Shown here: one piece after another, positions 1 through 64,000 of the stretch
How the letters are laid out: the number at the start of each line of letters is the position of its first letter
Position numbering within the stretch: position 1 is the stretch's first letter
NCBI RefSeq assembly: GCF_036588685.1
Contig: NC_086380.1
Coordinates: 6,882,001 to 6,946,000 of the forward strand
Length of the DNA: 64,000 nucleotides
From: Mytilus trossulus
Lineage: Eukaryota
Direction: 5' to 3'
Notes under the pieces: generated by a model
Database searches by the model: none
What the model was told of the DNA's origin: nothing
What the model saw: the letters and a program-made list of their open reading frames with translations, nothing else
Made by a program: the position numbers and the translations under genes

Positions 1-45
1 TTCACTGGTCTCAATGTAAGAATCTATTATTACTTTAATACTTAC

Positions 46-205
46 TAGCCATGTATCTTTCCAAGTATTGTCTTGTTTTAAAAAGCCACAACATGTATCT
101 GTATAAAATCCAAATTCATCAACATATTTATAGTAATGACTACGACCAACAAATTTCACCCCATTTTTTGCTTTTTCTGCCAATTCTGCATTCAGTAAAT
201 GTAAC
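46..205 (-). CDS. FN3KRP: Ketosamine-3-kinase, coding exon 4 (gene continues beyond the window's left edge)
   Basis: LHLLNAELAEK...YVDEFGFYTDTCCGFLKQDNTWKDTWL|gtaagt. FGF..TCCG..Q.N.W...W is diagnostic, and the phase matches exon 3. Confidence 0.9.
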
Positions 206-1025
206 CTTCAAATAAAACATTATTCATGTACAACAAAATCACTTTTTTATATTCATAATACATTGTACTACAATCATGACAATCATTATCACAATCTGTG
301 AAAAAAAGAAAGCATTATGTGTATATTTAAAAGAAGATCATAATTGGTTCTGCAGTACCATGTGACTAGCATGTGACCAATGCTGTATAAAAATGTTAAC
401 TGCAAAAATTCAAGTCCATTTATAAGTAAAATAGCCCTCGTTTAGTTAGTGTTATTCATTTAGGTGTTTCATGGTTTTGTTCACACTGCAGCATGTGTTT
501 TGTAATGCACTTATTTGCAACCTCCCCTCTTGGGGTGCAGTATTTTTTAATGCTGTGTTGAAGAACAATTGGTAGCCTTTGGTTGGTTTCTTCTCTTCTT
601 AAGGTTGTTGTTTCATTGACGCATCACCCTTTTTCATTCTCAATATTATTTCGATATGCTATTTTCCATGTCTTTTTTGTTGTTATTTGTTTTGATATGC
701 ATGTCCCTGTGATAGTTGTCTTATTAAGATATTCTAGCTAATCTGACATTTTTTATGACCATAATTTCAATAATTAAATTGTTATCTTAATTTCCAGAAT
801 CATGTGAATCTCACTGTAACATTTCTGTTCCATTGCCAAAAGATGGAGAATTTTGCAACCTTCTCCATTTATAACCTGGGAGATCACATAGATCCGGCAT
901 GGCTTAATAAAAAATGTATGGAAAAGAGCACTGCAATTTCAAACCCTCTCTGTGTTTAGAGGTGTACAAATCTGGAATGTAAAACCAACTCTGATTGGTG
1001 GTATAACAAAATATACATTTCTTAC

Positions 1026-1126
1026 TTGGCTAATTGTTCTCCCAGTTTAGCTGAATATTTTGACATTCCATGAATGTCCAGACATTCCATAAGAAATGCA
1101 GCTCCACCACTGGGTAAATCAAGCAC
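1026..1126 (-). CDS. FN3KRP: Ketosamine-3-kinase, coding exon 3
   Basis: gcag|VLDLPSGGAAFLMECLDIHGMSKYSAKLGEQLA(K)|gtaag, 101 nt, phase 2. Confidence 0.9.
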
Positions 1127-1448
1127 CTGCAATTGTTTTATGTCTTTTTGATATAATATCCATAAATGTTTGTCATGTTTGTAGATGGGACAAATAAAGA
1201 ATTTATGCATTATTATTTTTCCCCCCTCTATAAACGCAATTTCAAAATTATGGAAATGTTTAAAAGGAAGCTTGAATTTTTGAATGACACAGAAAGATGA
1301 AAACTTTCAATAAAAGGAGTTACTGCATGTATGATATTATAAGTCAGACACAGTGATTTACAGGACATCAATTTAAGGTCATTGAGACACTTACTAAACT
1401 CATACCCTGTTAAATCAAACATATATCTATCAATAAACATTTATTTAC

Positions 1449-1532
1449 TTTGATTGGCTTTGGCACTCTCACTACATCCATTGCATGGAGAACATCTAAA
1501 CTAATAAACTCTCCATCAAACATGGCTCTTGC
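1449..1532 (-). CDS. FN3KRP: Ketosamine-3-kinase, coding exon 2
   Basis: tcttgtag|ARAMFDGEFISLDVLHAMDVVRVPKPIK|gtaaa, 84 nt, matches the family motif MFxGE...VxVPxP. Not in the ORF track. Confidence 0.9.
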
Positions 1533-1971
1533 CTACAAGATAAACAGTCAAATTAGGGAGCATGAGAAATAGATTCTCCAACTATTTGTATATTTCTTTT
1601 ACATTGAAATAAGTTTGAATTTTTTTTTTGGTCTTAAAAAGATTTTTTCATTTTGGATTTAAGAGGAAAAAAAATTATGCTTACATTTGTATATTCAAAG
1701 TTTTTAGTAACAAAATTTAGTTCATAAATTCCATAACTGGTGGTTCAATAACTAAAAAGTTATCTCGCTTAGCAGAAAGAGTAGATGAGGTTATCAAAAT
1801 TATATTTTGTGATCTAAATGTGCGTTTGAATTCCTGTCAATACAATTCATTGGTGGTTGGTTGGAAAACTGTACACAACATTTGTATCAAATAGACATGT
1901 GATAGACTGTGGTTAAAAAAGATTGATTTTTTTTACCATAATAATGCACAGGATCTGTATCACATAATAAT

Positions 1972-2209
1972 GGGGGTCTCATTGGGGAGGTTCTCAACCC
2001 AGATCCCACTTACAAATTAATGTACTGTTTTGTCAGATTGTTTTATCCCACTTATACTATGAGCGTAAGCAATTCTCATTTTTTGGTTATTTCCCATGTC
2101 CCACTAAACTTCATTTCTCGTTTTCAAGGCACTATAATTTGACTCTCACGTTTCACACTTACAAAATTTTGGCAATCCCGCGTCACGCTTAAACCCCAAT
2201 GAGACCCAC
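1972..2209. mobile_element. MITE in an FN3KRP intron with 6-bp TSD
   Basis: GGGGGTCTCATTGGGG...CCCCAATGAGACCCAC; AATAAT at 1966-71 and 2210-15. Confidence 0.7.
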
Positions 2210-2256
2210 AATAATGATAATAATAACTAGTAAATCAAAAATTTCAATTTAGTTAC

Positions 2257-2412
2257 CTCTGATTTTTTGTTTATTTTAACAAATATCTTGTCCCCATCAT
2301 CTGTTGTTATGGTAACTGCCTCATTGATACATCCACCACCATGACTGCCCTGGATATTTACTTTTGTTTGTAGTTCTTGCTCTATAACCTCCTTAAGTTC
2401 TTTGTCAGACAT
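2257..2412 (-). CDS. FN3KRP: Ketosamine-3-kinase / fructosamine-3-kinase family, coding exon 1
   Basis: MSDKELKEVIEQELQ...GSHGGGCINEA...IFVKINKKSE contains the GGGCI and FVK-N motifs of FN3K/FN3KRP. 156 nt, ends at GAG|gtaact (phase 0). An acceptor just upstream (~2426) implies an unlocated 5'UTR exon. Confidence 0.9.
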
Positions 2413-3867
2413 AACAGTTCAGATCTGTAAAAAGACAATATCATTTTTAATTTACAGTCAATGACAGTTCAATTCATAAAATTATCCTGTTAGCTAGACC
2501 AAGGCTTCCAAAATGGTCATATATTCAGAACAATTGTATAAAGTCTTGTAAAATTCCGGCTGGGCAAAGCATGAAACTATCTATTTTTTGACATGAGACA
2601 GTCATTTTAAAATAAATCATGATGATGATTTAATTACTATCAAATCAACCCCAGGCCTACTTCAATACTTTCTAATTTTAATCAATATTGATCAAGGCTA
2701 ATAAGTAGTTAGAAACCTGAAATCTACCTGTTTAGTAGTCCAAATATTTATGGTTTTACATAATTATTTGAAATGGCTGTTCAGGTGACAGGTAAACTAT
2801 TTTTAGTACCAGACATCACAGGTGGGAAATTTAATCATGCATCCTACATTTCTCCAAATAATAAAATTAATTATCATTGATCATGTTGATACCTGTATTT
2901 TCAAAGTAGACAGCGGATTTCCTTCAAGTAGACGGCGAAAATCGCCGCCTTCCGCCTTCTATTGAAAGCCCTGCATTTTATCCATAGGGTCCACATGAAC
3001 CTTAAAAGTTAATTATTAATTACATTTTAAATAAGAACAAAGGTTTCAGAAAGAAAGCTTCTGGCATCGAAAACAGAGAAGACTGTCTAACTTATTTACT
3101 GTGAGACAGCTCTTCTCTTAGCAGACAGTCAATCAGCCTGTGGTAACTTTTTGTGAAAACAATTTATCTAAAATAAAAAAAACTTTAAACTTGACAGTTT
3201 GTCAGACGTCATAATTATTTGGACTAGGTGTGTTTTAGTATTTTATACTTCTTAATCTGTTTATTGATTTTAGTTTTATGTAAAGCACAAGTGACATATT
3301 ATTCTGGGAAACTGTAAGTAACCTACAATGACAATGTATGTTGTTGTTGCCTGTTGGGCCTAATCTGAAAACAGCTGTTTGATCAAATCATCAATGATAA
3401 ATCGAAAGAGTACCGAAAGCCAAAATAGCGGGAAATATGTAATTTTAAAACAGTATCGGATATTCTTTCCGGAAAAAACGGACATTCGACTAAGTTAAAT
3501 TGGCAATTAAATCGTACAAACTGAAGCGGAGTAGGAGGTTGGTAGGGAGAGGCGTTATGCACATATTAAAGATGAGTGATTTAGGTTTGGACAACTGAAA
3601 ATGTCAAATTTAATATTTCGACACGAAAATTAACGGCATGTTTGTCAGGCATTTAAAGTGTAGCTGGTTGAACCGCTCTCACAATCACATGCATTTCTAT
3701 TCATAAATGACTACCTAGAATGTATTTTTATCGTATAAATACAAAAAAGTCATGAGTATAAACGATATTTTTGTAAGTTTAATTTTAATTGAGTATTGTT
3801 AGTATCATATATAAAATAAAGAAATTAGAATAAAACAACACATCTTCGCTAGCCAAGGGTTGAGAGG

Positions 3868-4045
3868 CAGAGGTGGATTTAAGGGGGGGGGGGGGGGGGG
3901 GGGGGGCAGGGGCCCGGCCCTCCCTTTTTTGGAAAAAAATTGGTTACTTATATAGGTAATCACTGAATCGTGACTGGAGCGGGCCACCTCTTAGGTCAGT
4001 CAGTGCATGGGCCCCCACTTATGAAAATTTCTGAATCCGCCACTT
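3868..4045. mobile_element. GC-rich MITE (CAGWGGCGGAT termini) with 5-bp TSD
   Basis: TSD AGAGG on both sides and an internal poly-G; homologous copy at 59217-59374. Confidence 0.8.
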
Positions 4046-4894
4046 AGAGGAGGGAAGTAGAACGTAGAACTGAAAACAACATTGCTTGGCTCTGAATGAA
4101 ATTCTCGTTCCTGTAAATACAAATAATATAGGCCTATTCATATGTGGGTTGTCTTAACTTGAACTTGACAAAAAGTTTGTCTTAAGAAAAACTACACCAC
4201 CTTTAATTAAGCCATACAATAAGAATAATCGATGTTGGGGCATTTGTCATTAGCGCCAATTTTAGAAATATCTTCTTTTTTCATTTAAACAGAATTTGCA
4301 AAGCTTTCATTTGCGCTTATCGGTCAGTCTTTCGTTTGATATATCGTGGTATCATTCGGTTTTAAAAACCTTAAAATAGTTATCTGTATGGATTTATGAG
4401 TATTTTATGAAAAAATTAGTACTTTTAAAACTGTAAATACATTCTTAAAGGGGCACTAGCTACGTCGGAGATATATTAAAAATAGTTTTTAATATATCGC
4501 TTTTAGCAGCCAGTATAGTTCAATTTTGTCAAAATAAACTAAGAAATATTGATGATGAAATATTCACTTGCAAGTGAATACTTCGACCTCATAGAATCTG
4601 TATTCATGCGAACTTCATTTTAACCCCTTGGCTAGATATGGATATAGCATGCATTGTGCGTGTTCAACTTATCCAAAGGAAAATAATGTCAATACTGAAA
4701 GGATCTGAAAGTGAAACAAAGGTAAATCATTTGATTGTCTGATTCCATCCAAAAAAAATCATTCTTATACAGGTAAAAACGATGATTAACATAATTATAT
4801 TTTTAATCTTTAATATTAAATTAAACAGACCTAGAAAAATCCAAATGCACGAGTCTGCTATCTATTTATATCTTTCTTTATGTTTTGGGGGACT

Positions 4895-5100
4895 TGGTGG
4901 CCGAGTTATCTAATTACCGTATAGTCAACACCAGGTCGAGTTCCGCTATTGCGGTTGCACTCGACTCCAATCATAATTGACTAGGAGTGTCAGTTTTCCT
5001 ATCGAAGGTCTGTGGTTTTCTCCGGCTTTCTCCACTAATAAAAACTGGCCGCAACGAAATAGTCTAAATGCAGTGCTTAAAATGGTGTTAAAACTTTAAA
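4895..5100 (+). mobile_element. tRNA-headed SINE with a Meta-domain-like core (another copy on the minus strand at ~18603-18745)
   Basis: GGTGGCCGAG head; GGTCTGTGGTTTTCTCCGGCTTTCTCCACTAATAAAAACTGGCCGC core; GGTGTTAAAAC tail. Confidence 0.55.
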
Positions 5101-5339
5101 AAAAATATTAAAATTATCTATGTTTAGATGATCGCTTATATATGGCAATTGGAGGTCTTCGGGTCAACTCGACATTAAATTATATGACGTTTAGACTAAC
5201 ATGTACCTTTGTGGTTATGTCAGTTAATTTCAATGTTGTGATACGATTTGAAAGTAGAAAATGTAGTACATGTATATATATATGTGAATATTCATGAAGC
5301 CAATCCATCTTAATTGTACACAACATTTATCATTTTACT

Positions 5340-5735
5340 GTGTTGGTGGTCTCGTGGTAGCGCGTTCGCATCGAGTGCAGAAAGCGGTGGGTATAAACCT
5401 TGAGCTCAAACCTAGTAAGATTTTAATCGATATTTTCTACCTTTTCCCTGGGCACTCGACATTAAGGAATAGGATCAAAGACAGGTCGGCTACGTGTCAG
5501 AATAATGCTATCGCGCAATGCGGCGTGTCTTCCAGCAGCAGACTCTTTGCCATGTGAAAAAGCACTTTAAAAAATCAGACTCAGCGTGTCGGTCAAATAC
5601 CTAGCAAAAAAAATCAGACTTAGCGTGTCGGTCAAATACCTAACAAGATTGATATTCATATTACTTATAAACATGTTATCGTCCTGATTATGCATTTAAT
5701 TCTGCGCTGGACGTTTAACAGCAATCAATCATCAA
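5340..5735 (+). mobile_element. Decayed tRNA-headed SINE with an internal ~39-bp tandem duplication
   Basis: GGTGGTCTCGTGGTAGCGCGTTCGC head; AAAAATCAGACT(C/T)AGCGTGTCGGTCAAATACCTA occurs twice (5570-5642); caatcaatc tail. Confidence 0.5.
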
Positions 5736-6841
5736 CACCATTTGTCATTTTGTTAATATGAAATAAAACAACGGTATAATGCATAAAATTGTTTACAACA
5801 TGAATTTTAATACATCATGAGGTAAGATTTATATCAAAAACTTTATAAATGATTTAAAACTAGAAAATTAAAACAAAAGATCGAACCAAATTTATATTGG
5901 CTAACCTTATTTTAATGAATGTTTCCATTATATTATTCGTAAGAGTAACAGTTACTTTGCTTTTAGGGTAAAACACAAATTTGTATTATTTGCTAGTGTA
6001 TTATTATATATATTCGGTCCGGTCGTTTGTTTTGATTTTCTATCGTAAACTGGGGATTTTGAAGTCGAAAATTGAGAATATACAGCATATGGCAGTATAA
6101 ATAAGTTTATCGTTACGCGGAACAGCCGTTTTTGTGTATTACTGCGTTTGCGCTAAAGGTAGATATATTGTGATTATACTGGTTGCATGACGATATTAGG
6201 TCGTCATATTAGAATTTGGAACTATGAGTTTACTAATTAGTTTATTTCAACTCTTTTGATATTCGCCACCTGTTAAAATTTTCACAGCTTATAAGAACGG
6301 TACAGAACTTAATGGACATCTCTGTGGAATGCCCGCAAACATATTTAGCGGGCTAGAATTTCACCAGTTATAAGTGACACTGTTCTATTCAACCATAAAC
6401 TGTTTTATATATAATGTTAAAAGGATTCAGAGTTTGCCATTTGATTAGGGACTTATTATTTTGAACTTTCCTAGGAGTTAATGTTTTTGTTATGTTACTT
6501 TTTACACGTTAAGTTCCTCTCATTCAATAGAAAAAAATACTTTTGTGAATTTTACATATGATATATATATATAATTATATGCCTACTTCAAAATATTGCT
6601 GCAAAACAAATTATATCATATTTTTGTGAAACTAATTATGTAGCTATTCATAATACATTTATTTTGGTCGTTATGTTAAAAAAAATTCTCAAAAAAAAAG
6701 AAATGTTGTGCAATTTTCTTGGAAACTGTTTAATTAGTTTTCATAATATAATTTTATCATGTTTTGTTACTATAAATAAGAACAACAATATATCTATGTA
6801 AAAAGGATGCATATAACAGATGGAGTTTTTGGAATAACATC

Positions 6842-6846
6842 ATGAG
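6842..6846 (+). CDS. Copper amine oxidase copy 1, start segment (ATGAG); near-duplicate alternative at 5817-5821
   Basis: catcATGAG|gtaaaa. ATG AG plus the A of the next exon gives Met-Arg in frame. The paralog has the same ATGAG|gtaag at 21223. Confidence 0.6.
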
Positions 6847-8028
6847 GTAAAACTTTTAAAAGTCGTAAAATATTTCAAACTAGAAAACTATACAAAATTC
6901 TATCAGGTGTCCGTTCATTTTTAAAAGATGTTGACAATGTTCAACTTTTTCTATCAAAATGATTTTTTGGCAGTACTTCGAACATAAACGCAGATGTCAC
7001 GGTAAAGCGTGCGTATTTACTGAGTTACAATAGAGGAAACATATACCAAAGGGTAATTCAAACAAAAAGTAGAAAAATAAACGGACGACACCATTGCAAA
7101 AACAAATGCAGAAAAAAATCAAAAAGACAATCAAAAGTATACAGAACACAACATAGAAAACTAAAGACTTAACAACAGGAACCGACGGTGAACGCATGTG
7201 CTCCTTATTTTAACTGATTAAAGTTTAGCCATATGTTTTTAAAAATGCAAAAGTTTAATGCATGTGGCCGCAATTGTACCGTTATTGCTCAATTGAGACA
7301 ATTTGATTTCTTTAAAGTCGTATCAAATCAGTTCAATGCTATCTCTTGGGTTTCAATAATTTAACCTTGTCATCTTAAAGCTTTGAAAAACAAGGATTTT
7401 GTAAGATTTAAAAAAGTGTCTTTTTGTACTACATTTTATAATGTAGTAATAAAATTATGAAAAGTAGGGGTTAGTGGGAAATTTTTTGATAGCACTTCAT
7501 GGATAAAACCAGAGGATTCCGAATAACTGACAAAAAGTAAAAAATCAAGATTCGCGAACATCATTAACGCATCAATAACAAAAAAACCAAAAAAAAACCA
7601 AATAATACTGGACCTAAAATGATAACTGTTGCGTGCTTTACCATTATCAAATCAATTCGGACAGCGAAAACGGGAAAGCATACTATAGGCGAAATCTGAT
7701 TGGCGGGATAGTAACACGTTTCATAGGTTATTTATTTCTTTAATCAAAAATAATATATTTTGAATTGGTTCTTGTACGAATAGTACTTTTTCCAAACTAT
7801 ACCAGTTTTAAAACAAAAGGTTTTTTTATTCTATAACATCTATAATTTTGAATTTTAAAATCTGCAATCTAACCTTTTTGTCCACTGTGACTGAACACTA
7901 TTAGTTTCAACAAACATTATTATACACCGCTTTTTAGCTTTCTGACTTATTTATTGCTAACATGGAGATATAAATCAGAACAGTTATAAATTAACTGTTA
8001 AGGTCAATGTTTTAACTGTATATTGCAG

Positions 8029-8143
8029 ACAAATTAATGGTATTGGTGTTTGGTCAATTATAGTACTGTTTTGCTTTCTGAGTGAGAATTCTGATGCTAA
8101 ACGAAGACGAAAAACTGTGTACAGTCGTACAGTGCAAACCAAC
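8029..8143 (+). CDS. Copper amine oxidase copy 1, signal-peptide exon
   Basis: tattgcag|(R)QINGIGVWSIIVLFCFLSENSDAKRRRKTVYSRTVQTN|gtaagt. Hydrophobic core and an S-D-A cleavage site; homologous exon at 22851. Confidence 0.8.
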
Positions 8144-9501
8144 GTAAGTATTTTCCATTCAAATTAATAGAAGTAAACCATACCCTCAAAACATGACGAT
8201 TGAGTCTATTTAAACAAACGCGAAGTTATACTGATTTCCTATTATATTCAATCTAACTAAAATAAGTATCTCTGATTTCTTTATGCTTATTCGACGGAGC
8301 ACGCGAGTCCACATACAAATCTGAATTTTAATTTTTGATTGTATTTGATTATTAAACAGGACAATAATTTGTGAAGTACAGTGAAGGTACTTTTAATATG
8401 CAGAAATGTAGTTCATGCATAAAAGAGACATTAATAACAATACCAAGATATCTTGATGTCAAAAATTTAAATTGCTGGCAGTTTCAGTTAAGGTAGCACA
8501 ATACAAAGATTTTATAACTCCAACAACCAAGTTTTAAAATGCTGTTACTTTCTTAATAATGCTTGAAATTTTATAGAAGTGGTAGTTTTGGATAGCTAAC
8601 AGATCACTCTTTCAAATCAATGCAATGTTAGCATTATGCAACAATTATGACACCAATTATAATGTTAATGGTGTCTAAAATATTTTTCACCAAATTCCCA
8701 TTTTCAAATGAAATTAGCTTCTGCATAGGTATCCCTAGAGGGTTGATTTTATTATATGTTGTTCCTATGGCCATTATCTACAAAAGGGTGTCTCAGATTT
8801 CAGATAGAATGTATAGAACAAATTTTACACCTAATTAAACATTATCTTCTTTTATGTGGTTAGGATGTTTCACTAATTGGAGATTTATGAGAGAATAGAA
8901 TACCATAGAGACAATCTGAGACACCCTTTTGAAGCCCATGATGTGTTGATTAAGATTTCGTTAAAATTTTCTGTATAGTTAAAGAGATGAAAGAGCTAAA
9001 TTCATTCAAGTGACCTTACCCAGATTTTGCCACTAATTACATAATAATTGATTACATAATGATTGCATAATAAAAATATTACATTCATTTAAAAGATTAA
9101 TCTTTTATCTATCTATATGTACCTCTTTTATTATTTTCTATGCATTCATAAGAAAGTTACAGCATTTCAAATGTTAGTGATTGGAAGTAAAAAAATCTTT
9201 GTATTGTGCTACCTTAAATGTCCTGGTGGGGTGAATATAAATTTGAACACAAGTTACTGAAACTTGTTTGTTGCTCAAAGCCGTCTGTTGACCTCTGCAT
9301 GTCTTTGTTTTTTGTGTCGTGTGAGAGCTATTTCATTGACGTATAATCCAAATCTCTTTTCATCCATGTCATCTTATAAAAATCAATTGTTAAAGTTTTG
9401 GAGCAAATACTTGTTTTGTATATTTCAACTGCATGATTCACCATTGACTGCTTCTATCTCGACCATAAATGATTAATAATACATATATATGTATCTTCTA
9501 G

Positions 9502-9562
9502 GCTGTGACGACGAATGGAGACAATTGTTCAAACATAGTGGCTACATCTATGTTTATAAATA
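9502..9562 (+). CDS. Copper amine oxidase copy 1, exon 3
   Basis: cttctag|AVTTNGDNCSNIVATSMFIN(T)|gtaagt, phase 0 to 1, links exon 2 to exon 4 in frame; homologous exon at 23426. Confidence 0.75.
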
Positions 9563-9897
9563 GTAAGTATAGCCGATCTTACATAATCATGCATATGTGT
9601 TATAGAACTATACGTAACATCATCAGGATTTATTTCATAGAGATTATTTACTCCTGTTGTTTGTTATATGTATGCATATGATGGTATGTATGTTTCATAT
9701 GAGCCAACGTAACGCCTGTAGTTTGTAAGTAATTATATGTATAGATTCTAAAACTATAATTATAACTGTGCAACACGATCACACATTGTCATGGTCTTTC
9801 TAGGAACTGACCACATAGTTTCGAGTTATTATATTCAGTGTTCGTGAATCTTAACAATAGAAGAAATAAGGTCACAATGATATATGAAACGTTCAGT

Positions 9898-10244
9898 TTA
9901 AACATATTTATTTATAGTGGATTGGGAAACAAGTTTTGCAACTTATATTAATCCCTTTCCACTTGACGGGTGCGAGTGCTGCCTTGTAGCGGCATTAGCC
10001 TTCTCTTTTTCGAAATCTACAAGGCTGTCTTTAACGTGCAAGAGACATGACTCTCTCTTAATACGGGTCAGTCATTTATCGTCCCGTTCCGACGGACTAT
10101 CATCGTTTCCTCAAGACAATAATCGACAATGGTGTCAAGGGAGAGCCGAAAATCAGTCCCTGAAATTTTCATCCCGGAACGGGAATCGAACCAGGAACCT
10201 TTGTGTTAGTAGTCCGATGTACTAACCACTACACCATGGCTCTC
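9898..10244 (-). mobile_element. tRNA-derived SINE in an AOC copy 1 intron (decayed 3' fragment at ~17845-17953)
   Basis: Minus strand: A box TGGTGTAGTGG, B box GGTTCGATTCC, a ~250-nt body and an AT-rich tail. Confidence 0.75.
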
Positions 10245-10593
10245 TTTAATATGAAATATGAAAACGTTGTAATAATTTACAAAAACCAATTCAACATTTA
10301 GGTTTATTGAAAATCCAATTTATTATTGCTTTTTCGATTCTACAAAGTTAAAAGAATTTCGATTTCGAATCACTATCGTCTTTACATTATTTTGACTGCT
10401 GTATTTTGCATTTCGTAGTCAACCTTGATAAACTCCTCGGAAGCAAAACTTGATACAGAAACTTTGCTATTCTGTTTGTAAAATGTCGTTCTTGCCCTTT
10501 TGAAAAATTATAACATTAACAACAACTTTGATTGGGTTACATGGTTTGTTTAGAATTCGTTCCTGAAGTTTTACTTAAGTACTATTTTTTCAG

Positions 10594-12530
10594 CAAATAA
10601 ATCTATTGGAATATGTGGAAGAAATAGTGAGAACCCTTATGGTAGAATTAACACGAATGAACCGAGGTATCCATCAGTATTTAGTGACCTTACAAGGAAA
10701 GAAATGAGAGGGTTACTTGACTATTTGTATTCAAGTAAAGAATTAAATCTCACCAGATTTAGAAATGCGACTATACGGAGTAACTATCTTTACCTAGCAG
10801 AAATGTTTATGCCATCTAAAGCAGCCGTGTTGAACTATATAGATGATGGTAATAGTAAACCACCACGAGAGGCTCATGTTGTCTTAATAAGAGGTGGAGA
10901 TCCTAAACCAAATGTTCTTGAAATAGTTGTTGGACCACTTCCAGTTCCTAACGGGCACCGACTGTTTCCATATCGACGACAACCAATTCCATTTTTCCAA
11001 AGACCTTTTACATCAATTGATAGCATTTCTCAAAATCTGAAAGAACACATAGACAAAGAATTTGGAAGACCACTTTATGAATTATACGGAGGTAACCTGA
11101 TCAACTGTGGGAACAAATGTTTAGATGTGGGTCTTTTTGCCGAAGTTCCGATATCAAAGGATGATGAAAAAAGCTTTGCCTGGTACAGTTTTAATCAAAA
11201 CTCTGAACATAAACTTTTGAGACCAGTTGATTTTTCGGTATATGTAGAAATCAATTTTCAAATTATCAAAATCTTAAAAATTTGGTTTAATGGAAGACTT
11301 TTTCAAAATTGGAAGCAAGTGAGAGATTATTACATACGAAATAAACGAAAAATTAAGACAATACGTTTTCCTGAAGAATCTGATAATATTTCATTAAGTA
11401 TGCGAAGAAGGGGACAACCACCGTTCTCTAAACCATTACGAAACCCGTCACAGATTTCACCAGATGGAAAACGATACAACATCCAGGGGAGACAAGTGAA
11501 ATACATGTTTTGGAAATTTGATATAAGTATGTCAATATTTACTGGACCACGTCTTTTTGATATAAGTTTCAAAGGTCAACGTATAGCATATGAAATCAGT
11601 ATACAAGAATTAACATCGTTTTATTCTGGATATAAACCAATGGAACACTACTTTAATTTCTTTGATGTTAGATTATTGCTAGGCTTGCAATCAAAGTATT
11701 TAGAACCTGGCGTAGACTGTCCCATTGATGCAACATACATCGGTTCATACTTTGTAGACAGAGGGTCAGACGTTCCAATTTATAATGCACGTTCATTTTG
11801 TGTATTCGAACTGAACACTGGAATGCCGCTGAGACGTCACCACTCGGAGTCCTCTCACAGATTTTATGAAGGAATGGTTAGCGTCGTTTTAACTGTCAGA
11901 ACCATTATAACTGCTGGTAACTATGACTACATTATAGATTATATATTTTACCAGACTGGTGGAATAGAAGTGAAGGTCAGTGCGTCGGGCGTTATAATAG
12001 CAACATATCATGACCGACAAAATCCGTACAGTTTTGAAATCAGTGAAAATTTAATGGGTCTGATTCATCAACATTTATATCACTTTAAAGTTGACATGGA
12101 TATAAAAGGAAGGAATAACATATTTGAAACTCTTGATATTGAAAATGATGTCGTTGCTAGTAATGAAAAACCAAATTCAAAAATTCATCAAATTAAATTT
12201 GCAAGAAAATTGAAGGCTACTGAAAAGCAGGCAGCATATAAACACAACTTTCAGCAACCCAAACTTCTAGTGATATCAAATAATAATATAAAAGATAGAT
12301 TCGGCAACACACCCGGATATCGGATATTGAATACAGGATTGACACATAATATACGACCACCAGGAACAGGAAACGAACCAGGAATCAGTTGGTCAAACTA
12401 TCAAGTTGCTGTTACCAAACGAAAAGAAAGCGAACCGGTAAGCAGTTCTATCTACCAGCACACCAATCCAGAACAACCTATAGTAAGGTTTCAGGATTTC
12501 ATAGACGACGATGAAAACATTGTTGATAAG
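10594..12530 (+). CDS. Copper-containing (TPQ) amine oxidase copy 1, large catalytic exon (AOC1/AOC3-like)
   Basis: Contains the TPQ motif TAGNYDY, Cu ligands HQH (IHQHLYHFKVDMD), the catalytic Asp (FFD), GPRLFDI-F-GQRIAYEIS, GVDCP..A and LRRH. Bounded by ttttcag| and GATAAG|gtaaaa. Confidence 0.95.
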
Positions 12531-12883
12531 GTAAAACACGTAAAAGTTATTTAAAAGTAAAATCACAAAAATACTGCACTTAGAGGAAAATCAATTCGGA
12601 AAGTCCATAATCACATGTCAAATTCAAATAACATAACGCATAAAAAACGAATGGACAAGAACTGTCATATTCCTGACTTGGTACATGCATTTTCAAATGT
12701 ATAAAATGGTGGATAAAACCTGGTTTTATAGCGCTAACCCTCTCACTTTGTTGACAGTCTCATCAAATTTCGTTATAGTTACAATGATGCGTGAACTAAA
12801 CAGACATGATAAATAAAATAGTCGATTGCATACTTAGGCTATAGATGGCTGTAATTATGACTATATATAACCTTATTTCACAG

Positions 12884-13192
12884 GACATCGTGGCATGGAT
12901 TACAATGGGGTTTTACCATATTCCTACGAAAGAAGACCTACCAATGACGCATACTCCTGGAACAGTACAAAGTTTTTTCTTGTTGCCATTTAATTATTTT
13001 GATGAAAATCCAGCAATGTCATCTCGTAATGCAATTAGAATTGACCCTATAGATGTTAAAGGTAAAACAAAGTCAGTGAAGGTTGAACGCTATGGAGTAC
13101 GAAAAGAAAACGCGTGTTCATGTATACCTCCAAAGAATTACAACGACAAGGTGATTATGGACGATCCATGTCTTGTAGTGCAGTGTTTGTAG
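12884..13192 (+). CDS. Copper amine oxidase copy 1, last exon
   Basis: cacag|DIVAWITMGFYHIPTKEDLPMTHTPG...FFLLPFNYFDENPAM...CLVVQCL*. Carries the third Cu His (YHIP); AATAAA follows the stop. Confidence 0.93.
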   Translation, partial: DIVAWITMGFYHIPTKEDLPMTHTPGTVQSFFLLPFNYFDENPAMSSRNAIRIDPIDVKGKTKSVKVERYGVRKENACSCIPPKNYNDKVIMDDPCLVVQCL

Positions 13193-14228
13193 ACAAATAA
13201 ATAAACAAAAACATTTTTTTCAAATGACACGTTCTGTTAAATCATTTATTTTCGTGAATACCAATATTCGTGGATGAAGGGAAACTTGAATGTTCACGGC
13301 ACATTTTGTATGAATTATACAAAAAATACACCATTTTGTGATTAGAAACCAAACAAAATGATAGAGTTGTAAAATAAATTAGGAAAAGATAGCTTTCAGA
13401 CAAGGCTTTGAGAATACATAAAGAAAAGATAGGGTCAGCGTACGTTTTTTTCCCGGCTTAAATACAAAATAGGAAAATTCCATGAAGATTCCTTCAAAAA
13501 ATGCAGTGTTAAAGTTACCTCCCCTTAAAATGTTCATTTGAAAACATTTAAAAACAACCAAATATAATCTTCACTGGTAAAAACAATAAATTTTATAAGT
13601 TATATTCTTATAAATTGGCTGTTGAATGAACAATCACGTTAGATATCTGCATTCCTTCATCAAATTTTGAAAACAAGATAGAAAATCTGGACCTTAGATT
13701 CTCTGTTTTTTACAAACCAAGATGGTGAAAGAAACCAACTTAAGGTAAAGAAACAGTTAAAAGTATATATCACAGAATTTTGGTAAATAGTGACAAACAA
13801 CTTTGGCTTATCATGCTTATTGAACCTTAATTGAAATTTGAAAAAAACAATGCATTTATCTCTTTTAGCATGAGAAATATTACTGACTGAATTTCTATGA
13901 AATTAGTTGAATAATTGTACAAAAAGCTTAAAATCGGTGAAAAATGTTTTTATATTTGTCTTAAAACCAACAAGTAACAACTAGGTTGATGTAACACGAA
14001 GTCTTTGACACTATTATGAGCATAAAACGGAAAAGTATGTATCAAAAACATAAATTTTATATTTATTTTTAAGAACATTTATGTATTTGAAATTTGAGAT
14101 TTGATGATTTTAGGACAAGTTAAGAAAGTTTTTTGCAAATATTATGGGCCTTCTATACACATGTTCACCTCTTTTGAAAGAATTAAATCAGCAATACTAA
14201 AAATAAAAGTTATAAATGCATGCATTTT

Positions 14229-14785
14229 TAACCGGATTTTTGTGACAAAACTGTCGGTTATTGATTTTGGGGATGTATGGCGGGCGGTCGGACAGTCGGT
14301 CGGTCGGGCGGCAGCCAAATGTTGTCCGTGCATTTACCCATGAATTGTTCAACCAAATCTTTTAAAATTTTAATATTTTGTGACTAACAATAAAATGAAG
14401 GTCAAGTTCAAGAATAATGATTTTTGACTTTTACCGTTCAGGAGTTATGGTTCTTGAAAGATTTAAATATGTTGTTACTGATGACAAAATGGAGGTCGAT
14501 TCAATAATGTTGATCTTGACTTTTACTGTTCAGGAGTTATGCTCCTTGAAAGATAAAAAAATGGCGTTTCCATTCATGTTGTTGCATTTACTCATGAACC
14601 ACTCTGAATCCATCTAAGCTCTTTCAAATTTTAATATGTTGATACTGATAACAAAATAGAGGTCAAATTTGATATTGACGATTTTCACTTTCACTGTTCA
14701 TTAGTTATGGTTCTTGTGAAATTGCCAGGACACACATAAATAATAATAAATCCGGTTTGCTGGGGTTGTGACAGCCTCTTCTTTG
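14229..14785 (+). mobile_element. Helentron/DINE-1-like non-autonomous element (HINE)
   Basis: T-rich flank, sub-terminal inverted repeats AACCGGATTT (14230) and AAATCCGGTT (14748), a (GTCG)n microsatellite, internal tandem units containing TTCAGGAGTTATG, and a 3' GCTG..CAGC hairpin. Confidence 0.7.
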
Positions 14786-15194
14786 AACGCCAGTTAATGA
14801 TTGACGAGCTAAAGTTGAATGCAAAATGTTATTAGAAACTGTGACACGATCCATCCTAGTTGACACGATTTCTGAGGACAAATGCAGTGAATCAGATTCA
14901 TGCCACAAGTCAAAAACAACAGTTCTGACATTTAACTGTTGGACACATGATATATATGCTACCGGTTGCGGGAGTTTCTCGCTGCATTTAAGACCTATTG
15001 GCTACCTTCTGCTGTTGTCTGTTCTATGGTCGGGTTGTTGTATCTTTGACACATTCCCCTTCCCATTCTCAATTTCATTTCTTTGAAAAGAAAAATGATT
15101 ATTTTCAACAATTAGTGCGTCTGATAAGCACCGACGAAATATACAAAATGATACTTGAATGCTAGCTAAATGACGGAGGGATACAACAAATAGC

Positions 15195-15510
15195 TATAGG
15201 GGGAGGATTGAGATCTCACAAACATGTTTAACCCCGCCGCATTTTTGCGCCTGTCCCAAGTCAGGAGCCTCTGGCCTTTGTTAGTCTTGTATTATTTTAA
15301 TTTTAGTTTCTTGTGTACAATTTGGAAATTAGTATGGCGTTCATTTTCACTGGACTAGTATATATTTGTTTAGGGGCCAGCTGAAGGACGCCTCCGGGTG
15401 CGGGAATTTCTCAATACATTGAAGACCTGTTGGTGACCTTCTGCTGTTGTTTTTTAATTGGTCGGGTTGTTGTCTCTTTGACACATTCCCCATTTCCATT
15501 CGCAATTTTA
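15195..15510. repeat. High-copy dispersed repeat family 2
   Basis: ...AACCCCGCCGCATTTTTGCGCCTGTCCCAAGTCAGGAGCC...TGACACATTCCCCATTTCCATT. Copies at ~520-645, 14960-15075, 29010-29290 (inverted), 44785-45146, 63010-63340 (inverted). Confidence 0.8.
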
Positions 15511-17988
15511 TTAAACAAAAAAAAAAACATTCCACCCTATCTTTTAGGCACTGTTATTAATTATCCAGGTTATTAAAAAGGATAGTTGTCTCATTAACAA
15601 TCATGCATAATCCGCTTACGCGTACGTTTATTATAAAACTAACTTTTACCACATTCTACAACACATTATGATATATTTTGGTGGATAAACGTCATAGTAA
15701 AACATAAAATTCTGCAAAGGAAAATGCTAAAAATTTTACAAACTCTAATAGAAAAGACGTTTTTTCTGCAGGTAATGGACAATTTTCGATTATACTGTAG
15801 TAAATTAACAAGCTGTGAGCAATACAAAGTGAACATTTTGATTAATACATAATACTAACATTCTTAAAAAAAGACCCAAATCAAACAGATAACTAATAAA
15901 TATTCCGACTTCACCTGCATATTGGATAAACGTTTTTCTTATAATACGGTATTCAAAAGCTTGTATCTACTATTCAGAAGTTATAAAACATCAAAATTGT
16001 CTGAGCAGAAAGTTGATGAGCCAATGTTATGTCAAAGAAAGTCTCGTCCTGTTTCTAAAAAAAATATATCAAAGATATCAATACCTTGTTGATCATAGTA
16101 TACTTGATGGTCTTGAAGTATATAATTTAGGTACGAACTTTTTTAATTTCTATTTTTTTTTTTATCTTATAATGACCCTGATAACGAAGAACACACATAT
16201 GACGACAATCCGTAGTCAAGTGTAAGGGCATCGTACCAATATACGACAATGACAATATACGATCACGTTTAAATTTTGATTGCTAACATTTTTGATTTTT
16301 GATCTGCGCGTCTGGCGTAAATACAAAATTTCAATCCTGTTTAAGAATATCTCCGATGAGCTTACTTCCGAGGTGGATTTGACAACCGAGGATACGAAAA
16401 CAAAGGTTAAAATATTTTTAGATGGAATTGGGGGATAACCAAATACTGAAATTTCAATTGCAAATGATCACTAAGAAGCAAAACAACGATTAAGCTAAGT
16501 TAAATCGTGAAAAGACAAGTCAAGCTTGTAAAGTTCATGATAAAATATTTTCACACAAATCATGCTATAGCTTTTAATAAAAAGATTATTACAGTATTTA
16601 TATATATTGGTTTACAATTTACGTCGAGACAGAGCTTTTACATGCAAAATATCGGACGTTACAATTCATTAACTTTATGCATAAACTTTATGACAAAACG
16701 GAAACCTGAATAAACCGACCAACTGTTCAAATGGGCCCTTTTCATATTTTCATAACCTGCCGGTTTATATAGATTTGACTTATATAGTTAGGACGTTGAT
16801 ATGTACTTATATATACATCCCGCAATTGTGTTGATGTATATTGCCAATTTTTAGTTCTTGTCTGACAGTTTTGTATGTGAATTTTGTCTATAGCCAATTC
16901 TGTGTTTCTTAGTTGCAACGATGTTTTGTTTTTATATAGATTTATATTATATTACAATGTTGACTGCTTTACTCAAATTGTCGACGTCTTTACCGATAAT
17001 GTCTGTTTATTTTGCTCACACTTTGTTATGCATATGATTAAATTATATGCGACTGTCATAGAAATGAGAGGTTTAGCAAGCTATTAAACCAGATTTAATC
17101 CACCATATTCTACATTAAAAATGCCCTGTACAACGCCAGGAATATGACAGTTGATTTTCCTTTCGTTAGATGTGTTTGACCTTTTGATTTTACCAAATTA
17201 GAAGGAACTTTCCTTTTTGAATTTCCTTTGGAGTTTGGTATTTTTGTAATATAATTGTTTGCTAAAATATAATTTCTTTATTATTGCCTTTATTTATACT
17301 CTTTTTGTATCTTTTGACTTTGTTAAGCTTCAGTGAAAATGTATAGTATTTTTTTTAAACTACAAATTTCAGATCATTCACGAGAACAGATTCCTAACCA
17401 AATTTACTATACCATGTATACATACAATTAAAAACTACATTCTGTCAACAACGTTATGCTTAAGTATTTTTGTTGTCAACTTACGTAAATTCACAAATCT
17501 CTCAATGTACATAATGACAATTTCACACATATGTAATTTTGAAATAATTACATTGTCTTGTTCTCAATCTGAAAATAGCGATTTTATTTACCTACTGCAA
17601 CCTTACGCAGATGTTACTCCAACTATTTCGTAACGAGTGTAAATAAATTTTAAGTTTTTACAATGTACGAATATCTAGACTATAATTCATTCTTCAACTA
17701 ATGTTTTTTTTTACTTCACAAACACTGGAATTTGGATAAAACCACCGTTTTCTGTATACCTTTCTATATATAGCTTCATGTTATCCGTACACCTGTATTC
17801 AAGTGTTGAAGTTTTAGCTAACATAAAACCAGAATAAACAAACTGTGGATTGGGAAACCTTTTATACTAACCCCTTTCCACTGTGCTTATGCAAGGACAG
17901 CCTTGTTATTAGCTTGCTCTTGTTCTCAAACTCGGTTTCTTTTACGTGCAAGAATAGTTATCAAAGGTACCAGGATTACAATTAAGTA

Positions 17989-18030
17989 CGCCAGACGCGC
18001 GTTTCGTCTTCATAAGACTCATCAGTGACG
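17989..18030 (-). ncRNA. Minimal type I hammerhead ribozyme with intact core, within a retrozyme/Penelope-like repeat (17957-18155)
   Basis: Minus strand: CGTCA CTGATGA GTCTT-ATG-AAGAC GAAA C-GCGC-GTC^TGGCG. Stem I CGTCA/TGGCG, core CUGAUGA/GAAA, 5-bp stem II, minimal palindromic stem III and a GUC cleavage triplet. Confidence 0.85.
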
Positions 18031-18883
18031 CTCATATCAAAATATTTAAAAAGCCAAACAATTACAAAGTTGAAGGGCATTGAGGATTCAAAATTCAAAA
18101 AAAGTTATGCCGAATACGGCTTAGGTAATCTATGCCTGGGGTAAGAAAATCCCTACTTTATTTCTCGAAAAATAGATATTGTTATCTTGATGGACTTTTC
18201 TTAAATGTACCTTGGAGTTACAGACACAGCTGATCTTTTCTGTATTGACAAATGAAAATTGAAGCCTATAACTTGATAAATGGTCCGAAACCCTCCCCCT
18301 AATCTGCGACAGTAGTTTAACAGTACAACATGAAATTAAACTATGAAAATCAAATGAAAAGGGATTGACTCAAAAGTTTAATTCAAAGTAGAAAATATCT
18401 AACGAAAACAAAGACTGGACATGACAGCGTATATTTAAATCCCACAACAAAAAGACACCAAAGTTTTCACTCACAACATCTGAGAGAAAGTTCAAAAACA
18501 AAAACAAATGATAAAAATTTTGCATCTATGACAAAAATATCAATTAGTACATATTCAACATCAAATGGATTCAGTATCATTACGTCATTAACAGTCAGAA
18601 GTTGATTGATTAGTGTTTAACGCCACTTTCGACACGATTGTTTCGTGGCGATTGGGTTTTTTTGATAGAGGAAGCCGGGATGATTGGAGGGAACCATCAA
18701 TCTTCGTTCTGAAAACTGACAAACAATCATAGTCAATTAAAGATTAGCTCATAATATGTAACCAAAAACTATCAATCTGCCAATAAATGTCAGTAAAGGA
18801 GTTTTCTTGATATTTGTGAACCGGTGTGCGATCGATTGTATTCTTCTATTGCATTAAATATAATTTAACTTGTGTTTGTTAAA

Positions 18884-18940
18884 GTGTGTGTGTGTGTGTG
18901 AGTGTGGGTGTGTGTGTGTATGTGTGTGTGTGTTTGTGTG
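18884..18940. repeat. Imperfect (GT)n microsatellite
   Basis: Directly visible. Confidence 0.9.
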
Positions 18941-19320
18941 GAGGGGTATGGTGTTTTTGTCCGAGTCATCAAAGCGCGACCTTTATATTTTTCGACTCTT
19001 TCAATTAAATTACTTTTAAATTTTGATTCAAAACATTTTTTTTGTCATCTCCTTTCATTTGCTTGACAACAAAATATTTTTTTCTCATAAAACTGGGGGT
19101 CAGAATATGGTTTAAGGACCCCCCCCCCCCCCCATTTTCCCTTGAATTAAATTGTTCGGTACTTTTATATAGATATTATCTTCTGGACTGAGATACCGCA
19201 ATAGTGCACCAAAATGACGTGAATGTCCTTAACTTAAGTTACTTGTTAAACATAGATATACACAATGTTTATTATATATAACATGTATAATAAATCATAG
19301 TTTTGACATACTTTTTTTTA

Positions 19321-19675
19321 AACCCTTCTAGTTAAATAAAAATCGGTCTGACGTTAAGATCAGAATAAAACAAAAATTCGTATGCAAAAATGTATATGTG
19401 TTACATCATGTCGTGTCAAAGATATTTTTTTCAAAACAAAACAATTTACATCAAAGTTGAGATGAATGCAGATAGAATTCTACACAAAAGGCATTCACTA
19501 ATTTCAACCTTCTAGTTATATAAAAATCGGTCTGACGTTAAGATCATCATAAAATAAAAATTCGTATGCAAAAATGTATATGTGTTTCATCATATCGTGT
19601 CAAAGTTTTTTTTCAAAACAAACCAATTTACATCGAAAGGAGATGAATGTGGAAAGATTTCTACACACAAGGATC
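19321..19675. repeat. Tandem duplication, two copies of ~185 bp
   Basis: CCTTCTAGTTA(A/T)ATAAAAATCGGTCTGACGTTAAGATCA...TTCTACACA at ~19324 and ~19508. Confidence 0.85.
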
Positions 19676-20447
19676 TATCAATTATGTTGATAATAAAGTG
19701 CATTTTGAACCTTTCCTATGCATACATCACTGTTAAATAATTAAATGTATCTGAAAAAAAAATGCATTTAGTATAGAAGAAACAGTGTTGAAAATTGAAT
19801 TTTTGAATTTTTATTAGAAGTCAAATTGAGTTTATTACATAGAATGATCAGACTCGTTGAAATTTCCGCACCTTTATGAGTTGTTTATCTGCATGCTTTT
19901 AGCTGAATAACGGAAATCAACGTGTGAAAAGATCTAGTTTGCTCCTGACATACCGTCCGTGTTATTTGTTTACTCGATTGAACTGTTCACATTTGTCATT
20001 TCTGGGTATATATAGCTTACAAAGCTGTATAGATTTTGTTCATTATTGAAAGCATTACTGTTTTTTTTTAACTTCTATGGCATGTGTTCTCTGATGGAGA
20101 GCTGTTTATTTTGGCAATTATGCAACACCTTCTTATTAAAAGAATACCACAGGAAGATCACACCAAACACAAAACTAATGACTGAGCAGCACAAACCTGA
20201 CATTTAACACGGTAAACTATGGAAGAGGAAGCAACTCCTTATTTAATGGTGACAACCTTCGTATCATGTATTACAAATAATTAAGTCTTACAAATTATCT
20301 ATTCAGTATTTTATAACAGCTAAGATTTGCTTTAAACACGGTAACAAAAAGATAAATATCTGAAACTATTTGTTGAATATACTCGCTGAACAAAAGCATA
20401 CTCATATGCTTTTTGTTGGTTTTCATTCATGTACTTCATTTGTACTT

Positions 20448-20499
20448 GCAGTCATCTTGTGCAGTCATTTTGTGCAGTCATCTTGTGCAGTCATCTTGT
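20448..20499. repeat. 13-bp minisatellite GCAGTCATCTTGT x4
   Basis: Directly visible. Confidence 0.85.
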
Positions 20500-21222
20500 C
20501 GGATATGTACATATAAACTGTACTGATACAACACAATTTTACATTAAAGTATGAGTTTCAATCGTCATTTTTATCCAAATACTTATATCGGACTCTTAAC
20601 GACATGTTACATGTAACTATAAAAATATTTTATTTACATTTAAGCTATGATATTGAATATTAATTTCTGTTCACTTCTTCCCCTAAATTCAATGATTTAA
20701 TGAATCAACTGTGGGTTGTTAAGAAATACAAGGACAGCTACAAACCAAGCTTTTGACTATGTGCTACTGTATTAGTACATATTTCAATCTTCAGCTTGAA
20801 CCTATTACGGAATCGAGGAATAAAGGAAACATCTTTCACTTGACTGTGTAGTGATTGCCAATTTGGATTTTATTCAACAGTGAAAACTAAAATAGTTTCT
20901 TCGTAAAGTTAATTGTTTTTTGTCAATCAAGAGTTTGACTGTCCCTCTGGTATCCTTTGCCCCTCTTTTCCATACAATTAGGTTTCTATTTCAATTAATT
21001 CGTGTGCTTATGTAATCTCACTTAATAGAGCGTATCCGTTCTTGTGTAAATCAATACTGTGTTGTTAGGACTTAGTATTGTAAATCAATTTAATTAAGTC
21101 AATCCATCTTATTTGTACGAGTTGTTTGTTTTTTTCAGTATGTAGATATAAATAAAAAATAATATATATATTTTCTCATACAATTTTCTTATTATAACTT
21201 GAGAGTTATCGTATACAACACC

Positions 21223-21227
21223 ATGAG
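21223..21227 (+). CDS. Copper amine oxidase copy 2, start segment (ATGAG)
   Basis: caccATGAG|gtaagt, with good Kozak context and a consensus donor; phase 2 matches the exon at 22851. Confidence 0.7.
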
Positions 21228-22850
21228 GTAAGTTTTAAAAAAGTTATAAAAATCAGTCACAAGATGAATATATTATTATTCGAAATTATAATCAGTAAGA
21301 TATACAAAAATATTAAAATCAACAATAAACCTATCATAGGGGATAACATTAAATGCGGCACTTTATCAAACAACGAATCGAATGGAAATCATTTTCCATT
21401 TTCTGACTGATATAGTATGATAACACAATTTTTGAAATATGTATAACGCAAAACGGGAACGAAAATTTCCAACAATGTCTTCTAACAAACGCGCGTCTGG
21501 CGTATATACAAAATTTAGTCCTGGTATCTATGATGAGTTTATTTAGTAAATTTTCAACAATGACTTCAGTTTTGATAAGGGTTTTTCGATTAAATAGCTG
21601 ACTTTTACTAACTTCCAACATGCAATTAATTAAGATAACAGTAGTTTGTGGATGTTTATTTCTCAACCTATTCGCTACTCTGGTGTCTGTGGTCACGCTA
21701 AAGATTTCAAATTCATAACCTATTTGGCTTTGACTTTATTTAAATTCATGTTTTACAAATGAGTGCTATGTTGACGAAACGGTCGTTTTTTGTACAAAGT
21801 TAAAGACGTCGGATCCTTGATGAGAATAACACACATCACTCAATAAATTAAAAAAAGGGCACTAGTATTCAAAGATATTACATATGACAACTGCTGACAG
21901 TACCCTGACCTTGAAATCCACCATGTTTTTCTTGAAATGTCTTGTACCAAGTCAGAATATTGCAGTTTTTATAAATTAGGTCGTTTTTTTAGTGATTTAA
22001 CTTTTTTCTATGTAAATTGCATTGACGTTTGCTTTTGTTGCACTTCAGTGTTTCGGTTCTTCCTTTGTTTTCCTTTTAACGTTGATATTTTTCACTCGGT
22101 TTTAGTTTAACCCGAATTTGTTTTCTCCTAATCGATTTATGAACAACGGTATACTACTATTACCGTATCTGAGACAATACACGGAGACATGGTTAGAATA
22201 AACTATAAATTTTTATATCGATATTAAATGAAGTTAATATTTATTGATGTTTTTAGAAAAAAATTAAAAACACAAAAATACTGAACTCCGAGGAAAATTC
22301 AAAAAGGAAAATCAAAAATCAAAAGGCAAAATCAAAAGTCCAAACACTTCGAACGAATGGATAACAACTGTCATATCCTGACGTGGTACAGACATTTTCT
22401 AATGCAGTAAATGGTGGATTGAACCTGGTTTTATAGCAAGCTAAACCTCTCACTTTTATGACAGTCCATTACTTTGTCAACGATGCATGAACAAAACAAA
22501 CATACTGAAAGAGTAAAAATGTCAAAAATAGGGGTACAGCAGTCAATATTGAGTTAGAAAAGCTTGACCGAAATGCTTGTTTTGTACTTTTTGTCCAACA
22601 AGACAATAAGTTCCATTGCACATTTTGAAAAAACAACAACATTCTAGCTCCTCACGCAAATGTTGTTTCCCCACAAATATGTACAATGCTTTTCATGTTT
22701 ATATTTATCATCTCAAACTGAACCATTTTTCTGCCAAAGTTTGTATAAATTTATAAAGATATGGAGTTATACATAAGCTTAAATTTAGGTATACACGTAT
22801 TTAAACATTCATTACCCAAACATTAATGTCGTTGCAATCGTTTATTTTAG

Positions 22851-22959
22851 ACCTCTAAATGGTAATGGTTGGTCGTTCATGGTACTTTGTGTATTTCTTT
22901 TTGAGATGTCAGAGGCTTACCAAAGAAAACAAGTTGATGGACGTACGCATAGAACAAAG
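22851..22959 (+). CDS. Copper amine oxidase copy 2, signal-peptide exon
   Basis: ttttag|(R)PLNGNGWSFMVLCVFLFEMSEAYQRKQVDGRTHRTK|gtaaaa, with an S-E-A cleavage site. Confidence 0.8.
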
Positions 22960-23425
22960 GTAAAATTCATATTTATGACATTACTTTTATCAGGAAATAA
23001 ACGAACATAAAACATCAAACTATTCAGGCGCTAATATTTTGATAAAAATATCAGTTTACTTTAAAAACATAAAGACCTGAACATAAACTGCAGAAAACAC
23101 GGAAAGGTAAGCCGAATATGAGCACTCACTCTACAAGTGAAATATGACAAAGTATCCAAACAACTGTTGCTGTTGATTGTATATAATGCATGGCTTGTTA
23201 ATGGACATATAACTTCAAATATTTTTCTTTAGTTTTTTTTCCAAAATAAACAACTCAAATCATTTTATTTGCATACATTTATCTGCATATCCGTAACACA
23301 TTTTTTTGAAACTGGTAGGAAGAAAATACACATGTTTGAAGTTATAACGTCATTTTACTCCAATACCAGCAACTGATGTAACATAACACAGATTTTATCA
23401 ATCATGCATGTTTGTTATCTTCTAG

Positions 23426-23492
23426 GCTAAACAGAGGAATGACGGAAAGTGTATACAACCACAGCTTTACATAAAACCTATGTCATTGAGAA
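23426..23492 (+). CDS. Copper amine oxidase copy 2, exon 3
   Basis: cttctag|AKQRNDGKCIQPQLYIKPMSLR(R)|gtgagt, phase 0 to 1. Confidence 0.75.
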
Positions 23493-25319
23493 GTGAGTAA
23501 ATATAAAATAAGAACATGTTGTATAATTGTCAATGAGACAACTCTCCACAAGTGACAAAATGACACAGAACTACACAAATAATGGTCACCATACAGCCTT
23601 CAGAAATAATCATCTATAAAAGGCCCCGAAATAACCAATGTAAAACAATTCGAAGAAGAAAACTAACGGCCTTATTAATGTACAAAACAAATGAACTAAA
23701 ATACACATATCTGACACAGCAACAAATAACAAACACTAAATTACAGGCTCCTGACTTTGTACAGGCACACACATTCAGATTGTGCCGGATTAAACATGTT
23801 AGTGCAATCCCAGCCTTCCCAGTAACCTGGGACAGTGGTGTAACAGAACAACATAAGAACGAATATGTTTTAACTTCAAATATTTAATATCAATCGTATT
23901 GCCATGCAGTTACAAAATGAAGTTACAGAAGTACTGGAAAATGTATTTATCTATTTAAAAGCTAATTTGATTTTATTATCTGCTGCAAAGTTTGAAACTG
24001 CATTCGTCTGGTATTAAGAGTTTTGGTTATATTGTAGAGTTTAAGTTGTGATAAATTCATTACTATTAAAAAATAAGGTCAAAGTTAATCAAATACTTAC
24101 TACTGGCCGGATTGAAAATAAACAAATCTAAATTGAGTGAAAATGATCTATCAAACAGTACTTCTTTTTCGCAGTGAATCAGTATGACAATTAATCGTGT
24201 TCATTGAAAGACTCAACATAGCGTGAAAATGTATTGTTTTATCTTTAAAGAGGTGTTTATGTTAAATTGATCAGGTCAGGTGCAAAAAGGTTTACTAGAG
24301 ATATATTAACCTATATAAAGCATGTCTATGTCACAACACAAATCAAGTTACTGGTTGTGGTTTTTTTTATCACCCATGAATGTATAAGAGTACTGGGGGG
24401 AAAACTATACTGACGGCTCAATCTTGTTTTATAGAAACCGTCATCTTGCAACATAATGTTAGCAATTTCCGGTTGTTCGGGTTTCAGTGATTTTTGAAAT
24501 GCATATTATAAATTTTTAAAGTCGTTTTTTTGCTTTGTATTTCGAAAGTTTGTGTTTTTGTGTAGTTCATTTATAAATTATATCATGTTACTTCAAGTTG
24601 TTTGTCTCTTTTCTTGTGCCGAAATATGTAACACTGCATGTTAGTGTACAACCAGTGACGTCCATTTACATAATGTTGATTCTGGTATATGGTTGTCTCA
24701 TTGGTGAGCAATCATACACCATTAATTTGTTCTGTTAAACTTTTAATACGACCATATTTGTACTTGCGATAACTACTCTTGTGTGTTCTTTTTATCATCT
24801 GTTTATCATTAATATTTAAGTCCATCGTATTTGTTTGACTCTTTTTAGCTATTAGATTATGACAAATTGTTTATGTTTGTGTGTTCCTTTTATTTATACT
24901 GATTTATTATCAGTTTTGTGGTAGATTCTCGGGCACGTTTTGACATGATTTGTTCGAATTCATTGCCTTTTGGTACAGAATATACATATGGCTTATATTT
25001 GCAATTTATCTTGCAGATGATTATGATAAAATATACTGGTATAAAAAAGAAGATGTGGTATGATTGCCAATGAGACAACTAACCACAAACGACCAAAAAG
25101 ACACAAACATTAACAATTATAGGTCACCTTACGGCCTTCAACAATGAGCAAAGCACATACCGCATATAGTCAGCTCTAAAAGGCCCCATTAAGACAATGT
25201 AAAACAATTCAAACGAGAAAACTAATGGTAGATTGTTTACTAAAACCGTGTCAATGTTGAATTCGTCACGTACGATAATTCCTGATTGCATCTGGTTATA
25301 ATTATTTTTATTTTTTCAG

Positions 25320-27271
25320 GAAACAAATCTGTAGGAGTATGTGGAAGAAATAGTAAGAATCCATATGGTAGAATTAATAGAAATGAGCTGAATTATCCAT
25401 CTGTATTCAACGACCTCACTAGGAAAGAAATGAAGGGTCTGCTTTACTATTTGTACTCAAATAAGGAACTTAATCTCACAAAATTCAGTAATGCGACAAT
25501 CAGGAGTAACTACATTTACTTAGCAGAACTTTATTTGCCACCCAAAGAGGCAGTCTTGAATTATATAGATAATGGATTTACAAAACCACCAAGAGAAGCT
25601 CACGTGATATTAATAAGAGGAGGAGATTCTAAACCAAATGTTATTGAAATAGTTGTTGGACCACTTCCGTTTCCTAACGGTTATCGACTGGTTCCTTATC
25701 GACCACAACCAATTCCATTCTTTCAAAGACCAATTACATCTATTGAAAATATTTCCCAAAAACTTAAGGAAAGAATAAACAAAGAATTCGGGAAGGCACT
25801 TCATGATTTATACGGCGGTACATTTATCAACTGTCGTAATAAATGTTTAGATGTGTCTATCAGCGTTCAGGTTCCGATTACAACGTTAGACGGAAAACGT
25901 TTTTATTGGTACACTTTTTATCAAAACTTTGAATATAGCATTTTAAGACCAATAGATTTTGAAGTTTATGTAGAAACCCGTTTTGAAAATTTTAAGATCT
26001 TGAAAATTTGGTTTTATGGAAGAATTTTTGAAACATGGAACAAAGTGAGAGATTTTTACAGAAGAAATAAACTCGTCTTTAAAAAAATACCTTTTCCAAG
26101 AGGATCGATGAATATTCCACTTACTATGAAACGAAGGGGGAATCCTCCCTTCTCAAATCCATTACGAAATCCTTCACAAATTTCTCCTGATGGAAAAAGA
26201 TACAACATCAAAGGAAGGAAAGTAACGTACATGTTTTGGGAATTTGATATAGGTATGTCAATAATTACAGGACCACGTTTATTCGATATAAGATTCCAAG
26301 GTCAGCGTATAGTATATGAAATTAGTCTACAAGAATTAACCTCTTTTTATTCTGGATACAAACCAACGGAACAAAACTTTCGGTTTTTCGATTCAAGATT
26401 TTTGCTAGGCTTAAGAGCAAAATATTTAATGCATGGGGTTGACTGTCCAAATGATGCAACATATATAAGTACATACTTTTTAGACGGAAGCTCCGACACT
26501 CCAGTTTATAATTCACGTGCGTTTTGTGTTTTTGAACTTAACACGGGACTCCCATTAAGACGTCATCATGGGTATTCTTCAACTTCGTCTCACAGATTTT
26601 ACGAGGGTATGGTTAGTGTTGTATTAACTGTCAGAACTATCATCACCGTCTTCAACTATGATTACATTATAGATTTTATATTTTATCCCACTGGTGGAAT
26701 AGAAGTAAAGGTCACTGTTTCCGGTGTAATAATCGCAGCATATCATGGACGTAAAAATCCATACGGTTTCGAAATTAGTAAACATTTAATGGGCCTGATT
26801 CATCAACATTTATTTCATTTTAAAGTAGATATGGACATAAAAGGAAAATTCAACAGATTCGAAACAATTGATATTGAAAATGATGCCGTTTCGAATCCTA
26901 CATATACAAATTCAGATTCCAACATTCAACAATTGAGATTTGAAAGAAAATTGAAAGTAACTGAGAAGCAGGCCGTATATAAACACAACTTTAAGCAACC
27001 TAAATACCTTGTGATATCTAATGATAATATAAAAGATAAATTCGGCAACACACCCGGTTATAGAATAGTAAATAAAGGTATGACATATAATATATACCCG
27101 ACAGGAACAAGGTACGAACCAGGAATCACTTGGTCGCGCTATCAAGTTGCTGTTACCAGACGAAAGGATAATGAGCCGGGAAGCAGTTCCATATACCAAA
27201 CTAATAAGCCAGATGAGCCTGTAGTAAGATTTCAGGATTTTATTGACGATGATGAAAATATTGTTGACAAG
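25320..27271 (+). CDS. Copper-containing (TPQ) amine oxidase copy 2, large catalytic exon
   Basis: Contains TVFNYDY, IHQHLFHFKVDMD and FFD; collinear with copy 1. Bounded by ttttcag| and GACAAG|gtaaaa. Confidence 0.95.
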
Positions 27272-27624
27272 GTAAAACGATATTTATTTTTTATAATAAT
27301 GAAAGACCACGTGTAGTTTTTCTTTTTTTTATGTTCAATATTTGTCGTCATACGCAATGTTTTGGAAAATGAAATCAAATTGCCAGTTTTACAGTAATAA
27401 GGGGTGTCTCTTTTTAGGCACAACAAATGATTAATACTTTCCCCCCCAAAAAATTTAAGAAATCGCTAAATTTTTACTAATAAGACAATAACGAAACCGC
27501 CAATAAAGATTTTTTTGACAACAAGATAGATAAAAACAATGCGAATAATATAACAGCAAAATATCAACATGTCATGTAAACTTTTAAAACGTAAATTGGC
27601 ATGGCCTAGTTATTTAAATAAGAT

Positions 27625-27766
27625 GACCTTATTGACAATGACGAAATTGTTGATGGATAAACGTTACGGTGTAGGAAATGTCATTAATTGTATAACTCTG
27701 CAGTATAAATTTGACCAAGTGAATTATGATTCTTGTCTTATCGTGGAATGTTGAGAGCCGAATAAA
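27625..27766 (+). pseudogene. Collapsed amine-oxidase relic inside the last intron of copy 2
   Basis: gaccttattgacaatgacgaaattgttgat (DLIDNDEIVD, resembling the exon 4 end DFIDDDENIVD) is fused to acgttacggtgta..cattaattgtata.. (RYGVGNVINCI...CLIVEC*, resembling the exon 5 end); AATAAA at 27761. Confidence 0.75.
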
Positions 27767-28409
27767 CGTAACAGTTATATGTTGATATGTTTTATATTTT
27801 TAAAAAACTGATTTGATTGGGTCAGAAAGAGTCATAGGTTTACTGAACATGGTTGATATAAAATTCTCTTTTAAAAATGCTTATCATTTGATTTTCTGAT
27901 TTTACAATACAAATTTCATTGTATATTATTTACTAAAATGTAAAATGACAAAAAGAATCCTTGAACAATCCAAAACGGAGAGTCCATCATCAAATGTTAA
28001 AATCAAAAGATCAAACACATAAAATTAAAAGAAAAGAACTTTCATATTCCTGACTCAAAAGATGCATTTCATTATGCTGAAAACAGTGGATTAAACCTGG
28101 TTTTATATTTACCTATCTTACACCAGACTTGTATGTCACACTTTTTTTATAGTCGCTTTAGCAGAACTCAGATTAAGGTTATAAATCGAAAGGTTATGTA
28201 AGCGACGGCGTGGAATCTATTTTCAAGATTTATTCAAACTAACTAGCGAATACAAAATAATCAAATCACACTTTTAGATTTTAACAATATGTCAGAATAT
28301 CGCAGAATTCATAGATATAGTCTGATTTAAACATTTGTATTAAAAGTTTAAGATAAATGAAAGTCATTCATTGATAACCTTAACTATGTCTATAATGATA
28401 TAATTACAG

Positions 28410-28769
28410 GACATCGTAGCATGGATTGCAATGGGATTGTACCATATACCAATAAAAGAAGACCTACCAGTCACTCATACTCCAGGTGAAAGTCGCAGCT
28501 TTTTCTTGCTACCATTCAATTACTTTGATGAGAATCCAGCAATGGCATCTCGTAACGCAATACGAATAGACCCGATAGACATCGAAGGTAAAACGAAGTC
28601 GCTGAAGGTAGAACGTTACGGTGTAAGTGATGACATTAATTGTATACCACCAAAATATAATTATGACCAATTGATGAAGAGAAATCCTTGCCAAGTTGTG
28701 GAATGTTTGGATCCAGAGAAAAATAATAGAGTTAAATCACATGTTTTCCAGGAATTTCGTTGGCAATAA
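28410..28769 (+). CDS. Copper amine oxidase copy 2, last exon
   Basis: ttacag|DIVAWIAMGLYHIPIKEDLPVTHTPG...PFNYFDENPAM...FQEFRWQ*. Confidence 0.93.
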   Translation, partial: DIVAWIAMGLYHIPIKEDLPVTHTPGESRSFFLLPFNYFDENPAMASRNAIRIDPIDIEGKTKSLKVERYGVSDDINCIPPKYNYDQLMKRNPCQVVECLDPEKNNRVKSHVFQEFRWQ

Positions 28770-28796
28770 TAAACAAAGCTAACTAGGATAATTAAG

Positions 28797-28876
28797 AGTT
28801 ATCAAAGGTACCTTGCTTATACTTTTGATACGCCACACGAGTGTTTCGTCTACATAAGACTCACCAGTGACGCTCA
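28797..28876 (-). mobile_element. Retrozyme-family copy with mutated hammerhead; body continues at ~29288-29435
   Basis: CGTCA CTGGTGA GTCTTATGTAGAC GAAA CACTCGTG TGGCG: a core A>G change and loss of the GUC triplet. Confidence 0.7.
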
Positions 28877-30104
28877 GAATATATTACATTATAAGCATAT
28901 ACAGATGCAAATCATTCACATTTATAATTATATAATTTTGTTCCGTTTTTGACATTTCGTTTACATCCTCATTATAAGATGTATATATTATACAATCTAC
29001 ATGACACATATGGAAATGTGGAACGTGTCAAAAAACAACCCTACCATACAACAGACAACAGCAGAAGGGCACCAACAGGTCTTCAATGCAGCGAGAAATT
29101 CACACACCCGGAGGCGTCCTTCAGCTGGCCCTAAAACAAATATATATACTAGTTCAGTGATAATTAACGCCATACAAAACTCCAAATTGTACACAAGAAA
29201 CTAAAATTAAAAATAATGAAAGACTAAAAAAGGCCAGAGGCACCTGACTTTGGACAGGCACAAACATGCGGCGGGGTTAAACATGTTTATGCCTAGGATA
29301 AGAAAATCTTCAGTATTTCGATTAATAATAGTACGTACATTTGCAAGTAGTTTATATTTAAAAATGACCATATAATGAAAGTTATGTCAATATCGCAGTG
29401 CTGACTACTGGGCTGGTGATACCATTGGGGACGAAGAGATCGTCAGCATGTCTTTAGAAAACAAACTTTAACATCATAAACTTCAGTATTGTCTGACATT
29501 TACCATATGGATACATATTTGGAAGAGTAAAGTTTAATCTAAAAGCTTGAATATTTGGAATTGGAAGATTTGGTAAGGCATGTTTCCGTTCGTCCTATTT
29601 ATTAACAAAATACAAATATTATATCATTAGATATGAAATGAAACAAACAACATTAAATACCCCAAAAGTGCTGTCTTGATAATGAAAAAGATACAAAGGA
29701 GCAGTTAAATACACAAAAAGAAATACACACATCTCAATTATTAAAAGAAATACCAGACACCAGTCTTTTTTGTCTCAATGATGAAGGAGATACACATAGG
29801 CATTAAAAAAAATCGATGATAGCCTCTGAAATATACAGCACCATGACTTAAAACAATTACCACACAGTAGTCTATGAAACATGATATAGTAAACACATCG
29901 GCAAAAGGGTGAAATATGCCAGAGGGACAGTCAAACTCATAGATCGAGTTAAGTTATATCGAAGACTACCAACGTAGAAACTATAACAATTCGGCAGTTA
30001 ACGCTGGCTTGTTGAATATTAGATAATAAGTAGGACAATGTCAAAAAATTTCCTTATCAAGCTTACAGTGTGTGTGGATTACAAAATCAATCGACTTAAA
30101 CAAT

Positions 30105-30453
30105 ATGGCTACAAGGGTCATAGTTATACTGTTTGTAGAAGCATTTGTGATTGTAGCTTTAGCAAAATCAGAAAAGGTCGATCTGTATTCTGAAATTTTA
30201 CAAATTCACAAAACGTTGAAAGCGCAAGGAAATGAAATCTCTCATTTAAAAGACACGGTTAAGAATCAACAAACAGAAATTGAAAGACTCAATGCTATTG
30301 TAACAAATCTGCAGACAGTAATCACAGAAACTAATATTGGAGCTATCCAAACTGACCAGGACAGCATGACACATGACAACGGAAGTAAGCCTGAAAGTGT
30401 GCAAGTCTGGGACGAAGGACATCATGATGAAATTGAGAAGGAAAAACCAAGAG
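30105..30453 (+). CDS. C1q-domain-containing protein A, exon 1 (signal peptide + coiled coil)
   Basis: MATRVIVILFVEAFVIVALA signal peptide, then heptads LYSEILQIHKTLKAQGNEISHLKDTVKNQQTEIERLNAIVTNL. Ends AGA G|gtaaat (phase 1). Confidence 0.88.
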
Positions 30454-31960
30454 GTAAATGTTATATTTGTAGTCATTTCGACATGATTTTTGTTCTTGAA
30501 ACAAATCGACATGTAGGGTAGAAACTTAAAACTAAGTGACAGCGTTAAAACAAATACCTCGGGAAAGAATGTATGACTCGAAGTTCAAACTCTGCCTGCG
30601 GTTTATTGGATCAACACGCCGAAAATAAGAGGACAATCATAACAAAATTAATTAGAATGATCAAACAGTTTAGATACTAAAAATTTATTTTCTCTTTTTT
30701 GAAGTGAATTTTGATTGAGTTAAGCCTTCTAATTTATATTTTTAGTGTGTTTTTCTATGTTATGATGTTATACTATTGTTTCAGAAAAGAGAGAAGGTTT
30801 GGCACCATTAAAACGTTTAATCTCGCTGCAAATGTTTATACCTGTCCTCTAAGTCTGAAATTTGATGTACAGTAGCTGTCCTTTGTTTATGTAGTTCATA
30901 CTTGTTTCTCGTTATTGTATATATTAGACAGTTGTTTTCCCGTTTGAATGGTTTTACATTAATAGTTTTGGGGCCCTTTATAGCTTGCTGTTCGGTGTGA
31001 ACCAAGGCTCCCTGGTTAAGCCTGTACCTTGACCTATATACTTTTATAAATTGTTATTTGAATGGAAAGTTGTCTCATTGGCACTCATACCACATCTTCC
31101 TATATCTATTTAAATAAGCGAAAGTGCAAATAACTCGCCTTTGTTTTACAATAATTGGTATTACCCTACAGTACTTTGGTTTGCGCTATATTTTATATTT
31201 GGCAAGCCAAACCTAATTTCAACTTTCCCGCTTGTACAGCCAATGTCCTTTATTAGTGCTATAAATGAGTAAATATCATTGAGGGCAGGTCAAGTTAAAA
31301 AGGATTTATTACCTTGCTCCTTTTATGCATCAAACTTCCGGTACCTGTGTATGAAGAAAACAAAGTTTTGTCGACCACCAAATATTTAGTGTTATTGTTC
31401 ATATTTACTCCATGCCACATGTACCAAGTTCTAGAATAATTTTATAGATATACAAGAAATATCTTGGTGTTCATAAACGGGAGGTTATTGAGACCAAAAA
31501 AAGTATACATAACAACACTATTATTTTCATTTACCTATGTATACTATTATTGCAAATGGCGGAATAATTTTCATGGATGATGTTTTCATGAAGTTGTTTA
31601 ACATTTCACAGCTGTGTTATACTTTTACGTTAATTATTCATCCCTTATTTTATTAACTTTACATTATTTACATTGTATCATAGATCACATTTATTCGTTC
31701 TGTTCAGTTAATATTAACTTGTGTTGCTACAGCTTTTGATTAAGTTAATCCATTTCAATTTATATCTTTTAGTGTGTCTTTCTATGTTATGATGTTACAC
31801 TATTGTTTCGGATAAGGGTGAATGTTTGGTATCATTAAAGCGTTTAAACCCGCTGCAATTGTTTGAAAATGTCCTTAGTCAGGAATGTAATGTTCATTAG
31901 TTGTAGTTTGTTAATTTGGTTCGTTTCTCGTTTTTATATAGAAAAGACCGTATGTATTTA

Positions 31961-32540
31961 AAGGAGAAGGTTCAGTAAGACCCCTTTTTGGCCTAAAAAT
32001 ATAGCAGTTTTAAAAAATTTTGAAACTGTAATCTTTTAGCTATTTATTGATAAGAGGAATGCTTCTGCTACACAAATATGAGCTGTATTATACAATACAA
32101 TGCACATCGGGTACTTACATCATTAAATCATGCTGAGTTACTGAACTCTTCAGAATTTTAGCATTTTGGTTGAATTTTAGACGGTTTCAGTCTTAAATGA
32201 AAGTGGTCGCATTCGTGTTCATTCATAATATTGAAATGCAAGTTGTATTTGATGATAATACATAACATACATAAAGGTGGAGGATGAAGACGGATGTGGT
32301 CACATCCGTTATTGACAAAAACATCTGGAAAGTGACGATTTTTTGCATTTTTGATAGATTTGTCATATTTAAGCTTGAATCGGAGCACTTTTTTAATTAC
32401 TTAATCAGTTAAAATATTTTACATAAACTAATTAAATCAATTGAAATAAGCACTTATGTGTTTAAAAAGTGTCCAAAATATTTCTTTAGATGAACCTGAA
32501 ATTTGTGGCCAAAATCCGCCCTTACCCATGTTACCGTACC
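31961..32540. mobile_element. Kolobok-like non-autonomous element nested in a dispersed repeat
   Basis: Begins ttaa|AGGAGAAGGTTCAGTAAG with a decayed inverted end (cttacc..) near 32521-32540; it splits a repeat copy whose halves lie at 31735-31950 and 32541-32715. Confidence 0.45.
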
Positions 32541-32906
32541 TTTGAATGGTTTTTCACCAGTTATTTTGGAGCATTTATTCGTTATCTATTCGTTACGGTC
32601 CTACGCTCAGTGTTGAAGACCTTACTTTGACCTATAGTGGTTCACTTTTTATAAATTGTGACTTGGATGGAAAGTTGTCCAATTGGTACTCATAACACAT
32701 CTTCTTATATTTATTTACACCCTCGAATAACTGGAGACACTATCGTATTCATATCCCTGCCATATTGAAAACTATAGATGAGAAGTACTCATGTTTCTGC
32801 TGTGGCTGTATATTTTCTTGAATAACTTGATATACCTCCAATAGATTGAACAGAAAATGAGACGAGTATTCTTGAATAATTACGGAAGCGTATTAGCGCC
32901 ACACAT

Positions 32907-33202
32907 TATAACGCAAAACTTTGCGTTGTAACGCAAACCTTTGCGTTAAAACGCAAACCTTTTGCGTTATAACGCAAATCTTTGCGTTTTAACGCAAACC
33001 TTTTGCGTTATTACGCAAACCTTTGCGTTAGAACGCAAACCTTTGCGTTACAACGCAAACCTTTGCGTTATTACGCAAACCTTTGCGTTATAACGCAAAC
33101 CTTTGCGTTACAACGCAAACCTTTGCGTTATTACGCAAACCTTTGCGTTATAACGCAAACCTTTTGCGTTTTAACGCAAACTTTTGCGTTATAACGCAAA
33201 CA
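32907..33202. repeat. Tandem array of the ~21-bp palindromic unit TATAACGCAAACCTTTGCGT(T)
   Basis: About 13-14 units; mirrored by the inverted array at 34154-34392. Confidence 0.95.
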
Positions 33203-34153
33203 TTTATATGTATACATGTCCGTCAGTCATTCATTTTTGGATGTGATTTACTAGTAGATAAATACAAGGCCAAATCATTATGATAAATATGCATAGGAAT
33301 AATGGAATACTTGAAGTGCAATTATACATAAAATAACACTGAATTGTGCATCAGAAAAGTATAGAATTTAACAAGAAAATAGATATAGTTTAGTATATAG
33401 TCATATTTAAATTGAAAGATCAAAAATAATGTCATACAATTGTGAAACCTCCAAGTCAAATAGACAAAACGATCTTTCTGCTTTAAAATGAATTATTAAT
33501 AAGGAAACATTTTTTTTTAAATCTCAGAATATGATCAAGATTCTTTGATAGAAAGTCATTGAATTTTCATTTCAATATAATGTAGTATCTTTAAGATACT
33601 TGGGTAGCAATGTGAATAGAGAGAACATATTTTATTAATAAAACATCTTCATTCTATACATTTATTGCCAAAGGGTAGCTTATTGGAATCTAACCTACTT
33701 TACACATTTCTCAAACGAGAGCTTACTTTGGACGTATATTTATATTCGGTTATAGCTATATAAGCAGGGTTGATTTTTTTCTTAGGTATAATAAACCTCA
33801 ATTTACTCAATTTTTTTTGTAATATATATACTAGTAGTAACATGGATATCGTTTTTGGGGACCTTTATAGTTTGTTGTTTTGTGTGAGCCAATGCTCCGT
33901 GTTGAAGACCGTAATTCGGCCTATGATGGTTTACTTTTACGAATAGTGACTTAGATGGGGAGTTTTCTAATTGGCACTCATACCACACCTTCTTATATTA
34001 TTCTGCTCATTATTAGTCATTGATATGATCTAATTATTCAAGCATTTTACTTTGAAATGACTACAAAGGTGATAAATTTTAAAATAAACAGCCACCTCCG
34101 TTAAAACTACTGTTTCCTTTGATTCTTAAATAAGAAATAAGATAAAACAAAGT

Positions 34154-34392
34154 TTTGCGTTATAACGCAAAGGTTTGCGTTGTAACGCAAATGTTTGCGT
34201 TATAACGCAAAAGGTTTGCGTTATAACGCAATGTTTGCGTTATAACGCAAATGTTTGCGTTATTACGCAAATGTTTGCGTTATAACGCAAAGGTTTGCGT
34301 TATAAAGCAAAAGGTTTGCATTATAACGCAAATGTTTGCGTTATAACGCATAGGTTTGCGTTGTAACGCAAAGGTTTCCGTTATAATGCAAA
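34154..34392. repeat. Inverted copy of the ~21-bp palindromic array
   Basis: TTTGCGTTATAACGCAAA(T/G)G units, about 11 copies. Confidence 0.95.
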
Positions 34393-34812
34393 CATAGGAA
34401 GAAAAATAAAAAAAAAAATGTGTGGCGCTAATACGCTTCCGTAAATAATTTTAACGTTTCCATGAATAACTCAGATTAAGTTATTTTGATTATAACACAT
34501 GTTCTGTGTTTTCTTGGAAGTTGATAGCATCCTTAAAAAGTTTTAACCATGTATATACAATATATTTATATCTGGAAGGAAAATACTTTGATCATAAGTT
34601 TTCCTACTTGATAATAAAATTCCTTGTCAGCTTTATGGGATGTGGCGTCCACATTTAAATACCATGAAATAATGTATAGATGTCCCCGTAGAGTAATCTG
34701 TAATATATCATAGACGAATTCGTTAATGTTACTCCTGTGCAATTCAATTTTTGCAAACGCATGTATTGTCATAAAAGAAAAAAATATTGTAAATGAAAAA
34801 ACCCTCAGTCAT

Positions 34813-34890
34813 TATTATTATTATTTATTATTATTTACAGTGCTTATATAGCGCTTATCTAAATAAACATTTACTCTAAGCGCTTTACAA
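34813..34890 (-). mobile_element. 3' tail of an L2-clade LINE or of a SINE that uses its tail
   Basis: Minus strand: TTGTAAAGCGCTTAGAG...ATAAGCGCTATATAAG...(TAA)n, the typical L2 3' stem-loop plus simple-repeat tail. Confidence 0.6.
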
Positions 34891-35007
34891 TGCATTTAAA
34901 AAACAATGATACAAGTACATATATATATAAAACGATAAATAAACACAATTTAAAAAAAAAAATTATATATCTTTGTGTCAATGGCTCAATAGAATCAAAA
35001 TAGAGAC

Positions 35008-35050
<43 letters not shown>

Positions 35051-35345
35051 TAACTCAAAATATAGAACTGAAGAAATTATTCATCAAATATAATTTTAAA
35101 ATATAGATAAATTTCAATTTAAAAAGTAAAAATAAAAATAGTCCAGGTGAATATATTCCGATAGGTGTCATTCAGTCAAATAACATCCAGAAAACAGACA
35201 GATCGTAAAACAATATGTATAGTTTGTATGGCAAGTCCTTTTTAAATCTTTCAATAAATTATAGTCAATGTGATGGAAGTGATTTTATGCGTGAGGCTGG
35301 TTTTATGTATATTGGTAGTAGTACAACATTTTATTTCATTTTTAG

Positions 35346-35800
35346 TTACCCGACTAATAACACAGGCAGATGTATTTGTACAACCTTCAACCGTTGCTTT
35401 TTATGCCCAGCTTACAACAATTGAAACAAATGTTGGAATGCATCATCCAATAGTATTTGATCACGTGATTTTAAATATTGGTAAAGGATATAACAAATTT
35501 ACGGGAGCTTTTACTGCCCCTGTAAGCGGAATATATGTTTTCACCTTCACTCTCTATCCAAATCGAGATAGCTCCATAGCAGTGAATATCTTCAAGAACA
35601 ATGAAGTAATTGCTCAGAGTTTTATAGAGATGACATCTGGCATGATCAGTGGCACAACCCCAATAGCTGTCGTTGATATGAATGTTGGAGATGCTGCATT
35701 TGTTAGAACCAGTTCCATCCACCAACCACATGGTGATGTATTTAGTGATGTTAACGTCAAAAGTTCATTTGCTGGATGGAAAATAACTGTCGCAAATTGA
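35346..35800 (+). CDS. C1q-domain-containing protein A, exon 2 (globular C1q domain)
   Basis: ttttag|(V)TRLITQ...VAFYAQL...IVFDHVILNIGKGYNKFTGAFTAPVSGIYVFTF...MNVGDAAFV...SSFAGWKI, a complete gC1q signature; phase matches exon 1. Confidence 0.92.
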
Positions 35801-36754
35801 TAGTTTCATGAAGTATTCACAACACAATAGAGCTTATTTTGGTAGTTTTTTTTTACTTAAAAATATGAACAATTAAGCTTTCCTATTTCACCGTTTCATG
35901 TTGTATTCTCCTTATCGTCATAGTTTCATTAGAAATAGTGGTTTTTTTTGTAAACGACATTGACTTTTATACACGATTTACCACCTTTGAAAATAGAATT
36001 AATAAATTTGTAAACTGATGAGCAAGGAAAATATGACTCTTCTTACGATAAATATGACAAAGAAACACTATTTACAGTTTGATGCTTCGGTCAATCTACT
36101 ACATGCACTACGAATAATGAATTAATAAATTTTTTTTTTTTAAGCTGGTCTGCTGAATCAATAAAGGCTAGAGTAGTATATTCATAAATCGATTCAGGAA
36201 AAACAAATCCGGGATACAAACTAAAACTGAGGGAACACATCAAATATAAGAGGATAACAACGATACAAAAGAAACACAACACTAAAATGCAACACACACA
36301 GAAACGAATTATAATATATACCAGAAACATATTTGTCCTGACCCCTTCCGGGAAAATTATGTGTAAGTTAAAACCGAGGTATAAAAGTAGTGGTTCTTAC
36401 GATCTAAAAACTACGTTTAGGACAACGTTCTCATTGGCTTGTTTATTTATCATTTTTGTTATCTATCATTCGATTGGTTTTCAATGTTAAAACCTATAGT
36501 CATGTCGGACTTAAAAGTACTGCTATATTATATAGAGAGTCTCTATATATATTCGTAGAGAGTCTCGTTATATTATAGTAGTATATTTATAATAGTATAC
36601 ATGCAGATAAACGCAAATAATTGTCCTTTCCCCATCCGAGTATTTAAGTAATGTTTGTGTAAGTTAAACCGAGGTATGATTGTAGTGATTTTTACGATAT
36701 AAAAGCAACGATATGGACAACGCTAAAATTGGCTTATATATTTAGTCTTAAAGG

Positions 36755-37315
36755 CATGATTTTTTTTATTAGTTGTTAGTGGCTTTGAACTAGCTGTCAG
36801 ATAACTGCGAGTACTCTCAGATCTGTTCATTGTGTCTTTTTGTGTCCGGATGTATAAGTACCCGGCCACGTCCTCTTTTATATTTTGTCTATTTGATGAG
36901 TTAAGCCTTTTTCAACTGATTTTCATAGTTCATTCTTATGTTGTACTGTTATACCACTGTCCCAGGATAGAATGGGGGTTGGGATCCCGCTAACATTTTA
37001 ATTCCCCCCCCCCACCACACTATTTATGTATGTGCCTGTCCCAAGTCAGGAGCCTGTAATTCAGTGGTTGTCGTTTGTTTATGTGTTACATATTTGTTTT
37101 TCGTTCATTTTTTTTACATAAATAAGGCCGTTAGTTTTCTCGTTTGAATTGTTTAAATTGTCTTATCGGGGCCTTTTATAGCTGACTATGCGGTATGGGC
37201 TTTGCTTATTGTTGAAGCCCGTACGGTGACCTATAGTTGTTAATGTTTGTGTTATTTTTTGTCTTTTGTGGATGGTTGTCTCATTGGCAATCACACCATA
37301 TCTTCTTTTTTATAT
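36755..37315. repeat. High-copy dispersed repeat family 1 (near full-length copy)
   Basis: Ends GTTGTCTCATTGGCAATCA(T/C)ACCA(C/T)ATCTTC. Other copies at ~23505-23860, 25045-25225, 30700-31110, 31735-32715, 33855-33995, 43340-43705, 55860-55930, 56520-56610, 57840-58370, 61365-61445, 62575-62740. Confidence 0.8.
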
Positions 37316-37514
37316 TATTGATTTTCATTTTTATTATCTATCATGCGATTAGTTCTCATATTAAAACCGGAAGTCATGTCTGAAATAAAAGTCGGTTTGA
37401 TAACTGAAACAATATTTGGACACCTTTATTTTCGTTTTTCTTCCAAAATAACCCAAACTGAATAGTCAAAAGAATGAATGACAAATGCGACTAGTCATGA
37501 TACCTATAGGACAC

Positions 37515-38056
37515 CATCTTCGCTAGCCAAGGGTTACGATCCACTCCCGCTCTCTTCACCCTTGGCGGATTGAGATAATATTTCGGAGACACAAGGTAAG
37601 GATTTTTATTGGTTGCAGTAGATACTCGCTGCATCCAATCAAAAAGCGCCTATAACATGATCACGTGTAAATGTTGAAAGTGTTTGTAAACAATTGCCAC
37701 GTGTTAATTGTGCAACAAGTCTTTACATCACTAAACATAGGACTATATTTAGTGACAACTTGAATGTTTTTAATCAACTAATAGAAGTTTCTGTGTATGT
37801 TTCATGCACAAATGCATGAATATTGACATATATTTTCGTTTCCGGCTTTACCAAGTGGTTAGAATCTAGACGCTACCGTGTTTTATCTCCAAATTGAAGA
37901 GTTCAAGTGCTACCATTGGTCAAGAATAATTTATTCGGAATGGGCGTGACTTTAAACTTCCGATAGATGGCGCAACATTGATATCACAAATGTTGGCTCA
38001 ATCTGCCAAGGGTGAAGAGAGCGGGAGTGGATCGTAACCCTTGGCTAGCGAAGATG
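37515..38056. mobile_element. MITE with ~58-bp TIRs and 9-bp TSD (AcademH- or Mutator-like)
   Basis: CATCTTCGCTAGCCAAGGGTTACGATCCACTCCCGCTCTCTTCACCCTTGGC... is inverted at 37997-38056; TSD ATAGGACAC at 37506-14 and 38057-65. Confidence 0.9.
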
Positions 38057-38325
38057 ATAGGACACAGAAGCATGTTGATTAATATATTGTGGGAGGAAGA
38101 GACGCTACACACAAAATGAGGTCTTTTCGTTTAATAGTATATATACTGGTCATTTTACTGACATGCCACAGAACAAATGGTGGATTAACTACTGTTTTTG
38201 TGGCTACCCAAACCTCCCGCTTTTATGGCAATGTTAAATATAACATTAAAATGACAACATTACATGGTAGGACTACAATACAGTTAGAATATTCAAGACA
38301 GAGAATCACAAACATAACAGCTATC

Positions 38326-38530
38326 CTAAGGTACCAGGCTTATAATTTATTATGTCAGACGCGCGTTTCGTAAACATACGAATCATTAGTGACGCTCAGA
38401 TAAAAAGGTTGAAATCCAAACAAGTACAAAGTGAAAGAGAATTGAGGACCAAAAGTTCAAAAAGTTGTTCCAAATACGTATAAGCCTAAGGTTATCTGCC
38501 TGGGATAAGAAAATCCTTAGTATTTAGAAT
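38326..38530 (-). mobile_element. Retrozyme-family copy with decayed hammerhead
   Basis: Collinear with 17957-18155; the core reads CTAATGA and stem II is disrupted. Confidence 0.7.
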
Positions 38531-41048
38531 GATATTGCTGAAATATTTTATTTTAATATACATGTACATGTTTTCATTTAAAAATCTGTATTTGACGATT
38601 GATTACCTGATATTTGAAACAGATTAAAAATTTCTTACATAAAGAAAGAAAATTATGGATGAAAAGGTGATGTCGATTTTTATTACAAATATGCCGTTTT
38701 TTTTCGATGAAAATGCTCTAACAGAATGACTGAAATAAGCAATTCATACGTTTTTTCTTGAGTCACTAGCAATATGCTTTTGAGATCTGAAAAGATATAA
38801 AAAAAGAATATACTCCGCTTTTTAAATATTTCATGCATACAAAACTTGTAACTTATAACTTTGTGGGGATGAACAGCTCTTCGTGTATGCAAACTTAAAG
38901 GGAATTACTACTCATCATTTTTTAGTTTTAGTAATGTTTTAACTATAAATGCATGCATTAAACAGTTCCAGTTATAATTATCATCATCTACTTACTTTTC
39001 TTGTCCTTTGTCGTAATCTCTTTGCATTTTTTTTATCCTTCCGGAGCACCTAAGAATAATTTCGGTTTTACAGGGTTAGTGTTGCTTAGTCTTTTTTTAT
39101 GTAATTTGTTGTTTTTCGTTTCGTCTCGTTCATTTTGTATGTTTGATCATCCTTTTGATATCTTTGCTTTTGAGCATGTCAATTGCATCATTAAACCTAA
39201 TCTCTCTATTCAGGCATAATGAAAAAGGTCCAGCAATTAATGCTAATTAAAGATGTAAATTAAACACGATTCTAGTGAAAATAAAAAGCGAAGTTACGGG
39301 CTTTCAACAATTACGTCGACCAAAGGTGAGATATTCACCAATACAAGCTGTTCTTTGTCTAACTTCATCACACAAAATGTCCTGGTTGTCTGACATTTCA
39401 GTTTCAGAACATAATACAACACTGAACATATTTTCTACTGATCTTCAATAAAGGGCAACCAAATTGTGACGGCGTCATTAAAGCTCTGAAAAATTACATG
39501 AACTTCGAAAGTAAACTCATATTAGATACCAGGATTGATTTTTTTGTATTTGTGCCAGACGCGCCTTTCGCCTACCAAAAAACTAGTCAATGACGCTCGA
39601 ATAAAATTATTTTGACAACAAACGATACAACATAACACATTTTCAACCGAAACCAAAACCATAACAAAAAAATCAAAAATAAATACATGAAAGTTGGATG
39701 TACAAAATACCGAATCATGTTGTATATCTATACAAATTAACTCTCAATATAACAATCATACTAGAGAATAGGTCTCGTGTGGTATTTATCAGACATACGA
39801 CATGAACGTTTAACCAAAATCTAAGACGTGGTAAAAATGTCATTAGTAATTTTTGACACAGCCACATCGTAAAGTTCAATACATTCGTGATGGTGTCCAT
39901 AAAATGTACGGAGTGTCATTTTAATCTTTCCTCCTTATAACTCTGTTGGAGTACTTTTTGCATAAGGAGCACACTTCTGTTTATGGAGCCTGCACAGTGT
40001 GGACATCAAGAAAGTTCACCATTTTATCTACACAAACATAATTCTTTCGCAAAAGTTAAAATGAGATGGTGGTTCTCGTACAACTTTTGAATACAATAAT
40101 AATGTAGGTTATAAAATTTTAATGATAAAGACTAGTATAATCAAATTCGGCAAATCATTCTTTCGAAAGCTTTAGGTGTGGTGATACTAGCTGAACTCTC
40201 AAACATAGATATTAAAGATTTTTATTTCGTGATAAAAATTGTTTAAAGCTGTAAGAAGTGTTATTTCTGGTTTTGTTTTTATTATACCAGACAGCAGTAT
40301 CTGACTTATGTTAATATCTTGCCTCAGTTTGCTTTCATCCTATCGTAATTCTTCTTTTCATTATCTAAAGGTCTATGGTAATCTTGTTGTTCATACACCA
40401 AAAATGAAAATAGTGTTACGTCAATAGTTGAATTTCCAATTTTTAGGACGTTTTAAACCTATCTAAACGTTTAGTTGTACGCTTTTGAAAATAATACACA
40501 GACTGCATTAAATGCTGAAACGGCGAATTGGTGGTACAGATGTTTATGTCGTGTTGAAGTTTACGACATATGGTATCGACAGGCCAACAAATGAGTGTTG
40601 TCCGCACAAAAAACAAATGATATAATATCCTTACATTTTGTTCCTATGACCTGTTTGACATGTCAAAATATATTAAACATGTTTTCTTAGATGCTCTTTC
40701 TCTTAAATTTGTATAAATCTTTAAGGTGCGGCTTATACTACTTTTTGATATGAAGTTTTTCGGATACATTCTCTACAAAAATTATTACCACAACAGAAAT
40801 CTATAGAGTTTTTAAAGTTTTATGCATATACTATTTAATACCCGATGGACCTTCGTTTACTACATGGATGTATATGAAATATTCAAATAAGTATTTTAAA
40901 GACCTGAATATGCACAAATATTTGCATCATTTTCAGTTTTTTTGCTGCGTGTTTCGGTTTTTAACATAGCGTTATTATCAGTAGACATTCTTGATAATTT
41001 ACATCGAATGGTTCCAAAGAATAAACCATAACCATTCTGCATTAAACT

Positions 41049-41103
41049 CTTATCTGTTGGTTATTAGATAAGAAGTACGACAATGTCACGAATTTCCCTA
41101 TCA
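41049..41103 (+). promoter_or_regulatory. Conserved proximal upstream block of the C1qDC genes with GATA sites and a kB-like site (paralogous block at 30018-30059)
   Basis: ATTAGATAA.AAGTA.GACAATGTCA..AATTTCC.TATCA is conserved 50-90 bp upstream of both ATGs. Confidence 0.4.
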
Positions 41104-41150
41104 GTGAAACAGCGTACATGTGTGTGGGTTATATAATTAACACATTCAAT

Positions 41151-41532
41151 ATGGCTTCACATGTCATAGTTTTACTGCTTGCAGAAGCATTCGTTATTCT
41201 AGCTTTAACAAAATCAGAAAATATCGATCTATATTCTGAAATTTTGGAAATTCAAAAAACGGTGAAAGCGCAAGAAATTGAAATGAAAGCGCAAGGAATT
41301 GAAATCTCTCATTTAAAAGCCACGGTTATAAATCAGCAAAAAGAAATTGAAAGACTAAATGCTATCATAACAAATCTGCAAACAGTAAACAGAGAAATGA
41401 ATGTTGGAGCTAGCCAAACTGACCAGGACAGCATGGTATATGACAACGGAAGGAAACCTGAAACACATGTCAAAAGTTTGCCAACAGGGGACGAAGGACA
41501 CCATGATCAGATTGAAAAGGAAAAACCAAGAG
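41151..41532 (+). CDS. C1q-domain-containing protein B, exon 1 (signal peptide + coiled coil)
   Basis: Paralog of 30105-30453 (MASHVIVLLLAEAFVILALT...EKEKPR G|gtaaat), with one extra heptad. Confidence 0.88.
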
Positions 41533-42479
41533 GTAAATCGAATATTTGTATTCGCCCCAAAACACCATAAATATCACGAGAAGAGATTTTTGTCGGTTAT
41601 TGAAAAATGTTAAAATATAAAACAACAAAACATCGCCGTGTCTCACTCTTATTGCTACTTTTAAGATTCTCGTCATTCAATTACAACCTTGGCAAATACC
41701 GCTTTAACAATTCATAGATGTGAAACCGCGAACTTCAAATTTAGTTACATCATTTAAATGAAAACTTCGGGGAATAGTTATCATAGGAGTACATGTCCGT
41801 TCCTCCTATATGATGTACATAAATAAAAACAATTATCTGAAATAACGACTTATTGAATTTTTTACATAAAAATTATATTCGGGTTTGTAATAACAAGAGC
41901 AACATGATCTGTTAGTCTTTTTTTTATAGCCATAGTGTTGTCAGTTTAATTTAGACTAATAAGTGAGAATGTCCCATTGGTATATTTCGCTTTTCTTTCA
42001 CAAATAACCTTATCAATTTGTTAATTTTTAGTAGACAACGGTCTTTTCCCATGTTGATTGTATTAACTTTAACTTTTTCTTGTTAATTTGTAGTATCCAT
42101 ACAAAGTCTTTAGAATTTGAAGATTTCTTTTTGGACATGTTGGGTATACTTTTATGTATTCCCACTGGGTAATAAAAATCTTAGTTATCTTGATGAGACA
42201 CGGTGTCAAAATTTGTACACCACTATATATCTACAACGTAAATGACAGATTAAACCATCGCTTATTTTATTAATTAATATTACTTTTACTGTTAAATCTG
42301 TTTTTGTTATATCTACTTTACGTGACTCTGCATGTATGTATGCCGTCATACTTTAAACGACAAAATTATTTCTATGTCTACCTGTGCGAATTTTAAAAGC
42401 GCAATTTTACACCAGTACTGAAAACCTTCTATCCTTTACGGGTAGACATTACATAGATATTAAGTCGTATAAGATAAGC

Positions 42480-42865
42480 AAAATGAGTATGTTAAATTTG
42501 ATGTATGCAATTTTGTGCTTCTTCGTGACATTTGTTGTTTTATAGTGATATTAAGCTGATAACACAATATTGGCTGCTGTACCCCTATTTTTAACATTTT
42601 TACTCTTTGAGTATGTTTGTTTTGTTCATGCATCGTTGACAATGTAATGGAATTTGATGCGACTGTCGACTGAGAGGTTTAGCTAGCTATAAAACCAGGT
42701 TCAATCCACCATTTTCTACATTAAAAAATGCCTGTTCCAAGTCAGGACTATGACAGTTGTTATCCATTCGTTTGATGTGTTTGGACTTTTGATTTTGCCT
42801 TTTGATTTTGGATTTTCCTTTTTGAATTTTCCTCGGAGTTCAGTGTTTTTGTGTTTTTACTTTTT
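42480..42865. repeat. High-copy dispersed repeat family 3
   Basis: GAGAGGTTTAGCTAGCTATAAAACCAGGTTCAATCCACCATTTTCTAC...GAATTTTCCTCGGAGTTCAGT. Copies or relatives at ~12555-12825, 16880-17250, 22265-22550, 27940-28105, 38130-38320, 48100-48420, 49445-49650, 50130-50400. Confidence 0.75.
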
Positions 42866-44109
42866 ATTTGCAGTAAATAAAATTCGCTTGTTCGTAAATG
42901 AATTTATTGTCGTAAAAATGTGCTTTTCAATTAAATATCCCTTAGTCAAGGTGAGTATATCCCGATTCGTGTCGTTCAGTTGTGTCACATCCGAAAAAAG
43001 AGCAGACCGCAACACAATATATATTATGATATTGCATGCAATCAACCCCTTTTAAATGCGTCCGCTAATGCATTCTAATCAACAAAAGTAACGATACACA
43101 AGTGTGTAATTTGATTTGCATAACATATCACAGATAGTTAAAACTGTTAAATTATCAAATGCAAAACATTCATTTGTAATCAAATGCATATGATTAAAGA
43201 ATCCGACCAAATTGGAAAGTTAGAATATATCGTATTATCAAACGCAGTGAATCAATTTGTCTTGGCAGAAAATGAAGACAAAAATCAGCACTTAATGTAA
43301 CTACATTACTAGGTTTTACAATTGATATTTTAAAGTTTGGCCTTCTATGTTGTGATGTTACACTATTGTGTCAGATAAGGGAGAAGGTTTGATATCATTA
43401 AAACGTTTAATCCAGCTGCAATTGTTTGTGCCAGTCCTAAGTCAGGAATCTTATCTCCAGTGGTTGTTGTTTGTTGATTTTGTTCATAAGTGTTTCTCAT
43501 TTCTCATTATTTTTATATATATATTATACCGTTGGATTTCCCATTTGAATGGTTTTAAACAAGTAGTTTTTGTGAGGGCCCTTTGTAACTTTCTGGTCGG
43601 TTCCAGCCAAGACTCCGTGTTGAAGACCGTTCCTTGACTTATAACAGTTTACCTTTATAAATTGTGCCTCGGATGCAGAGTTGTCTCATTGGCAATGATA
43701 CCCAATCTACATAGATCTACTTAATTTTGAAGATGACAATTCAGTATTCAAATATCTGCAAAGGGATTTAAAATGTCGAGCAGAACATGTTCAAGTTTAA
43801 AATTATAATATCGATTTATTTTTTTGTGAAAATACGACTTTTGAAAGAACATACATTCACATTTTTTTCCCGTTTGGCCATAAATCGATAATTTTGAAAT
43901 TAACACTCAGTAAATATCAGACCAATTTAGCAATTATTTATCTTGGTACAGTGTATCTGATTTCATCATATATGGAAATTACATTGCTTCGTATCGTTCC
44001 TTTTGTTGACAATCTATATAACATATATGACAGTGTGTCAGGACTGTTTTTATGCGTGATTTTTTGTATACTATTTTGTAATAAAAACATAATTTTGATG
44101 AATTTTCAG

Positions 44110-44525
44110 TAAACCGACTTTTGACAGCAAATATTCCTGTACAACATTCTGCCGTTGCATTTTATGCCCAACTTACTACACCTGAAACAAATGTTGGAAA
44201 GCACCATCCAATAGGATATAACAAACATTCGGGGACATTTACAGCCCCTAAAAGTGGAATATACGTTTTCACTTTCACTCTATTTTCTAGTCGAGGTGGC
44301 GCCATGTTTGTGAATATTTTTAAGAACAGTGAAGTAATTGCCCAGGTTTATACAGAAATGAGAACTGACACATATAGTGGTACAACCCCAGTAGCTGTTA
44401 TTGATATGAACGTTGGAGATATCGCTTTTGTTAGAACCAGTTCCACTGTTCAACCACATGGGGATGTTTATAGTGACGTAAACGTGAAAAGCTCATTTGC
44501 TGGATGGAAAATAGCAGACTCGTGA
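44110..44525 (+). CDS. C1qDC B globular exon 2a, carrying an in-frame 33-nt deletion (possibly non-functional)
   Basis: ttttcag|(V)NRLLTANIPVQHSAVAFYAQL...HHPI^GYNKHSGTFTAPKSGIYVF...SSFAGWKIADS*. Lacks the VFDHVILNVGN present in both paralogous exons. Confidence 0.8.
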
Positions 44526-45654
44526 TTTTGTTTTATAAAGAAGTCACAAATACTTGATGTTTTTTTTATACTTAAAATTTAGACAACCTAACTTTCAGGG
44601 GTTGATCCTAATTGTATTTTTAGTTCCATTAGAAAAATCTTACAAAATAAATTGGATATTGACTTTTAAAATAAAATTTGGAAACAGTTTGAAAGCTTGG
44701 TAATCATAAAAAAACACGTCTTAAGATAAAGGAAACACTATACACAAATTGTAGCTTCGGTAGTTTAAAGGATTAGAATTCATGTTTATGTTCGTATTGT
44801 TATGCGTTTACCTTTCTACATTGGCTAAATGTATAGGGGGAGGGTTGATATTTCATAAAAATGTTTAACCCCGTCGCATTTTTGCGCCGGTCCCAAGTCA
44901 GGGGCCTCTGCTCTTTGTTAGTCTTGTATTATTTTTTATTTTAGTTTCTTGTGTATAATTTGGAGTTTAGTATGGCGTTCATTATCACTAAATTAGTATA
45001 TGTATGTGTTCAGGGGTCAGATGAAAGACGCCTCCGGGTCCTGGAATTTCGCGCTGCATTGAAGACCTATTGGTGACCTTCTACTGTTTGTTCTATGGTC
45101 GGATTATTGTCTCTTTGACACATTCCCCATTTTCATTCTCAATTTTCTGTTTTCCTTAAGAGAACAGCATTTTACGCTTAATTCACAATTTATTCGTAAG
45201 ACAATGCTTGTAGAAAGTCAGGATTTTGACAGTTGTTAATGTTTGATGCCTTGGAGCTTTTGATTTTGCCATTTATTTAGAATTCATTCAGATTTTGGCA
45301 TTTTTGTTCTATCAATACACTTATTCTATAGTATTCAACAAGGGTCTTGTATAGTTCTCGTAGAAACTTCCTAGATAAGACCAATGTATTGATGTGATTA
45401 TAGCGACTTAAATGTTATCTTTTAAGGTTAACAAATGAAACGAAAATATTGTTATAGACAAAAGTTACCATTGGTCGAATGTACTTTTTTAAATGTTCAA
45501 AATGATAGTCTTGATATTCATATAGATACAGTTTTTCCGATGTACCCACTTGTTACTGGTGTTTGTTATGAAAACTAATAACTGAAATCGACACTACATG
45601 CGTATAACGCTCACGAATTGGTTGATGCAAATTATTAAATCAGTAATTTCACTA

Positions 45655-45742
45655 TCAAATAGCGTCACCGATGAGTCTTTTGTAGACGAGACGCGTCTGG
45701 CGTATATACTAAATTTAGTCCTGGTATCTATGATGAGTTTAA
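45655..45742 (+). mobile_element. Retrozyme-family copy with decayed hammerhead (further fragments at ~16305, 21487-21545, 21755-21825, 39512-39600, 48750-48990)
   Basis: CGTCA CCGATGA GTCTTTTGTAGAC GAGA CGCGTC TGGCG followed by ...cctggtatctatgatgagttt. Confidence 0.7.
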
Positions 45743-46333
45743 TTAAAAGCTTTACACATCACACAGACATAAAGAATTGGTTTGCAAGATTGGATGTATA
45801 CAGTTGGGGCACTTAGCGAACTCCATAATATTATGGAATTGGCTCAATTCGACAGCTTTATGAAAATCCATAATATTATGAGATTAAATAATATTTCCAG
45901 TAATATTATACGAGTCCATAATTTTAAATATTATTGAATCTCATAATTAAGTATGGAAAAATATAATTTTGATATGTCCGAAAAACTGTTTTTTGGGCAC
46001 TACTGACAAGTTCCGTAATTTATTGTTCTTAGAATGCTTATTTTATAATCATCTATTGATTATATTCATCCGACAATAGTCGCCGTCCTCACGTCAAACT
46101 TATAAATGCTTACGTCTTCACCGTCTTTCATCGTATATGTAAACCATGTAATACGAATTGAAAAGCACATCGTTATTTTACGCGGACGCTGTACTAAAGC
46201 TTAAAAATGTACATACAATATGGTTAAAATCATCAATTCTTTAAAATAAACTTATTGTAGATAGCTACTAAATTCAATATGAACTAGACGTCACTAATTT
46301 ATCTGACTGTTGATGACGTCTTTACAATTTCAG

Positions 46334-46782
46334 TAAGACGTTAACTCACAGCAAATGTTCCTGTTCAACCTTCCTCTGTTGCATTTTATGCCAAGCTTTC
46401 AACAAGCGAACAAAATATCGGAATGCACCATCCAATAGTATTTGATCATGTGATCTTAAACGTGGGAAACGGTTATAACAAACATTCGGGGGCATTTACA
46501 GCCCCTAAAAGTGGAATCTACGTTTTCACTTCCCTTCTCTTCCCTAGTCGAGGTGGCAACATGGCAGTGAATATTTTCAAGAACAGTGAAGCTATTGCTC
46601 AGATTTTTACAGAGGCGGGAACTGACACGTTTAGTGGAACAACTCCAGTAGCTGTCGTTGAGATGAATGTTGGAGATATCGTTTTTGTCCGAACCAGTTC
46701 TATTTTTCAACCACATGGGGATGTAAATAGTAATGTAAACCAAAAAAGTTCATTTGCTGGATGGAAAATAGCAGACTTATGA
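46334..46782 (+). CDS. C1qDC globular exon 2b, with no leader exon of its own; in-frame TAA at 46342 unless the acceptor at 46351 is used
   Basis: tttcag|TA AGA CGT TAA CTC ACA GCA..., followed by a complete gC1q domain (VAFYAKL...IVFDHVILNVGNGYNKHSGAFTAPKSGIYVF...SSFAGWKIADL*). Confidence 0.75.
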
Positions 46783-49700
46783 TTGTTTAATAAAATAGTA
46801 ACTCATACTAAAGTCTGTTTGTTATTTGAACATGAATCTATAAATAATTATTTTTTCATAGTTCACGGGTTAGTGTTGAGCTACTAGTAGCATTATCTAT
46901 AAAGTTGATTATGAAATAGACTGCAAATAAAAGGACAACCGATGCCCCTCTCTTCTTAATATTAATATATCATAATAAATGGGTTGTATACTTCGGTAAC
47001 TACTAGTATACGATTTTAAAATAATTTTAAAACCATCATTTTAAAATGGTCTGTTGGACTATGTTATTCGAAACATACATGGTTTCCTTGTTTACTTTTA
47101 AAAGAACTGGATATGTTGATAATATTAGAGGCTTGACACGCTAATATTACAAAACAAACTTTGTTGGTTGAATAAGAAATATAAAAAAAATACAGTAATT
47201 TCAACAATGCCCTTGTGTTCATGTTATGTGAACTTCCTGAATAAATGATTGGTGTCTTATGATGATTGTGGAGTTACATAACAGTTTTTGAATTTATTAC
47301 AGGTATTCATATAGCAGTAGACGATTGCCCATTTTGCAGCAACTGTCTCACCCCTTTTGGACTTAATTTGACACTTTCGGATTGAGTGAGTTACTTTGAA
47401 TTGATTCATTTGGTCGACCATGTGATTTGAACATCCGTTAGCTAAATTGATAACAGAATATTTTACCATTTTAGTTTGGCGTGTGGTTTTCTTGACATCT
47501 TGTTAATCTAGCTGCATATTACTTGATTTTGGTGATATTCTATCCTGAACTTCTTCTGACTAGCTTTTTTTCTATACGAAGAACTGTACCAGTGACGTGA
47601 CGTACACAGAAAGTAGTGAAACGAAGTTGGTAAAGCTTTTGTTTCCATTCAAACATTCACACCAATTTTACTAAAAATCATTGCTGTGTACTGTTATCAT
47701 CAATCGCTTGCCAAAAAAAAGGTGCACGTCATATCATGAATCGGATGGATCTGCTTCGTTTTGACTGCTAATTTCACTTATGCTAGGATCTATTGATTAT
47801 TGACTTCTTAGTGTTTTCAGGTAAGATCAGATTTTTATATGAAAATTCATTGAATAGTAGTCTCGCCCTTGTATTTTTCTTTGTTTTGAGGGTAAATAAA
47901 TTTGTCGTTGTTTTACATTTTTCTTTGCTATCGCTTTTACAGTTTGTTTGTCAGCGACTTACGATTTTGACAGAATCATTTATGTATACAGACTCCCTCT
48001 GTCTAGTTATCTGTTCGTGATGAGGCGAAGTAGTTCCATTAAACATGGTAATGCCATTATTCATAGACTAACGGTATAGACACACTTGAGGTCATAAAGA
48101 ACAGTCGCATCAAATTCCATTATATTGACAACGATGTGTGAACAACACAAACAGACATAATTGGTAAAAATATCAAAAATAGTCAACATTGTGATATAAT
48201 TTTTAACACTACAAAAACAAACAAATATGTCATCAACGAAACACAAAAAAAATATATATAGGAAGCAATTTACAAAAACATGAACGACAAGAATACAAAA
48301 ATTTACCATAGCGCAATAACACAATGACGGGACGTATTAGTTCCGAGCAACGTCAAATGGATTTACCAAAATAATTGTAAAAGTAATATTCACAAAGACA
48401 AATAAAAGAATACTGTAACACGTAATTAAAAGGATAGATAACGTCACTACCTAAAAAGGTTAAGGGTTATGGTTAGAGTAAGGGTTATGGTGAGATTCAA
48501 GGGTTCAGGTTAACTCTAACTTCAATACCAGCATGTAATATTTGTGAAGTTGATACGTTATATGTATCAACACTTATTGGAACCTTCCCATGAACTTTTG
48601 TTTTAGGAAAAGGACAAGAAGTTCTTTGATTTACCACTGGTTCGTCGACTTTTTGCTGAGATACTTGTGACGTTTTCCAAAGCATGAGTAGCAGCTGCAA
48701 GGTTTAAATTTGTTAACCGAATAAGTTGGAAAATCAGTTTATCAATGATAATTTATGTCAACATAGACTACTACTGGGCTAGTGGTACCCTCGGGGAATT
48801 AAAACTCCACCAGCATAGTCATCAAACAAGTGGTTGTGAATAAAACATCATAGATACTAGGATTTACATTTTGCTTACAAAATAATCATCAGTGACGCTC
48901 GACAGAAAAGTTAAAACAGACAAATACAGTACAAAGATGATAAGCATTGAGGACAACAATTTCCTTAAAGTTTAGAACTAAATACAGCTAATAATGGATG
49001 TTTTCTACTTTGATTTTGTCCGCTTAATTCTTCTTTTCTTTTCATATATGTTATGTATATTGTAAAAAGACTTTTTTTAATCTTGTAAACTCCAAATATG
49101 CAATAATAAAACTACAGTACTGAATTTCAAAGTACACTTTTAGCATGTAGCCTTTCAGTACTGATTTACAAGAGAGTCGAAATGTACAGTAAACATTTGA
49201 TTTAATTCTAAGTAGTGCAGTCGCCTTTTATGCAACGTCAGATATTGCTACCATTTAGTGTAACAGAAAAATTACGTTAATCAGGAAACGCACACTATTT
49301 AATGTTGTTGGATAAATGCAAAATATTAAACCAAACCCACAATTTCTGTGTGATTCCAATATAATATGATTTTATAATTTACAAATGATATTAGATCTTA
49401 TTGTCAGTGATTTTGTTGGAATATTTTCGTATTAAAAACGATAAAAGCGGGAGCTTTCGCTAGCCACAAAATCAGGTTCAATCCACCATTTTTTTCTGGA
49501 AAAAATGTCCTGTACCAAGTCAGGAAAATGGCAATTTTTATCGTACAGCTTGTTTTTGTGTGGGTGTTTCGTTGTCGTTTTTGTTTATTTCTGTATTTCT
49601 CTGTCCTGTTTGTTCTTTCATTTATTTGAATTGTAGTCCTGTCATGTAATATTATGATTTTTTTTAACAACATAATTAAATATCTATTTCAAATATTGGC

Positions 49701-52700
49701 TTGTTACAATATCCTTCAGGATCCAAGCTCAGAGCTCCTGATGTTCTCTGTTACAATCGACTAATCACTCAGGGTAGTGAATAGTTGTAAAATACATATT
49801 AATTTGTATGTCAAATATATATTAAATAATATCACTTAGTATGACTATTCATATGTTTTCTAATAGTTGCTAAAAAATTACTTTTAATTTTCAAACATAC
49901 TCTTCTATTTAACTCATTGAGAAAGAGTGAGAAAAGATTGACATTTTTCGTCAGATATGTAATAGGTTTTGTAAATTGAAAAACCAACAATTGTTAAAAA
50001 ATAGATAAAGTCAAAATATTCTTCGTCAGAAGTTTTATATCCAAATACCAAGTGTCGTAGTTTTATCTTAAACATTATTTTACTGTTCTTCATCTATGTA
50101 TTACCATTATGATTTTAGTGTTTTACCTAACAGTGCCATAAAAGCGGGAGGTTTGGCTAGCCACAAAACACACCATTCCCCCCCCCTGAAAATGTCCTGT
50201 ACCAAGTCAGAAAAATGCTTATTATTATATTATAGTTCGTTTCTGTGTGTATTTCATTTTAGTGTTGTGTTTCTGTTGTGTCGTAGTTTTTTCATATTTG
50301 GTGTGTTTCCTTCAGTTTTAGTTTAAAACCCGGATTTGTACTTTTTTCTCAGTCAATTTATAAATTTCGAACAGCGGTGTACTTCTGTTGCCTTTATTCG
50401 CTATGTTTCTAAACAAAATTTGTTTAAATGTTTAGTTATTTGGGTTTTTTTTTGTGTTCTTTCAAACACCATTATAGTTCTTATTATTATCAGATCGGTC
50501 TAGTCTTAAAAGTAATAACTAAAAACGTACTGCATAAATAAAACATGTATATGAAATTATGATTCTTATTTTCTCTCATCAAAGGAAATCTTTTAATATC
50601 AGGTAAGGTCTTCTACATCCTCGCCTGATAACTGTTGGGTTAAATTCTAAAAGTTTCTGTTGAAGGCGTATCTGGTAAATTTCTTCGAACAAACATATTA
50701 TCAATAGTGTTATTATCTTTTCTAAAATTTATATCAACAGCTTACAGTTCACTTTTTGTCGTTAAAACAGAAACTATACAGACAAAACATACGACAACAA
50801 ACCTTTAAAAACATTATATCACAATTACGAAGATGGCTCATCTTAAATATCGCCTTTTCAGAATCTGAAGGACTATTGGTAATCTCATTGTTCGTACACC
50901 AAAATGAAAATAACGTTACATCATTGGTTGAATTTTAATTGTTTGGAACATTTCTAACCAATCACTACATGTTGGCGTACGCTTGTGAAAATATTACCCA
51001 TAATGCATTAGATTTGAAACGGCAAATTCAGCAGTTAAAAACGGCATATCACACTTTCCTAAAATAGTGACAATTATTTGGTCCGCATTACAAATTTGCT
51101 TAATCTATAATTTGAGACTTGAAATAGCTTAACCTTAAGGTAAACATAGAATGCTCCAGTTTTTGACATTTCTTGAAGTGGAAAATAGTTTTAAACCGTC
51201 AGCACTAAAACTTAGTCTGGTTGACCCTATGTTTGGTGCATTAATTTAACAAGGTATTATATCTGTGTAGTACGTACTACTGTTATCGGCATGACAAATA
51301 CTATTAATGGTTTTAATACAAAATTGCTGTACTTTTATCAATATTAAGGAAATATCTTCAGTTTTATTAAAACGTGATTTACAAATAGTGAGAGAGTAAC
51401 GGTACCTCGAAAGAAATAAGTGGCTGAATTTTTAGTATCTTATTTGATAAAAAGTTGGTCCTGTTAAAGTTAAAACATATTTGTCATTCGATGTATCTAG
51501 ATTGCTCAAAATAATGAATAGTACAGTTTTTTTTCAGTTTCAGTATAGGTCTAATACAAAAAATCTAGCAGTGTGAATAACAATATCGGATTTGTTGCTA
51601 ATTTTCTCGATATTGTTAAAGTAAGAGTGTCATCATCTGCAGTCATTTGATTTAATGTAATGATTCTTGTACACGGTATATCGTAACTTAAATATTAATC
51701 TTTGTGGTTGTTGTTGCTATATCATACAACCATTGAAAAGAAGATAAATGCAAACTGGCAAAAGACTAAATAAAGTTCTTGTAACGCCTACGCATAGAGT
51801 ATCTATCTCCCACTTGAAACAGTTGTCCATACCGTGTTTTTAAACCATTGTTCCCATTAGAAGTTTTGTTGCTTCTAAGAAAGTGTTGGGGGATCATGCT
51901 GGTTTTAGTAAAGTCGTCTCTTTGAATTAGTTACACACAACATGCATGATCATAATTTGTATTGCGTCAGTGGAATAAGTAAGTGTAAAGCAATTCTACC
52001 GAGAAAAGAGATATCCTGCAATCTGTCATCCTTCATATATATTATAGTTTAAGCCCTGTTCACAACGAACCAACGACACATCTATGCAGAGCCACGGCAT
52101 GACATTTGGTCAAATCGCGGGGATCTGTGATCGTCGTACGATAGTCGCACGATATGTTTAAGCATCGGGGCGGTGTCGTGTATCGTGGGACGAAAATTGA
52201 ACATGCACCTTTTTTGCTCTACGATTTAGTGATCAGTTTAAGGCCAATCGACATTAAAAGATAGAATCGATTTCATACATAGCATTATACTTGGTATACT
52301 TCGCAAAACTTATATTTGAATTGCAATAGAGTTGTCTTTCTTTAAGCACACATTCGTGTTATCTTGCTAAGTGAAAATTTTAATGAATGTTTTTTCCTAA
52401 ACGACGAAATTATCGTTTTGAATTTTTTTATTTGTTTCTTTGTTCCTGAATTCTCTGTATGTCAATAGATCTTCTAACATCTTAGTTTTGTATTCGCCAA
52501 AATTAAATCTTTCAAATATATATTTTGGCTTTCTCAGTTTCTATCCGAACAAATCTTGTTCAAAAACTATTTAGATTCGCACAGAACACCTTCTAAGGAA
52601 GATGAGCTACTCAGGTTCATTAGAGCTTAATCTTCATGTCCTGCTCGTCTTTTCTGGTGGTTTTATCGGCGTGTGCCAAGACACAACGGATGTGAAAACC

Positions 52701-53044
52701 AAATTACATAGATATGAAGTACAAATAGTATTCATGTTGAAATTTAAACTAAGTTTGATATCAATATAATGAAAAGTAGAGTTGGTATGGAAAAAGTTGT
52801 CAAACAAAAACTGTAATCTGCAGGTTCTGGTGAACATTTTGGGATTAGCAGTAGGAAATCCTAACACAGGTTAACTTCTAAGATATTAAGTTGGTCAAGC
52901 CCCCAAAGGAGGGAAGAGGGCATTAAAAGGATTTAGACTGCATCTAATGATGATGTGTGGATTTTTAAGTCCGGCTATCCTGTCTGGATATTACGGACTG
53001 TAGTAACCTATCTTATAGACTGGAGTCTGTTGGTCTTCTTGCCT

Positions 53045-53848
53045 TCATTTACTCCGACTTCGTTGGTGTTGCTGGTACGGAGTATCAGATCGTGCCGCTA
53101 GTATGGCTAATTGTATTCTCTTTTTGGATTGTTCAGTGATGACAGGCGATGTGTGTGGTGGTGTGCATAGTATGTCTGGGTAGTCGATGTCGAACCGTCT
53201 TCAAAATCGATCCTACTGCGCTTGCCTCTGTCATTGGTGGAGGTGTAAAATACCAGGTGGTGGCAGGTCTTGTTGGGGTTGTAGGGACTGGTGACAATAT
53301 CCCTATTGACTACAACCCCAACTGGTTCCCCTTTGTACTTAGTTAGTGTTAGTGCATGTCCAGCTACGCTGTCTCTTGCCTCAGTTTGTGTGATGGTGGT
53401 TTGTTGGACTTGGTCAGTAGGTACCACGGCTGTTTTGGTTTGCCATCCACTGGTCAAAGCGATTTGCGTCTCTTCTCCTGGTGGATGTTGGCTTACTCTT
53501 CAGGGCCGGCTTGGATTTACTAGAGCATGCCTCTGGTTCCTTAGCCTTTGTCTTGGTCCACGTCAACTGTACTGCCACCTGGTCAGAACTTGACGAGATA
53601 ATAAACGAAGAAAAACGCCTGCATCTAAAACCAACGGATCATTATATATAATGGTTTTCATAACCATGCATTTTTTCCATTGAAGGCTTTGATTTACTAG
53701 AGGATGCCTCTTTTTCCTTAGCCTTTGTCTTTGTCCACGTCAATTGTACTGACACCTGGTCAGAACTTGCCGAGAACTTTCAGGCAGGTTCTTTTCAAGT
53801 CAACTTCATGGCGGCTAACAAAGCGCTCAATTCATCGAGTATTTCCAT
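53045..53848 (-). pseudogene. Decayed intronless ORF of unknown family (probably mobile-element-derived), partly duplicated
   Basis: MEILDELSALLAAMKLT*KEPA*KFSASSDQVSVQLTWTKTKAKE... / ...SKPALKSKPTSTRRRDANRFDQWMA / KTAVVPTDQVQQ... / FDIDYPDILCTPP...RSRSK*. GC-richer than flanks, with stops and frameshifts; 53510-53593 is repeated at 53690-53773. Confidence 0.55.
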
Positions 53849-55250
53849 GATGATTTTTACAAAAAGTGAGTAGTGTTAATGAAGCAGTGATCAGTACGAG
53901 TACTTCAAACGCGAATAAAAACGCCTGCATCTAAAATCAACGGATCATTTTATATAATGGTTTTCCATTGAAGGGACCAAAAAACTTTAATTTTGTAACA
54001 CTACAATTTGAAATTAGCTGTGAGTTTGATAAATATAGATTGAACATGATTATCATGCGGACTATATTACTAGTACTAGACTCAAAAAATAAGAATCTGT
54101 TTGATATCAGATTACCTGCCGTTTGCTGCATGTACACTGTATCAATTTCTAATCATATGCATTATGTGGGTTTTAATTTACATTTTTGTCACTTGCATTA
54201 AGTTTCAATCAGGTAGATTACACCTGTTCATCTGTTTTGCGGTAATTGATTTAATTGCAATCTTGTATTATAGTCTTCTTTGGCAATGTAAATGTTATAA
54301 GTGTCATATTGACCGTAAGAACAATTCATATTTGCTGTTGTCATTGTTTACTAAATTAAAAATGTGGATTTTATATATTACGTGTTTAATATTGTTTTTA
54401 ATGGCATAGTCCTTAACTTTCAATGGTGCGCTGGTAGCGTGCACATTATTTTACAATCTGAGAAACTGTCCTTTTCAGTGCACCAGTGACTTGCAGGAGA
54501 AAACCTTTATGACTGACTGTCAATGATGTTGGCTTTCATGTTGACGGCTCATTAAGCATGTCTTGTAGAAGGTTACGGATTTTAAAAGTAAACAACTCTC
54601 TACACAGATAATTTTGTTCAGTCAATTTTGATGTACATCAATTCCGATGAATACAAACTTTATACATGTACCGGTAAAGATACAAATATTTCGTTCTTTT
54701 TATAAAAGCTATATATTAAATGAAGTCGATGAGACGCAAAATATTAAAACTGTACATAAATGTGAAAAATGAATATATTTGTTTTTTCCATAAGCAGACG
54801 GATAGTTTTTGTCGTTTGAATTGATTCACATTTGGTCTATATCTTTTACAGCTGACTATAGATATAATTTGCTCATTACTGCATCCTGGACGATGGTCTG
54901 CAATGGCTTAAATTAACGTCATTTAGAAAAGTTGTTTCATTGGCAATCCAACCACATTGCCTTATTTCATACTATTAAACATACAAGATAAAATTGATGT
55001 TGCACACAACTTTTAATGTATTTCTTCTCTCCCTTCCATAGAATGTGTTTCTGGATACCATATACACCGTACCATTAGGAAATTTATCCAATAGTGATTA
55101 CAAACCCATTTTATCTGATAATTTCAAGATAATTTGTAAACGTAAAATATTCATCCCAGACAATGCATATGCAAATGTTTTATTATATAAAAAAATCAAA
55201 ATAAAAACGTCATCCACAAAAAAAAATCCACTCTAATGTTTTAGTTAATT

Positions 55251-55570
55251 TTATCCTATTGGTGGTGGAGCCTTTGTAGTTATCGTTCCTTGTGACACCT
55301 GCTGTTCTGTGATTGGTTGAGGCGTTTTGATATCATGAGGTGTAGGTGGCGCTTTTGTGGTGAACGGAGGAGGGGAATTTGTCGTATATAGTACAGTTGT
55401 AGGTGGTGCCGTGGGTGTTGCAAAACTATTAAGAATTAGCCGTTTTCTAATATTCGAACCATGTAATTTGTGTTCGCAGTTCACTCCAACAAATGACTGT
55501 TTGCAATCACAATGATAACTTCCGGGTGTATTCACGCATGCTCCTCTCTCACCACAAGGACTTGGGTTAA
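55251..55570 (-). CDS. Secreted EGF-domain protein, exon 3 (cbEGF + Pro/Thr-rich tail)
   Basis: tttcag|(V)NPSPCGERGACVNTPGSYHCDCKQSFVGVNCE...PTAPPTT...TTKAPPPIG*. CxNxxGSYxCxC signature; the three exons total 495 nt, i.e. 164 aa plus stop. Confidence 0.85.
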
Positions 55571-56156
55571 CTGAAATGTAGACAAGTAAAATATGTGAAA
55601 AAAATTGGGGTTGAATAAAAAAATTACAAAAAAAGTATAATTCAACCAACATCACCAATTAATATATTAAACATAAATTACAAAGATCGTGATTGGTATG
55701 CAATACCTACTCTAATATAATATTCAAATAGCCAATGCCTGAATTTCGTGCCATATAAAAAATTTGTGCAAGTTTGCTAGAATTCTTCGCTCGGTTTTTA
55801 AAATGTTGTTGAATATGCAAAGCAGGAAATTTATAAGATTCGTAGACTGAAAGCAGTCTTGTTCTGTGTCATTTTGGTCTCTTGTGGACAGTTGTCTCAT
55901 TGGCAATCATACCACATCTTCTTTTTTATATTGGTTGTTTTATCCAATATGACAACTTTTGAAATGAAATACTAGGATATCACACTCGGCGTTTAACAAA
56001 CACATGGACATATTTTGTTTTGTTCTAGATTGATGGCATTTCATCTATATACAATGTATATGTATATCTGATGCTTACTTATTCAATGATTTTGCATGAT
56101 ATACTATTGATAAATGTTTGTGTTTACTGAAACTGTAATTAACTGCTAAAATATAC

Positions 56157-56276
56157 CTCTGCTACATTCGTCAACATCAATAGAACAGTCACTTCCGGTC
56201 CATCCATGATGGCAGATACAAACATTTAACACGCTTACTCCATTGTTACATTGTTTTCCTCCAATAACTGTAAGTC
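56157..56276 (-). CDS. Secreted EGF-domain protein, exon 2
   Basis: ggacag|(G)LTVIGGKQCNNGVSVLNVCICHHGWTGSDCSIDVDECSR|gtatat, 120 nt, phase 1-1. CxCxxGWTGxDC plus the DVDEC calcium-binding EGF start. Confidence 0.85.
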
Positions 56277-57129
56277 CTGTCCAAAAATAATGAAAACTGC
56301 ATGTTATGATATTAGATAAATCTATAAATTCCCGATCGGAGGACATGTCGCATTCAGAAACAAAAGAGATAATACATGTAAACACAAGCAGAGGCCCAGT
56401 AATTGACAAGGATTCATTCCGTCTTTAAGGTAAGGAAAAGTTCTTTCTATTCTAAAAGTTTATCCAGAATAGCTTCCTAAAACCTCTGGACCAGTTGCTG
56501 GTAGCTGCGTTTTATCCTATTTAAATGAGAAGATGTGGTATGAGTACGAATGAGATAACTCTCCATCCAGGTCACAATGTATAAAAAGTATACAATTATA
56601 GATCAAAGAATGGTTTTCTACTACAATAGATCTACACAGTTATACGGTTTTGGACCACTTTACGTAAGAACAGGTATGATCTTCATATAATCTACGTCTA
56701 TTAAAAAGTAGGACATGATAAATGAATAAATAAATAATTTGGTACAAGAAGTTATTGTGTATGTAGATTACCCATTGTAGTATTGGTGACTTCGTGTTCT
56801 TAGACAAGACATTCAAAATATTGATGTTTCCATTACAAAATTTTCAAATAGAAAATGGCTTTAAAGAATCACTTATCTTAAACGATAACCATAAGTTCGC
56901 GCGTATAAATCTATTAGTAACACGTTTAAACCCTGAGTGAAAAATAAGCACTGATTTCCTTTAATAGAACGATCTCTTATTTGGGAACCTCAAATTTGAC
57001 TGTAATGACGTATTGGTTCTCATGATGAACATGAATGAAATGCTTCTCGAAGGAAATTTTACCAAGATTATCATTCAATATAAAACTTTCTGAACATTGA
57101 AATTACACTGAAACAGTTTGTAAAAATAC

Positions 57130-57184
57130 CTGAACAATTCGCAACAAAAATAAAAGATCCAACCATTAATATAAGTCTATCCAT
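57130..57184 (-). CDS. Secreted EGF-domain protein, exon 1 (signal peptide)
   Basis: MDRLILMVGSFIFVANCS(G)|gtattt, 55 nt, phase 1 fits the acceptor at 56277. Not in the ORF track. Confidence 0.7.
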
Positions 57185-59216
57185 GTCTATAAATCTGAGT
57201 TATTATGACGCCAGTAGTTATCTTATCTCGTTAGGGGATTGTACGGACCGTATAGTTCCAGGTCATTTACGTAATCATGACTTTATTCAATTGGAATTTG
57301 GTGACTATAATCGGTGTTCAATGTACTTCTGCATTTTATCCAAAATATAAAAATAAAAATTATACGCTTTTAAAAAAGTCGTTTTGTTTACACTAACGGC
57401 AACAATCGTATAGGCGAGACACGGGATTCTCTGTAACCCCTTACATTTTATTCCTAAGTATTTGAGCTTGTTCATATTGGTGCTCTGTTCACGTTCAGTG
57501 ACAAATATTTCATAATTATTGGACAAGAATAATTTTCAAGTATATCGAACGGATGTTACGAATTGAGAAGAAGAATGACCGTGGCAGATCAAGAAATATT
57601 CATAAGAGGGGCTGAATTAATGCCTAGATCCCCTGTATCCCCTTCAATTCGCCTCTGGACGAGGCTGGTTCTCTCCCTGGTACCATAAGTTAATCAGTCT
57701 GTTAGAGCCAAACAAGAAGGACAGAAAACCCGTCTAAGAAAAGGGACACTTTCGTAAGAAAACCCGTTTTATTTGGGAGACCACTGACAGCAGCTATCGT
57801 AGACGATACACAGGGTTCTGTGTAACACCTTACAATCTAGAGAATCCAGAGACCAAGTGACATAGTTTACAGCTATATCTCATCGACAGCCTTCAACAAT
57901 GAGCAAAACCCATACTGCATATTCAGTTATCAAAAGGGCTTGAAATGACATTTGTAAAACAATTCAAACGAGTAAAAAAACGCTTTTATTTATGTACAAA
58001 ACAATGAACGAAAACAAATATTATACACAGCAACAAACGATAACTAATGTATTACAGGCTCCTGACTTGGGACAAGCATACATAATGTGGCGGGGTTTAA
58101 CATGTTTGAAGGCGACAACATCCCTTACCTGGGATAACGATGCAACAAAATAACACAATAACAAACTACACAATAAACAAAGAACACACACATATATATA
58201 TATGAGAAACAGCAATAAACGACGACCACGCAAATGCAGACTCCTGACTTTGGACAAGCACATATACAGCACATATACATATAGAATGTGGCGGGGTTAA
58301 ACTAGCTTGTTGGGGCCAAACCCACCCCTAACCTAGTATAGGGGTGTAACAGTACAACAGAAGACCAAGCTATCAAAATAACAAACCCTGTCGTATTTGT
58401 TTGACTAAAGTTACACCGACAGCTACCATGATTACTACTAGTACGCTATTTCATTTAAAAGTATTTAGTAAGGATTTTTATCATATAAGGTGAAAATTAT
58501 CGAAATGTGAAATCAGTTTTATTTATCTTTTGATTTAATCAACAACCTTATCATATATATTTCGTCCTAATTTCTCGATCATATATATCATTACGCTTAA
58601 TGAAACAGATACTGGTAGGCTCCTTGACATTCTCCACAATATGTAGGTGCACTTTCAAGCCCAAGTAACTTGACGGTTAAAATTTTATTTCCTTACGAAA
58701 AAATTTCACTTGACTTTATTTAATTTTACATTTATACACAAATGTCAACAGTGCCTAATGTAAAGGGACTAAAGGGAGATCATTAGAAGTCTTTTATTAA
58801 TTTCTTTTCCAGAATCACAAGTTATTCATTTGTCTTAAGTCTTAAAAGATTTTAAATATTTTCAGATTCGAATGAAACGGGTACAGCTATATAATAAATG
58901 TATCAAATAATTAACGAGCAATATGAAAAGAAGCCGACACCTTTTAATTGAAATAATTACATGCCTCAAATGATAATACAGAATTTTTTAAAGTACAACA
59001 ATTTTCAAATATCTTTTTAAATATCTCGAGACAACTTTGCATTACAACAATGCAAAACATAAACAAGTAAAATTCATAAATGATTATGTGGACAGATTCC
59101 TCAAAATGGCCTATGGTAGTTAAGGGTTCACTGTAATAAAAAAACATGAGTTATATTGCGTACAAGAATAGTTATATTACATGCATTTCTTACCCGCAAT
59201 TATATTACATCTGAAA

Positions 59217-59374
59217 CAGAGGCGGATTTAGGGGGGGCAAGGGACCCGAGCCCCCCCTTTTTTGGGAAAAAAGTGGCTGCTTATATAGGGAATCACTGAA
59301 GCTGGACTGGACCGGGCCCCCTCTTATGTCAGTCAGTGGGCCCCCACTTATGAAAAATCCTAGATCCGCCACTG
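59217..59374. mobile_element. GC-rich MITE, same family as 3868-4045 (degenerate relative at ~57580-57658)
   Basis: CAGAGGCGGATTTAG...TAGATCCGCCACTG with TSD TGAAA on both sides. Confidence 0.85.
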
Positions 59375-60599
59375 TGAAACACTGTAGGTCAACAATCAAT
59401 CAAATCATGATGGCATCGGTAAAACTTTCGAGGAGAACTACTAACTTTACTATTAAGAACTCATGGACCAAAGTCTTCCTTCAAATGAGCAAGTCAATTG
59501 GAGTAGACTAGTCAACAAAAGAAACGATACAAGGCAATGTATTTTCCGGATAAAATGACATTAAATAGACTGTATCAAATAAATAACTGATCAATTGGTC
59601 TAATATTTGCAGAGTGTTGTTTTCTTATAAAAAAATCATTTTTTAACGGAAAGAAAATAATATGAAATTGTATTTCCAAAATCTTGTTTCTCCCAAAACT
59701 TCAAAAATTGATATTAGAATTTAAAATTTTAAACTTTTAAAACATGGTCTGCATAAAATTGTGATTGTCTTTACAGACATTTGAATACTGAATTATCATC
59801 TTGAAATTTTTGCCAACTTTTTTCATAATTTTCCTCTAAATAAATTTCATCGCTGTGTTCACTAAAACGGTATTTTCTCACTTTCCAATTTGTTCAGATT
59901 CTTTTCATCGTGTGCATTTGATTTACAAATGAATGTTTGTCATTGGATAATTCAGAAACATATATAAGATATAAGATATACTGTTCCCATGATAATTTAA
60001 CAGTTTTTACTATTTATTATATTCTATGGGAAACTGGAGTTTAAACTTGTTTATCGTTACTTTTGTTGACTAGTATATAAAACAAACAAAAAACAATAAA
60101 TAATTTTCAATAATAAAATTACATTAACGGTTAATAAAAAAATGTTCAAATTAGTTAAGATATTTACTGGAATAGCCATACCTCAATTTGACATCGTTTT
60201 ACTGATTTGTAAAATGCACGTTTTGATCTTAAATGACTGGGGACAAATATGATCGAAATTAGTGACATGCCACCATGATAAAATTTTATCAATAGAATAT
60301 TTTACTGTTTAATTATGGCAATTATTGGAAATTTTTATAGATGACCTCTATGTCAACTCAATATTAATGTTCACCTTTATATTTGTGAATTCGCTTTATC
60401 ATCAGACATTAAAACATCTGTTGACATTGGAGTTTTAAAATTTAATATCATTCATCCAGATATCAGACTGGTTCTATATCTGACCATAAAAAGGCAACAA
60501 ATCAATATCGGGCACTTCTTCTTATGGAGTGAACATGTCAAAGTTGGTTTGATATGTACGTTTAAACTTTAAACATATATATTATTTGTCTAAATAACC

Positions 60600-60745
60600 G
60601 AACAACGGTGTTAGATCTGTTAATTTGCGGAAGCAAATGTTTTGTTCTTCCCTGGCCTGGATTCGAACTCATGCTACTGAGATTTCGTGGTACCAAATAG
60701 CCTTGCACTATACCCGACGCGTTAGACCACTTGACCACCTATGCT
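60600..60745 (-). mobile_element. tRNA-like SINE head / tRNA pseudogene
   Basis: Minus strand: GGTGGTCAAGTGGTCTAACGCG (A box) and GAGTTCGAATCC (B box); no proper acceptor stem. Confidence 0.55.
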
Positions 60746-63700
60746 CTACAACAGTAAAGCTTATGGTGGCCGGGTGTTACCTTTCTTTATTAGTTTTTAT
60801 CTAGCATCGTAACACAGTACATGCTTTAGGAGGCATGAAGATGGAATTTTATATATACTGATGTCCCACATACCGGACCAATCAACACGATAGAAAATAG
60901 TGTACAACTTGAAGCACTTAATAAATCAAGTACAATATTCGACATTCAGCTCTTTGATAACATGATTTATAAAGCAACTAAGTGTAGGTTATTTCCTTTG
61001 ATAAATGTTTGCTTTGGAATAAAAGACAGATTAGTTAAATTGGTGATCAAGTTTTTGATCAACATTTGAGTCTTTCATATTTTGATTATTTTTTTTTGTG
61101 GTTTTTCTTTTGTTGTTGTTTTCTTCGCCTTTTGTACTTGACTTAGTGATGCACTTCTTTTTTTCTCTGTGCGTTATTATTTTCAGGCATTTAACGTGCG
61201 TTATGGCATGCACATGTGGAATCGATCTGACCTACATTGAAAATGTAGTCGCGGATGTTTGAGTGTGGGACGGCATTGATTTGGCATCAAGCGAAAATGT
61301 TCAACCGTCTTAGCTTTCTTTAGGTACATTTAGCATAAAAAATAATTGCCAGTGACAGCATCGAGCAAAGCCCATACCGCAAAGTCCGCTATAAAAGGCC
61401 CCAAAATGACAAACGAGAAAACTGACGGCCTGGTATATGTACAAAAAAAAAAATTATTGGTTTACTTATTAAGATTTGCTGAACTCCACTGATTGTGTTT
61501 AAGGTTCCATAAATGGTAAGTTTTTTCCCGTAGATGTATTTTTTCAGTTATTTATAAAATGGAGAAAAGAACCCTGCATTGCGTTCTTTGCACCAAATAT
61601 CTATACAGAGTTCATTCTCAGTTCAGAAGGTGGTGTGTCCTGATTTGTGTCAGATATTTCAGTGCATTGATACTGTTATTTAATCTGCTGGGGGTATTGT
61701 TGGTTTTATCGACCTGCATCTGTAACAATTGCATAGTTGTTTTATTCTTCAATACAATAAAATATAAAAAAAACAAACTAAAACAGTGAACCGGAATACA
61801 TTCAGTTCTCAGAATAGAAATTAATTCAGTTTGGTTTTAACATTATCTTATTTGCTAAAAAAAAGAAAAGAGGATTAGACACTTATGAAGTCTTCTCCAT
61901 AATACAATATAAAATTACAATACTAGTATAATTTAATGGACATGCGTGTAAAGCGAACAGTTTATAAATATTAATACAAGCTATCATGGGTATAAAAAAG
62001 GAAGAGAGAGAGTAAGTGGGTCAGTGAGGAAAAAAAATTAGAAAAGGTAACTTTGAAAAGTCATAAAATCCTATGATGATAAAACATTTAATTCAGTGAG
62101 ATATGTCAATTATAAATTAACTTAGATTTATATTGTGTGGTAAAAGGACTGCGTTTTTGCAAGGACATTTTGAATAAAACTTATATGTATTGGCATAATG
62201 ATTTAAAAAAAACAGGAAAAAAAATTAATTTATTGACACCAAAAACCAAATAAATTTACACATTTTTTTTTGTTTTTTTTTACTTTTGTTATGAGGAATT
62301 TATTTATTTTTCTAAACACCTACTTTCGCCCTTGAACTCTTTATAACTTTCTAACTTATGCTAGACAACATTTAAAAAGGATTTAATTGTTATTAGAGTA
62401 AATAAGAAACGTAAGATTGCCTATACTATTACAACCGATCATTCTTCTACACAATAGTTTTATTTATTCACAAATTAATTGTACGATTTACTATATAATT
62501 TAAATGGAAAGGGATTGACAGAAGAAGATACAATTTACAGAACGTACGAATGTAAAGTTCAAAAAATAGGATGTACACTAGGGCTTGTTTACACCTTGTA
62601 CTCGTGTATTCATGTTGTTCGGTGTGAGTCAAGGCTCTGTGTTGAAGGCCGTACCTTGACCTATAATGATTTACTTTTATAAATTGTTATTTAGATGGAG
62701 AGTTGTCTCATTGGCACGCATACCACATCTTTCTATACCTATTGTCAGATTCGTGAGAATATGTCCACAGAAAACAAGTCAAATGGTTTATATCTAAATA
62801 GAATATAGACTTTTGTAGATATAATTTCATTTTTCGTACACCAAACGTAATATAACGTTACTTTTTTTACGATTGTTGTACACCAATCGCAATATTTTGG
62901 TGTACGCTAACAGAATTTTCCCAAAAAAACCTCGTCAAATGGAATTTTCTTTCACAGATCTAGAACTGTCATTCTTTCTAACAGCTATGAGTAGAGTATT
63001 TTACTCTATTAGTCCATTTTTTTTGCATAAGATACTTTATGACGTAAATATAAAAACAACAAAAATATTAATAAGATCTTCAAATAGCGAGAAAATCCCG
63101 CACCCTACATGTAGTAGTACTTCAGTAATAATGGACCTCATACTAAACTCCGAAATACACAATTATGAACTAGAATAAAAAAAAATATCCAGAGGCTCCT
63201 GACTTCAGACAGGCGCAAAGTTTTCGGTGGGGTTGACATGTTTTGTGTGATCTCAATCCTCCCCATATATCTCTAGCCAATGTAGAATAACAAACACACA
63301 GCAACACACACAGTAAATCTCAATTTTAAAGAAGTCCGAGGTCTGACATACCAGCTCCTGACCTCAAATGGGTTGGTTGAAAGATTATGACTTCATCGCA
63401 TGAATATCAAGCACAATATCTCCCGTTATGTGTGTAGTATACCATCATAACATATATATAAGAAGATCATATTCCGTGTCATAACAACCACTGGTTTTAA
63501 AATAAATGGGTATATCTCAGATGCAAAGAAACAATAGTGTGTATCAATTAGCTACATGTACATAAAATCACTACGCCAAAGGTAAATAACAATTATATAT
63601 TATGCTTCTTTTATTGCTGTTCTTTATCTCAAAGTTACAAGGAATACTTCCGCATGCGCATAAGAGAAAAAAAAAGTTACCACACTGCATGTTCAAATGG

Positions 63701-64000
63701 GTCTGTAAAATTAACAAATGTTTGATATGTTTTATTCGTAAAACAATTCGCTATGTTTATCTGTTTTTAATTTTCATCATAACTATATACCAATATAAAT
63801 CAATATTGCATAATCACTGATCTATAATAAATAAAATTGAACGATATCTATATATGATATATAATTATATGTAAAGTGATGTCAAGGCTATCATCATAGA
63901 CTTGATATTTAGTTTTTACTTATGCTATACTTCTAGACCACCACAAGCATGTTATCGATCACATAAATTTGATATGTTATGTAATGGTGCATTCATTGAA

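Follow-up and report, generated by a model that had tools for sequence, protein, structure and literature searches.

Between two copper amine oxidase genes of a Mytilus genome, an earlier note on 64 kb of DNA (the whole stretch analysed, hereafter the window) had drawn attention to a hammerhead ribozyme on the minus strand. The locus raises the question of whether this motif is a real hammerhead, what kind of element left it there and whether it could act on anything other than itself.

The motif at positions 17988–18031 (minus strand) is a real hammerhead and of the canonical type I, detected both with Rfam RF00163 and in a descriptor scan. Read as RNA from 18030 to 17989, it consists of the stem I strand CGUCA, the core segment CUGAUGA, GUCUU and AAGAC on either side of AUG, the core segment GAAA, then C, GCGC, G and UC, followed across the cleavage site by UGGCG. 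Every core nucleotide listed in the earlier note (CUGAUGA, GAAA and the GUC triplet) is present on these letters and in the RF00163 alignment, and established hammerhead numbering, together with that alignment, predicts cleavage between 17994 and 17993, directly following the GUC triplet, which is where the earlier note had put it. The core segment C3–A9 corresponds to 18019–18025 and G12–A15.1 to 18002–18005. The 5' strand of stem I (18026–18031) is paired with 17988–17993; stem-loop II occupies 18006–18018, and stem III with its GCGC loop 17995–18002. Stem I does contain the 5 bp, one of them U-G, that had been described, but a closing G-U pair lengthens it to 6 bp. Stem II has 5 bp in this copy, and stem III has 2 bp and a palindromic GCGC cap, as had been noted; stem III and its loop together form a self-complementary 8-mer, ACGCGCGU, that could pair two molecules.

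In a search of 1.2 kb, RF00163 (Hammerhead_1, clan CL00010) was aligned over 45 of 45 model positions at 17988–18031, with 33.0 bits and an E value of 4.3e-6. The Rfam search that the earlier note had suggested thus yields a full-length match, but one that misses the gathering score of 34 bits by one bit, which explains why a scan of the whole window at the gathering threshold returned no match. The core and the stem III segment are identical to the RF00163 consensus, and the differences are in stem I and loop 2. A type I descriptor has this motif as its only match with a C3–G8 core in the window, and in a strict version it matched 4 of 200 shuffled windows. A 17-mer taken from the motif has six matching places, compared with 0.01 expected. 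Several other candidates were rejected. Six further Rfam matches listed in the 1.2-kb search (E 0.11–8.1) fall far under the cut-offs and were taken as chance; two relaxed type I loci (49817–49900 and 17832–17933) have a U3–A8 core and weak stems and were attributed to chance (shuffle mean 1.4), as was a type III pairing alternative for the same core (shuffle mean 0.15); and a second CTGANGA..GAAA match, at 36015, is without stem II.

The core features of a canonical type I hammerhead (CUGANGA, GAAA, an NUH triplet and a G10.1–C11.1 pair) are all found at 17988–18031. As for helix sizes, the excerpted text of PMC4209133 gives canonical type I motifs an open helix I of ∼6 bp, a helix II of ∼4 bp and a helix III of 1–2 bp with a 2–4-nt palindromic loop. 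Here helix I has 6 bp, helix II 5 bp (4 in the family, see below) and helix III 2 bp plus GCGC. By that definition the motif is canonical and not minimal, the term used in the earlier note, and there is no extra nucleotide before helix II. Mussel hammerheads have been reported without most of the archetypal nucleotides of the loop 1–loop 2 contact (PMC7229834).

The hammerhead is contained in a repeat fragment, the boundaries of which were placed at 17953–18174 (minus strand) from a match to locus L002 (90% identity over 222 bp), depth and loose contig ends; this corrects the previous extent of 17957–18155. The fragment is non-coding and of low GC, both of which are retrozyme criteria, and its 41-nt segment after the cleavage site (17953–17993) ends at a 3' terminus common to dispersed copies. 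A family profile built solely from three loci outside the window matched nine places in it (E 1.8e-44 to 7.5e-6); the reversed window gave no match. Exact-pattern scans of the motif found three loci in metagenome contigs, none in viral contigs and none in genome contigs. The core is intact in just one of the nine family fragments in the window, that at 17953–18174, and broken or missing in the other eight, in agreement with the claim that no other copy in the window could still self-cleave. Broken cores are seen at 38314–38535 (minus strand; CUAAUGA, stem II disrupted), 28793–28879 (minus; CUGGUGA, triplet GUG), 45661–45745 (plus; CCGAUGA, GAGA, shortened stem III) and 39509–39615 (minus). Only the 3' half of the hammerhead is left at 21487–21545 and at 16306–16364 (both plus; E 7.5e-6 for the latter), and the copy at 21706–21826 (plus; E 3.9e-8) is strongly decayed. 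In the copy at 48705–48990 (minus), the 3' half of the hammerhead is deleted, and the sequence passes the usual 3' end into the upstream segment of a fragment at 29288–29461 (minus). That fragment holds upstream sequence of the unit and has no hammerhead, and ∼400 bp of other sequence lies between it and the 28.8-kb copy. A candidate tenth copy at 61.3 kb gave no alignment and was dropped.

Variation within the family was assessed with contigs of four public sequencing runs, aligned on 17600–18500 (901 bp) at 80% likeness. The aligned records numbered 5835 of 2,034,100 in run X1, 383 of 357,989 in X2, 893 of 434,879 in X9 and 210 of 88,990 in X22, and they piled up mainly on 17953–18159. At core positions, no variant reached 10% in any of the four runs. 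Position 18010 differs from the base found in 97–99.9% of the family depth in all four runs, indicating that the fifth stem II pair is a peculiarity of the 17953–18174 copy; with the family base, stem II has 4 bp and its loop 5 nt, so that the 5-bp stem II described earlier holds for this copy but not for its family. At position 18013, also within stem-loop II, a variant makes up 20–29% of the depth and splits the family ∼3:1, and there are two 3'-end types in the family alignment. In these alignments two subfamilies can be distinguished, in line with what has been reported for M. galloprovincialis (PMC7229834). Contigs of three of the runs, which by guess are RNA, cover the repeat and hardly any unique flank; strand and ends cannot be read from contigs.

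Among the matches listed, loose contig ends occurred at 17953 in 130, 16, 38 and 3 contigs, with an agreement of 0.39–0.63, and at 18159 in 28 and 7 contigs, with an agreement of 0.71 and 0.88. Disagreement among the ends at 17953 points to different flanks, and agreement at 18159 to a family that continues upstream. In each of the 10 copies whose 3' half could be used (seven in the window and three outside), the alignments end a median of 40–55 nt after C17; the 48.8-kb and 21.8-kb copies, in which the cleavage site is deleted or decayed, were left out of this table. The downstream part of the 48.8-kb copy aligns with the upstream part of the 29.4-kb fragment with a score of 64, a value reached by none of 1963 control windows (maximum 36.5). 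Anchor distances from two decayed permuted copies and from 17953–18174 (91+96+177) add up to a unit of ∼364 bp, which falls within the 350–390 bp of PMC7229834. The fragment at 17953–18174 is therefore a 5'-truncated piece of ∼222 of ∼364 bp (∼61%). No tandem array of the unit was found in 13000–25500, at the three outside loci or among the direct-repeat families of the window, of which the 20 largest were listed. The fragment stands alone with one hammerhead, as against the tandem units with at least two intact hammerheads specified in the excerpted text of a 2026 preprint (10.64898/2026.07.22.740005); this solo state lowers the case for an active retrozyme but not for derivation from one. 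A search for a target-site duplication around 17953–18174 found none, the best flank matches being 9-mers with one mismatch.

Both amine oxidase genes are on the plus strand. Gene 1 (8027–13192; Pfam PF01179/PF02727, 95% to a Mytilus edulis protein) has coding exons at 8027–8146, about 9502–9573, 10596–12527 and 12869–13192. Gene 2 (22849–28769) has coding exons at 22849–22962, 25322–27271 and from 28407 onward, and its best protein matches are from M. coruscus (88%), M. californianus (76%) and M. edulis (73%). The exon at 22849–22962 (E 1e-5) is the first that was located in gene 2; since the ATG-bearing first exon was not located, the motif may lie in an antisense intron. The window, with a GC content of 29–40%, also carries three C1q-domain exons. 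Apart from repeats, the sequences preceding the two amine oxidase genes show no homology. The hammerhead runs antisense to the two genes, with ∼4.8 kb between it and the closest located coding exon on either side, and hence cannot cut their sense pre-mRNAs. Its placement between them shows no sign of function, and no role for the neighbouring genes is predicted.

Energy folding does not return the hammerhead as its minimum-energy structure (z = +0.8, with values from +0.65 to +1.28), and the active fold of the 17988–18031 motif lies 4.9–7.5 kcal/mol above the ensemble, in energies that ignore Mg2+ and core contacts. Since the gap is similar (4.4–6.8 kcal/mol) in the three outside copies with an intact core, the motif is not unusually misfolded. 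A genomic repeat clone of M. galloprovincialis with a single hammerhead cleaved co-transcriptionally in vitro at ∼0.1 per min (PMC7229834), and most invertebrate type I hammerheads are said to cleave as monomers (excerpt of PMC7761336). Self-cleavage of the published mussel monomer clone in vitro makes it probable that 17988–18031 needs no partner RNA, and the suggestion of the earlier note that one is probably needed in trans is disfavoured. Somewhat more likely than not, this copy, if transcribed, would cleave as a monomer, perhaps more slowly than the family because loop 2 has changed.

Alternatively, the copy might be catalytically competent only as a dimer, with abundant family RNAs as partners through the palindromic stem III, which we regard as less likely than not. 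The palindromic 8-mer is predicted to form an intermolecular duplex of −13.3 kcal/mol, compared with +2.4 kcal/mol for the monomer hairpin III alone, and such partner RNAs are plentiful in mussel tissues (PMC7229834). Excerpts of PMC4209133 state that helices III of 1–2 bp impede monomer cleavage, and those of PMC4209133 and PMC6765202 that short palindromic helices III favour dimers; a hammerhead of the axolotl whose helix III likewise has 2 bp and a tetraloop performed poorly as a monomer, with only 22% cleaved in 1 h, and better as a dimer (PMC7229834). However, the mussel repeat with one hammerhead cleaved at the rate given above, the excerpted PMC7761336 describes invertebrate type I motifs as monomer-active, and the folding gap of 17988–18031 equals that of the outside family copies. 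The assayed clone may belong to another subfamily, and a co-transcriptional assay is compatible with intermolecular dimers, so that the mussel clone does not settle the choice between monomer and dimer. The dimer alternative concerns kinetics only and is compatible with an origin as a retrozyme fragment. A far less probable proposal is that the copy has been co-opted and cuts an antisense transcript between the amine oxidase genes, insulating or regulating them. It is the only intact copy of nine, and contigs of X22, a run possibly related to the source of the window, approach or span both junctions with 3–7 other letters, so that the insertion may be shared with another haplotype. Yet of the long copies it has also diverged least (7.4%, compared with 13–33% for the others >60 bp), and its intactness is expected by chance, the 15 core sites staying intact with a probability of 0.3–0.5 at 4.5–7.4% divergence. 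Its antisense orientation to both genes argues against such a role, as does the change at 18010, where the family keeps its base at at least 97%. Compared with L002, differences occur at 1 of 44 hammerhead sites and at 15 of 173 other sites (2% versus 9%; Fisher p = 0.20); the trend is towards selection, but it is not significant and chance suffices to explain it. We attribute the intact core to the youth of the copy and not to selection.

The remaining alternative concerns origin: an autonomous Penelope-like element (PLE) that shares terminal sequence with the retrozyme could have left its 5'-truncated end (pseudo-LTR) here, in which case the fragment would not be a copy of the small unit. 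The family copies do show a fixed 3' end soon downstream of the hammerhead together with variable 5' truncation, which is the PLE signature according to excerpts of PMC11167929 and PMC8557442, and in the excerpted preprint homology to known TEs is given for 24 of the 57 retrozyme families of Xenopus, with PLEs in 21/22 (10.64898/2026.07.22.740005). We nevertheless consider this origin improbable. The hammerhead is canonical and does not have the minimal PLE form. Moreover, the downstream sequence of one copy is the upstream sequence of another within ∼364 bp, a permuted overlap that fits a small circular or tandem unit but not a 3-kb element. Finally, a six-frame Pfam scan of 13201–25301 (stops as X) gave no RT or GIY-YIG match, one unrelated family being listed at E ≤ 0.1.

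We conclude that 17953–18174 is a 222-bp piece of a mussel repeat of high copy number and that the canonical type I hammerhead it carries is intact. Most likely, this piece is an insertion, 5'-truncated and a dead end, of the non-LTR retrozyme already described from Mytilus (Cervera and de la Pena 2020, PMC7229834; GenBank MN642551-MN642576). If transcribed, it is predicted to cut itself once and to release no circle, since with one ribozyme only neither a circle nor a monomer can be set free. The attribution to the retrozymes described in mussels, already made in the earlier note, is borne out by the Mytilus host, the size of the unit (∼364 bp), the canonical type I hammerhead and the pattern of two subfamilies; membership is most likely on these grounds.

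In the literature, tandem arrays of retrozyme units are transcribed and self-cleaved to monomers, which are ligated into circles. A PLE reverse transcriptase, primed on target DNA, may then have copied such retrozyme RNA, either a circle or an uncleaved multimer. Reverse transcription would have started ∼41 nt downstream of the cleavage site, and the enzyme would have read through the hammerhead and stopped after ∼220 nt, leaving the 5'-truncated copy. For a PLE of Anolis, the excerpted text of PMC11167929 reports that reverse transcription starts internally, downstream of the hammerhead, thereby fixing the genomic 3' ends, and that hammerhead cleavage is not needed for it. According to the excerpted preprint, only elements with two intact motifs count as active, and monomers are regarded as probable non-mobile offspring (10.64898/2026.07.22.740005). 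Tentatively, and with slightly less than even confidence, we propose that the 3' end shared by nearly all of the copies 40–55 nt past the cut, with both sides of the scissile bond kept, reflects internal initiation by a PLE-type reverse transcriptase: a defined cis-signal on the retrozyme RNA, whether circular or an uncleaved multimer, would be its starting point, from which it copies back through the ribozyme. A 2020 review states, in its excerpted part, that no conserved motif yet reveals the partner PLE or the priming signal (PMC7761336). We did not find a 3' end at 40–55 nt past the cut described for mussel retrozymes in the accessible main texts; the supplement of PMC7229834 may show it.

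The fragment at 17953–18174 is an ordinary member of an already known class. The locus itself matters little, as ∼5000 such hammerheads have been reported in mussels (PMC7229834) and one would expect to meet an intact solo fragment in a sizeable share of 64-kb stretches. Through their common 3' end shortly beyond the ribozyme, non-LTR retrozymes are linked to the internal priming shown in vitro for one PLE (excerpt of PMC11167929), and this end offers a concrete sequence as a candidate priming signal. If the internal-priming reading is true, dispersed copies record how animal retrozymes move, and both the partner PLE and the signal for priming would be identified by the site.

Of the known systems, the closest comparison is with the non-LTR retrozyme of M. 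galloprovincialis, which has ∼5000 type I hammerheads per genome in 350–390-bp repeats of two subfamilies, gives rise to abundant circular RNAs with ligation by a tRNA-type ligase, and for which PLEs have been proposed as mobilisers (PMC7229834). The family studied here shares with it the Mytilus host, the canonical type I hammerhead, the two subfamilies, low GC, the absence of an ORF, the inferred unit of ∼364 bp and a high copy number. In contrast, the copy at 17953–18174 is solo and 5'-truncated (∼61% of the unit), with one hammerhead and no tandem array; its loop 2 has a copy-specific change, and it is known here from DNA alone. With the minimal PLE hammerheads of the excerpted PMC4209133, the motif has in common the type I topology, a palindromic stem III region and dispersed solo copies, but these hammerheads have an absent or reduced helix III, a 7–8-bp helix II and one additional nucleotide following position 9, none of which is found at 17988–18031, and no RT or endonuclease ORF is near it. 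Like the Poseidon PLE of Anolis carolinensis, as excerpted from PMC11167929, the family has copies whose ends lie at fixed positions beyond the hammerhead, and the DNA retains the sequence on either side of the cut. Poseidon, however, is autonomous, and with cleavage at +26 and starts at +111–118 its start sites are 85–92 nt past the cut, whereas the mussel family encodes no protein and ends 40–55 nt past it.

The dispersed copies of the retrozyme family, both in the window and at three loci outside it (L001-L003), have a common 3' end that lies 40-55 nt past the cleavage site. In the window, this end falls at positions 17953 (the 222-bp element with the intact hammerhead), 38314, 28793, 45745, 39509, 21545 and 16364. 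When majority letters were taken from contigs of the public sequencing runs X1, X2, X9 and X22, agreement continued for 3-4 bases directly past 17953 in all four runs, and for this reason the shared 3' end may be staggered.

The copy at 28.8/29.4 kb is in two parts, set apart by ∼400 bp of other sequence (28880-29287) that probably represents a nested insertion. This spacer includes a member (29034-29291) of another repeat family, with further members at 15.2-15.5 kb and 44.9-45.1 kb. A second, unrelated multi-copy repeat lies ∼115 bp upstream of the 222-bp element (18288-18372) and has matches at 36.9, 43.3, 23.8 and 58.3 kb; the depth of the run contigs is raised over this repeat. A 20-bp unit is repeated in two oppositely oriented arrays (32880-33225 and 34114-34438) with ∼1 kb between them, which makes the arrangement foldback-like. 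Outside the window, the marine-metagenome contig with the closest retrozyme copy (L002) may be chimeric; there, the copy is followed by coding-looking sequence (L002:700-830) that may resemble an OmpA-type C-terminal motif.

The copper amine oxidase genes (8027-13192 and 22849-28769) are tandem paralogues, ∼79% alike in a 2-kb exon, and the last intron of the second gene contains an additional stretch (27641-27760) that weakly matches the 40 residues of the C-terminus. C1q-domain genes are duplicated (30030-35800 and 41046-46782), with signal-peptide/coiled-coil-like exons upstream; ∼11 residues present in the copy at 46345 are missing from the C1q exon at 44085-44525. On the minus strand, the exons at 53107-57350 carry EGF-like domains as well as a stretch rich in Thr and Pro.

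Only the 48.8-kb retrozyme copy continues past the shared 3' end, and it is AC-rich there. This stretch loosely resembles the AC-rich start site of the Poseidon Penelope-like element of Anolis carolinensis (PMC11167929).
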